Of a stretch of 64,000 nt of DNA, positions 1-64,000 are shown piece by piece. This DNA is from Takakia lepidozioides (Eukaryota > Plantae > Bryophyta): positions 56,606,001 to 56,670,000 of the forward strand of contig CM060731.1 in assembly GCA_030704615.1 (NCBI GenBank), written 5' to 3'. Position numbers and translations under genes: made by a program. The notes under the pieces are model-generated. The model was not told the DNA's origin and did not search any database. It saw only the letters and a program-made list of their open reading frames with translations. Positions within the stretch are counted from its first letter, which is position 1. Every line of letters starts with the position of its first letter.

Positions 1-33
1 CACATGTGGCTGCCTGCCAAGTTCAAATCACAC

Positions 34-3000
34 CTACATGGAAGCACAAAACAGTGTGTGGCAACGCACACAGTGTAGCCCCACCATGTCAGGAACCTTA
101 AGCTTCACAACGTTGTGTAACCTGTTGAAAGCAAGTTTATTGAACTTCAACAATTCCTTCTCAGTATAGGTGAGAGGTGTGCCAGTAACTTTGGAGCAGT
201 ATAGGTATTGCCAAGCTGTCTGCTCCTTATTAAAAATGTCGTCAATATGCCGTTTTTCATTGCTCAAGTTGTTCCAGGCCATGTTAAACCATGAACGGAG
301 TTGTGAATCCCTCTGTAACATGATTTTCACATCATATAAATACGTATGATGCGGCACCACAGGTAAGGTCCAATGATTTGTAGTGGAATAAGTCAGAAAT
401 CTGGACTGCATCTTCTGCTGCTCAATGTGGTAACGTGCAATGAAACAAGCAGTATAATAAATTCCACAACCCATGACCAAACTCGCTACTTCCTTTGTTT
501 TGGTGTGAATGTGCCCATGAACAACCTGGAAAGCAATTAACTCCTTCAACATGGTGCCTGCCTCAGACCAGTACCTTGAAAAATGATGATCCTCAATGAG
601 CTGATTCATTGCCAGAATCTTAGTCCGAGTGGCCACTGGCAACCAAATGCGCATTATTTGGTAGTAGTGTGGAAAGGATTGTGGAGGAAAAAAATTAATT
701 CCAAGCCAAATCCAAGCTATCTGGAATTTCATTGAAGGGCATGATCATTGCTCGGTTGTATTCCCGTGCAGCATGAGTCTTGGGTGGGTTGAAAGCAGCA
801 TTTCCCCATACCTCAGGCCGTGCAACTGCTGTCATAGGAGATTCAGTAACCTGTACAGCCACCTGCTGTGAAACTGGTTCTATTGGTGTTTCCACCACTG
901 GCATCCCCTGCACTTCTTGTGAAGAAGACTGGAAAACTAGAGTTCTGGCCCTCAAATACGCCTCCATGAGATGTTCTTCAGGAACCATGAGCCTTTGGTC
1001 TATGTTTGAACTCAAGTCCTCCACTTGAGTCTGCAGTGTATCCACATCCTCTTGGAGCTCTCCTATTCTACTATAGACATTGTCTATAGTAGTGGTGGCA
1101 ATATTCTGCACTTGCAGCCTCAGGTCATTCATCTCCCCCTGGGTGAGCATTCTCGGTGCTTTCCCTTCCACTGGCCCTTGTGCTAACCATACTTTTAAGA
1201 GTTGGTCATCCACTCTGTCCTGTGTAACACCTCTGAGACTCTGCTCCTCCTTGAGTCTGTAGGCATCTAACTGCTGTTGCAATCCTTGCATGCGCTTCTC
1301 ATGAGGTTCAACTAAATTGGCATAAGCTGCAACCAGATTATTGGCTTCCCTCGCTGCCTTGTTAGCTACAGAGAGTTGATTCCTATTCGCCATAAGGGTC
1401 TGTTGTAACTCCACAATGTACTTCTCCTGGTTAGCCTCAACCTGTTTGTATTGCTGTAAAGCACCCTCATTGTGACATATTGTATCTTTGAGGTCCACAA
1501 TGAATTTGGCTTGCTCCACTACCTCCGTTTCTGCCCTTACACATCGCTCCCTCTGCTGGTTGGCTTCTGTTGTGGCTTGCTCTAGAACATTTGTGAGGGT
1601 GGCACATTGCACCGTCATCCTTTGATGTACTACCTCCAACTCTGCATGTTGTTCCTTTAGTCCTTGCATCTCATCCTCATGCTTGTTCTGCAATTGGAAT
1701 AATTGCTGCTTGTGTATCTTGTGCAGATGGTCTTGCTCCAGACCCCCCTCAATCAATTGTTGCTTAGCAAATTACAGAGCATCCCTTGTTTCCCTCAACT
1801 CCTGTTGCAACTGCAGATGCACTTCCATCTCAACCTTGTTAACACACTCGGTTGCCAACCGATTTTCGAACTCTCTTCTGAGTTCCTCCTTCAGAACTTC
1901 CAACTGAGTCACTGGAACATGTGACTTCATGTAAGTTCCCAACAAATTGAGGGTTCGGCTTATGGAGTTCATCAGCATAGCCTGCTGAGGCCCATCATGG
2001 TTAACATGCTGCTGTTCACCCCCCTCATCCATAGGATGATGCCTCACAAACCACTCAGGCCACTGCTCCACCAGATCCTCCTTCTCAACTTCCTCATTTC
2101 TCCCAGATGCTGCTGTGTCCTGATGTTCCTCTTCTGGAACTTGTGGCGCTGGTGGGGGTATTACCTGCACATCAGGAAGTTCACTGGACAGATTTTGGAC
2201 CTCTGGCTCCACTCTCTCTCTGAGCAAACTAGAGTCTTCATAGAGAAGATCACCTCTCTCAATCTCTGCCACCACTTGCTCTGTAGTTGGAATATCTAAC
2301 CCTTCTGTTTCCAAATCTATTATTTGTGGAGGAACCGCATGGACCACTTGTGGTAACTCTCTGGCAAGCCGTTCACCTGGCTGTGATGGCTGTGATACTG
2401 AATTGACTTCCTATTCCCTCTCCACAGGTTGTGCTGTTTGTAACCCTTGATCTCTATGCTGCTGTACCCTCTCCTGCACAAGAGCTTGAGTAACTTCTTC
2501 CTCCGGCTGCCTTGTAGCCAATGGTTCGGCTTCCAACGTGATCCCTTTCCTCTGTCTTTTGGCCTGTTGATGCTCTGCCAATCCCCCTTCACCCTGTGAA
2601 GAACCTTGCTCTTCTATGGTAGTGGTTGTTATTTCAAACACTCCCATTTCCTTCATTTCTCTCGCATCAAGTACGCATGAGTCTAGGATGATTTGTGCAA
2701 TGACTGGCCCAGATACTACGATAGGAGATTTAGCGGCAGTTCCCTGCAATCTTTTCATCTCCTCTACCAATCCGTTGTACATGATGTTCTCCCATGCTAC
2801 CTCTTCTCCTCTCAGGCCTTTGAGTATTTCCTCTGTGAAGGATCTGCTCAAATACTGCTGGTTCTATTTCATGGCAAACAGAACGTTCAATATCTGGCCT
2901 ACTTCCCTGAGCCCTGGGTACACCGCTTTGGTACAAGCATAGCCTTGAGTTTTAAAGAAACTCCCTTCTTCAAACAAATCTTTCATCTGCAATCTAGCCC

Positions 3001-3292
3001 TGTGCTCGTCCACATGAACCTGACCTGCTGGTAATGAAAACAGTTGTTGTAGGTATAAGGGAGTAAGTTCTAATTCAACTCCCTTCACCATTGTGGCTCC
3101 TGTCTTTGGGTCAAAGTTCTGCAAGAATTCTAACATGTACTTCCGATGGTGCAATGTCCAATCTTTGTTTTGCAATCCTGGTAATCGCAGTTCCTTCAGT
3201 AACTTCACCGCGTATGGCGTCGCAATCGTCTGTTTCTGCAGGATTGTGGTGCTTTTTACCTTGATGTCCTCCATCCCTCTTACTCTCTTCAT
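34..3292 (-). pseudogene. Extra ORF downstream of pol (Athila env-like/plant-transposon-protein-like N-terminus, acidic linker, coiled coil), broken into 5 ORFs
   Basis: Collinear same-strand ORFs 2864-3292, 2411-2851, 1772-2347, 695-1756, 34-732 separated by single stops or frameshifts. LEFLQNFD..VKGVELELTPLYLQQLFSLP resembles the EF..N...V.G......I...L.LP pattern of plant retrotransposon extra ORFs. 695-1756 is Q/E-rich and coiled-coil-like. Confidence 0.6.
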
Positions 3293-3316
3293 TTTAGAGA
3301 AACCGTAAGGCTGTGG

Positions 3317-6300
3317 CTATAACAACTGAAGTAATGCCTGCAGAGCACAAAGCGCAAACGTATGATTGCCACAAAATGCTATGGGTAGTGTCCTGTAAAC
3401 CTGCGGGGCTTGCAAGCATTGATCAAGAGAAAAGTTACTCTCTGTTGTTCTGTTTCCTCGCCACTGCGTGAGTAGTATCGCGAGCGTATAATCTGCTAGT
3501 TCCCTCATAGCTTCAAAACTATCGCATTGATTGTCTGTCCCGTCGAGACGCCCGTTACTTGGAACGACTCCGACTCTTGCGCTCAGAATTCTTTCACTTT
3601 CTTGAAGTTGCTCCTGCTTCATGATTGGCTGTAACCGCTGTGACTGGATTTCAGAATTAATTTTCTTTAGTGGATTTTCCCTGCTGGCCTGTCCACTAGG
3701 ATAACACACGTGACAAGAAATTCGTTTTTCTGTACTCACCGTATGTTCCGTTACCCTTTTTCCGTATGCATTAATGGGCCCGCCATCCATCCTCTTTAAC
3801 GTAGTAGGTAGGTACTTTGACGGCCACTCCTGACCTTTTTCTTGATGACACTTGTTCTTGCAGCTCCTTCTCAGCTGTGTGTCACGGCCTGGCTTCCACG
3901 CGTCCACTTTTAAACTGACTTCCGCCCTTTTTTCCGCCGGCCATTTCCCTGATGTTATCCTTCGTCCACCTGTCACTAATCCTATGGACTGTGTAATTCT
4001 GATTGGCTGTGTGAGGCTGTGACAGGCTGTGCCGCCCTGTGCTAGGCTGTGCGCAACTGTGTGACACTGTGCTGGGCTGTGATAGGCTGTGTGACCCTGT
4101 GTTGGGCTGTGATGGGCTGTGTGACCCTGTGTTGGGCTGTGATAGGCTGTGTGACCCTGTGTTGGGCTGTGATGGGCTGTTTGACCCTGTGTTGGGCTGT
4201 GATAGGCTGTGTGACCCTGTGTTGGGTTGTGATAGCTATTTAAACATCTGTGTTTTCCGCTCCTCACCGGTTTAACGACAAGTATTCTATGCTCCGTTGG
4301 TGTTATTAGAACAGCCTGTAATTGCTCCTGTGGTTCTATATGCAAATCGTGCCTTAATGGCTTGTCATGGATACCACTGTATCTTTTCAACTTGTTGGCA
4401 TTGACCCTGCCCAGCATTTCTTTGTTAATGGTTTGTAACACGGCCGTGTTGTTATCATACATCTTTTGTATGATATAAGGTCCCTTCCATGGCGATTTAA
4501 GCTTAGAAGCCTTAATCTTTCCCTTCTTCTGTAACCACAAAACCAAATCTCCTGTTTTGAAAGTCTTCAACTTCCCTTCATCAAACTGATCCTTCCTTTT
4601 CATCTGTATTCTCGTCATGTTGTCAGCTGCATCAGCTCGTACTTCCTCCATATGGTATAATTCATGTTTCCTGACCTTAATTGAATCTTCCAATTCCATT
4701 CTTCTTCCCCATTCAGTTCTCATAGTAGGTAATAAAAACTCCACTGGAAGTAAAGCTTCCATACCATAAACTAATTGGAATGGTGTATACTTAGTGGTGA
4801 CTTTATATGAAGTCCTGTATGACCACAAAGCTGTCAGTAGCTTTGTATCCCAGTCTGTTCTGTTTGCATTGACTATTTTAGCCAAGATGGTACATAGTAT
4901 TTTGTTGGTAGCCTCTGCTTGTCCATTACCTTGTGGGTAATAGGTTGTACTTTTCCTATGCACAATCATGAACTCCTTAGTCAAGAGTTTTATGGTCTCA
5001 TTGATGAAGTGACTTCCCTGATCACTGATAAATTCCAGGGGACAGCCAAACCGTGTAAGTATGTTCTCATACAGGAACCTGGCTGTGGACTTAGCTGTGT
5101 TGTCCCTCAGAGCTTTAGCTTCCACCCACTTCGTAGTATAATCAGTAGCTGTAATTATATACTTGTTCTGTGTATTCTTGGCTGGTGGGTTTATTGGTCC
5201 AACAAAGTCCAGTCCCCATTTCTGAAATGGTTCAGTAGGCATTGTAGGATGCAAAGCCATCTTCCCAGACCTCTGCAATGGTCCTAGCCTCTGACACTCA
5301 TCACAAGTTTTACAATACTTGTGCACATCTTTGAACAAGGTAGGCCACCAGTAACCGGCAAGTAGTATCTTCCTACTGGTAGTCTCTTCTCCAAAATGGC
5401 CCCCTGCCACTCCTTTATGAACTTCTTCCAAAACTTTATCAACTTCATGGTGGTATAAGCATCGCTTCAGCACTCCATCTGGTCCTAGCTTATACATTCT
5501 GCTTCCTACCATAGTATAAGGTAAAGCCTTGATAGCAATTCTCTTTCTCTGCTCCTTCCCATAACTTGGTGGACATTGACCATGAGTAAGATAGTATCTG
5601 ATTGGCCATTGCCAATCTAACCAATCATCTGCACTTCCCTGCACCTCCACGGCAAATAAGCTCGCATCTAGTAATTGATCATCTACTCCTGTGGCTGGTT
5701 CACCTGTTGATAACCGTGACAAGTGGTCCGCCACAAGATGCAGCCTCCTAGGCTTGTAAACAACCTCAAACTCAAATTCGTGTAAGATTATCAACCATCT
5801 TGTTATTCTTCCGCTTATCAGAGGTTTGTTTACCAAGTATATCAAAGCTTGGTGATCCACATAGAACATAAACTTCTTACCCAGCAGGTAATGCCTGAAT
5901 TTCTTCACTGCATAGATCATTGTCAATGCTTCTCTTTCTGTTGTGCTATAATTTCTTTCAGCATTGTTCATTAATCGGCTAGCATAGTACACAGGTGAAT
6001 CTATCCTTCCTGTAACATTTTGTGCTAGCACCGCTCCCAATGCTTCTCCTGAAGCATCACAGTGAACATGGAACATTTCCTGCCAGTGAGGATTAATCAA
6101 TACAGGTGTAGTTGTCATTGACAATGTCAGTTCCTCAAAAGCCTGTTGACATTCATCTGTCCATGCAAACACTGCGTCTTTTTTTAAAAGTTTGCTCAAA
6201 GGTGCTGCCATCTGTGCATACCGTCTGACAAATCTTCTGTAGTAGCTGGTTTGTCCCAAGAATCTCCTTAGACTCTTAGCATTTACTGGAGGTGGGGAGG

Positions 6301-7150
6301 CTTTAATGGCCTCCGTCTTTATGGGATCCACTAGAAGTCCTTTTTTACACACTATGTGTACCCCTGAGTTCACACAGAAAGTACATTTCTCTGGATTCAG
6401 GCCCAGACCTCTCATCCTGCATCTGGCCAAGCACAACTCCAATTTATGCAAGTGCTCACTCTTAGAGCTATACACACTGAAATCATCCAAGAACACCTGC
6501 ATGAAATCATCAAGGTACTCCTGAAAATATTCACTTATGACTCTCTGGAAAGTTGCTGGTGCATTACAAAGTCCAAAAGGCATGACTTTGTATGCATAAG
6601 CACCCCAGTCTGTGATGAAAGCTGTTTTTCCTTGATCTTCCTCTGCCACCTGCACTTGATTATAACCACTGAAGCCATCCATGAATGAATACATCTCATG
6701 GCCTGCCACAGTGTCCAATACTGCTTCTGTGAATGGTAGAGGAAAAAGATCCTTCCTCGTACAAGCATTCAGCTTCTTGTAGTTCACACAAACTCTTAGT
6801 TTGCCATTTTTCTTGGGGACTATCACAATGGGTGACAACCAAGTTGTGTACTCTATCGGGTATATAAATTTAGCTTCAGCCAACTTTTTGATCTCTTCTC
6901 CAACCTTCTCTGCATAGTTGGGATTCATCCTGTATCTCGCCTGTTTAACTGGTATTGATCCTGGTTCCAGTTCAATCTTATGTTGACAGATCTCAGGTTG
7001 TATCCCCTTCAGATCCTCATAGCTCCAAGAAAATACATCTCTGTATTTAATGAACAGACTCTTTGCTTCCTCAAAGAATTTTGGCTCTAGATCCGCCCCT
7101 ACCTTCACCATCCTTGGTTCCTTCTCGGTTCCCACATTCACTTCCCTCAC
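3317..7150 (-). CDS. pol: Ty3/gypsy Pol: reverse transcriptase, RNase H, integrase, long C-terminal extension
   Basis: RT motifs (MDGFSGYNQ, MPFGLCNAPATFQ, FLDD), RNase H (CDAS, TEREAL, YVDH, ADHLSR), integrase HHCC and D..D..E (WGLDFVGP, SDQGSHF, NGQAE), GPY motif. Confidence 0.95.
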   Translation of the reverse strand: MREVNVGTEKEPRMVKVGADLEPKFFEEAKSLFIKYRDVFSWSYEDLKGIQPEICQHKIELEPGSIPVKQARYRMNPNYAEKVGEEIKKLAEAKFIYPIEYTTWLSPIVIVPKKNGKLRVCVNYKKLNACTRKDLFPLPFTEAVLDTVAGHEMYSFMDGFSGYNQVQVAEEDQGKTAFITDWGAYAYKVMPFGLCNAPATFQRVISEYFQEYLDDFMQVFLDDFSVYSSKSEHLHKLELCLARCRMRGLGLNPEKCTFCVNSGVHIVCKKGLLVDPIKTEAIKASPPPVNAKSLRRFLGQTSYYRRFVRRYAQMAAPLSKLLKKDAVFAWTDECQQAFEELTLSMTTTPVLINPHWQEMFHVHCDASGEALGAVLAQNVTGRIDSPVYYASRLMNNAERNYSTTEREALTMIYAVKKFRHYLLGKKFMFYVDHQALIYLVNKPLISGRITRWLIILHEFEFEVVYKPRRLHLVADHLSRLSTGEPATGVDDQLLDASLFAVEVQGSADDWLDWQWPIRYYLTHGQCPPSYGKEQRKRIAIKALPYTMVGSRMYKLGPDGVLKRCLYHHEVDKVLEEVHKGVAGGHFGEETTSRKILLAGYWWPTLFKDVHKYCKTCDECQRLGPLQRSGKMALHPTMPTEPFQKWGLDFVGPINPPAKNTQNKYIITATDYTTKWVEAKALRDNTAKSTARFLYENILTRFGCPLEFISDQGSHFINETIKLLTKEFMIVHRKSTTYYPQGNGQAEATNKILCTILAKIVNANRTDWDTKLLTALWSYRTSYKVTTKYTPFQLVYGMEALLPVEFLLPTMRTEWGRRMELEDSIKVRKHELYHMEEVRADAADNMTRIQMKRKDQFDEGKLKTFKTGDLVLWLQKKGKIKASKLKSPWKGPYIIQKMYDNNTAVLQTINKEMLGRVNANKLKRYSGIHDKPLRHDLHIEPQEQLQAVLITPTEHRILVVKPVRSGKHRCLNSYHNPTQGHTAYHSPTQGQTAHHSPTQGHTAYHSPTQGHTAHHSPTQGHTAYHSPAQCHTVAHSLAQGGTACHSLTQPIRITQSIGLVTGGRRITSGKWPAEKRAEVSLKVDAWKPGRDTQLRRSCKNKCHQEKGQEWPSKYLPTTLKRMDGGPINAYGKRVTEHTVSTEKRISCHVCYPSGQASRENPLKKINSEIQSQRLQPIMKQEQLQESERILSARVGVVPSNGRLDGTDNQCDSFEAMRELADYTLAILLTQWRGNRTTESNFSLDQCLQAPQVYRTLPIAFCGNHTFALCALQALLQLL
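4005..4235. repeat. 30-bp in-frame minisatellite (GGCTGTG core) in the pol tail, encoding HSPTQGHTA(Y/H) repeats
   Basis: Tandem gataggctgtgtgaccctgtgttgggctgt units visible directly. Confidence 0.9.
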
Positions 7151-7218
7151 CTGCTCATCAGCTGTGATTGTCCAACCAGTTACTATTTCATCCTGTAGAC
7201 TTACAGTGGCTGGTTCCT

Positions 7219-8399
7219 CTAGATATCAATCTCTCCTTCCCTTTCCTCATAAAAATGTGGTGGGTAACTATTTATTTCCTCCTCAATTGGGGTTGTTGTC
7301 ACTGCACCACAGTAGATACTTTTTAAACAACTCAGGCCTTCTAATTGCATCTCTGCAACCTGTTCCCACTCTGGGTGTGCAGCGTACAAAGTAGCTTCAT
7401 GTTCCTCATCCAGTCCTTCTTTCCAATCATACTCTCTGACCCCTCTTGGTCTTCTTGTAGCAGATAGTCTTTCAGATTTCTTAGTGGTGATTTGTATCTT
7501 GTTCAACCCATCCTGCACAGTCAGTAACTGTGAATTCCAATCATGAGACACCTTGCCCTGTTTCAGCCATGGTCTTCCCAACAATAAGGAATAAGCTTCC
7601 AGGACTTCATTCATCTTCAACACAGTTACTGTGATCTTAAAGATCATCTCTTGAATCTGGATTTTAACTCCTCTGATCAATCCCAATGGCTGTACACTCC
7701 TTTGGTCTGCCATGGTTACTGTAAATGGGGCTGGTTTCATGTTGTTTAGACCTAGCTTTTGCCTCAATTGGTCTGTCATGATATTCACACCAGAGCCTCC
7801 ATCTATCAGTACATCTGCCAGCTCTGTGCTTCCAATTCTCAACTGGATAACTGGCATAGAATCATCAAAATCCATGACTGTTTCCTTTCTGGCCTCACAT
7901 TATAACTGGTCACCTTGCTGTTCAGGTCTGTGTTCTCTGTCAAATGGGCAATCCTGTTGATTGCTTGATACAGCCTGTGTCTACAATAAGGTGCCACAGC
8001 TAATAGCTGTCCAATGGTAATTTCCACTTTGGACTGGCATATCACTTCAGCCAATGTCCCTTCCTTACCCTGCACTTCTGCAGCTTCCCTCTTTCCTTCT
8101 TCCTCACTGACTTCTTCTTCTCCTTCAGAGTCTGAGGAGTCTACCATGGGAATATCAGTACTCTTCTGCATTTCCCGTATGGTATCCGCCACTTCCTTGT
8201 GCAGTTCTTTCTCATCTCTCCAAGCCTCATCATCTTCGGGCACATCACTGCCATCTTCATTATCATCAACTTCATCTTTCACTGGAGGTACTAATTTGGC
8301 TCTGCTTCTTGTTACTATCATTGTACTCACTTCCGGTACAATACATGGCCTAACCATGTGGGCTGCCACTACTGGCCCCTCATTCCCAGGAGCTCTCAT
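7219..8399 (-). pseudogene. Gag-pol linker and aspartic protease (frameshifted)
   Basis: ORF 7219-7875 has VLIDGGSGVNIM and LLLGRPWL; ORF 7839-8399 has the ITIGQLLAVAP pre-protease motif. Confidence 0.85.
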
Positions 8400-8454
8400 C
8401 TCATTCTGGTGTCTGATCCAGAATGGTCAAACCGCCTTACGATGTCTTGCCTGA

Positions 8455-10356
8455 TTACAATAGTAACACAGTTCTTCTCCATTGGGTCGGTCCTCGCCCT
8501 TGGTCTGTTCTGGGATTATTTCTGTAATCCTGATTCCCTGGCTGGTAATTCCCTCTTGGATTACCCTGATAGCCACCCCTGGGATGTCCCTGGTAATTCC
8601 CTCTTGGATTACCTCTCCTTTCCATGCCATTGTTATAACCACCTGTCCTACCATAGTGGTCTTGATCATTGTTTCTTCTTGGCTGGGGTTGCACTTGATG
8701 CACCCTTACCTGCCTAGGCTCTCTTACTGCTGTTCTTCTGTTGTAGTAACAATTCTCAGTAGAATGGTTATCCATTTTACAGATAGTGCAGTGTTTCTCC
8801 TTCATGTGGCATTCAGTAGTGGTGTGGCCTTCATTCTGGCATTTTGCACACCAAACACCCTTCCTCCAATGTGTTGCAGCCTCTGTGGCATACTTTTTCA
8901 AGATTTCTTCTAATCTCTTCTCATAATTTTCCCTCTTCATCTTTTCCTTCTTTTTACTCTTCTTTCTATGCTCCATCTCCTCTTCTTCTTCTGACTCATC
9001 CTCAGAGTCCTCTTCATCTCTTTTCTCCTCCCTGAGCATTCCCAACTGCTCAATTCTGTTTGCTGTTTCAAATGCCTCCTCCACTGTATTGTGGGGTAAC
9101 ATGTCTACTTTCTTTTGCAACTCTGGACTTAGTCCATTCACAAACCAAGCCTTCTGCAATCCTGGTGCTGGTATAGCAGCCAACTTTTTCATCATCAACT
9201 CCATTTTCTCCATATACTCTTCAACAGTTTCATGCTTCTTCTGCTTCAGCTGTTGTAAACTCCCATACACTTCATCCTCAGTTTTACTGGTCCTGAACCT
9301 ATTTCGGAACGTTGTACTCAAGCCATTCCAGGTTAGGAAATGATTATCAGGGAATCTTGCATACCATTCACTGGCTTTCTTTATAAGTGAACACGGAAAC
9401 AGTCTCATCTTGGCATCATCGCCATTCTCATTGTTCACTATACACATGTGCTCAAATTGGCTAATGTGTACATCAGGATCCCCTTTCCTTGAATATATTG
9501 GAAAAGGTGGTTTAGCCCGTGTTGGTTGTAATGCCATCTGCGACCCTACACCCTGCCCCCTTACAGTTGTTGGCCCTTTGGCTGATGCTGGTCCCTGTGG
9601 ACCTGTAGTATTTGTGGTGGTTCTTCCACCAATTACTGGCCCCTGAGCCCTTCCTGCTCTTGGCCTTTCTATATTCACAGTATTCCCAGCCTCAGTTGCA
9701 CTACTTTCCACACTCCCTGTCCCCCCAAAGCCAGATCCAGGTCTTTCGCCTGATCCCTCTGAGCCGACACCTTCATTGGCCTGTGATCCAAGTGCTCCAC
9801 TTGATCCAGGTCCAACGGGTTGGGATGTCCTGGTTGTAGTCTCAACCTCAGCTGCTGGGTCTACTTCTTTATATTCCTCATCTTCAAATTGATTTTTCCT
9901 GTTTTCATCTTCCAAGTTCTGCCCTTGGTTTTCTTCTTCTTCACTCATGTAACTATTTTGTAATAATGTTGGAGAGTTTGAACTCTCCGCTGGTTCTGCA
10001 TCCTCATCTTTTGCTCCCGAAACTGGAGTTCCTGCTCTTGGTGTTCCATGCCAACTTTTATCAAAGATTTCTGCCAAATCTTTTATCCAGGGATGTACCT
10101 CAGATCTTTCACCTCGTGGTTGATCTTCTTCCTCTGCCAAGTCCCTTAATCTTTCTTGCAAAGAAAAAGAAGGTGTGGTATCCAACTCTAGCTCCTCTGG
10201 TATAGGTGATGTACTCCCTGATCTCAATGGTGTGAGAGGTCCAGATGATTCCCCAATGTCTATTCCTCTCTCCCACAGGTATGGATAATGAGCTTTCAGA
10301 TAACTTTCTCTTTTTGCTGAATATCTTTGGAGTCTAGCTTCTCTTTCATCACTCAT
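8455..10356 (-). CDS. gag: Gag (retrotransposon capsid domain + zinc knuckles)
   Basis: DPDVHISQF...FPCSL..KASEWY...TW..L...F..RF, LKQKKHETVEEY, WFVNGL; CAKCQNEGHTTTEC and CTICKMDNHSTENC knuckles. Confidence 0.9.
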   Translation of the reverse strand: MSDEREARLQRYSAKRESYLKAHYPYLWERGIDIGESSGPLTPLRSGSTSPIPEELELDTTPSFSLQERLRDLAEEEDQPRGERSEVHPWIKDLAEIFDKSWHGTPRAGTPVSGAKDEDAEPAESSNSPTLLQNSYMSEEEENQGQNLEDENRKNQFEDEEYKEVDPAAEVETTTRTSQPVGPGSSGALGSQANEGVGSEGSGERPGSGFGGTGSVESSATEAGNTVNIERPRAGRAQGPVIGGRTTTNTTGPQGPASAKGPTTVRGQGVGSQMALQPTRAKPPFPIYSRKGDPDVHISQFEHMCIVNNENGDDAKMRLFPCSLIKKASEWYARFPDNHFLTWNGLSTTFRNRFRTSKTEDEVYGSLQQLKQKKHETVEEYMEKMELMMKKLAAIPAPGLQKAWFVNGLSPELQKKVDMLPHNTVEEAFETANRIEQLGMLREEKRDEEDSEDESEEEEEMEHRKKSKKKEKMKRENYEKRLEEILKKYATEAATHWRKGVWCAKCQNEGHTTTECHMKEKHCTICKMDNHSTENCYYNRRTAVREPRQVRVHQVQPQPRRNNDQDHYGRTGGYNNGMERRGNPRGNYQGHPRGGYQGNPRGNYQPGNQDYRNNPRTDQGRGPTQWRRTVLLL

Positions 10357-10377
10357 GTCCCATATCTTTCATTTCTT

Positions 10378-10703
10378 TTAGTGTGGCAACAACCAAAATT
10401 CTCTCCTATAGTATCTCTCGTATATGCCTGGGTTTCTTTCCAGCTTCAATGTACCTCTGGCTATACTGGAAGTCTCCGTTACCATATAACCATATGGTAA
10501 ACAAGTCTGAAAAGCTGTTCTTGGTGTAAGTTTGATCCACAAGATATCCTTTGGAATCCAATTCTTTACCAATACAAGCTTCTCATGCATATGAGTGTAA
10601 ACATTCACTTTCCTTTCCTCCCAGCTTTCAAACTCTACCCGCTTAATAGATAGCAAGGCTATTACATAAACCAATGTTGGTAACCACCGTGCTCTTCCTC
10701 TAC
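10378..10703 (-). pseudogene. C-terminal half of an unknown ORF upstream of gag (split by MULE insertion)
   Basis: Removing 10704-21953 joins it in frame to 21954-22323: ...KIYQVACRGRARWLPTLVYV... Confidence 0.8.
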
Positions 10704-11122
10704 CAGCGTAACTACGGCGTGAGCCCAGCCCCGTGAGCCTGGGAGCTGAGCTCACGTTGTAGCTGCAAAGCGTGAGCTGAGCTCACGCTTCAAGGAAGCG
10801 TGAGCGGCACAAATTTGCTGGAGAAGCAGGTCCTATAGGCGAGGATTGCAAGAAGAGGGCCTATTACCGTGGACAAAACAAAGGGGGCCACCATGCACCA
10901 TGTCTACAATGCCTGCACAAAAAGAGTAATATGAAAATATGGCAGAATAGAGCTAAGGATGATTGACACACTCTATTTCAATTCACAGATAGACGCTTAC
11001 AATGAATGGCATGTGCATTTGCCCTGGTTCCGTGAACGAAATGTATGTGTTTGTCCTAAATGCAAAGTCTTCACACGGTAACCTTGAAACCAGCATGGGA
11101 AGTGGGCATGGCTCGTATGTGT

Positions 11123-14100
11123 TCAAAGAGAATTTGGCGGAGCCCTACGTGAGGTGTCCCGCTGCAGAAGGGTGATGACTTCTCCGTAGCCTAGTGTGGC
11201 TTGGTGAATGAATTGGTCTCTCTTACCGTCGCAACACATAATTACAAGGTATATGTAATATTGATGCTTGCAGGGGACCCACTTCCCTCTCATCCCGAGA
11301 GCGCCCTCACGCATCGTTACAAAATCCGGACAAGTGCAAGTAGGGAAATTCCCCATAGTAACCTGATATTCTTTGCCATGAAGAACTGAGCCAATAGACA
11401 GCACTGTGTAAATCCGTCCATACCCCGGGGCAGGGACTTCGGTGATACGAGCCACCCGAGCCTGCAAAATTCTAGCCGATTCCATCGCATTCGTGATCTG
11501 CACCCGAAGCGACACGGCGCACTGTTTTTCCATCTCTTTTTGTTGGGTGGGAATCGGCACCGGGTGGAGGCATTGCCGGAGCTTGTGGCACATCTGTGCT
11601 GACAGTGCACAAGGGCACCACTCGGGATCGTGCAAGACAAAACCCTCCCTCCTCCAGCATGCTTATCTCGGTTGTTGACAGCGACGTCCCAAGTTTCACA
11701 GGCCAAATTGCGGGGGGAGGGGGTTTCATTATCACCGAAGGACGAACTGTTCCCTTGACGCATCGTGCCATATCGTCTGGGCAGAACCAGAACTTGTGGT
11801 CCTTTGACTCCCCACTATGATAAGGTCGGAACAACCCTGTGAATGTTGGAGCTGGAGTCCCCCTGGAGCCTTTGCATATTTTTGATTTGCATTTCTTGAA
11901 AGAGGGGGTCCGAATTGCCATGCAAGCAACTCTAGATCCTGGTGGGGTGCGTTCTATATGCCACTCACTATCAATGCAATCAGATTCCTGCACCATGGCC
12001 ACCACCTCCTCCAATGGGATTCCTGCTGCTGTGCTTGCATGTTCTGCACCTGCTCCACAGGAGGAGGACCCACCTGGGAAGGGGCCGGCACACGACTTAG
12101 TCTGCACTGGAGACACCTTTGGCACAGAGAAATTGACCCTGTCTGGGCGATGGGAATCTCCATCTGAACCTGGAAGAGTGTTCAATTTCCGTTTGCATGA
12201 TCCAAATCTTTCCTCGCCTTCCAAATGAGGGAGCCTGGATTGCAATGGGGAGCCTTCAGTGCACCTGTTCAGAGCTCTGGCCATCTTGGATGGGTCTCCA
12301 GACCTACTCGCAGCCCTTAGCATCAACAAAGTCAAACCGGGGCCCTTGCCTCCACCCCGTCCCATCAGAAAATTGCGGTACCTGGTTTGTTGTGTGAGTG
12401 CCCGCACCATGTCATCAGCAGTGGCCACATACAAGTCACGACCTGCTTTGGTAGATTGCTGCATCCAGGCGTTATGAACAGTCTCCGCCAAATTACAGGA
12501 TGGCATGTCGGCCAAGTCCTCCAAGGACATTTCTTGCACGAGGCATTGCATGGAAATGTGAGGAAGGAAAGGAAATGGAAGAGGTTCTTCAAGCGACAAT
12601 CCAAGAACCCCAAATGAAGAGGCATGTTGCAAAATTTCTGATTTTGGGATTCGAGAGGCTTACCGTCGTCATGAAAGCTCCCCACTGTCTGTATCTGAAG
12701 TGCCAGAAAACCAACCAGTCCTCCAACTTCTTCAGGTGGATACCAGTAGCAGCACCAGAGGAGAACCACCAAGCCCGGATTGCTTGGTAAGTGCTCTCAG
12801 CTTCTCCCATTGATTTGGCATTTTTGTACTTGAGACAGAGCCTTCTGTGCTCCAACTGAAGGTCAGGGCGAATGCAGCGCTTTGTATGACGTGCCAGAGA
12901 TTGACTCCAATGGAAGAGGCATGTGCGCTCCCTATTTTCCATTGGGACCTTAGGATCCCCCGAACCAAACACGCGCCGCACTGCATTGAAATTTGCCTGT
13001 GCACTATCAGCCATGAAGCCCGCAAAATTTGTCTTCTGTATTCCGTTGCGCTGCATGACGGCCAGGAGCGAATTCCACATGAGCATCTGGGATTCAGTGT
13101 CCTCCGACTGCATATCACAAATTGCTATTGAGAGCACACGTTGGTACGCTGGATCATACACATGGCACGCCATGGTTGTCCAACCCTTCACCCGTTTGCA
13201 GTGATCAAACATCAACCAACATTTAGCCAAATCTCCTCCAGGTTGCATTCGGCGGACAATGCTAACACCACTGCCTTCGCCCACTGCGGACATCTTGAAC
13301 AAATAAACCTTGGATGAGCCCTGGCCAGGGAAGATACTGTTTTGAATGAATTCATAGCGACTTCTCCGTTTGAGGTCCATAATGTTGTCCATGAATCCAG
13401 CATTGCCTGTGCCGACTCTGAGTGCATTCACCTGGTTTCGAATATTGGGAGAGCTCAACACGGAGAAATGGTCCATCACTGCATCAAGCGAATCTGCATC
13501 CAGCATTGGCTGTGTCGAATCCCCTTCACCCAATGTGTTTTTCCAGGAAAGCCTTGCTAGCTGCAAGCGCTATAGCAGAAGGTGTTGCACAAGGGGCATT
13601 GTGGAACTCCTGCTTCAGCAGATTTCTAGCGATGTCCACGCTATCCCTGCAACTTCCTTTGGACACAGGATGCTCGTGTGCACCCATATGAATGCAGGCA
13701 CGAGTCATTGTCTTGCACCGGTGTGCCACCTGGTACATACGAGCGTGGCACACAGAAACACAGGACGGGGAAAGTTTGCAGAACCTGCACACAAAAGTAT
13801 TGGTCTTGGGAGGGGCAAGTCCTGGGGTGAAAGGATTCAAGGGCACACCTTCCCACTCACTCTCGTTTGGTTGAGCGCTGTTTCTCAGGCGAGGGCAAGA
13901 TATATTCAGGCACTTGCAATGCCCAACGCAAACCGACCTTCGAAATTTCAATCCAATGTCGTTGTGGATGTTTGACGTTTTTGTCCTGCACCAAGGGTGT
14001 CCGTCATGTTTCTTGTCCATGCCCTGCAGAAGCCCAGCCAGTCCATTGGAAGACGTGGGAGGGTTGAGCTCAAACAAGATGTCCCCATCAAACTCTGCTG

Positions 14101-14683
14101 GCACGTATTGAACCCGCTGCACACGAAGGGACTCCCAATCAACAAAACGCAGCTCGCTCTTGCACCCAGGCACCCCTGCGAGGGCTTTCAATTTTGGAAT
14201 GACACTCGTTATCTCTTGCAATTCGGATTCATCCAAGAATGGAGTCTGCACTGGCGGAGGAATCTCAGAAACATCCTCCGAGGACGAGTCTGAAAGAGTC
14301 ACGAATGTAGTGGATGTGCTCACCTCTTGTTTCACATGAACTGTGCCCTTCTGCTGCACGACCGATGCTGCAGTTCCAGGGGTAATGACTGATCCTGCTG
14401 ATTGTCTTCTCTCTTTTCCAAGGACACGGTATGTGCCTGGAAGGACTCTCCACTTCCTTCCACACTCGCCAACCAATGGTTTCTCCAAATGTCCAGAATC
14501 CAAATTCCCATCCTCGTCATACACCTCTTTTTGAACAAGCAGAGAACCCAATTCCAGTGGGAACACTGTAACCAGCTCATCCTCATGAACAACTGCAAAC
14601 CCATCGTCGTCTGCAGTGGCAGTCAGTGGAAGACTACCTGCATTGGAATGAAATCGTGCTAGTCTATCTCTGTCCTTGGACAT
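11123..14683 (-). pseudogene. MULE-type DDE transposase with N-terminal GCM/WRKY-like Zn domain and C-terminal SWIM finger (intron ~12530-12663, frameshifts)
   Basis: DGHPW...CVG...C...C..C...C...HEHP (13526-14683); WLMFDH, FMADSAQA, CLFHW (CxxH) (12589-13566); SCNLAETVH (catalytic E, 11472-12632); CTCPDF...CKH SWIM (11123-11635). Confidence 0.8.
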
Positions 14684-15558
14684 GTTTTCCTACGCTGACC
14701 AAAACTTTCGATTCACAACGGAATCCCCGAATTGATAGCCCGCAATTCTGGAAAGGGGATCCACCACAAAAAAAATTGAGGTCAACAAGGGTAGCAGTAA
14801 CCCAAAGGCTGCGGTCGATGCATCAGAAGGATGCAAGAATGACATGCACTGAACTTCGGAGATAACCACGCTGAGAGACACCAACTAGAAAAACTGTTTT
14901 CAAATAAAGGAAGCCACAAGAAGCCGTGCTGTTTTTGGATGAAAAACAAACCCTGAACATGACATGAAACCATCCTTTATGGAAAGACGGCAACAACCCT
15001 GGAGAGCAGTAAACAGGAAGACCCCGAATGTAATGAGGTCGTGCCGTGCCAGAAGAGCACAGCACAAACACTGACACTCCAAGAGTCACCTCGCACGGAT
15101 GTGTGCAACACAAGATCATTTCCGACACAACCCTTTATACCGAATGACCCCATGGCGACGATGACGGCAAAATGCAAAGCACAGGGCAGGCAGTACGAAA
15201 CACGTGGATGCATATGTGAAGCACAACATTTATGGGGAATCTGCAAGAACTGCTCCAAATTGAACTAGCATTAGATTTCTGCGGCACTTCCGAATTTGAA
15301 ACCATTCCAGAAGGCCGCCATATATTGGCAGGCGGCGAAGTACATCTGACATATATCACAAGTACATGCAACGTATGCACATATTTTCTGGCACTTTATT
15401 TCTTGAATAATACAAAGACGCCGAAATGGATGAATTCCGTTCGCACACAATAACAACACCCGCATCCAAATACGGTTGACAATGTCCTATTTTGATTTTG
15501 GTTACATGCAATAGCAACCCTTGTTGCAAACGTCAAACTGGAGAGCTCTAGAGGCATC

Positions 15559-18500
15559 GTGGGGAGCCCTTGTTTCCAGCGGAGGAGGAAGAGAAGGAAA
15601 TCATTGTACTTCACGAGCTCTAGAAACAGGAATAGAGCCAGATATAGAATGAGGATGGAAAGAGTGGCCGAAGAGGAAAAGGCGGAAGAAGAGGGCAAAG
15701 AGACAAGTTCGGCGATGGAAGAGCAGGAATCCGGGGAAGACCAGCAGCCTGCCATAGTTCCAAGAACAGATGAGGAGGACACTGCATCCGAGGGAGAGGC
15801 AGACGCCGAAGATGATGTTGACGCTGGCCTCACGAAGAACCTAATAGTGGAAGAGAGGATGGGGGAGATGCTCCAGAACATGAGAGGCGTGGAGAGCAGT
15901 CCGAAGCGCAAAGGGTCCCCGGCGATTGGGGAGTCTTCTGGAGCAGCCAAAAAAAAGGTTCAATCTTTGGAACCCATCTTTGTGCTTCATTGCTGATGTG
16001 AACCCAAGTTGAGATTCTATGTCGATATGAACATAGACTGCACACGGCATCTCTGCCAGGTTGCATCAACCGCGAACAAGAAGCTCAAAAAGTGTAGCTA
16101 AAATGGCCAAATTGGGCACTGTTTGAGCACACCTTGTCTTTGTTTTTCCCCAGTGAAATTCGGCAATACAGGGCATGTCTCGGAGGTTCAATCATCACTT
16201 ACATGGCAGCTCAAACAGTGTGCGTCAACGCACACTGTTTGAGCTCGCCATGTCATTGCACTTGTCATCTGAAAATTGGCCACATAGGGTTTGAATTTGA
16301 GGTTGAATCATCACTATCCTGGCAGCTCAAACAGTGTGCGTTGGCGCACACTGTTTGAGCTGCCCTTATCATTGCCTTTTTCATTTGAGAATGGGCCACA
16401 TAGGGCATATCTCTAAGGACCGATGAACACTTATCTGGCAGCTCAAACAGTGTGCGTTGCCGCACACTGTTTGAGCACACCTTGTCTTTGTTTTTCCCCT
16501 GTGAAATTCGGCAATACAGGGCATGTCTCAGAGGTTCAATCATCACTTACATGGCAGCTCAAACAGTGTGCGTCAACGCACACTGTTTGAGCTCGCCATG
16601 TCATTGCACTTGTCATCTGAAATTGGCCACATAGGGTTTGAATTTGAGGTTGAATCATCACGATAATGGCAGCTCAAACAGTGTGCGTTGGCGCACACTG
16701 TTTGAGCTGCCCTTATCATTGCCTTTTTCATTTGAGAATGGGCCACATAGGGCATATCTCTGAGGACCGATGAACACTTATCTGGCAGCTCAAACAGTGT
16801 GCGTTGCCGCACACTGTTTGAGCACACCTTGTCTTTGTTTTTCCCCTGTGAAATTCGGCAATACAGGGCATGTCTCAGAGGTTCAATCATCACTTACATG
16901 GCAGCTCAAACAGTGTGCGTCAACGCACACTGTTTGAGCTCGCCATGTCATTGCACTTGTCATCTGAAAATTGGCTCAAACAGCTCAAACAGTTTTCTTT
17001 CAACACTTACGGTTCAATGAACACTTACCTTGCACCTCAAACAGTGTGCGTCAACGCACACTCTTTGAGCTCACCTTTTCTACCACAGATGGTCTGTTTG
17101 CCATGCTCAAACACCCTCGTCTAATGCCTCACTCTTATATCAATTTGAATGGACAACCCTGCAGGAGAAGATGCAAAGTGTGGCGGAGGAGATCCCTTCA
17201 GGGCTGGGGAAGGATATCATTGTTGATGTTGACGATGAGTTCTATGAAAGCAAAGCCGCTGAGATGCTGGGGGGTCAGAAGGTAAACTCTCAGCTTGTGG
17301 TGCAAAGTATGCTTGCCCCGGGTGGGAGGTTGAGGATTCCCCTGTGTAGGATGGTTTCCATGCCCGTCGTTCGACCACCCCTCATCAAGGACATTCTCAA
17401 GCTAGAGGCCGAGTTTGTTCATGGGTATTTGGATGGATCCGCAGTGTTTTACGTTTGTACAAAGGATTCCACAGGCAATGAGCTCCTTGTGGATGAGTCA
17501 ATCGTGGACTCCTAGGATCCTATTTGGAGACAGGTGAACTAATCCTTCGAACTTCTTCTCTCCAGGAAACCTTCCACCCAGGCATTCTCGGGGAAGATGT
17601 TTGGGATGGGAACCACCAATTGCTTGCATGGATGGCTGTTATTGGGAGGCTGCACTCACAGGAGGAAGAGTGGCATTATTCTGTTCGATCGATGGTGCTG
17701 GATTGTGAGGGGAACATGATGGGTCTTCTAACGACAATGAATGATGTGAACAGGTTGGTTTCTCATTCTACCTGTTCCACTTGCAGTTCCTTGGTTCTTT
17801 GATTAAAGTCCTTGAATTTCATTCTGACTTTCAGATATCATTCTGCAGAGGAACGGAGACATCACATGTCAAAACGAGTCTGGTTCACACACTGTATAGG
17901 ATACAAAGGATCGGGCAGATGCCCTTGACCAACTTCAAGACCATCCTTTCAGCGGAGACGTACAAGAAGTGCGAAAGCTCCAAGACATCGGAAACGTGGT
18001 ATTCGTTGACACGCGAGGCTTTCATGGAGTACATGTACACGGTGAGATACATCTTCCTTCATCTGCCCTTTCCATATTCCTGCTTCCACATGTTTGTTTC
18101 TGTTTGTTTCCCTTGCCCTTCGGTTCATGCAACTCTCGTGCATTCCCTTGCAGCAAGACATTGCAGATGCAGGGGAGCGTGGCAAACTGGAATACTACAG
18201 GTCAACCCTGAGGAGAGAAGGACAGCAAAGGGGGTTGAGACTCACATCCAAAAAGAGATGACCGCTACAAGAAGGACTATAATGAGTGCTTTTGTGAAGC
18301 AGTTGAGAATTGCCGACCCATCATTCGGAGCGCAGTTTCTCTTGGAGATAAAAAACCATTATAACAAGCCAGGCAAGCCAGAGATGGCCCAGGAGAAGTT
18401 ACACAGGTTGTCTACCGCCGTTGTGTCTTCAGAACAGAAGGTGAAGTGGCTACAGATATGGAACTCCGATCCCACAGTTAGGGATACACACATGTTCCCC

Positions 18501-20873
18501 AGGCCGGAGAAAGAGAAGAAGACCCAGCGTGTCATTCCAGTCAGTGACAATGTGCTGGACACATGGCTTCACAAGGCCACTTACTGGAGCCAGGTGTGAT
18601 GTCCTTTCCTGTGTCACTTTCTTTTCTCTTTTCATGTCCTTCTCTTTCCATTGCCTCTCACATTCGCTGTGATTTTTTTGGGTTCATTCTTGCATTTGAA
18701 TTGTTTTGCAGTTGGAAGAAAGGGCACGGTCGGTTCTGCATACTCAGCTGGCTGACTATGGCATCACTATGACAGCACCGAAGGTCTCCTTCGAAGCATA
18801 CATGAGGAAATGGAGAGCCACAGTATGGCACTCTTGTTTCTTTAGAGAGTTCAGCAAGAAGGGTGGCATCAGTCGAACACATGACCTTGACCAGCAAGAA
18901 AAAGGAGAGGAAGCCTGGAAACGATGCCTTTACAGGTGCACTCCCTGGGCAGTTCAGTTTTACTTAGTGTCCTGTGGTTGCAATGTACTGTGACGCATAC
19001 AGTTTAAGGGGAATGTGATGGAAAAACTGAGAGACAATAATTGCATCGCATAATGAGGCTGTCTTTGTTCCTGCAGGTACATAAAGTTTGTTCTCATGGA
19101 AGAGAATTGTTTGGACAAACATCCAGATTTCGTGGACCTCTGGCTTGTCCCTGCTGGAAATCAGACTATATTTACTACTGGGATCTTGCATGACTGGGGC
19201 CCAGACCATCTATCTTCTTGTGGTTGGTATTTGGATTGCCCTCCTTCTGAGACCCCAGCTCCGGAGGTGTCTTTGAGGAGAGAGAATGAGCGAATTGCAG
19301 CCACTGCCGCAGCAGCCGACCTCGACATTCATGAGCAAATTTTGAGGACTCTTGTAGAGAAGGAGCCTCCCGCTCAGGATACCCCGGGTAGAGGTAGAAA
19401 GGCAAAGGGGAAAGATGTTGCTGGTGTTGTGGGGAAAGGAAGGGGTAGAGGGAAGGTGGCACAAGGGAAGGGAAGTGTTGCAGATATTGGCCTAGTGGTG
19501 CATGTCCAGCAGACTCCACCGCATGGTAGGGGATCCGTGAGAAAGAACAAGGGGGTGGTTGATCCGAAGGACCCGTACCATGCAGTGGAACATCCGACGA
19601 GGGTCATTCGCCCTACCAGGTTGGAGATGGCCAACGTCGGATTCCTTGCCATGATGGAGTCAAAGAAATCTGATTACAAGGGCGAGCCATCACCAGTGTG
19701 GGAGAGGATTGTACAGTTCCTCGGCACGGTGCGTGTTCTCTTTTGCATCTTTTCTGCAGTGGGCATGGATCGTTTCAATCCTCTTGAGTATTCCATTGTA
19801 ATTTTGTTTGCAGGCTAAAATGACCAAATCCTGGGTGAACGGGAAGGAGAAGCAATATGCAGCCGAACTCATAATCTTGGACATCCCTGATGGGTTGGCA
19901 GTCCCGGTTGTCCCTCCATCGGGTGCTTGTCCGGGTTGGAATGCTTTTGATGAGCGCTACTGGCGGTGGGTTTTCTCCTTTTGCAATTTTTTCCTGTCCG
20001 ATGCACGTGTTTTGGTGCTCATACAGTCCGCCGACGTTCGCTGTCGCCGTGCACTTGCCAGCTATTTGAAAGCCTCGGGCATGAGAGTCCTGAAGACATG
20101 GAATTGTGTGAACAGCATGTACCTTACGAAGGGGGATCGTCCAGGAGAGATGGTAAATTTACCTTCTTCTTCCTCTTCTTGGTGGTTCTCGGATGGAGTT
20201 GTATAGGTCGCTCGATCTCATATGTAGGGGCCTGGTTTTTTAAGCTTCTTAGTTCCTTCTGAATGTGTTGTTCGCAGACTCGTTTGTTTGAAGCTGTTTG
20301 TCTCGTCCGAGTGCATCCACCAACGACTCCGGCCGACATTTTGGAGTTCGCCATCACTCATGGGGGCAAGTTCATAGACGACAGGACAGATCCTCCAACG
20401 GATGACATGCACCACAACTACGTTGACAGCAACGTCTGCTTGCGAAGGGGGAATGGGGTTCCTTGGAGAGGGGCGAGGGAGAGGAGCCCGGCTTTCATTC
20501 AAACGATTGTGGAGTGCTGCACCTACACAGACGCCAGAGTTTTGGATTTGTCAATGGGCACAGGTTCGTCTCTTCAACATTCGGATTTCATGAGGTTTGA
20601 TTCAGCTTGCACTTTCAGTACTTCCCACCATTCCATATGTGTCTTCAATGTCTGCTTCCTTCATTCTATTCCACTGCAGGTGCTTCGTACCACGCTTGCA
20701 AGGCCAGTGCCCGACATCTCTTTGGGATTGAAGGGGATGCTGAGATTTACAACAACCTCCTGATGGGTTTGGGTGGACACACTTCTCAAGTCCTTCCGAA
20801 GCCCCGTCCCGCTGATATTGATACAGAGGAGACTTCCGACAAGGAGCTGGACTCCGACTTTGCCTGTGAGTAA
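15559..20873 (+). pseudogene. Multi-exon gene: ParB/Srx-like N-terminal domain fused to a beta-class N4-cytosine/N6-adenine DNA methyltransferase-like domain
   Basis: Approximate GT-AG-bounded exons 15649-15957, 17165-17753, 17849-18041, 18167-18593, 18712-18966, 19077-19728, 19814-20152, 20278-20563, 20680-20873. IPLCRM..VRP and VWDGNHQLLAW (ParB-like DGNHR motif). LIILDIPDG (motif IV position) precedes RERSPAFIQTIVECCT..DARVLDLSMGTG (motif X/I) and RHLFGIEGD. In-frame stop at ~17513. Confidence 0.7.
16117..17071. repeat. 116-bp-period array of GGCAGCTCAAACAGTGTGCG-N4-CGCACACTGTTTGAGC palindromes with a 3-monomer (~347 bp) higher-order repeat
   Basis: Palindromes start at 16205, 16321, 16437, 16553, 16668, 16784, 16900, with a degenerate copy at ~17031 and a half copy at 16117. 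Three spacer types cycle. Confidence 0.95.
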
Positions 20874-21943
20874 GTTCAACTGTGCATGCTTGCATTGTTG
20901 TTTCAATATCGAGAATCATTCTTCTTGAGGCAAAGTTCACATGGCAGACATCCTCTTCGTTGGACTTGTGTATTGCATATTGAGTTCTGAATGGGTTTTT
21001 GTCGACATGTGCAGGAGTCCGCGTGCTTCCACTTGCCCTCCAGGGCTATCACACCTGTTTGGACTTCTTTCCAGTCCTCCTCGGTCTTGCGTGCTACCTG
21101 TCTATGCGGAGGCACTCGCAACAAGCATGACCGTTCATGGCACTCGGAGTCCACCCATCCACGGCCGTGGTAGAAGACGTGGTGTTGGGGCCAGAATCTT
21201 TGTGGATGACATAGCACAGGAGGTCGAGACTGATTCTGATGACTGTGACACTTGATATGAAGTTTCTTTTCGTTTTTTTATTCGGGGCCAAATTTGAAAT
21301 AGGATGGTTGTGTGTTCTTGTTGTCCTGTTTGCAATGTGTGCGTGGAATGCACATTAATGGGAACAAACTATTGTTAGAGATGGGGGTTGCATGGACTGC
21401 CCGGATTGTTCCTTCAATCTATTTAGTGTTCTCTGGACCTCACAGACTTGAGTGCATTGCAATACAAACAAACGACTTTGGTTCGTGTAGAGCATTCTCG
21501 CATCATTTGCTCGTTGGTCTCCAAACCATTCCTGCTAGAAGAATGGTTGGTGAATCCATCACGGTGAAGTCCACCTCATCAAAGAGCTGTGAGGCATTCT
21601 CAAATCTAATGAGCATCCATGATGCTCCCGCACATACCTGGCGTGTTCGCAAGGGTGGTGAGTAAGAAAAGATTTCGCAGGATTCCGCTTTAGATCATGT
21701 CAGTGTGCACCTCCTCACGACGTACCCACATCAACTTGTGAGGGCTTGGTATGTTGATAACGTCTGCAATGGATGCAATGGATACAATGTATGTGACATA
21801 TCCACCCTGCATTCCCGGGAAATGGCTGATCAACCCGCGGAAATAGGCCCTGTATGTATGCTGACGTGGCGTGAGCCTGTGCTGGGCTCACGGTTTCCTG
21901 GGCTCACAGGCTCACGCCTCCGGGCTCACAAAATAGCACCCCC

Positions 21944-22323
21944 CTTCCTCTACAGGCTACCTGATAAATCTTTATCACTCCTTTCTCCAGACCCCATTCC
22001 AGATCAGCATCATGCACTCGCTTAAGAATATTTTCTTTACAACTGTTTGGCAATTCCAAGAACCTTTGAAAGAATTGTTTGGACAATCTTTCTTCCTTCG
22101 TTCCACAGGGAATTTGATTCACATCAAATTCTTTAATCCTCCAACCACCATGATCCCACCAGATGCCTGTCACATCTGGTTGTTCGTGACTCAGATCCCC
22201 AGTATGGTCGCCAAATGTCACCCGGCTTTTACACACCCATCCCTTCGCTATCCGAGGGGGAAACTCCAAGATAGAAGAGTTGGATATCTCTAAGCATTCA
22301 GCCCGCGTGAAACAATCAGTCAT
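21944..22323 (-). pseudogene. N-terminal half of the unknown ORF upstream of gag
   Basis: ORF 21904-22323 up to the TSD; joins 10378-10703 in frame. Confidence 0.75.
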
Positions 22324-22799
22324 GACCTGCAGCTAGTGAATCATTGTTGGTTTTCCAATTACATTCCTTATCAGTTTATATTCCCTGTTTATCTTGACCA
22401 GGTATCTTTTTAAGCGTCAGATTGCTTCTTTGGGCCCCCTGATTTCATTCATACACAGCTTCACTCAAGTCTCTCAACACAAGGTGTTTGTATTGGATGA
22501 GAATCAGATTAATCATAATCGGATACATGCTGATGTCCTAACTTCTCTAATCTATCCCTCTAAGTAATCCTACATCTCGTACTAACTTTGTCCTATAGTA
22601 TCTCCTTCCTCCTCACCAGCTTCCCTTCCTCCGATCTCAGTCCGCCCCCAGGAGTGATCTCCGTCCCAAAAAGTCCCCCAGCCCGTCTTCGCTGCCCGCT
22701 TTATCCCTTACCCGCTGTTCTAACCGTTTTCCTTCACTAACCGTCCTCCGTGAATTACATGTTCCCCGACAGATGTTGTTCCCCACAGTCGTTCCCTAC

Positions 22800-22975
22800 G
22801 ACTGTGACAGCTGTGATTGACTGTGCGACTGTGTCAGACTGTGACGGCTGTATCGGGCTGTGACTGGCTGTGATGGGCTGTGTATGGCTGTGACGGGCTG
22901 TGACTGGCTGTGACGGGCTGTGTATGGCTGTGACGGGCTGTGACTGGCTATGACGGGCTGTGTATGGCTGTGACG
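22800..22975. repeat. 10-bp-unit GGCTGTGAC minisatellite in the 5' region of gypsy #1
   Basis: Tandem ggctgtgacg/ggctgtgact/ggctgtgtat units. Confidence 0.9.
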
Positions 22976-23082
22976 GTCTATCTCAAAAAATTAAGGGTAC
23001 CCCTCAGTACCCATAGAAGTGTCTAAGTCCCAGACTCCACAGAACCCATACAAATGCCTAAGTCCCATACTGCCTCCTAACA

Positions 23083-23305
23083 AGGATCTTTAGCATTGCA
23101 GGCATATTGACAGCTTTGAGGCGGTATAAGTTGGGGCTAGAAAATCTGGATAGTCTTATCATGATCTACAAGAACTGGCCTGAAGATGCTCGTAGTGGCT
23201 GCACATCTTTTGTTGATACAAACCTGACAGATTTTTCAATCTCGAATATGAGCTCTTAGATGCAAATGAAGACGAAATACGTGAAGCTGGATACTTTGAG
23301 GAATA
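23083..23305 (+). pseudogene. hAT transposase C-terminal (dimerization domain) relic
   Basis: Translates RIFSIAGILTALRRYKLGLENLDSLIMIYKNWPEDAR (ERxFS..G..R..L..E motif), starting exactly at the gypsy #1 boundary. Confidence 0.7.
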
Positions 23306-23826
23306 AAATCAATGAAAAGCATGCTTGTACACATTTATATGAGATGTGGGTCTGTCAATATTATATTAATATATCATGAGTTTTTTTTATCATACCAGAC
23401 ATAGTATTGATAATACCCTGGTATCGATTTCTAAAAACTCTTGCTGTTGATACCTGTAAAACACCACACCAACTGTATTATTGATACCACCATGATATGT
23501 GTCATCTCGGATTTTTGCCAATACTAGTACCTCCCTGGTATCACAATTGGCTGGAGGCCTATATACCAGTACCAGCCTGGTGTGGTCAAAATACGATACC
23601 AGTCCAACAATAGTTGTGACCCCATCTTATATCACCCTATTTAACCTCATATCACCCCGCCCAATGTAACCCCATCTCGTATGACCCAAATGTAACCTCA
23701 AAATTACGTAATATTGTCCCATGCAACCTCATCCCATGTCATGTATAACCACATGACATGTAACTTGAGCTTGTGTCACCCAAAATTTATCCCCCACTGC
23801 ATTCTGATCCATACACTTGTCAACTA

Positions 23827-24230
23827 TCAGTGGCCATGGCAACAAAGACGTTGCTCTAGCTGGGCAAATCTATCCACCATGCCTTGGTCATGACCTTGAC
23901 CTTGACCCTGTGCTCCTTGGTTTTGGTTATGACCTCCACCGCGACCTTTGTCTCCTCTACCTCTCTGGACTACATTGCCTTGTCCTCGGCCACCATTGTT
24001 CCCTTGGAACTGGCCTGGTCGTAGCTCAGGATGCAGGTCATAACAATGGGCCTCCTCATGCCCATACTTGCCACAATGTCCACATTGGAATTGCATAGGT
24101 TGTGCCTGTGTCAGACCTTTGCCTCTCTTCGAGTAATTCTTCTTGACATGGGGTCCTCCACAATCCCAACATGACACACTCATCTGTTGCTGGCCTGAGA
24201 TTGAAGGAAGAGACCTTTGTATCTGAGATC
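23827..24230 (-). pseudogene. Gag zinc-knuckle fragment of the DNMT-carrying gypsy family
   Basis: CWDCGGPHVKK...QCGHCGKYGHEEAHCYDLHPELRPGQFQG closely matches ORF 39656-40117. Confidence 0.85.
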
Positions 24231-24629
24231 CTCTCTGACCTTCCCTAGGCTTCGTCTGAGCCTAGTGCTTCAATTAAAGGCCGATTCTACTTACTGTTTT
24301 CCAGATTTGTTGCTCGTTTTTGTTTGGAGTATAAGTTTTTCCAGCGATTCTAAGCTTTTTTTCCATGGCGCCAACTCTGTATCGTTTTCAAACATCAAAT
24401 TGAAGATAACAGGAGTTATTGAGTTTAGCATCTTATTCCAAGCAAGATGCGGGACAACATTCTTCCTCCCAACAATCTGGCAAATGTATTACAGCAGCGT
24501 TTGATACGGTTGTTTATATCACTTCTGTTTTCTTAATATCATTCATGTTGTTTTGTCACTGTCCCTGTTTGCTAGGGGCTACGCATTAGGAAATGGTTTT
24601 GTTCCTCTTGGTCTAATCCAAGGACGAAC

Positions 24630-24696
24630 CAGCGTAACTGCCTAGCCCCATGAGCCTATGAGCTGGGCTCACGCTTCACCTATTAAGCGTGAGCCT
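24630..24696 (+). mobile_element. Isolated terminus related to the left end of the 10704-21943 MULE
   Basis: CAGCGTAACTGCCTAGCCCCATGAGCC..GAGCTGGGCTCACGCTTCA..AAGCGTGAGC versus CAGCGTAACTACGG..AGCCCCGTGAGCC..GAGCTGAGCTCACG..AAGCGTGAGC. Confidence 0.7.
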
Positions 24697-26319
24697 AGGA
24701 AGCTACACGATATGACGGCACAATCAGAGATCACACGATCACACATCACACCCCCAAGACCTGATTTATATTTTGCTTATTGATTAAAGCTGCATCCATA
24801 TCGTGCATACTGCATACTGCGCTGTCGATATTGATACCTAGGTCTTCCTCATAAAAATGGACCTGGTACTGGTATCAGGTACCAAATTTTCAACCACCTA
24901 CCAGACTGGTAGGGTATCATCCACAGTATTACGAAGTAGATACCAGGGCAATACGGGTATATGCTAGGTAGTGGCCTGAGGTGATACCAGACTGGTCTGG
25001 TACTTTGTACCAATATACATACCAGTATTGATACCACTCTCTTATCGGTATACCAGTCCAACACTGGTCACAATGGGTGGGGTGACACGATGTAGGGTTA
25101 CATAGCTTGACACGAAATGAGGTTCATGAGGCGAGGTTTATGATTTGGGTTACATGGGTGGAGGTTACACGGTCAGATAAACATTAGCCGGGGTTACAGA
25201 GGGTGACATGAGGTGGGGTTACATAGGATGACAGATGATGTGGTTATAGGGGTGGAGGTTACACGATTGGGTTACAAGAGCCAAAGTTAAGAGGGTGACA
25301 CGATAGTCACATGGGGTAGGGCGACACAATGTAGGGTTATGACATGAGGGGTTACATAGGGTGACATGAGGTGGATTTTCAGTGGTAGGGTAACATGATG
25401 TGGGGTTACATAAGGTGACACCGGATGGGGTTACATATGTGTGTCGGGTTAGGTGAAACTGATGGACTGGTGGAGCTGACAATCAATGGTGTACCGGTAT
25501 ATAGGTATTGCGGGTATATGATATGTATCTGCAATCGTATCAAAGATCCTACCCTGCCTAATATCAACCAAGAGGAATACCTTGGTTATAAACAGGTTGC
25601 CCCCAATAAATCCCAAAGTAATACCCTGACTTCTAGCAAACTAGTCTGGTATTCATTTTTGTTCTGCCTCATAAATACCAATCTTCCATTGCCCGCAAAG
25701 GTCCCTGGTAGTATTTGCTATCATACATCATAGTTGCGGCGGTGCTCCTTCAATATTTACTGTAGTGGCTGCTAATGTGATTGATGCTATCTAACGAGTT
25801 TGATCAATTTATGCAATCACACCATTGTTCTAATGACTGTACTTACAATTTTATTTTTTGGTTACTACAAAAAGACTTCTTTGATTTGAAGTATTAATTA
25901 GAGAGTTTTGGTACAACAATGCTTTTATTACCTTAAGGTTTACTTGTGTCCCAGACCCACATATATGTACCACTCGTATCACCCAAACACCTACCCATAT
26001 ATATTTATACCAGATCAAAAAAAATCTCAATTTCTTCCAAAATTTGGACCAATAAAAAATGCCCCAAAAAAAAAGTATTCTCTTCGCTCACTATTGCAGA
26101 ACTCTCTATGAAGAGTGCATGAAGTAGAACACAAATCAAGTTTGGAGTGCAAAACAAGGAAGAAACTGTGGTTTTGGGTCCAAAAGAATTTTGATCGCTC
26201 CCAAATTTGGCACGCACGTTGCATATGGCTACATTACACGCCCCATTCAAAAACGGAATGAAAAAAAAATCGTGAGCACGCGAAACACAGTCCAACAGGT
26301 CCCAAAGCAATAGCAGCTC

Positions 26320-26690
26320 CAACAGAATACATTCAACGGGTGAACAGATGGTTGCCCATCCAAATCATTTTTGTTAGCTTCCAAACGTTTCCAGCACGAT
26401 CGAGACACCCTCTCACAGGTCTCGGACTAATATCAGATCAATCGAAATTCATTCGATGGCTCAACGGATGGTTGGCCATTGAAATGATTTTGGTTCGCTT
26501 TGAGACTTGGCCACTATGTTCAATGTGCCATGTAAGAGGCCCCAGAGTAATATGAGTTCAATCGAAATTCGTTCAATGGGCCAATGGATGGTTGCCCATC
26601 CAAATGATTTTCGTTCGCTTTGAAACTTGGCCAGTGTGTTCAATGTACCATCTGATACGTCCCAGTGTAATATGAGATCAATCGAAATTA
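26320..26690. repeat. ~120-bp degenerate tandem repeat, 3 copies
   Basis: Recurring ATCAATCGAAATT...GGATGGTTGCCCATCCAAATGATTTT...GTTCGCTTTGA at ~120-bp spacing. Confidence 0.75.
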
Positions 26691-27137
26691 TTTTGTGCTT
26701 TGAGAACTTTGTGAGTATGTTCGTAGAAAGATCATAGATTTTGCGAAATGATTATGAAATACGCAGGAACCAGGCGAAATTTGTTTGGAAGACGACCGTT
26801 CGTAACTCGTTATAACTTATTTGTTAACATCAATTTTCCTTGTTCTCCAGCTTTCGGAGTTCATTGCAAATACCCACATATACGTCATGACCAAATATGA
26901 CACCATTGTAAATTTGTTTACAGGGTGAACTATTTCTTCCCCATCACACGAGTGTAAATGTGAAGAAAATGTTGCTCATGCAATTGAAATTGGCAGGTGC
27001 CGCACATGTGCATTGTGTATTAACAAAATTGGTGATATACAAACTTGCCGGAATGCCATCACTGTGTTTTCCAACAATATTCAAGGTACAACAAAAATGC
27101 ATATTGTATATGTACTACGCTGCCAGTCATTAAAAGC

Positions 27138-29476
27138 CTAGTCGTCACTGTCCGAGGATGTGGAATTTGATGTTGTGGCCTGATTTGCACTGCCAATTGC
27201 CAAAGCTTGCGACCATGATCTCGTGGTCAATGAGGGGCCCAATGGCATGTGATCAATTCTGGCCTGCATCAGCCTACTTCGCGGCGAAAGTTGACTTTCT
27301 TCTTCACTCTCACGACGTGGCGGAGGTGGATCGAGAACAAGTGCTCGGGCTGCATGCAAATCGGCAACGAGACCGTCCACATCCGGCAATACAGCCCCTG
27401 AAACACGATGATAACGGTCTGTCCCTAGTCGCCTCCATTTCTCTACAACTACCTTGATGGTACTTTTAAAACTTTCCAACTGCCTCTCGCGGGCCCTGTC
27501 CCTAATCATTGTGTCGTTTCGACGATAAGCCGCCTCGTACGTATCATTCATTCGGTGTTGACATATTATAACATCTTCCAGTTCGGACATCAACAAATGT
27601 CTCCCAATCGGTTGTCGGTCATACAATTCGTTCTCCTCCGGCACCCATGGAACCTGTGGGAGCCGGATAAACCTGGACCTTCTTTGACTCCAATGCCCTC
27701 CTAGATTGCGGAAAAACTGCTCTCTCTCCCACCAATCTTGAATGCCTCCTGCACATATGGTTATCTCCCAATCAGATGTGACCCAGAAATATTGGGGATC
27801 TTTGATGTATGCCGGGTTTCCGGCATGTATGCCATGCATCTCTCTGTCTGCATCCCATACCAAGTTCTTGTCCCAATGCACACAATTCAGAAATGTGTAT
27901 GGTAGCCCATCCAATGGGAGGATGTGTCGATTGTATTCAAAACCTATGGGCATCCGATCCTCCAAGCCCACCAGCTCATAGAAACGGCGATGGATTGATG
28001 TACGACATTCTGGGCAAGCGCTCGTCTGCAAGGCTTGCGGAATAAGACATGTGAGATGGAACATATGTCCACATGATCCAAGCACATGACATCCTTCTGG
28101 GCCGTATGGATTTCTACACATCGAACAAACTGTGTCATCTGATATCCATGACGGCAAAACGCCTCGTGGTATCTCCTCCCTCTGGGCCGGTTTGATGTGG
28201 CTAGTCATCCTTGTTGTGGTGTCCCACTCTTTCTCTATCTCCAATTCCCAGTTTATGCTTCTATTTGATCCCGAAATTCTGTACTCACATCGATCGAACA
28301 TAGAATCCACATCTGCCCAATTGGTATACCCGACGAACACGCTTGATGCGATGCGGAGATCGTTATACCTTTGTATGTTGACATAAATGTTATCCACGCT
28401 ACGGTTCGACATGCGTGCGACACGTTGCAAGCTTGACAGTGCCCGCTCTACCCGTGCTTCTCTGGAGGCCAAATAGGTCGCCTATTGTACCCAATTATCC
28501 CAATCGCCATTCAATAGGACCCATGCTTGAATCTCCAGCGTTTTGGACAAACGCCATGCAGTTGCCATGACAATGTCCCGCTCCTGTAACGCGGTCGACA
28601 TCTAATATCAGGTTCATCTCCGATTGAATGGCGACCCTCGAGCATTCCCCGGTTTCCAGTACTGGTTATTTTTATTTCTTCCTTCTCTCATCCGCAATTC
28701 GCTGTTCCTCAACCATGGTTTCATCGGCCACAGGGTCAAGGACGTCCATAATTTCCTGAATGATGAGGTCAATACTGCGATTGGGCATCGCAAACTCCGC
28801 GTCCATGTCCACGACGTTAGTTCGATCCTCATTGTGGACAACAGTGCCTTAATTGTTTGGAGGCATGTCTTGCAATCTAGTTTCCAACTCGGCTATGCGC
28901 AATGTTTGCCAGTCTAGTCGGTCCTGCAGGGTCCTGATTCGCTGGTATCTTTCCGCCAGTTGTTCCTCTAACGTTGCAGCCGGTTGTATTCCGAACGTGT
29001 CCGGGATGTACTCCAAATCGTATAGCAACCTTGCGTTCCTCCTACTAGCAGTTTGCGAATTTACTGGACGCAAGAGTATGACCTCCACGTACAACATGGC
29101 TGCCAAGGTGTACGGGATTTGACCTTTTAAGAGAGGTTGACCCCACAATATGCAATGCATCTCATTCGCCTTATGCTGGAAATGCAAGTTCGTGCAAGAC
29201 CTGGACTCTGCGTAATTGTTTCGGGTTTGCACGTCATGCCTATCCAAAGGCCACTATCGATTGATGTGATACCATTTCACAAATTTTTTGCATCTCGCCA
29301 TCGGCCACCGGAACTCTTCCGGAACATCCGTCCAGCCCTCTTCTACTAGTATGCTAGGGTCACCATATACTTCCCAATTCAAGTCTTGCCTTGACTCTTT
29401 GATTTTCTTAGGGGGCGGTCCATGTTCATTGGGGTCATCTCTTCCATGACGGTCATCGTCCTAGCCCTCTGTCATT
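27138..29476 (-). pseudogene. Coiled-coil + RING-finger (C3H2C3-like) protein, interrupted by stops; probable TE accessory gene
   Basis: CSMC..CGHMFHLTC..CPEC in ORF 27138-28472. Upstream collinear ORF 28849-29247 is coiled-coil-like, and readable frames extend to an ATG at ~29476. Confidence 0.7.
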
Positions 29477-29759
29477 CTGCAACAATCGGAGCAACACTAA
29501 ACGAAGTTTTCTAAAAGGACGTAACTCTAAACCCTTCCCCCATTATGTAGGTTTGAGTTGGTGTCAAAATAGTTCCTAAAAGCTAATTTTGTAGAATAAA
29601 ATGATTCTGGAAGCCAGAGGAGGGCCTATGGGAGCATTCTGCAATGACCTCACAAAAATCGCGGCAAAAAATAACCCCCACCCAACCAATGGCCTCCTTC
29701 TCCACGTGACTACGTGCCGTGGAATAATGAAATGTCACGCACACATAAGTTGTGTGGAG

Positions 29760-31925
29760 AGGAAGTGAGGGGAGAATAAGCCTCCCTTGGCTTATATCCC
29801 CCCCCCCTCCTCATTCCTCGGGCCACGTGCAGGGCGAATCTTCTAGAAGCGGCCGCCAACTTGGCGGTCGCTCCATTTTCCGGAAAATAAAAAAATAAGC
29901 GACCGCCAGAACCGGCGGTCGCTTCATTTTCCGGGGAAAAAAAAAGAAGCGACCGCCAGAACAGACGGTCGCTCCATTTTCCGGAAATAAAATAAATAAG
30001 CGACAGCCAACATAGGCGGTCGCTTCATTTTTAAAACATTTAAAATAAATAAGCGACCGCCAACATAGGCGGTCGCTTCAATTTCAAAACATTTTAAATA
30101 AATAAGCGACCGCCAACATAGGCGATCACTTTATTTTCAAAAAAATTAAAAATTAAAGTGACCGCCAATAATGGCGGTCACTTGATTTTCAAAACAATTA
30201 AAATAAAAGCGGCCGCCAGTCATGGCGGTCGCTTGATTTTCAAAAACATTTAAATAAAAGCGACCGTCAGTAATGGCGGTCGCTCCATTTCCAACCAAAT
30301 TCTTAAAAAAGCGACCGCCATTAATGGCGGTCGCTTCACTTACAAAAAACAACAATATTGGCGACTGCCCCTAATGGCGGTCGCTCCATTTTCCTCCAAG
30401 GAACAAAAAAGCGACCGCTAGTAACGGCGGTCGCTTCATTTCCAAAATAATTAAAATAAAAGCGACAGCCAGTAATGGCGGTCCTTTCATTTCCAAAATA
30501 ATTAAAATAAAATCGACTGCCAGTAATGGCGGTCGCTTCACTTCCAAAATAATTAAAATAAAAGCGACCGCTAGTAATGGCGGTCGCCCCATTTCCAAAA
30601 ATAAAAAAAATAAAAGCGACCGCCAGAAATGGCGGTCGCTGAATTTTGTAAAAACAAAAACTGCCAGTAATGGAAGTGAGGGGAGAACGACTGGGGGCTT
30701 ATATGCCCCCCCCCCCCCCCCCCCCCCTCATTCCTCGCTCCACGCGCGGGGCAGACATCGTAGAAGCGACCGCCATCATGGAGGTCGCTCCATTTAAAAG
30801 CAAAAAAAAACGACCGCCACAAATGGCGGTCGCTCCATTTCGCCCAGAAAAAGAAAAAAACTATCGCCAGTAATGGCGGTCGTTGCATTTATAAAAACAA
30901 AAAAAAACTTCAAGCGACCGGAAGTGAGGGGAGAATGTGCCGGAGCTTATATGCCCCCCTCCCCATGCCTCACTCCTCGCTCCATGCGCAGGGCACATTT
31001 CGTAGAAGCGACCGGCACCTTGGCGGTCATTCCATTTTCATTTTCAAAACAATTAAAATAAAAGCGACCGCCATAAATGGCGGTCGCTCCATTTCCAACC
31101 AAATTTCAATAAAAACGACCGCCACTAATGACGGTCGCTGCAATTACAAAAAACAACAATACCGGCGACCGCCCCTAATGGCGGTCGCTCCATTTTGCTC
31201 CAAAAAAACAAAAAAACCGACCGCCAGTAACGGCGGTCGCTTCATTTCCAAAATAATTAAAATAAAAGCGACCGCCAGTAATGGTGGTCGCTTCATTTTT
31301 CTAAAATAATTAAAATAAAAGCTACTGCCAGTAATGGCGGTCGCTTCATTTCCAAAATAATTAAAATAAAAGCGACCGCCAGTAATGGCGGTCGCTGCAT
31401 TTATAAAAACAAAAAAAAACTTCAAGGGACTGGAAGTGAGGGGAGAATGTGCTGGAGCTTACATGCCCCCTTCCCCCGCCTCACTCCTCGCTCCATGCGC
31501 AGGGCACACTTCGTAGAAACGACCGCCACCTTGGCGGTTGCTCCATTTTTATTTTCAAAACAATTAAAATAAAAGCGACCGCCATAAATGGCGGTCGCTC
31601 CATTTCCAACCAAATTTCAATAAAAGCGACCACCACTAATGGCGGTCGCTGCAATTACAAAAAACAACAATACCGGCGACCGCCCCTAATGGCGGTCGCT
31701 CCATTTTGCTCCAAAAAAAAAAAAAAAAAAACCACCAGTAACGGCGGTCGCTTCATTTCCAAAATAATTAAAATAAAAGCGACCGCCAATAATGGCGGTC
31801 GCCCCATTTCCAAAATAATTAAATTAAAAGCGACCGCCATGTATATCCCTCCCCCCCCCCTCATTCATCGTTCCATGCGCAGGGCAGACCTCGTAGAAGC
31901 GACTACCACCTTTGCGGTCGCTCCA
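29760..31925. repeat. Array of GCGACCGCC-N5/6-GGCGGTCGC palindromes with A/T-rich spacers and ~510-bp higher-order units
   Basis: Dozens of copies. The punctuating motif GGAAGTGAGGGGAGAA..poly-C occurs at ~29761, 30672, 30920 and 31431. Confidence 0.95.
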
Positions 31926-32803
31926 TTTAAATAAAAATGAATGCACAGTTGGAAGCATGGCACAATTGTTCTCCATTCCACAAGCAAATCACCGAACACA
32001 AACATGAGCAAGTGACGGTGCCTTTGGCCGACATTTTGGCTGGTATACACATGGGCAACATCTTTTATTTTCCAACACATACACAACAACAATACAAATA
32101 CTCATAGTGACAATGATCACATTGGTATTACTTCAGTACAGAAATATAAACATGTCCACTAAAAAGTACTGATGCATGCCTATAGCTGTTTTGCTTCAAT
32201 TTTTTCTACTGCTTTGACGGTGGGACGAAGAAGATCCTAATCCTAATGCTCCGATGGGTTGAAAATCCGGGTTACCCTCGACTTCACCACCGTTGCCATG
32301 ATCAGTATTGGAATTGTCCTCCCTATCCGACCTCATATGTCCAGGCTTTTGAATCTGCAAGCGACCTCAAACCACATTTAGTTCTCTCTGAGGTCGACTC
32401 CCACTCCGGTCTTGAATACCATCCACGGTATCTGGCCTGTTTGTGGGCCGATCGTCTACAAAAGGTTGGACTGTTCTCTGTCGTTTATGGACTTGGGACG
32501 CAATCGAAGGTGGTCTCGAAGGAGGTACCGGAGGGGGGACTGCCCGAGATGGACCGGCATTAGATGGTCCGGCATGTGAGGAACCACGGGTCTGCTGCGC
32601 AACACGTCGGTTAATGTAGAATTGTAGGTTGTCATCATCCGAGGCTTCAACTTCCGCCCTGTCCAATGCAGCAGAATGATGCATGCGTGTGGAAAATAGA
32701 TCAACCATGTTGCTCCTTAATGCCCGTTGTGTTGATGGGGAGCTGGATCGGTTTTGGCATTGTGGTGGAGCTGGTCGTATCGGTGAGGCATGATCCCGTC
32801 CTG

Positions 32804-35200
32804 TCAACTGTACAATGGGTTCGACACCATCGTTTGTATGAACAAGGTTGCGTACGTCGATCGGTCATGGTAGTACATCACTCCTAAGCTCCATTGGGGC
32901 ACTCCCGGTGGCTTCAGCATGTAATGGGGGGCGAGGGTCGACCCCAACTTCATTTTGAGGACCATGTTCTGGGATGACTCAATTGCAGCTTCACCTTCAT
33001 CTGCGATACGCACTTCTTCAAGAAGGTCATCAAAGGTCGGCTGGATATAAGCATCCTCCTCTGTGAATGTAAACGAGTCATACACATTTTCGAGAGCATC
33101 ATTGGATCTATCTTCACTATCGGAGGCAGATGATTCCCTCTGAGATAATTCTATCTGAGGCTCAGTATCGTCACTCATCGAATCAGCCTCAGAAGCAGAG
33201 TCTTCGGAATGCAAATTCATTTCATACCATGCTGCAGCATCGTCCGCTGCCCTCTCACGTAGCAGTCGGCAATTGGTATACACATACACCAATTTGTCAA
33301 CCCTCGCGGGATTCAATTTATTGCGAATCTTGTTGTGAACAAATGAGTAACTGCTCCAATTGCGTTCGCAAGATGAGGCAAAGCACACTTGAGCAAGAAT
33401 ACGCTTCGCAATGGGAGCCAATGTTTTTGCTCCAGCTCCAATCAGATCCCACCATTCATGTGGCAACATATTGAGCTCTTTGGGATCCGGCATGTCCTCA
33501 AAAGGGTCGCGGCGATATGAGAAACATTGGTACTCGGATATAGCTCTCTCTACATGGTTCGGCGGAGCCAGTCGCATGAGCACTCGCACGAGGCTGGTCT
33601 TGGCATCAACGTCGTCTCGGAGCATGGTATTGTCGAGCAAGAATGGATTGAGCAAAGCCCCCGCATAATGCAAGTCCGTTCGAACCATCGAACGACGATC
33701 GTAAAATGCATCCTCAACACTGTCCGCAAGTTCAGGTTCTAAGGAGAAGGGAGGATGCCTCAAGGATTGGACGTGCTTCTCAAGATTTTGCATTAGTAAC
33801 CATGCCTTGCCCATTACTGGTTGATTTCCATCAAACTCCTGCAAGACGATTAACACTGGCTCTACCATATAAACAAAATTTTCACATTTCTTCAAAAAAT
33901 CATCGTTGCGAATGTTATTTCGAACTTTTCGACTTTTGCCCAATGACTTGGCTTTTCTGGAGTCCCGCAATGTCCGTGTGTACGCATCCCATTGAGGATC
34001 AATGATGGTGTGCTCCAGACTGCTCTTCACCGTCACCAACCGATCCACCAAGAAGTTAGTGACAAAACGAGTTTCGTTTGGATTGCGGAGACTGTATTTG
34101 GGTTCGTGCCTCCTATATATTGCCAAAGGGATGTGGTGTGTGCAGATGTACGACACAACAGTCTTCGCTCACTTGACAAGTTGTTTCACCCACTGTTCTT
34201 TTCCCCAATCTTCCAAAATGAGGTCAAGGATATGAGCAGCACAACCTTGATAGTACATGTGGGGATAACGTACCAACAACATGTCTGCAGTGTTTCTCAT
34301 GTTAGCGGCATTGTCTATGCATATTTGCATGATTCTATCACTTCCAATCTATTCGATGAAGTCCGTCAATAGTTGACATTGATAACGTCCATCTTTCTTC
34401 TTGCCGCTAGTGTCGACCGATCCCAAGAATTGTTCCCCAACTGGACATACGAGCATGACATTGAACAACGGTCTGTTTGTGACAGAACTCCAACCATCGG
34501 CACATATAGTGCTTCCATATTTTCTGATGCACTCGCCCGTCCTATCGTTGACCTTTTGGGTAAGCTCGGTCATGACGTCTTCTAGCAATCCTGTGTGGAG
34601 ATTGTGATAAGTCGGAGGCACGTACGTGGATCTGGACTTCGAGATTGCTCTAACGGCAGAAACAAATGCCGGAAGCCTTGCCACATTAAATGGTATGTTG
34701 GCCTTGAAGAGAAACTGCGCCAATTTTTTATCCAACTGTCTTTTCGCAGACAAGTTAAGACCTTCTTGCACGGATTGCTGCCGTAATCCTCTACTCCGTT
34801 GAAGTGTAGAGGTACAAAGAGGTGTTGAAGTAGGTGTTGCTCCGGCACAACCCACTTGTCTAGGGACACCCGAAGCCTCACAAGAGTCGCCTTGGGTACT
34901 AATCGGGGCATCCTGACAGGAAGATGGAGTGTTCTACTCAGAGGTCATGTCCAGATCCAAAGACATTGGAATATTGCCTCCACACTGGGCAAAGTGGTTT
35001 TTTACCCGCATAGATATTTTGGGGCATAAACCCACCCTAGCGCTCTTCACACCTTTATAGCCGAGGTGAGCGAGCAACCGATCCTTACGATAAGAAAGCT
35101 TTAATCCACATAGGTTGCATTCAACACTACCAATGGCACTGACAGTGTTCGGGATTGTCGTATACCAAGGGCTCCATTCCTCCATATCATCTTCACCCAA
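32804..35200 (-). pseudogene. hAT-superfamily transposase (DUF659 type) with BED-like finger
   Basis: CNLC..RLLAHL; ANIPFN; ICADGWS..NRPLFN; IDNAANM; GCAAHILDL; PNETRF; WW..G..LA..A.RILAQ..SSCERNWS. Several in-frame stops. Confidence 0.9.
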
Positions 35201-35502
35201 TATCCACTCCCCTGGGACCTAGCGATGCAAGCAACAAAAAACAGTCACCTATAAATAAACGTGTTATGAATGTAGAGTGCAATGCGATAGCCCAATACTT
35301 CTACACCTGTCAGCAACCCAAGTGGGTCGATGTGGGTTGTAGTGTTGAGCTTATACACAATCTGCTGAAGTGGCTTTGGTGGAAGCCACAACGGCAAAAG
35401 GTGCGCACCCTCCTCTTGGGCTACACGCTCGTTCAATGGAAGAGAACATCCAAAGCAACCTCAAGTGTTTGCGCCAAAAGAAGTGAGGAGCTTGGTGACC
35501 CT

Positions 35503-35828
35503 TGTCAAGTTATTTTACCACTAGTGTGAAACTAGCTAAAAATAACTAGCTTTTACATATTGACATTTGGGATTGGCCCAAGTGTCAATCTAGGGGTCAA
35601 GGCAGATTTAGGCCCTGGAGTGGTTATCTTCACGGCAAGCGCGGGAGGCTCATCTTTTTCGAGTTGAGCCTCACCGCGCCTAGCTATGGCGCCGTAGTGT
35701 GGATTCCCCATGGCGTGGGGTGCACTTGGCTTGACTTGTATTTGAGTGATGAGGTTATATATGCATGAATTTATGCTTCAGCTTTGTGAGTTCGCATGAG
35801 CTTGTGTTTGTATTCTTCTTCTTTATCA
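35503..35828 (+). repeat. Terminal repeat A1 (3' part of LTR)
   Basis: Near-identical to 46539-46864 (about ten differences by eye); ends TTTATCA. Confidence 0.95.
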
Positions 35829-35844
35829 CTCGAAAAAGATGAGC
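35829..35844 (+). promoter_or_regulatory. Putative self-priming primer-binding site
   Basis: CTCGAAAAAGATGAGC directly after the LTR-end CA is the exact reverse complement of 35648-35663 within the LTR. No tRNA-type TGG PBS is present. Confidence 0.75.
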
Positions 35845-36509
35845 TCGTATTTGTGAGTGCCAGATACGAGTTAGTTGTAGCACTTGTGGTTTTTGCTTGA
35901 GAATGAGAGAAACCAAGTTGTTATGCAAGGAGCACCGTGGAGCTCTTGGTTGTTAGAAGCGGAGGCGATGTGGGTTACGAGGTGGTAGACCTTGGCATTC
36001 GATCTTCAGCTTCAGAGATGAAAGCACCATGCTGCAGGTAATTCCAGAGCTTCTTGATGGTTTCAGATTGTGTACATGCATGAGCAAGCACGATTGGAAG
36101 AGGACCAGTCAAGAGCAAGTTATAGTGGCTTTGGTGGCAAAGCTGAGAACTGGACTTGGGAATGCGAGCTTTCATTGTGTGAAGGATTGCAAGACCAAGC
36201 GAAAGGGCTGATTTGGCTTGGGGCAAATCAGTGCACTTTGTGGAGTATGGTGAGATTGGGTTTCAATCTCAAGCTTCAGCATTCAGAGGGCTCTTGTCAT
36301 GGCAAGAGCAGGGCTGGAACAGGAGCTAAGAGGTGCGGCAAGGCCATGGAATGTGCACCTAGGGTTTCAGAGCTTGGAAGAAGAGCTCTTGCACCACAAG
36401 AGAAGTGTCTTGTGGCTGGAAATGTAAGCCTTAGGGTTTCAGGAGCTTGGCAAAGGCTGTGGAGTGCTTAGTCTTGTCTTAGAGAGCATCAAGGAGCCAA
36501 TGAGCCAAG

Positions 36510-36960
36510 ATAGGGGGCTGATACCTCTTGTGTGAAGGGGTTGCATGTGTGGAGCATGTATTCAGCTCATTGAAGCTTCCATCTTCAAGCTTGGAGGGCA
36601 AGCAGGGAAGAGGGAAGGGCTGACTTCCCTTATGTGAGAGCAATGCATGTGTGGAGCATGCTTTCAGCCTGTTGAAGGCTTGTACTTTCAGGTTTGGGAG
36701 TGCAAGAAAGGAAGGAAGGGGCTAGATCCCTGTAGGGCATGTGTGGAGCATGCTTCCAGCCCGCTGAAGAGTGTATTTTCAGGTTGGTGGGTGCAAGAAA
36801 GAAAGCAAAGGGGCTGATTCTCTGGTGGTGAGAGTGGGGCATGTGTGGAGCATGCCTTCAGTCCATTGGGCTTTTGTTTTCAAGCTTTAGAGAACTAGAA
36901 GAGAAGGTAAGGGGCTGATGTGCTCTTATGTGACAGTCCGACACTTGTAGAGCGTGTTCT
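36510..36960. repeat. ~100-bp degenerate tandem repeat (GCATGTGTGGAGCATG core), ~4.5 copies, in the 5' UTR of gypsy #2
   Basis: Core at ~36543, 36645, 36737, 36839. Confidence 0.8.
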
Positions 36961-37354
36961 GAGTTGGGGTTTCAACCTCAAGCCTAGATAGAGCATGGCT
37001 CTTGAAGTGGCAGGTGTAGGGGGCTGGAATAGGCTCTAAGACAGATGCTATGGCCAAGGGAAACGCTTGAATGAGTGCTCACAAGGGCTGGAAACCAGCA
37101 AGGCTTGGTTGTTTGCCATTGAGTTTAGTGGCGTGTTTGGGGAGTCTAAGTGAGAAAGAAGGCTTGGTTTGTGGCAACCGTCTTCCTCATGGCTTAGGGC
37201 TACTATTGGTGGTGTGTGGGAGCCGAAAGAGCAAGAATACCTTGCTGATTTCTTCACAGCCGCCATAGCTCGGTGCAAAGAAGCCTAGAGTCCAAGAGAC
37301 ACAAACCCTAGTTTGGCGTGGCTAAACCCCTTGGAGAAATGGCTAAACTGTCAT

Positions 37355-38015
37355 GAGTGGCCTGTGGGGCTGTGGTGGGCTGTGCCCTGTGGCCTGTGGG
37401 GCTGTGACGGGCTGTGACACGCTGTGATGGGCTGTGAGGGGCTGTGGCAGGCTGTGACAGGCTGTGCCCAGTGGCCTGTGGGGCTGTGACGGGCTGTGAG
37501 GGGCTGTCACGGGCTGCGCCGGTGGCCTTCGGGGCTGTCACGGGCTGTCAGGGGCTGTGACAGGCTGTGCCTGTGGCCTTTGGGGCAGTGATGGGCTGTG
37601 ACAGGCTATGCCGGTGGCCTTTGGGGCTGTGATGGGCTGTGAGGGGCTATGACAGGCTGTGCCGGTGGCCTTTGGGGCTGTGATGGGCCGTGAGGGGCTG
37701 TGACAGGCTGTGCCGATGGCCTTTGGGGCTGTGACGGGCTGTGAGGGGCTGTGACAGGCTGTGCCGTGGCCTTTGGGGCTGTGACAGGCTGTGCCGATGG
37801 CCTTTGGGGCTGTGATGGGCTGTGACAAGCTGTGCCCGTGGCCTTTGGGGCTGTGACGGGCTGTGAGGGGCTGTGACAGGCTGTGCCCGTGGCCTTTGGG
37901 GCTGTGATGGGCTGTGAGGGGCTGTGACAAGCTGTGCCCGTGGCCTTTGGGGCTGTGACAGGCTGTGCCTGTGGCCTTTGGGGCTGGGGCCTATGTGGGG
38001 CTGTGACGGCTGTGA
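37355..38015. repeat. GGCTGTGAC/GGCCTTTGGGGCTGTG minisatellite in the 5' UTR of gypsy #2
   Basis: Directly visible 10-bp-based tandem units. Confidence 0.95.
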
Positions 38016-38754
38016 CCAGTGCTTTGTGTAGGCCTGGACTGGTCTGTGGTGGCCCGTGTTGACCTGTGGAGGGCCAGTGCTGACTCGTGGAGGCACTGGT
38101 GGATTGCCTAAGGACTGGCATGTGGTCTTGAAGGCCGAATTTTTGACGCTCGTGGAGGGCGGTTCGAGGAATATCTTCATGATATTCCCATGGTTATGCA
38201 AGTGAAGGAAGAGAGGAGATGAAGAGTGTTGGGATGAGAGCATGCCGGGGTTAGGCATTGCTTTAGCTTCTCTTCCTCGTAGTTTCCACCCTCTCATTAG
38301 GCCAAGACCTTTCCGTAGGTGGAGGCAAGAGTCAGTCCGGGTTTGGGCTGGGGTGTCCTTGCAGGAGCAACACCGTGGAGTTGTTTTTGGTGTGAGGGAG
38401 TTGTCGTTCTGATTTCTTGTGTTTGCATCCCCTCCATACCTACATGTTTGACTGTGCGCCATGCTAGTTTTGTGTGGGCGCTTGTTTTTATAGGTGATTG
38501 GTCCGGATTTGATCACCGGCCAGTCCTAGAGCATGCTGTCGATGGTGAGGCTGGGGTGATGACCAGCCAGACCATCATTGTTTCTCCTATGGTGAGGTTG
38601 GAGGTGATGACCAGCCAACCATAGGAGTGCTTGCGGTGGATGCAGGTACAGGTGTAGGCTATGTTAGGAACTTAGTATTCCAAACCATAAGCCGCAACAG
38701 GTTCGCTACCCGGTTACCTTGTGGAGAGGGGGTTAGGGACATGTTCATGACCGG

Positions 38755-40200
38755 TTGAGTGTCAATAAGGAGGTGCCACTAGTTGCTGGGGACAGTGCCG
38801 GTTCAAGCACTAGCGATACTAGTGGGTACACGAGACAAGGTGTGCGGTTTAGGCCATCTTCACCTCCTGTGTCTTCTACGAAAGGTTCTGATTCGGATTG
38901 TGAATCAGGAGGACTCATACCGGCGGTGCAAGTTGTTTCTTTGCCATTGTTGTGGGACATAATGGAGGAGATGTACGGAGCTACCAAGGGGCCACGAAGG
39001 TACTCTGGGGCGGTGGGCACCATCGAGTTGGATGATTTTATCCAAGAGTTTGATAGTTGGTGTGATTTGCAGCAAATGCGCAATCCACAACTATTTACAC
39101 ATTTCATGGCATGAAAAGGGCTGTTTCAACACCTTGAGGGGCCGCCTATGGATGATTACCATGAGTTCAGGCGGGGGCATGAGGTTGAGATCGAGGAGTG
39201 GAGGATGTACAGGTCACCCAACTATGTCTCCATCACTAGGGGCACTAGAGCCACGAGGGCAGTGGCTACACGTGCCGCTGCACCGGCAGCTTCAGCAAGT
39301 AGCAGTGGGACTAGTGGGACTGGTGGTACAGTAGCTACGACGCCCACCCAAGCCACTACCGCACCAGCACTAGTACCCGTGCCTGCCTTCAACCCTGTTG
39401 TGGAGTTCTTCGAAGAGTTGAGAGGGAACTAACAAGGGATGAGGACAGAGAAGTTGTGGAGCTTGCAAGAGTTCCAACGGAAGCCGACCGAGAGCTTGAG
39501 GGAGGCTTTCACTCGCATGAGGCGCTTGATAAACGTAACCCAAGGGATTACAGAAGCTCAGGCAGTCCAATTCTGGTATGGGATATTGGACAAGGAGCTG
39601 AGGAGAAGGGTGCGGGATGCAACTCTCCTACAAGCGGCCCAACCCACCTTAGCAAATGTGTTTTTTGCTGGCAGAACGGATAGAGCTCAACACGAGTGGT
39701 CATGGTGGATTTGCTAAGGAGGCACCACGGGGTAGTGGTGCTCCTAGCCAACCACTATCTCAACGTGCTCAAGGCAACAAGGGGGCTCAGGTGAAGCTTA
39801 GGGAAGGGCAGAGAGGACCTCAGATGCAGGGGTCTCTCCCTTCATTTGCTGGCCAACAACGGGCAGATGTGGTGTGCTGGACATGTGGAGGACCCCATGT
39901 CAAGAAGGATTGCCCAGAGGGAGGCAAAGGGCCGGCACATGCACAGCCTGCACAGTTGCAGTGTGGGCATTGTGGAAAGCACGGGCATGGAGAGGCCCAG
40001 TGTTATGGTTTGCATCCTGAGTTGCGCCCAGGCCAGTTCCAAGGGAAAAATGGTAGCCGGGGCGAGGTGGAGCAGCCCAGAGAGGACAGGTGTGGCCAGC
40101 CACGAGGTGCAGGCTAAGGGCAAGCTCAACATGGCCAAGGACGCGGAGGTCAGGGTTGTGACCAAGGCATGGCCAACCGGCTTCAGCAGCTAGAGCAGAG
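38755..40200 (+). pseudogene. gag: Gag with two zinc knuckles (stops/frameshifts)
   Basis: LQEFQRKPTESLREAFTRM..FWYGIL; CWTCGGPHVKKDC; CGHCGKHGHGEAQC. Confidence 0.8.
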
Positions 40201-40766
40201 GCTCGCTGCCATGGCTACAGCTCAGGTGTACCGGCTCTAAGGCCGGATGGTTCACCTCCTGCTCCTGAGGGAGAAGATATGGGAGGCATGGGATTCATGT
40301 GTGGAGCAGCACTACCACTAGTGCAGGTGGATCTGCTGCAGCCGTGACTCGAGGAGCAGCACGATTTCCTGAGCCACGAGGTGCAGAGGTGGAGTTGGAT
40401 CCACAGCGTGGGGAGGCAAGCCGTCAGGCTAGGCTTCCTCAGTCATTCACATTGGCGGAGACAGTGTCGACGCCATCCATGGCCCTAGTTCTCGCCCGAC
40501 TGTTACCGAGGCGGAGGTTACTATGCCATTGGGAGAGCTACACGGGTAGCACCACTACTAGTGTTGCCAAGGCTACGACAGCTAGTGTGCTACTAGGAAC
40601 GGCCACATCTGTGTGCCAGTCCCATTGTCTCGGCTATCATGATTGCAACGCCGGGGGTACGACCAGCTGAGGTGTTCAGCTGGCAGCTATATTCTGTGAG
40701 AGTGGGGGGATGTTACTCCCTTCTGCGGAGATAGTGGGAGGTTAGTGTCCAGAGGGATCCTCGGAT

Positions 40767-41317
40767 TTGAGGGTCAAGACTGCCACGGCGGCGCCATGGC
40801 AAGCTGCAGCTGCCAGGTTGATGGAGCTGCCAGCTAGAGGCCAGCCATTGAGCGCCATGGTGACACCTGGAGTTGTTATGTTAGACAACCAGGATGACAT
40901 TTTCTGTTTGAGTGGACTGGCAGGCAAGAGGTACCGGCCACTGCGGGTCTTGTTGGACTCGGGAGCTCAGCCATTGATGCTGGGCGAGCTGCTATTGCAG
41001 GCTTGGGCCTCACGGAGGCGGATATGGAGCCTTGTCATTTCCAGATACAGACGTCTCTGGGAGGATCGGAGCAGGCTCGGGGCATGACACGGCGTGAGTT
41101 GGCTATCAGACTACGGCCGGATCACCCTACAGATGGCTCAGTGATGCGAGCCAAAGCCATTGTGACAGACACGGTCTCATACGATGTCCTGGTTGGTAGG
41201 GCTGTGTTGTACCCCATGGGCTTCACCCTGGATTTTTGGGAGGAGTCAGCTTCATATAGGCCTGCATCGCAGTCAGGGGAGGGCCGGCGTGTGCAGCTCC
41301 CTGTGACGTTCATATGA
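40767..41317 (+). pseudogene. Retroviral-type aspartic protease
   Basis: VLLDSGAQP and YDVLVGRAVL motifs; one frameshift. Confidence 0.8.
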
Positions 41318-41422
41318 GGAGTTGCGGTTGCCCAGCGAGGCAAGATACCGACACTAGCAGCATTCACAGCGGCAGTAAGTTGGCCTAGAGAGCTGCTTGA
41401 GGGCAACGTTCATTCAGAGGAT

Positions 41423-42697
41423 GTGCCACCTCCGGGAGAGCAGGATGACATGTATGGTATGGCGGAGTTGCCTACCATGGTTGCTCAGACTCCATTGTGG
41501 GGCACGAGCAAGGATTTGCAACGGGATGCTGATCGACGGGTGCAACAAGCCTGGGTAGAGGCTTTTGTACCGTCAGGAGAGGAGGAGAGTGCGGGGATTG
41601 CACCAGGACCACCTCAGTTGTCTCTATTGGACACCACACCTATTGTGTGGCAGTATCCGAATGAAGACATTTGTCTTCTAGACTTGTTTGGCGGGATCAG
41701 CACCGGATTGGCTGCAGTGTTACAGGCAGGTGTACGAGTTTGACGTAACCTATATGTGGAGAGGGATGAGACTGCACGACGCGTTTCACTTTGCCATGTT
41801 GCTCAGTTGGTGCAGCGGTACCCTAAGTTGTTGTCGGTGTCTGCAATTCGTGGATATCAGCAGGCCTTGCCAACAGACATTTCGTTTCTGGGGGCGCAGG
41901 ATTTGGAGCGGGTTGGCTCCATTGATCTGGTAGTGGCAGGTTGGCCCTGCCAAGGGCATTCATCAGCCGGGCATGACAATGGATTGCGGGACTCGAGGTC
42001 GGGTCTGTTTTGGGAGATGGTGCGGGTTTTGCGCCACTTGCAGCTTCATCAAGCTGTATCTCCAGCATACATCTTGGAGAATGTGCCACTGATGGGCGAT
42101 TCTTTGGCCAGGGTGATGGCCAGTGTGCATCAAGTCCGGTCGTGGCTTGGGTTAGCAGTGTTGCTAGATGCAGCTACAGTGGGGTCACATCGTCCACGGC
42201 TATGGTGGACTAACTTGATGCCACCCGCACTGCTCAAGCGTGCATTTGATGGGGTGCAGCAGCCAGCACATCTCACAGTGGATAGCATTCTGGACACAGG
42301 GAGGCAGTCTCAGCGTGTGAGACACGATGACCGTTCGCCTTTGGCAGTGGTCAACAAGGTGGGTCAACCACGAGCAGCATTACCAACACTGCTCAGCTTC
42401 CCAGGATTGCATGTTTTCCGGGATAATGGACCTAGCCTCCTGTGGGATGCTCAGTTGCAGCAATTAGTGGAGCCTAATGCTGACGAGCGTGAGCGGGCAA
42501 TGGGTTTACCACTGGTACCAGTGTCGTCTCTTTCTGAGGCATCACGTCGTCAAGTGTTGGGGGCAATGGATCTCAATTGCTTGACCTGGATTATCAGCTT
42601 GGCTATGGCTGAGCAACGCAGAGTGCGGAGTACACTTCCCTCGATGGTCTCTCTGCCTACCGAGACGGTACAGGCAGTGAGTGGGGCGAGCATGTGA
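41423..42697 (+). pseudogene. DNMT3-like DNA (cytosine-5) methyltransferase domain within the retrotransposon polyprotein
   Basis: Motif I LLDLFGGI, II YVERD, IV DLVVAGWPCQGHS, SGLFWEMVRVL, VI ILENV, VIII RPRLWWTNL, IX ERERAMGLP, X RRQVLG. ORFs 41003, 41423 and 41756 share one frame broken by two TGA codons. Confidence 0.92.
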
Positions 42698-43139
42698 GGA
42701 CCACGGGGTGCAGGCATCCATGGCACACGTGGGAGATGCTCGAGGTTCAGAGGGAGTTGGCAGCCAAGGTGGCGATGAAAGATGAGGTTGGGGATTTTTC
42801 TCGGGTGGAGGAAGTCCTTGAGGATGAGATGATGGGGCAGGATGAGGCCTTGTCATTGACTGAGCAGGTAGGGAGTACTGCTCAAGAGGTTGCAACATAG
42901 CAACCACTGGACGCGTCCTCTACCTCTAAGCCCACTGGACTTAAGGTTGCAGTTACGGAGGACAATTGGGAGCCTGACATTGGACCCATTGTCACCGGAG
43001 GAGAGAGCGACGTATATACGGCGGCGGTTCCTGAGGGCTTATAGGAATTGCTTTGCTCTTCAGTTTGAAGGACTTGGAGAGCACTGAAGCGGTCCAGAGA
43101 TCCGTATTGAGCTGGCCACTGACATGCCAATCTTTCGGA

Positions 43140-44460
43140 GACCCTAGAGATACAGTGACATGGAGAGGTTTTTGATTTAGATAAGGACTCAAGATCTCTG
43201 GGAGGCAAGTTGGGTGGTGGAGCTTCTAGTGCGAGAGTATGCTTCAGCCACAGTGATGCCAGCCAAGAAGGAGTGTCTATGGCAATTGAGAGAGAGAGAG
43301 ACAATGAACGATAGTGCGGTGTGATATAATTACCGGCCTGTTGTTGTACAATCGTAGACCAAGTCCGATAGTTGCCATGCCAACACTTGAGAAGATCTTG
43401 ATTGCCATCGGGCATCATGCTAAGGTCTTTGCACTTTGGATTTACGATCCGGATATCACCACTTGCCAATCAAGGAGGCGGACAAGCGAAGAAGACGCAT
43501 TCTGGGGGATAAATGAGCACGACAAGGATTGCCTTTTATATAAGTGGCGGTTCTTACCATTTGGGCTTAGAATGCTCCTGCAGAGTTCAGAGAGTCATGG
43601 ATAGGATTCTAGCAGGGGTGGACTTTGCTCGGTGCTACATAGATGACATCATCATCTTAGTGTACGATGGAGGAGCATGAAAAGACACCTTTAGGTGGTA
43701 TTGGAGCGCTTTTGAGAGCGCACGGATTGAAGTTGCATCCGGGGAAGTGCAAGTTTTTCACACCAGATTGAGTATCTGGGTCACATGAGATATCCTGGGA
43801 TTATGGGGGTACAGCAGAGCTAAGGTAGAGGCCATTGCACAAATTCCACGGCCCCACGGATGTGAGCCGAGTTCGAGCTTTCATGGGGTTGGCAAAAATT
43901 ATAGACGGTTTGTCAAGGGATTTAGTACCATTGCAAAGGCTGTAACCAAGCTGACCAGTGGACCAGGAGTGGCCAGTGGGAAGATGAGAGTAAGACGCTT
44001 TAGTGCCATGCAGTGGCAGAGAGATCAAGAAAGAACGAGCTTTGCTCAAGGCCGAGGTTGACCTCGGCGCCTATCCTGAGACGACCTATCAGGGGGCGTC
44101 CCTTTCAGCTGGCATACGGATTGGAGCATTGGGGGCTTGGAGCGGTGCTCCAACAGGTGGATGATGCGGGAAGAGAGTTCGTAGTGGCTTATGTTAGCCG
44201 CTCGAAAACGCTGCAGAGGTAAGTACAGCTCATATGAGGGAGAGTGCTTAGCTGCAGATGTGGCCGTAGCACACTTCAGGTGCTATCTATACGGCAATCT
44301 TTTCACCCTTGTCACGGATCACCAACCACTCAAGTGGTTGATGGAGTCAGACAAGCTTACGGGGAAGCGTGGCACGGTGGGCACTCCGGAGTATGACTTT
44401 CAGGATTGTGCATCGACCGGGTTTGGGAAATCGGGATGCGGATGGATTTGAGTCGCAATC
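43140..44460 (+). pseudogene. Reverse transcriptase and RNase H (heavily frameshifted)
   Basis: FALWIY.SGYH, WRFLPFGL, TAC ATA GAT GAC (YIDD) at 43636-43647, LHPGKC, VRAFMGL; GLGAVL.Q, YSSYEGECLA, VTDHQPLKWL. Confidence 0.85.
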
Positions 44461-44594
44461 CATGCATGAGCCAGCAGGATGACACTGGAACTCGGTGGCA
44501 TGGTGAGACGGACGAGGAGATGGTGCCGGGATGGCACGCATCTGCATTTTTGTGTATCTTGGCATCGGGAGGTTAGGTTGGACCTACAATAGGG

Positions 44595-45752
44595 ATGACT
44601 GTAGACGGAGTGTCTGAGGACCCTGAGGCTAGTGATGACCCAGGTGGTGCCAGAGATATACATGAGGATTCGGCTGTGTTGGACTACCTCCGCACGGGAG
44701 ACACGGCAGCCACTGTGACTACCAGGGAGAGGGATCGGATCCTGCAACGAGCCAAGAGGTTCAAATGGGAGGGGATACACCTACTTCGAGTGTGGGAGGA
44801 TGGTCGGGTGAGGATTGTGCCTCACCCCACACAGCGTGCACGGTTCGTGCGGCATGCCCATGAGGAGTTGGGGCATTTTGGAGTGCGACGCACTCACAGT
44901 TTACTGCAAGGGCAGTATTGGTGGCGTGGTATGCATATAGAGGTGCAACAGTTCGTGGCTAGGTGCATGGTGTGTGACAGGGTGCGTGCTTCATTCAACA
45001 CCCCTACACCACAGTTGCATCTTTTACCAATCATGGGATTGGGCTACAGGTGGAGTCTTGACTTCGCAGGACCGTTGCCACTGGCTATGCGCCACCACAG
45101 ATATGTGTTGGTGATGGTGGAGCACTTCTCCAAGTGGATTGAGTTGGTTCCATTGCCTGATAAGGCTAGTGAGGGGGCTACGTATGCATTCTTGGATCGT
45201 GTACTTAGCCGATTTGGTGCTCCAGCTGAGGTACTCACGGACCAAGGGAGAGAGTTCTTGGGGGAGTTTCAGGCTTTGTGTGATAAAGCCTTGATAGACC
45301 ACCGCACCACTTCTCGGGATCATCCTGAGGCCGATGGCTTAGCAGAGAGAGTTGTTCAGACGGTGAAGAGGGGTTTGCGCAAGTATGGCTTGCAGAAGGG
45401 ACACCTAGGAGATTGGGATCTTCAGGTTTTTTGGTTAGCCATGGGCTACAGGTTCAGCAAACAAGCATCGCTTGCCTCATTCTCACCATACTTCCTTCTC
45501 TTTGGCCGAGAGCCGGATTTGCCTGCAGCCATTCGTAGGGACTTTGTTCAAGTCCTTAACCTTGACGATCCGGACGTGTGGGTACGTGCATGTGATCAGC
45601 GTGCAGAGTTGTTCAAGAAAGTCATGCCCATGGCTTTTGAGAACCTTGCCATTGCACAGCACCGTGATACGTTGAGGTATGCCACTATACGTGGTGGAGG
45701 ATATCGTCCTGGGGTTTGGAGGTTTAGCCCTGGTGACTATATTTATTTGTAG
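44595..45752 (+). CDS. DDE integrase
   Basis: HEELGHFG..CMVC zinc domain; WSLDFAGP, TDQGREF, DGLAER; SPYFLLFG. Confidence 0.93.
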   Translation: MTVDGVSEDPEASDDPGGARDIHEDSAVLDYLRTGDTAATVTTRERDRILQRAKRFKWEGIHLLRVWEDGRVRIVPHPTQRARFVRHAHEELGHFGVRRTHSLLQGQYWWRGMHIEVQQFVARCMVCDRVRASFNTPTPQLHLLPIMGLGYRWSLDFAGPLPLAMRHHRYVLVMVEHFSKWIELVPLPDKASEGATYAFLDRVLSRFGAPAEVLTDQGREFLGEFQALCDKALIDHRTTSRDHPEADGLAERVVQTVKRGLRKYGLQKGHLGDWDLQVFWLAMGYRFSKQASLASFSPYFLLFGREPDLPAAIRRDFVQVLNLDDPDVWVRACDQRAELFKKVMPMAFENLAIAQHRDTLRYATIRGGGYRPGVWRFSPGDYIYL

Positions 45753-45837
45753 CAGACTGTTCCTACGACTCTAGATGTTACTGCAGGGCGTGTTATTCTG
45801 AGGGTTCGAGAGGTGTTGCCCTCAGGGATGGCATGAC

Positions 45838-46155
45838 TTGGAGGGTCGGGATGGCATGACTTGGAAGGACCATGTGCGTAATTGTGTGCCATGTCACCTT
45901 CCCAATGTCGATGGCAGAGTTGACCCAAACTTGGCAGTAGTACCTGCAGGTTTGAGGTGCATGCTCTGTGGGTCTGCCAAAGGGGCAGCCACCATGCTGG
46001 TGTGTGATCGATGCTCAAGGGGTTGGCATATGGGATGCTTGACACCACCTCTGAAAAGGTTCCTGACGGAGATTGGTTGTGTCCACACTGCTTGGGATAG
46101 TGGCAGTGGACATGACTGGAGGCAGCTAACAAGACATGGGAGGCCAAGCTCATAG
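45838..46155 (+). pseudogene. Integrase C-terminus with PHD finger
   Basis: CMLCGSAKGAATMLVCDRCSRGWHMGCLTPPL followed by a frameshifted W.C..C (GAT TGG TTG TGT CCA CAC TGC): C4HC3 pattern. Confidence 0.85.
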
Positions 46156-46349
46156 GAGTCAATACATGAGATCCCAAGCTCAAGTTCACAGGTTGCAAGA
46201 CGGCGATTAACGATGGGGCAACTCTTGCACCCGACCTCTTGATCTATCGAGTTTGAGTGTAGTAGGGATAGTGGTGGAGGACTTAGTGAGGCTATGGTCA
46301 CTATCACATCTTGTGGCTACCTAGACTTAGAGGGACCTAAGCACCAGCT

Positions 46350-46356
46350 AGGGGGG
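46350..46356 (+). promoter_or_regulatory. Polypurine tract
   Basis: AGGGGGG immediately before TGAT at 46357. Confidence 0.55.
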
Positions 46357-46864
46357 TGATTGTGTGGACTAGTGACTGCCATAGTGGGCAGCATAGTGGC
46401 AGCCTAATGACTGACTAGTTGTAGCCTAGTGGTTGGACTAGTGGTGGACTAGTGGTATACTAGTGTGTGGTGTGCACATGTGTTGTGTGGTTTTGGACAG
46501 CGATGTAGTTGTGTAGCGATATGTATGCGCACGACAGCTGTCAATTATTTTACCACTAGTGTGAAACTAGCTAGGAAATAGCTAGCTTTTACATATTGAC
46601 ATTTGGGATTGGCCCAAGTGTCAATCTAGGGGTCAAGGCAGATTTAGGCCCTGGAGTGGTTATCTTCACGGCAAGCGCGGGAGGCTCATCTTTTTCGAGT
46701 TGAGCCTCACCGTGCCTAGCTATGGCGCCGTAGTGTGGATTCCCCATGGCGTGGGGTGCACTTGGCTTGACTTGTATTTGAGTGATGAGGTTATATATGC
46801 ATTAGTTTATGCTTCAGCTTTGTGAGTTCGCATGAGCTTGTGTTTGTATTCTTCTTATTTATCG
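46357..46864 (+). repeat. Complete LTR (B1 46357-46536, GC, A2 46539-46864)
   Basis: Begins TGAT after the PPT and ends ATC(G) (ATCA in A1). Central junction is the palindrome GACAGCTGTC (46533-46542). Confidence 0.85.
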
Positions 46865-47040
46865 TGACTGCCATAGTGGGCAGCATAGTGGCAGCCTAGT
46901 GACTGACTAGTTGTAGCCTAGTGGTTGGACTAGTGGCTGGACTAGTGGTAGACTAACGGTATACTAGTGTGTGGTGTGCACATGTGTTGTGTGGTTTTGG
47001 ACAGCGATGTAGTTGTGTAGCGATATGTATGCGCACGAAA
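46864..47040 (+). repeat. Terminal repeat B2 (5' part of LTR, relocated to the 3' end)
   Basis: Copy of 46372-46536 with a ~12-bp indel; lacks the first ~15 bp of the LTR. Confidence 0.93.
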
Positions 47041-47164
47041 CCCTTCTCCCTTATATATGATCCAAGATGGATGAAAGTGAAATGAAAGTGAAATGAATAA
47101 ATGACGAACCAATAGCGTCCACTCGAAAAAGGTTGTACAACCATGTTTGTTGTAATTTTGAAAT

Positions 47165-48565
47165 TAAATGACCGCTAATACTACGGTCGCTATTTTTATT
47201 TTTTATGAAAAACAAACGACCGCCACTACTGCGATCGCTTTTATTTCCTTTCATTTTGTGCAATATTGCGGTCACTTCTATTTTGTATATTTTTAAATTT
47301 AAGCGACCGCCCGTATGGCGGTCGCTATTGTTTTTTATTTCAAAAATATAATGCCGGTATGGCGGTCGCTTCATTTGTTAATATATTTAAAATAAAGCGA
47401 CCGCCAATATGGTGGTCGCTTTTATTTTTAATATTTAAAAAAAAAACGCGACCGCCAGTAAGGCGGTCGCTTTTAATCTTTATATTTTCAAGTTTAAGCG
47501 ACCTCCAGGGTGGCGGTCGCTTAAACTTAATATATATTTTAAAATTGACGCGACCGCCGGTTTGGTGGTCGTAAATATTGTATTGTTTTAAAACAAGCGA
47601 CCACCGGTGTGGCGGTCGCTTTTATTTTCATATGTCGCTTGTTTTGTTTTTATATAATTTGAAATTTACCGACCGCCATATGGCGGTCATTTGTTTTTCT
47701 ATATATTTTTTAAATTAAGCCACCACCCAATGGCGGTCGCTGTTTTATTTTATTTTATTTTTTTGAAATTATATCCGACCGCCATATGGCGGTCGCTTGT
47801 TCTATACATATTTACAAAATTGTGCGACCGCCAATACAGCAATTGCTTGTTTTAAAAAAAAAATTAGGCGACCGCCAAGATAACGGTTGCTATTTCTTTT
47901 TTTAATTCGAAAAATAAGGCGACTGCCAATCTTGCTTTTTTTTCAAGAGAATTTGATGCGACCGCCAATATGGCGGTCGCTATTTCTTTTTCTATTTCAA
48001 AAAATAAAACGACCGCCAGTGCGACCGCCAATCTTGCTTTAAAAAACAAAAATTGAAACGACCGCCAATACGGCGGTCGCTATTTCTTTTTTTTAATTTC
48101 GAAAAACAAAGCGACCGGCATAATTGGCGGTCGCGTTCATTTTGTTAATTTTCAAAAATTTATTTGCCACCGTGCGACCGCCAATACGGCAGTCGCTTGT
48201 TTTTTTTTTAAAATTAGGCGACCGCCAAATTTTTTTTAAAAAAAATTAAATTGAAGCGACCGCCAACATAGCGGTCGCTATTTGTTTTTTTAATTCGAAA
48301 AATAAAGCGACCGCCAGTGCGACCGCCAATCTTGCTTTTAAAAAAAAAACATTTGAAGCGACCGCCAATATGGCGGTTGCTATTTTTTTTTCTATTTCGA
48401 AAAATAAAGCGACCGCCAGTGCGACTGCCAATCTTGGTTAAAAATAAATAAAAGTTGAAGCAACCGCCAATAGGGCGGTCGCTATTTCTTTTTTAATTTC
48501 GAAAAACAAAGCAAATTGACGGTCGTGTTCATTTCGTTAATTTTCAAAATGTATTTGCCACCGCT
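47165..48565. repeat. Second GCGACCGCC-N-GGCGGTCGC palindrome array (upstream of the hAT transposase once gypsy #2 is removed)
   Basis: Same core as 29760-31925. Confidence 0.93.
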
Positions 48566-48639
48566 ACCGTGTCGGCGACATGGCTGCTTAAGTGGCAGTA
48601 TTTTACCTGGTACTATTTTTACCAGAATATTCCCCGAAC

Positions 48640-48712
48640 CTGACGTGACGGAGGTCCCGTCAGCGTCAGGTCTGACGTGACCTGACGCTGACGGACGGAC
48701 GTGACGCTGATA
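48640..48712. repeat. Cluster of TGACG/CGTCA motifs, possible subterminal repeat of a DNA transposon
   Basis: About 8 TGACG or CGTCA motifs in ~70 bp. Confidence 0.4.
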
Positions 48713-49485
48713 ACCGAGACTCTCTTATTTCATTGAAAGACCATTTCTGCTTCTGCTGGTATTGACATTCTTGAAGTGAATTTGTTTTTACTGCAGGATG
48801 CCAAGTACTGCAAGATGGACTTCTACACCCCAGTTCATGGGCAGAAGGAACACGTCTTTTTTTGCCGGGGGGGTTTTTCATGCCGAGTCTAGAAAGGGAC
48901 TACATCCTTCCTACTTATGCTGCCCGGCTTGCTTCGGTGTCCATTAGGAGGTCTTCCGAACCTAGTCGTGTACAGCAGATTTTAGACGAGACAAGTCTCA
49001 AGAAAATAAATATGAGGGAGGAGGCATCAGCTATAAGAGCTGACTTATGAATGAAAAATGGTTGATAATGAGGCTGACTTGTCGTTAATTTTACAATGAC
49101 ATTGTCAGGTCTTTGTCCATGTTCAGGCTCGTAGATTTGTCTTGGATTCTGTAGAGGAAAGTAGGGGAGAAGAGGCAGAAGATTCCTAGGAGGTGAGGTG
49201 GACAGTCCCCCAAGGAGAGGACGGTATTTTTTAGAGGCATAGTGGAACTGATGCATCTCAGAGCTCGGAGGATGGGGGGGATGAGGGGGATGAGGAGGAA
49301 GGTGGGGTAAGTTCCTTGGAGGGTGTAGGAGAGTAGTGCCCATTCCGGCTATGACAATTAGGACACACTTGTATAGATGTGGCTTGCCACAAAATTTGCA
49401 ATAAAATGTTACATTTCATTGCTATGACGAGTCCACTAGTGCCACATTCCAGCTTCGAATGACCTTATTTTTGTGCCTCCTAACC

Positions 49486-52311
49486 CTATTTCCGTGGACA
49501 CACAATTGTCCGCTCATGTTTTTTTTTTTTTTTTTTTTTCCGCTCATGCTCATGCCGCTCATGAAATAGCAGCCCCCCTCCGCACATGCTGTCATGAGCT
49601 GACTCTAAAATCTGGGGAACCTCCTCTAGAGTGACGCATCGCCTCAAGAGTCCATCCAATCCCCTCCTATAAAGTTGTCCTCCCACAAGGGCGAACTTCA
49701 TACTGCGCAATCGAAGTCGTCTTCGTGCATGTTGATCCATTTCTGGTGGAAATTCCAGGATGCTAAGATACTGAGCAATGTGCTCGTACCAAGGAGGAAC
49801 CGTCTCAATCGAGAATAAGAAGGCATCCGGAAAATCATCATCAATAGGCTCGTCCCCTATCTTCTCTGACAATCGCGAGAGATGGTCGGCCTAGGCGTTC
49901 GGCCTTCCCGGTTTGTAGACTACCTTATAGTCAAATTCATGGTTCTTCTTCAACAATCGAGTCAGAGGTAATGCCTCGGCTGCATACCATAAATTTCCTA
50001 TACCACCCTGTGTGGCCAAGGAATCCCTTCACCTTGGACGACGTCTGCGGGAAGTTCGAAGATGGCGCTTACTTTTGTTGGGTCTGTCACCACACCGTCT
50101 CTGGACACTATGTGTCCCAATAGCAGTCCATGTGTGACTGCGAATACGCACTTCATTGGATTGAGAGATATCCCATTTTCTCTGCACCTAATGAAGCATT
50201 CTTGTAGTGCCACAACGTGATCATTTGCATCTCCGTTACTACAAAAGTCATCTAAGAAAATGACTAGATTCTTTCTCACAATGTTCGAGAAAACATACGT
50301 CATGACCCTCTGAAATGTCAGGGGTGCGTTGCACAAGCCAAAGGGCATCCTTGTGTAGGCAAATGTTCCCCAGGGTGAGGTGAATGTGGTCTTCAGCACA
50401 TCTTTTGGGTCGATCAACACTTGATTGTAGCCCGAGAATCCATCCATGAAAGAGTAGAGTTCCTTCCCTGCTACTTCTTCCACTAATGTGTCTATAAACG
50501 GCAAGGGGAAATGATCCTTGCGCGTTACCTTGTTAAGGGGGCGAAAGTCCAGGCATACCCTTAATCCTCCGTTTTTTTTCCGAACGATTACCGTGGGGGA
50601 CACCCAGGTTGATGTCTCCACTGGAAAGATAAACTCAACGGCTAGCAGTTTTTTGATTTCTGCTTTGATGAGAAGAGCCAGATTGGGATTCACCCTCCTT
50701 TCTCGCTGCCGTCGTGGTGTAGCTCCCGGAATCAGGGGAATAGAGTGCATGGCCACATAAGAGGGCACCCCCTTCAACTCGGTGTAGGACCATGCAAAGA
50801 TGTCTCTAAATTCTTTGAACAAGGCCTGGTACGCTACCGCCTGTTCTAGTGTCAAATGGGATCCAACCTTCACCATCTTGGGTGATTCTCCTCCCACTGC
50901 CATATCAACCAATTGCGTTGTTGGCTCGGCTGTGAAGGTTGATCATGGTTCAAACCTTGATCCGTTTGACCCCTGTTGTAAATATGGAATGTAGGGGGCA
51001 CTATGTTTCATAACATCCCTTTCCAGGTCGGCCTCCTCTACAATTCTCATTTCAATGATCTCGCCATTCTCCTCCTGAGGAATCTCCGGTTCGTGCAGAC
51101 CAACCTGTTCAGCAGATATCGAGAAAAGCTCGGTTAGTGATTCGAACTCCGGAAGTGTCTCGGTTGATACCAAGTGTACCATCACCTCTTTGCCTTGGTT
51201 TTCTCCGAACAACCAGGCGATGCAATATGCATCAGACTCGCATTCATATAAACCCGGACCTAGGGACTTGACGGCGTCCTCTAGTCCTACCTTCCTTCGC
51301 TTAACCTCCCTGCGAGACGCGGTGCTTGTTGCTAATACTCGGTGGGCATGTGACGTTGGATGGATCTCTCTATCTGTCCACCAGTCCTCCTAACTCAAGT
51401 CCGCAAATTCCTCTTCAGAACCAATCATACTGAGCTCATCCTCATCTGTTTCGTCGTGAGGTGCTCCCGAAAGAAAAGCGACTGTAGTCGTATAAGGTTT
51501 TATCCCATAAGTGATGGTACCTGCCCCCCAGTCCGTTCGAGCTCGGGACTGGACCAACCATGGCCTCCCTAGTAGGAGTGTGTAGGAATACTCATCAATG
51601 GGGAAATCTATGATTTGGAAATCTACCGCGTACATGTAGCCTCCGGTCTTTTGCCGAACATTCGCTATGTGACCCACTGGTCTGATCTTTCGTTGGTCAG
51701 CCAGTCTGATAGTTAATGGAGACTCCCCTGTCATGTTCAATCCTAACTTTGACAAGGTGGAGAGTGACATGATGTTGACTGAGCTCCCATCATCCACTAA
51801 ACAATGTCGTATAAAGCGGTATGCAATCTCCATTTCTATTTCTACTGGGCCCGGATCGACATGGGCGTTAATGTGGTGGGTCTGAGCAAAAGTACCTACT
51901 CGCTTCCTCACCAATTAAGGATGCCTTTAGAGCATGTCGAACTGTTGGTGCCAGTGCTATGAGTTGGGCAAATGTAAATTTTGCCTGAATGTGATGCAAG
52001 TCTTCCATTAGATTATACGGCTCCAACTCATCGGTGAAGCGCATGGTGGAGTGCATTCTCCTTTTGGGAAGCTTCGCTGGTGCTACTGGTCGATTGGCCA
52101 GACTCTTTGTTCTGGATGTCAAAGATGGCCGGGGAATGGTTGGCCGGACTGCTGGAGATTCGGTCTCTGCAAATGCTACCTCCTTCTCCTTGGGATGGGT
52201 ATCATCTTCCTCCCTGAGTACAGTTTCCGCCACCTTCCGTGCGTCTGACTTCATGACTTTAAAGTTCAGATCTTCCTGTTCCGATGCCGATGTGGCTGAC
52301 TCCGACGCCAC
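49486..52311 (-). mobile_element. Truncated Ty3/gypsy related to element #1 (linker, protease, RT, start of integrase; RNase H largely deleted)
   Basis: FTFAQLIALAP; LVDDGSSVNIM, LLLGRPWL; MDGFSGYNQ, MPFGLCNAP, FLDD; ADHLSR; LYRRGLDGLLRRC..AHDSMCGG then abrupt end. Confidence 0.9.
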
Positions 52312-52510
52312 ATACCCAGGGCCTTTTCCTAACGTATGTCATTGTTGTCGGGTCATTACATTTGACATCCCAATACTCAACCCAAGGCAGAAACGAAAGA
52401 ACACAATGCATTAGATCAAGACTTCAAATTATATGTATAATCTTTCAAGACGAATAACGACGCTAAATTTTAATCTGCGATAACATCAATTCTCTCCATG
52501 TAAAACAAGG

Positions 52511-52570
52511 ATTTGTTTGCTAGACCTGTTTGGAGGCATGAGCACTGGGCTTGCAAGAGTGTTGCAAGCA
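52511..52570 (+). pseudogene. 60-bp fragment of the retrotransposon DNMT motif I
   Basis: Translates ICLLDLFGGMSTGLARVLQA versus ICLLDLFGGISTGLAAVLQA at ~41669. Confidence 0.8.
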
Positions 52571-53608
52571 CTCCAAGAACAAGCGTGATTGAAGAATTTC
52601 AATGAGCACATATAGAGAAATTGTCCTGCTGAGGAACGAATCTGTTGAGTGAGTCATAGTGTTGTTCAGGTAAAAATGTTGCAGCTACTTTGGCTTACCA
52701 ACCTGTCATGCTATCAGTCTCCTCAGGTGACCTCTGTCTAAGCAACGGCCAATTTCTAACCAAATAATACAGAAAGATTGTTTTCGGATCTTAGGATTCA
52801 AATTAACACAAATGTTGAATTTAAGGATTCAAATTTCAAAATTGATGCTCAATGCCAGCAAATAAGGCCACTTTTAACTGTGTTTTAGTACATGGATATC
52901 CTATAGAAGCCACCGAGGTTTACTTAGACTCTAAAGATTGACTACTTCTAGATGGCAAGTTTTGAAGCCTCAGTTCAGCCTCTAGAGAGTCCCCTTAGAT
53001 CCGAGGATACATTGTCAAGAAAGTAGTTGTCTTACAAAAGTTGGATAATTTAATTTAATTGATGAGTGAAAGCAAAAGATCAAGCTTTTCCAGTGTCGTT
53101 TTAGGTGGGCTGATAGACATCGAAGTGACATGAAACTAGTGAGTACATACCAAATAAATACGTAATTACAAGCATGACATTATACATCTTCACCCACCGA
53201 TCCATTAATAAGCATATCTTTACAGAGCTTCAAACTTACAACTTGGGAGAGGATCCAACGTGAGCTTGTTCCATGTTGAAATTCCTGATTGGCATTAATT
53301 TTTTCCTTACAGATTTCTATTTGCCGGCCAACATCTTTCCCAGCTAATTCCTACTGCTTGTCCTGTTCCCTTGTCTTCCCAACTGATTAGAACATTATCC
53401 CCAGAAACCTCTTCGAATTGTAAAGGGTAAACAGTCACTACCAAGAGTACATTTGTGAACTGCGTTCTGGTGACTGCAAACCACCAAGACATGTGGATTG
53501 TAAGAAGATGCTCCTGTGAATATTTGAGAGTTGTTAAATCAGATTCTCTCAGTGAGTAGAACAGTCAAAAGTAAAAGCAGGGCAGAACCCAAGCTCTATA
53601 GAGCAGAC

Positions 53609-53728
53609 CTGACCCAGCTTGATGTAAGTTGCACCAAGCCGCTCAAACGGTCGTCGCAGTTCCATGGGACCAGGAGGATTGAAAGATAATGTAGGCCTTT
53701 CACTTGGCAATGCTTCCACTGATGGGGT
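53609..53728 (-). pseudogene. Isolated exon of an ABC1 atypical kinase (ABC1K) gene
   Basis: AG/GT-bounded 120-bp exon ending LRRPFERLGATYIKLGQ (G.T.IKLGQ is the ABC1K signature). No intact downstream exons recognised. Confidence 0.7.
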
Positions 53729-56469
53729 CTGCACCCCTCACACGTACAACTTCTGACTTGGTAATAGCAAATTAACAAAACCCTGCTGTCACAGCATCTA
53801 TGGGTGTCTGGCACCATATTTTCCAGCAGTCCATGAAGTATGTTCTACAGCAGAGCGTCAGGACATAAAATTGTTCATATTGACTTCTTTTGGATCTAAA
53901 GAGCCCCCCTTAGGACTCTATGTCCCATTTGTTTTTTTTACTAAAACTGTTGTATATGCTTGAAATTTACAAAATGTTATATGCATAAATTGTTGAGTGA
54001 CATCTCCAGAATCCTTGGAAACTCATTAAAATGATTCAAATTTGTAAACAAGCACAAGATGATGACACAAATAAGACTTTGACATGATCCCTCTTGCATC
54101 CAAGATGCTTATTAAATATGATATATTCTAACTAATTCATCCAAAAATTACGATGTACTCAACAAAATAACAAATTTATGTTCATAGAAAGGTAAAGTAA
54201 CAAAGTCATAAAGATATCAAAAAATAGGTCAAATGCAACAAAAAGTGTTGCAAATCACATGGACTCTCGTCTTCTCTTTGATCCATCATATGTGATATCA
54301 TTCTTCCATGTTTCTGAGTGACTAGCCCTCTTAAAAACCGCTTCGCCCGGCTACGCCCCGATTCCTAGATCCATAAAATCAGGTCTGAATCCTACTTTTT
54401 AGACCACTTCGGGCCCATAGGCATTTTTATGTTCAATCCTATCCTAAAAATATTTCGTGATTTTTTTTTTCACATAAATAATCTATAAGGTCCATTCAGG
54501 TCTTCCACAGATTAAGGATCCCCGTTACCTTTTCTATACAACTAAAAAGTATATTCGGATATATATTTTTGTGTTATCTTAACGAGTGCACCAAAACAAA
54601 ACCTTCGGCCTCAACAAGTATAAAAAGTAGGTTGAATCTCTTGATTATCCGTCGGGGTCGAAACTACCTGTGCGGGCCGAACTAATTAACTTTCACCTCG
54701 CTTTCAGTTATTCTATATTATTGTATGGAAGCCCTGTCTTCAATACCAAATACTATTAGCATCTTTTTCCAACAAAGTTCAACTATGGTAATAACATAAT
54801 TTTGAATAACAATGTCGAATGCGCTCATATAACGGTAATTGAAGAATTGGTTTCTACAATGATAGATTCTAGAGAAGATAAATGAAGACAAATATAATGC
54901 TAAATTACATATAAAATTATCATATAAGTGTTATCCATCAATTATGTTTGCGGCAAAGATACGCATTTCTGATTGCATAAATAAAATGATGCCGCGTGTA
55001 GGAAACTGGGTTGAGGCTATTGATCCAAGTCTAACATTGTTGCTTGAATTTTAAGGACAAGACTAGAAGTATTCTGAGGACTGTTGTTGCCTTTGTCTAT
55101 GGTTATGATGTGACCTAGATTTTTTTACAGTTATCATCTTAACATTGAGGACTTTGTTGGGGCTTACTTAAGAGCACTTCTAGTTTTGTTCTCAAATTTC
55201 ATTCAATGCCAATATCTGATAAATTTGTAATTCAAATTTCAAAGAAAATGGCCGTTAGACTCACTTCACTAGGAAACCTCACAAGGGTGCCCTTGTTAAG
55301 GAGGCGGTTGAGGTTTTATTTTCTAATATTTTGATTTTGTTCCCATTTAGGAGAGATATTTGGATGTATATTTGGCGTGGAGAGCGCGGATAAGCGTGCG
55401 GCGATGCCTGCTGTTCATAGGACGGCCACATACACATTTTTTCGGCGATCTACTCTTGCTGAAGAGTTTGCAATTGACTCAACTTTGCAGTTCGACTTAG
55501 AGGTTTAAGTTCTCCTATTGGCAGGGAGCTGTGTCTTTGGCAAAGTGACTATGGATGACCAAAGCTCAGTGAATGGCCTTCAGGTAATCAGGGTAGGAAG
55601 TTGATTAACTGTCACGAATAGCATAGCGCAATCAGCTGGTCTTGTCTGTGTAACTTGAAATTCCACATAAATGTTTTAGTAGTTCCACAACGGAACTTGC
55701 ACAAGACTTTGTGAAACCATCCCAGTAGCTGGCTGTGACGAGCACCAGCTGACATAAAAAAATACATGCCAAGTCGTCCCCTGTAACTAGTAATAGTTTT
55801 GCAAGTAAGGCCTGTATTGGCAAATTAGGGCAAGTAACAAGCACACAGGGTGTGGGTGCAGGTGGCATCTTACTATGGATGGCCCGTGTCAACCACACAT
55901 TGTATTATTGGAGCAATGGTGGGATTTCGCCTTGTATATGGTGGGATTGGGGCAGTTTATTAGAAATCTTTGGCTCGTGTTGTCTCATCCTGGGTAGTAT
56001 CACCCTTAATGGGTGCAATGGTTTCATTCATTGTATACAAATGTATTCGAACTGTAAAGTATATATCTCTTGTCCCCCTCCACAAGTCTTCAGGGCATTA
56101 TGCTTGTGATGGCATATTTCAAACCTAATATCAGCAGCAGTCGACTCTCTAAAATATTTTGATAATTTTATGTGGCGATTGACTTAAGTCTGGATATTGT
56201 ATTATGGTGTTTGCCTATGAGGCATGCTGTTAGCAAAGTTAAAGGACAACTGATTTGCTTTATGTTGTCCAAAGTGTTTCAAATCCACTTTCATGTTGCT
56301 GAAATTTCCTCCGCTCACCATGCTTTAGAAAATATATAGCTTCCTTCAAGCTCCTAGTGGCGTGCATCCAGAAGACTTCCACACAACTCTTGGCATAAAT
56401 GTTGACAAGGGTGGTTACCTAGAAAGATGCTTGGCTCCATGAGCTCATGAGCTCCACAGAGAGCATCAT

Positions 56470-56600
56470 GTTCAATCCAGCAAGATCACCCTCTCCCCTC
56501 GTTGCACGAACTGACCCATGCATATGTCTCCATGCAAAATACCCCTCTCATGCACTTTGTTGACGACCTCCAAGGCCAAAGTAACATCAGTCGCAGTGGA
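56470..56600 (-). pseudogene. Protein-kinase-like fragment
   Basis: An unlisted frame reads ALEVVNKVHERGILHGDICMGQFVQRGERVILLD*, resembling the catalytic loop and the start of the DFG region. Confidence 0.35.
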
Positions 56601-57354
56601 GGCCACCAATGGGAGACCCCCCATCCTCCATGGCAAGAAACAACATTAAGCCACCAAACAGTTGACCTGCCACCTGAAACAATAATCCAAACACATGATC
56701 CCTCCACCGCAACACCGGATAAGCTCCTGAACTTGCTCCTTCTTGGCGAGCTCAATAATGTTCTTTAGCTTAACCAATCCAATGGCCAGTGCTTTGTTCT
56801 TCTTTCCAACTACCGTGAGAAAGGGGCCCAAAATCTTTCCCGCCTTCCACTTACCATCTCTTTCACATCTCATAGTCTACAACCAATTAACATGTCAAAA
56901 ATAAAAACTTGCAATACTATATAATCATGGATATTTGACATTCAATAAAAACCAAGATGGAAGTAACATGAATAACATGACTTAGGTTCAAAAAACATGA
57001 TACAAAATAATCATAGAAAACTCTGAACCACATCTTTGAATGTAAGCAATGGATGCATGGATGCTATTCCGTAAAAAATAAATAGAATTGTAACAATATT
57101 GAAGGCATTTACTTGAACTATTGCTACACTGAAGTGCAGTTCTGTAGAATGCCCCCATAAGCTGAGTCGGAATATTCTTGTCGACAATGACTTGTGCAGG
57201 CTTTCTCGATGCCGCCATGACAAGATAGTATGTATCATTCTTCGTCAAGGATTTCCAATCCTTCTTCCCAGAGCTGTAGATGAAATCCTGATCAAGACAT
57301 TCCAAAATAAGCTCTACCTGACTAGGGTTCATACATTCCACATCATATTCTCAA

Positions 57355-57816
57355 GCTATGGTTGACTTGTTACTACTTGACCCCGATCCTGCAGGAGATG
57401 GTGGAACCGGACTTGTATCTACAGTGCTGTCCAATATGCCTGGATTTCCTCTCACACTGGCAGCACCACACGAGCATAACAGTTGTACACCATTGTCAAA
57501 ATGGTATGTAAATAGGATTGAATTCGTGTCAAAACAATCAACAAAATAACCTGTCTTCTAAGTGCACCTCTAGCATGCAAGTCTATCCTAGGAAATTGTT
57601 GAAACAAAATAAGAAACTCAAACATGAAGCTAGTATTACTCAGTATAGCATGTAAGGGCCATTGCTATGCCAATCCAACACCACAAAGTGAGCACAAACA
57701 TATTCATACATTGTTCATATTTTTGGTCAGGATAGAAAATTCATACTCTAGTGTCAAGCCTTGTCGTTTTTAAGGATTCGGGGATGCTTCCTGTAAAGTT
57801 ATTGTTTTGAAGATAT
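57355..57816 (-). pseudogene. Two exon relics of an LRR receptor-like kinase/protein
   Basis: AG/GT-bounded exon 57747-57816 YLQNNNFTGSIPESL; next exon from 57456 VRGNPGI..PPSP..SSSNKSTIA, then truncated. Exon phases do not match. Confidence 0.6.
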
Positions 57817-58492
57817 CTGTAGGAAGACACAATCCAAAACAACGTGAGATTCAGTTCTAATATATATTCTTGAACATACATGAAATCTGGGTAGATTTGT
57901 TTTTCGAAGCCAAACCATAGCACTTCATAGGATAATATATAATCTTTGAAAGAAACAAAAAATACCAGAAAAAATCATACTTTAAATAGAAAGAGTGATG
58001 TCAAAGTTCATACAGTTATGTGAGCACTGTTGGAATGAGTCCCAAAGAAGCAGGAATTGAACCACTTAGCTTGTTGTCTTGTAAATGACTGCGGCGAGAA
58101 AACAAAATTTATTGGACATCGGGATAAATGGTACCATTACTCGCTACGCATTTCATTAATGCCAATAGAAATGCCAAGTTCTCATGTGAAATCAACCGAG
58201 AATTTCATTTCAAAAGCAAGGTTGAAATTCTTAGCACATCATGCAATTTAAGGGGGAAATAAACAGACTCTATATAAAGCTTCCACAAAGGATTGACTGA
58301 CACTTTTCTTGAGAGTTTAATAACAATTGTTATCGAGGGCTCTGCACACACCCACGTCCAGTTGTCATCAATATGTAGAGGGAAGGTCGATAATGACTCA
58401 AAATATTTAGGATTACAAAAGCTATCCCACCCGCCTTTCTGACACGCCACGCAAACAATCTACACGAATCTGGCAACCTTGCTACACCAATA

Positions 58493-59394
58493 CCGTCCCT
58501 GGACAACGGATTAGGCGATAATTAATTCAAAATAAAAGTGCCTAACGAATTATGTGATTTTTTCAGATTTAAGCATAATTTCGGGAAATTATGGGACCAA
58601 AGTGCCTAATGCCCAAAAATTCCACCCAATTGTGCACTGAACCAATTGGTGTAGTCATCACGCTGTTTTCGTTGGCGTTTGCAACCTTTATCAGAATGAA
58701 TGTCGCGACTAGGCTCAACTGTAGCTTCAGGTGGAACTTGAGCAAGCACTGAAGGCAAAAAAGGGGCCACATGGTTTTGAGGTTTACGAGGACGTCCTAC
58801 CCTCCTCCGTCGCGATGGACCAGGCAGAACTTCAGCTTTTTGCTCTCTTTGTCTTTTCACAGCCTCAAAATGCTCTTCCTTGCTAATTTTTGTAAATTTT
58901 GACACTAGCATTGATTGCTTCATACTACCGTCCCCCTAGCAGCCTGCACCAATCCCACATATAAAATTATAGTGTGTAAGAGTGTGTAAGTGATGTACCA
59001 GCATGCTTAGCCAATGACCAATGTACCAAAGCCTTGTACCAACGTGCCTACACTAGTGTGGAGTATCAATATTAGAACTCACCTAAAGTGTGAGAGCGAA
59101 GGGAGAGCTTGCCTGTACCAGCTTGAGCCTTGGAGCACCGCATACAACAAAGAGGGGCATTTTTAGGGTTTCAAAGGAAATGAAAGGTAGCTGGAGCTTG
59201 GAAGGGCCCATGGGCATTGGGTGTCTATTTTTGTAATTTTATTCTTAAGAAAATAGATGTTTTCTCTTCTCATGTGCCTAATTCTAAAAAATTGTAGCAT
59301 GCAATGCCTAATTTGAGAACCTGTTTTCCTAATTTTTTGATTGATTGATTTTGGGTTTAGGCGCCAAAATGCCTAATCTGTTGTCAAGGGACGG
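58493..59394. mobile_element. Non-autonomous Tc1/mariner (pogo-like) element
   Basis: TIRs CCGTCCCTGGACAACGGATTAGGC / GCCTAATCTGTTGTCAAGGGACGG (2 mismatches) flanked by TA on both sides. Internal ORF 58606-58923 (-) has an AT-hook-like VGRPRK. Confidence 0.85.
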
Positions 59395-62300
59395 TACACT
59401 TAGCAAATTAGCTCAGCTAGCTTCAAACCAGATCGACTCACCCCTACGAAGATAATCAAAAATCCCAAAGCCTAAAACCTACGAGACCTCAAAGCGGAAA
59501 ATGGCGCTACGCAAGCTCAAGAATTGCCCAACACCAGAAACCCAGTCCGCAACCTCGTCACAAGTCACAACCCACCTCAACGTCGAATTTCGAATCCACC
59601 GACACCAAATATGTTAATAGTACAAACAATTGACTACTAGTTAGTGACAGTGATATAGAGTAACTACATAAACACCGCTAAGGCAGATCTAGCAAACGGA
59701 CAGTCAGTGACACTGAATTGCGTGTCTTCTTGTAATTATATGAAATAAAAGAACAAATGTTATTAATTTCAAGTTAGCATTAGAAGGAATGAATTTTAGT
59801 GAGAAAAAACATATGTATGTTTGGATGAATGATTTCGCATGCTGAATGGTTCCACGACTGTAGTCCATGTACAACGGTTGAAATTTTGTAAGTCCTCTCC
59901 CCTGTGTTCAAACCCTAATTTGATGACACTGCCAATCAAGGCAGGACAAGTCCTGCAGCTTCAGCTATGACTCAACATTGTCTAGCAATCCCATGAAGGC
60001 CTGCCAACATGAAGGTTGTGTTGGTCGTTGAAGTTTATTGTGATACTCCAGTAGGTACTTGAGCAGTTGATGTGTGCGATCAAATGATGTGTGTCGTTGA
60101 AGTTGAGTGTGATCAAAGCAGAGTTGTTGTTGTTTCTTAATGTTTTGGGCCAGCGTCTCTTTGCAGAAAAGTCGATTTGATTCGATCATCTATAACACTT
60201 CCTTTCAATGTGTCACATCGAAAAGCAGATTTCAAACTGGTTTTGGTCATAGCATATGCTGTGCGTTTCGCAGGTTTGACAGTCCGGCAGGTCTCGGCAG
60301 AGTGACGGATGGCGCGGCCGTGGTACCTAAGATGAAAGACGTCAACATTCTTGTTGATGATGCTGTGGATGAAGGTAAGGGTGCTGTAAAATACTTTTTC
60401 CATAAGCTGGCGGCAATGCCCTCTCAGAGAATGAGACGGCTGCGAGGGTACAGGTGTTTCCATTCGCGTGCTGGAATGTGTAAGCTTTCCTGGTGGTGTT
60501 GTTTTCGTCCCTGAGCATGCATTGGCTCACTACCCGTGGGACGTCAGCTCATGGTAACAATGTTCTTGAAGTGCTTCATGGCGACGATGGATTCTTTCAT
60601 AGTCAGGGTAGAAGCTTCTTGGGGGATTTTCCAATCTGGAGCGTTGAAGGCCTGGCCTGCATGGCTGCGCCATTTACATGCAAGCAGTAAATGAATTTCT
60701 TTGGGTATTTTCCAGTGAGTTAAGACCTCAATTATTTTTCTTTAGCTTAAGAGCTTCAAAATAACAGCCCTGAAGCATTGTAGAGAATTAGCATTCCAAA
60801 GGTCATTAATGGAGCTTATCCTGCATGTGACTAAGGAACCATGAAGGAAGCTGTTATGCTTGCACATCTAAGTGCTGTCATCTGCAAATGCTGGGGATCA
60901 GCTTTGTGCAAAATAGTGATCTGGCTCTGTATTGATGAATCATACCCTGCATGTCCTAGTGTTGTGATGTAGAGGTAGAGCCACCTATCGTGGCTTGAAA
61001 GCATTAGTATAATGACAAGAAGTTTCATGGATTAATCTTGTGAAGCTGATTAGGGTATCGGTGAAATATCTTCACCTGACGCATGTTTGTTAAAGGCAAC
61101 TTTTCCAATACAGTCCAGTTAGAACATATGGGTTGAAATCAGGGTTTCAATTGTCGTATGAAGTGCGGCCTGTTTATATTATGTTGCTAATCTAGACTCT
61201 GATTGCTGCTCACGACCCCGGACTCCACTGATAGTGTGGTCCAAACTCTTTCCAAAAATTGGTGCACCACAACAGCTGTTTCTAACCTACTGACTGAGAC
61301 TCTGACTGACTTTTGTCTTTTTAACGTTGGCAGGTTTGTCAGTCCTTCCATGTGCCTTACTGTTGTTGTAGTCTCCTGTCTGTGTATTTCTTTTAGATAT
61401 GGATGGGGTGGAGACCATTGGTATTGTTCAGCAACAAAGTCATGAAGAGGCCTACAAAGCTCCAAAGGAAACGCCAGGGACCTTTGATGATAAGTATGCC
61501 CTTGAACATCCATTTTGGGACTTGCGGCTTTCAGTTTACTTGTGGTGCATGTTGTTGCTGAGATAACAGAATCGATTCTTATCCAACTGTGTTATTCAAT
61601 GCTGGACTCCTAACATGGCACGTCCTGTGAAACATTACTAGGTTCTCATTTGTGTTTGGTATTGTTCTTGCACTGTTTTACAGGTTTAACGAGGACATGA
61701 CAGGCACACAAACAAACCTCACACAGTATGATTATGCTGTAAATGATGAGGTAAATTCAGGGGCTATTTCTAGTGCAGCTTGATGATGCAAATTGAGGAA
61801 GAGTGAAAGCAGGATATGGGTATGGACTCTTACCAGCGGTAGTGGAGTGCAGGTATGCTGCAGGAAGGCATTCAAACATACAACAGTAAGATGCAGCTTC
61901 TAGATCTTTCTTCTTAAAAAAAAGTGGATGTTTTTTGCTATGCTGAGCAGCCTTGAATAGTGGGGATGTTATCAGATCGAGGAGCTCGAAGAGCAAGTGA
62001 AGCACAAGGAATGGGAAGTCTCACATTGGAGACGTCTCATCCAAAACAGTGACAGGTATTTTATGGGTCCTTATTTACTGGCCTCTGGGATGGTTTGAGA
62101 CCGATTGGAAAGCCCATGCAGCCCTGGATGTATGCAGATGTCAGGAGCTGGAAAGGGAGCTGGAAACATGGATTGGTGATGAAGTCATCAGCATTGGCTA
62201 TTGCTTGTTGGAAGTGCACTTCACCACACATGTGCCCACACTGCTGCAGCCGGTTTCCATGCACAGGCTCCAACTTACCTTTGATTCCGCTACACTTGCC

Positions 62301-64000
62301 TTCCAAGAAGCTCAGGTTTCACTCAACACTTCTGGCCATAGCCCATGTCACTAATTATTCCATATTCCACGGATGAATGATGAATATTATTATTATCCAT
62401 AGTCCGTTTCCTTCCATAATGAGACTAGTCCATAGTAATGTTCATTAATAGCAACAGATGCAGGGTGTATGCAATTTCAGTATTTTAGAGCGACTACATG
62501 TAGGAGCACTGTCTCTGTCTCATGCCAACTAATTATGGACCATAGGAAGCAAATTTGAAGTCTTGACCATGTACTGTGGGATGATGCAGCTCAATCCAGA
62601 AGATGTACCAATAGAGGACATTGTGTCTGAAGCCACGCTAAAATTCAGTTCTGTACCTCGCATATCAAATGGACGAGAAAAATTTGTCAAGCAACTTTTA
62701 TTCATGGTGGCTCAAGTGCAGCATCGCCTGAGAGCCCATTTGCTCAAGATGGTCTATATTGGCCCTCTTGAATAATGTGATACTTTGTATGCATTCAGGG
62801 GGGAGATATACCAATCTGAAGGATGTGCGCTTCACATTTGTTATAGCAGCTCACGGAATGTCCAATATTGTGACAGTTGCATTAGTGGCACAAACAATGT
62901 CCTTCATGCATGTCGTGCCTTTCACCAGTAATACAAGAACAACAACATCTTGGAATCATCCCACTCCACTTGGTAGATGCTGACTCTCCACGCTTTGCAT
63001 GTATCTCATTGACACCAAGATTTACTTTGTGTAAGTTGGAGGACTTCTGGTCTGAATTGCATGTGTTGGCTTCCGGGCTGCATGGCCAATCAGCATGTTC
63101 CAGTTATGCTAGAAATATTGAGATTTCGAAGATGTTGCAATCCTTTCTGCAGAGTGAGGTCTGAATCTCGGGTCATGAGGCCCACTGCCCGTGGCAGTGT
63201 GACCCACCCATTACGCGGGCACCAGGCCGGAGGATACTTACCTTACTCCTCTCAGAAACGTGCCTGGACCTCTCACCTCAACACCCATCCAACAGTCATT
63301 ACATAGAATGGAGGCAAGACCCCCACATTACTTGCATAAACACTCTCCCTGTATGTCAAGACGTCAAGACCTTCTGCCCCCCCTTTAGACCACCGCACTG
63401 TCCCAAGTTGGAGGGGAAGCGTCACATCATGCAGCAGATTAACGAGCCAGGCTGTAGAGCTGAAGTGGGTATCCAGCTAGGCAGTCCCCGGTCTGGTACC
63501 CTTGCGAGTACTGGCTACGATGTCTTCCCAGTCTCGGGGAAATCGAAGCAAGGTACGGACAGGTAATTTTTGTGCGCAATTGGTCTTTGATCTGTTTGAG
63601 ACGGTGCAATCCAGGTCCGATATTGTGCTTGACAAATCCTAGGTGTCCTCTTGGTCGAAAAATGTCGATTTATGGGGATACAGTGTACTTAGCATTCTCG
63701 CCCTCCTTCCATCAACTGCTTTAGTACCTACTGGAATGTCTTGGAATGTCTGAATTCATCGTCTTTCCATTGACTGCAAGAGAGAGATGCAGAGGGCTGA
63801 CCCTATTTTGGGAAAATTTCCACCAGCCTGTAATCACGTTTAGAGTATGATAAGACTTCCGCATAGGCAAGTCCCACTGCAAAGTCCAAAAGATGCAATT
63901 TAGTCCTTAGTGTGGAGGGACGCTGACCACGATTGCATCACACGTCAATGCGGTCCCTTTGGAGCAATGCAGAGCAATAGTCGTCAATGACGCTGTGGGG

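Follow-up and report, generated by a model that had tools for sequence, protein, structure and literature searches.

KnitGypsy-Dnmt3, described from Klebsormidium nitens, combines the domains of a Ty3/gypsy retrotransposon with a non-permuted DNMT3-like methyltransferase (DNMT) domain under purifying selection; the Fig. 4 legend of that report also gives it DIRS-like split repeats (PMC5890265). The same combination is seen in the family of an element located in the window considered here (the whole stretch of 64,000 nucleotides from Takakia lepidozioides, contig CM060731.1, positions 56,606,001 to 56,670,000; coordinates below count from its first letter). Kinship with the Klebsormidium element, proposed in the first-pass annotation of this DNA, was borne out: K. 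nitens KFL_009030040 has the same PR-DNMT-RT-RH-IN order, with 41% identity over 249 residues, and groups with the window's relatives in both the DNMT and the RT tree. From its domains we infer that this protein is one of the KnitGypsy-Dnmt3 copies of PMC5890265. The Gypsy-DNMT3 kind is already known from Klebsormidium; judged by sequence, the window family is a variant of it, set apart by a DNMT that ends ORF1 and by the stop that follows. In KnitGypsy-Dnmt3 the DNMT shares one ORF with RT, whereas in the window family it ends ORF1 before a leaky-type stop; also, close relatives of the window family are annotated in liverworts and Sphagnum. The accessible part of PMC5890265 contains no account of target duplication, self-primer, polypurine tract, palindrome, PHD finger or repeat mechanism.

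Several other systems share part of this design. The DNMT3 family (human DNMT3A/3B; Physcomitrium DNMT3b, PMC6453930) provides the closest solved fold and sequence, with linear motif order I-X; the window DNMT is about 20% identical to it, is encoded by an element, and has neither PWWP nor ADD domain, none being found in the element by Pfam. Tf1/Sushi and Tcn1 elements, like the window element, have a primer site pairing with the 5′ repeat rather than with a tRNA, a polypurine tract, and a DDE integrase with a C-terminal chromatin reader (PMC6317226); the window element differs by a PHD finger in place of the chromodomain, by the added DNMT and by insertion ends lying inside the LTR. The comparison with chromoviruses (Tcn1, Chlamyvir) concerns the integrase C-terminus, which has a PHD instead of a chromodomain. 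The words ‘PHD’, ‘methyltransferase’ and ‘Marchantia’ are absent from the accessible main text of the REXdb survey (PMC6317226). EpiLTRs and DAM-LTRs are also LTR elements with a methyltransferase and a chromatin reader; their DNMT, however, is described as sister to DNMT4 and distinct from streptophyte Gypsy-DNMT3, and they carry a chromodomain and DAM, unlike the window element (bioRxiv 10.64898/2026.05.21.726589).

The repeats of the window element are split, in the order A...B-A-B, with TG..CA ends and a DDE integrase. PAT, Ngaro and TOC1 are split-direct-repeat retrotransposons using a tyrosine recombinase. They and SymbioDIRS-Dnmt3 (PMC5890265) share with the window element the order A...B-A-B and an internal joint copying both ends; they differ in their tyrosine recombinase, where the window element encodes a DDE integrase and shows TG..CA ends with a 4-bp target duplication. 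Membership in DIRS/PAT/Ngaro was rejected on account of the rve and H2C2 integrase, the lack of a recombinase in the element ORFs scanned, and the 4-bp duplication.

Structure of the element

The window copy is a dead 11.5-kb Ty3/gypsy element (35503-47040) from a very abundant family. Its assignment to Ty3/gypsy in the first-pass annotation agrees with the domain order Gag-PR-RT-RH-IN with DDE integrase, as required of such LTR retrotransposons, and with the primer site, polypurine tract, TG..CA ends and target-site duplication. All parts lie on the forward strand, the duplications and the palindrome described below being strandless. A 3.1-kb leader (35845-38961) has tandem repeats at about 36514-36936 and 37354-38016. 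It is followed by gag with CCHC knuckles (38962-40222; tblastn), disrupted by stops and one frameshift and 63% identical to Marchantia Mp4g09160 across the first 226 residues of the latter (tblastn). The aspartic protease (40818-41302; LLDSG at 40950) is frameshifted; in intact relatives it matches PF13650.

Downstream of the DNMT are reverse transcriptase (YIDD at 43636) and RNase H (43109-44400), with many frameshifts, and a DDE integrase with an H2C2 zinc finger (44577-45749), still a 391-aa open frame (PF17921, E 3e-15; PF00665, E 6e-14). A PHD finger at the integrase C-terminus (45928-46094; PF00628, E 7e-7) has a frameshift near its end; the PHD of an intact relative is closest to those of CHD4, PHF12, PHF21A, KDM5 and UHRF1. 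No host gene was seen among the scanned window ORFs of 130 codons or more, and no RNA dataset matching the element was among the matches listed.

The methyltransferase domain

The reading frame through 41003-42697 opens at 40898 and has exactly two TGA breaks, at 41315-41317 in the linker before the DNMT domain and at 41741-41743 inside it. The DNMT had been placed in frame with the protease C-terminus, and one frame with two TGA codons does hold the C-terminal half of the protease and the DNMT; the protease, however, is frameshifted and its catalytic DSG is read in a different frame. The domain (41645-42622) has motif I at 41687, PC at 41945 and ENV at 42077, as well as HRPRLWWTNL and ERAMG. 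The full, intact motif set reported for this copy is a property of the family, where it is complete and non-permuted; the window copy itself has lost three short stretches without a change of frame, and one of these losses affects motif X. Of 24 aligned proteins, all keep the catalytic P, E and N together with the second R of motif VIII and the residues of motif IX; the catalytic C occurs in 23, the remaining one having a gap. Among distant relatives compared by motif, EC replaces PC with ENV kept in 4 of 10, a fifth has EC without an ENV match, and the Klebsormidium protein has EHV.

The PF00145 check that had been proposed gave a score of 48.3 bits (E 1.3e-12), well over the Pfam gathering threshold of 22. 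The best PDB sequence matches were DNMT3A (E 2.5e-7), DNMT3B (3e-5), M.HhaI (4e-4) and Arabidopsis DRM2 (0.07). With the predicted structure (pLDDT 77.7, pTM 0.81), Foldseek returned solely DNMT3A/B/C among the best 50 ranks listed. VIA-align of the model with DNMT3B gave Z 21.6 (rmsd 3.3, 272 aligned), compared with Z 20.9 for DNMT3A, 19.4 for M.MpeI, 17.5 for M.HhaI, 15.9 for DNMT1, 14.7 for ZMET2 and 13.7 for MET1; the lead of the DNMT3 fold over M.MpeI is just 2.2 Z units. Identity with DRM was rejected, as the motifs run linearly from I to X and are not circularly permuted. On these sequence and fold comparisons, which side with the earlier preference for DNMT3 over permuted DRM, the window domain is a non-permuted, DNMT3-like C5-methyltransferase, whose activity is predicted.

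The stop behind ORF1

The first-pass annotation had described the DNMT as part of the polyprotein, directly upstream of RT. The adjacency is only rough, and in this clade the DNMT, instead of belonging to a continuous Pol, closes ORF1 (Gag-protease-DNMT), with RT lying beyond a conserved stop that is probably leaky. Between the two lie the ORF1 C-terminal tail of ∼275 nt (42623-42897), with one frameshift in the window copy and an RHPW motif common to Marchantia ORF1 tails, and the stop at 42898-42900 in a TMV-type readthrough context, TAG CAA CCA (42898-42906), in frame with the start of pol. In the intact loci L022 and L031 an ORF free of stops reaches this codon and a 1047-codon ORF2 continues in the same frame.

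The context motif was found on site in 28 of 35 dereplicated related loci (30 before removal of the off-site matches in L024 and L071), compared with 0/29 in the single-ORF sister family. Full CARYYA is present in five of the 28 (the window and four divergent loci); the other 23 have TAR-CAA-CCY. The seven loci without the on-site motif comprise three with a stop and an altered next codon, one with a sense codon and three without the region. Among 719 contigs of run X1, no variant of at least 1% was listed at 42896-42907, while 42894, 42895, 42908 and 42918 vary. A conserved RNA stem 3′ of the stop was looked for and not found (z -0.9, -1.0, -0.5, -2.7). CAR-YYA is the TMV signal, giving about 10% readthrough in plants, where UAA leaks too (PMC2754532); in the window element it is a methyltransferase, and not just Gag, that precedes the stop.

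The conserved stop behind the DNMT is likely to be leaky and read through occasionally. Quite probably, UAG-CAR-YYA readthrough would yield mostly Gag-PR-DNMT, extended into RT-RH-IN-PHD in a minor part of the product; since the DNMT ends ORF1 before a readthrough-type stop, the enzyme is predicted at Gag levels. Alternatively, the stop is a real one and pol has a start of its own, by termination-reinitiation, a spliced RNA or an internal promoter. The main moss-metagenome subfamily has an in-frame ATG 6 nt past the stop, with CAA-CCC as context, and as this largest subfamily combines TAR-CAA-CCC, not full CARYYA, with that ATG, reinitiation is possible there. No ATG is present at this place in the window family or in L020, L022, L026, L031 and L035, nor is there a Met from the stop to the RT core in L022, L026 and L031; moreover, the frame and CAR-YY are kept across lineages with DNMTs only 46-47% identical to the window's. 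We consider a separate pol start rather improbable and prefer readthrough.

Terminal repeats and integration

The earlier description of the element missed its split terminal repeats. A canonical LTR pair, two full direct LTRs bounded by primer site and polypurine tract, was rejected for this reason. The left end is repeat A1 (35503-35828), which starts with TGTCA, the left end also in relatives by sequence comparison. On the right are B1 (46359-46536), terminating in CGACA; A2 (46539-46863), 97.5% identical to A1 (six mismatches, two gap columns); and B2 (46864-47040), the right end, which differs from B1 by two mismatches and one 12-nt indel and has one substitution in GACA. A polypurine tract (46350-46356) lies directly 5′ of B1, a position kept in both families. 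At the B1/A2 joint the palindrome GACA-GC-TGTC (46533-46542) abuts right-end and left-end attachment sites with a 2-nt spacer; the motif recurs at this joint in 11 other loci. Such B-A-B 3′ ends were seen in 10 distinct copies from three sequence families.

The element is flanked by CCCT (35499-35502 and 47041-47044). Of the copies with both ends placed (L080 and L002, with ends that could not be placed, are excluded), 7/9 have a perfect 4-bp target duplication; a 5-bp duplication was rejected, with 0/9 perfect.

A tRNA primer site was also rejected: the primer-binding site (35828-35844), of self-priming type, is complementary to a stretch of A1. This predicted self-primer (35648-35664), the putative 5′ end of the transcript, forms a perfect 17-nt pairing, compared with a best of 9 nt in 200 control windows (fold z -6.4). 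The self-primer beats all 40 controls in 17 of 22 copies, and pairing is preserved in each of three different sequence sets.

Private alleles common to the two repeats of one copy number 33 over 13 pairs, against 18 over 42 pairs and 16 over 42 pairs for sharing between copies (pair numbers counted by hand). Because private alleles are shared within copies, both repeats look rebuilt at each insertion; alternatively, gene conversion could have produced the sharing. The A/B joint is exact or nearly so in most copies and variable otherwise: it is 13 nt short in the window copy, about 150 nt short in L060, and contains 9 nt of the primer site in L023. In L027 the start of B is joined to a truncated RT without polypurine tract, and one run X1 contig joins an A end to a full B start at 46359. 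Since B2 is without the first ∼13 nt of B1, the A2/B2 joint looks like an imprecise end-join.

Very probably, ordinary LTR reverse transcription, self-primed as in Tf1 and with B+A as the LTR, would give a linear BA-internal-BA DNA. On balance we favor a further step, in which the ends would be joined (the A2/B2 joint) and integrase would open the 5′ LTR at its palindrome, cutting in a staggered manner behind each CA. Such a cut would give processed ends directly and insert A-internal-B-A-B; the element thus likely inserts from a DNA circle opened within the LTR. To our knowledge, a circle as integration substrate is not an accepted route for retroviruses and LTR elements. Foamy-virus integrase cuts palindromic circle junctions, and the attachment joint has the same geometry there (PMC1180852); in the window element, however, the palindrome lies within the LTR as a templated sequence, and the true A/B end joint is no attachment site.

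If a 2-LTR circle were cut without bias, the mirror form A-B-A-internal-B would be expected too, while none of 24 distinct 5′ ends has B upstream of A1; the circle-cut step therefore needs an unexplained bias. Seven loci end in B-GACA-flank without A2-B2; any one of three events, namely a 1-LTR circle, a double cut and subsequent recombination of B1 with B2, would account for them. The split repeats might instead be rebuilt in the PAT/Ngaro style, with a transcript into B2 and the internal B-A joint templating both ends, and integrase acting on linear A-internal-B-A-B without an end-joined circle. This route has the repeat order of split-repeat YR elements (PMC5890265, Fig. 4 legend) and yields only A...B-A-B, in agreement with the missing mirror forms. 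It leaves unexplained, though, why the polypurine tract is exactly at the start of B and the primer site exactly at the end of A, and why the A/B joint has variable deletions and primer remnants; also, no recombinase was seen among the element ORFs scanned, and the ends have a target duplication and TG..CA. We regard PAT/Ngaro-style rebuilding as unlikely.

Family, spread and selection

We found 55 homologues, and of 600 pattern matches 308 were related stretches; the breadth given here is that seen in three word-based searches. Relatives are present in Marchantia, Calypogeia, Sphagnum, Closterium and chlorophytes; in run X1, 81,878 contigs leave none of the element's 30 bins uncovered, those of the DNMT among them. 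Full-length Gag-PR-DNMT genes are annotated in Marchantia polymorpha (Mp4g09160, MpVg00370, MpVg00540, Mp5g06330, Mp5g06860). The methyltransferases seen in viral contigs (30 loci) were all of phage type, 27-43% identical across portions of the domain; relatives of the Pol proteins were not found there. A literature search covering few subscription papers returned no paper on land-plant copies, the post-DNMT stop or the split-repeat mechanism.

Among the listed DNMT proteins longer than 900 aa, 36 of 76 end 71-141 residues past the DNMT. The ORF1-ending type forms one clade (support 97, quick tree). In sister lineages the DNMT lies inside Pol, and in chlorophyte types between RNase H and integrase; a single-ORF arrangement, DNMT with RT and RNase H, occurs in the sister family L041-L077 and in P0313. 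DNMT and RT trees (FastTree) were broadly congruent; the DNMT trees had phage methyltransferases as sole outgroup.

Intact copies, which the first-pass annotation had proposed to seek, were found: dN/dS of the DNMT is 0.11-0.14 among L022, L026 and L031, and 0.09 for the pair L044-L042, compared with 0.3-0.75 for young decayed copies. By these ratios the domain is under purifying selection between intact copies. Relatives without the DNMT, neutral evolution and a missing PF00145 match had been named as grounds against the original reading; none of the three was observed, the DNMT being present family-wide.

Possible role of the enzyme

Our main reading, to which we give a probability of roughly 0.58, is that of a Gypsy-Dnmt3 copy with a DNMT packaged at Gag level, a leaky stop, self-methylation, and a circle intermediate opened at the LTR palindrome. 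Its functional steps are less firm. There is an even chance that the abundant DNMT would methylate cDNA or circular DNA, with CG as the probable context; a new copy would then arrive pre-marked and be handed over to host maintenance methylation. Equally balanced is the proposal that the PHD would direct the complex towards chromatin whose H3K4 is unmethylated, as ADD does in animal DNMT3. CpG depletion at neutral sites did not help to detect self-methylation: the element's loss (0.43, 0.25) is no stronger than that of a neighbouring Ty3 element without a DNMT match (0.37, 0.16).

The absence of extra CpG loss would also suit a DNMT that, produced in Gag amounts and freed by the protease, acts mainly in trans, on host chromatin, on other copies, or damping the element for the host's benefit. 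The peer-review file of PMC5890265 contains the argument that fusion to RT forces action in cis; this argument is weakened here, because a DNMT lying in ORF1 ahead of a leaky stop would be made in large excess over RT. A trans-acting good is under weak selection when its carrier is selfish, at odds with the dN/dS of about 0.13; in Klebsormidium the methylome is ordinary (PMC5890265), and the positions within Pol, or between RNase H and integrase, in other lineages also speak against trans action, which we consider improbable. Even less probably, the DNMT might be retained for DNA binding or for a structural role in the particle or integration complex, with catalysis incidental. The EC and EHV variants of distant relatives would fit such a role, as would the Klebsormidium domain, which showed no methylation in yeast; its authors called that result inconclusive, and human DNMT3B failed in the same assay (PMC5890265). 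In the clade of the window, moreover, SAM-binding and catalytic residues are nearly invariant. Finally, the heavy decay of the window copy might suggest that a host gene was captured a single time or that the DNMT is an artefact of assembly, in either case without a function for the element; this is refuted, and its probability negligible, given dozens of related loci with the same order, existing intact ORFs, purifying selection and broadly congruent RT and DNMT trees.

One could speculate beyond self-methylation that integration from an end-joined circle is obligate, as in copy-out/paste-in transposons of IS3/IS30 type, and that the element's own methyltransferase chooses the opening site, DNMT and integrase forming a restriction-modification-like pair. 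Methylation of the strong-stop duplex would then leave a mark at the conserved CG of ACGACA in both identical palindromes, though not on the same strand, so that the 3′ palindrome would be shielded and the 5′ one open to integrase. We find this quite doubtful; if true, it would explain the retention of the DNMT, its Gag-level supply and the 0/24 mirror insertions.

Implications

Why retrotransposons carry cytosine methyltransferases has been a question since 2018, and the previously known hosts, dinoflagellates and Klebsormidium, are hard to work with. As full-length Gag-PR-DNMT genes are annotated in M. polymorpha, the question becomes testable in a genetic model. With the repeats split and ORF1 annotated as a host gene, LTR finders and counts of bryophyte DNMT genes likely mis-handle these elements. 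The predicted leaky stop shifts the expected stoichiometry to one enzyme per Gag, not per RT, and the terminal anatomy makes the family a testable case of a DDE retroelement that may normally integrate from a circle.

The methyltransferase domain and its family

The reading frame in which the first-pass annotation had placed a DNMT3-like enzyme, within the decayed Ty3/gypsy retrotransposon at 35503-47040, is real: it runs for 599 residues from 40898 with stops read as X, and contains two TGA codons (41315-41317 and 41741-41743). A search with PF00145 located a C5 cytosine methyltransferase (DNMT) at 41645-42622 (48.3 bits; cut-off 22) with its motifs in linear order; the catalytic residues are almost invariant among 24 aligned proteins. 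The best sequence match among solved structures was DNMT3A (E 2.5e-7), with DNMT3B, M.HhaI and Arabidopsis DRM2 behind it. For a structure model with pLDDT 77.7 (built on 24 sequences), Foldseek had DNMT3A/B/C alone among the top ranks listed, and a Foldseek-free structure search gave Z scores of 21.6 for DNMT3B, 20.9 for DNMT3A, 19.4 for M.MpeI, 17.5 for M.HhaI, 15.9 for DNMT1 and 13.7 for MET1. As DNMT3A and DNMT3B lead in all three comparisons, the label ‘DNMT3-like’ is a fair one, resting on matches to solved enzymes. Besides the two TGA stops the window copy has three small deletions in its DNMT, and there are frameshifts in gag, protease, the tail of ORF1 (Gag-protease-DNMT), reverse transcriptase (RT), RNase H (RH) and the PHD finger; the window copy is dead.

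The domain search retained 55 longer proteins out of 7,994 candidates; top matches were from Calypogeia fissa (71%), many Marchantia genes (57-71%) and Sphagnum, chlorophyte proteins being more distant. An RT-RNase H search added relatives in Closterium and Klebsormidium nitens (KFL_009030040); the latter has the order protease (PR)-DNMT-RT-RH-integrase (IN) and 41% identity to the window's DNMT domain. KnitGypsy-Dnmt3 is of the same kind (PMC5890265). Of the 15 Marchantia members listed for cluster 3, four map to the V (male) chromosome, and full-length ORF1 is present in two of the four. A metagenome scan produced 308 related stretches from 600 pattern matches; among the best 80 of the 308, which were retrieved, nearly all sufficiently long loci show the order PR-DNMT-RT-RH-IN-PHD. 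A single sequencing run of the source organism contributed 81,878 contigs, which together covered 30 of 30 bins of the element. The DNMT is therefore part of a very abundant family; the alternative of a one-off capture is ruled out by this coverage of all bins, those of the DNMT included.

When three intact loci were compared with one another, dN/dS of the DNMT was 0.11-0.14; for the window against moss-type copies it was 0.08-0.09 (with dS near saturation), and among many decayed young copies it rose to 0.3-0.75. In trees made by quick and FastTree methods only, the element DNMTs formed one clade against phage enzymes, DNMT and RT trees were broadly congruent, and the window grouped, at support 99, with sequences from liverworts and moss metagenomes, so its host is probably a bryophyte. 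Some proteins of chlorophyte type, Chromochloris included (P0040-P0050, P0203, P0213, P0292, P0302, P0321, P0328), carry a homologous DNMT between RNase H and integrase; they make a single clade in both the DNMT and the RT tree, which suggests that the domain was relocated once within the polyprotein.

A stop codon between the DNMT and RT

In the intact metagenome loci L022 and L031, the DNMT ORF ends at a single stop, after which a 1047-codon ORF for RT-RH-IN-PHD continues in the same frame. The earlier picture of the DNMT as a domain of a continuous Pol was not borne out in this clade, given this conserved separation. In the window the stop (42898-42900) reads TAG CAA CCA. Dereplication of 81 loci left 68; among the 35 window-type loci with enough linker, TAR-CAR-YY was on site in 28, the stop was kept with the next codon changed in three, a sense codon stood in one and the region was absent from three. 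The sister family L041-L077, assigned by identity, had the motif in none of 29 loci. For contigs of run X1 (n=719, the window's family), no variant of at least 1% was listed over 42896-42907, while flanking positions were variable. The related CAR-YYA is the readthrough signal of TMV, allowing ∼10% readthrough in plants, and UAA is leaky too (PMC2754532).

We consider it probable, at roughly 0.8, that the stop after the DNMT is read through. Several observations count against this: the final A of CAR-YYA is present in only five of the 28 motif-bearing loci, in the main subfamily the context is CAA CCC and an in-frame ATG comes after it, and a search 3′ of the stop found no conserved RNA stem. 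The ATG is absent from the window family and from L022, L026 and L031. Among the DNMT proteins listed, 36 of the 76 longer than 900 residues terminate 71-141 residues past the DNMT, five full-length Marchantia genes of one cluster among them. With a leaky stop, the DNMT would be co-produced with every Gag, at a level far exceeding RT and integrase.

Terminal repeats and integration

A canonical LTR pair was ruled out: the repeats are split, in the order A...B-A-B, with A at 35503-35828 and 46539-46863 and B at 46359-46536 and 46864-47040. The B-A-B 3′ end was seen in 10 distinct copies from three sequence families. The element is bounded by TGTCA on the left and GACA on the right, and a 4-bp duplication flanks seven of nine copies with both ends placeable (three of four bases in one, none in another). 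The B1|A2 joint, GACA-NN-TGTC, amounts to two attachment sites abutted two bases apart. A polypurine tract lies immediately 5′ of B1, and the stretch directly after A1 is complementary to a mid-A site, over 17 nt in the case of the window (fold z −6.4). This self-complementary primer site exceeds all controls in 17 of 22 copies, its pairing being kept by three different sequence sets; Tf1/Sushi and Tcn1 share this self-priming design (PMC6317226). The sister family, with 34-40% DNMT identity to the window and from the same metagenomes, lacks a conserved stop behind its DNMT; its ends are nevertheless of the same build, from the split repeats and the palindrome to the self-primer and the 4-bp duplication.

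Since polypurine tract and primer site bound the unit B+A, this is judged to be the functional LTR, and reverse transcription would be expected to yield linear BA-internal-BA, of which the inserted form is a circular permutation. The A2|B2 joint, mostly exact, 13 nt short in the window and ∼150 nt short in L060, appears to behave like an end-join. At L023:5531-5819 a remnant of the primer site abuts the B start, and at L027:7305-7417 a truncated RT does so, the polypurine tract being absent from both; these look like aberrant end-joining products. Private alleles are shared ∼6x more per pair within one copy's repeats than between repeats of different copies.

In the route we somewhat favour, the ends of the reverse transcript would be joined into a circle at A2|B2, and staggered cutting of the palindrome behind each of its CA steps would give processed ends directly. 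Foamy-virus integrase is reported to act on circle junctions in a comparable way (PMC1180852); for KnitGypsy-Dnmt3, the 2018 paper remarks only on DIRS-like repeats in its Fig. 4 legend (PMC5890265). A 2-LTR circle contains two identical palindromes, and if cutting had no bias, A-internal-B-A-B and its mirror form A-B-A-internal-B would be expected at equal frequency; the mirror form, with B before A1, was found in none of 24 distinct 5′ ends, which does not fit. Moreover, seven loci end with B1 directly on the flank (duplication verified in one, L020); any of three routes would produce this form, namely a 1-LTR circle, cutting of both palindromes or subsequent B1-B2 recombination. Because of these two observations we favour insertion through a circle only somewhat, and a YR-like template route in its place, though unlikely, keeps some weight. 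As the circle route needs an asymmetry between identical palindromes, and a conserved CG precedes the palindrome (ACGACA in the families seen), one may speculate, at long odds, that strand-specific methylation by the element's own DNMT selects the joint to be cut.

Other features of the window

A short remnant of a related DNMT start (motif I region; 52487-52570, + strand), with 64% identity to Marchantia Mp4g09160 across 28 residues, lies just past another Ty3 element. A fragment of a related gag at 23960-24262 (− strand) has 78% DNA identity to 39784-40085 and is therefore the relic of another, diverged member of the family. A hAT transposase (32804-34930, − strand; DUF659, Dimer_Tnp_hAT) is flanked by arrays built from a ∼51-nt unit whose inverted core is CGACCGCC/GGCGGTCG (29798-31943); the arrays resume at 47147-48554, directly past the right end of the retrotransposon, which may therefore have inserted into a hAT-bearing DNA element. 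Each unit of a 116-nt-unit array (16041-17080) has a long palindrome whose 41-50-nt arms reach 98% complementarity at most. A 447-aa intronless ORF (27141-28481, − strand) near 120-nt tandem repeats carries a RING-like zinc finger that scores under the Pfam cut-off and is possibly mobile-element cargo. At 11475-14689 (−) and 17745-19815 (+), several ORFs of 250-395 aa that have no Pfam match give the impression of a fragmented transposase-type gene.

Function and novelty

Our best reading is that the DNMT, predicted to be abundant and packaged, would methylate the element's new DNA in cis, so that the copy would arrive pre-marked. Neutral CpG depletion in the element showed no sign of self-methylation; the control was a better-preserved Ty3/gypsy element at 3320-10368 (− strand; gag, protease and a 1302-aa RT-RH-IN ORF), which has no DNMT match and which the RT tree places apart from the DNMT/PHD clade. 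The nearest counterparts of the integrase PHD are the PHDs of CHD4, PHF12, PHF21A, KDM5 and UHRF1. Such PHDs read unmethylated H3K4, as does the DNMT3 ADD domain. The Klebsormidium DNMT domain was negative for methylation in yeast (PMC5890265). As host context, moss DNMT3b methylates heterochromatin de novo at CG and CHH sites (PMC6453930).

A Gypsy element carrying DNMT3 is already known, being cited for ‘streptophytes’ in PMC12344493 and bioRxiv 2026.05.21.726589. Our literature search, limited in coverage and supplements, returned nothing on land-plant copies, the stop or the mechanism of the ends. What appears to go beyond the known DNMT-Gypsy elements is the predicted placement of the DNMT at Gag level, the combination of circle-type ends and a DDE integrase, and the presence in Marchantia of full-length ORF1 genes.
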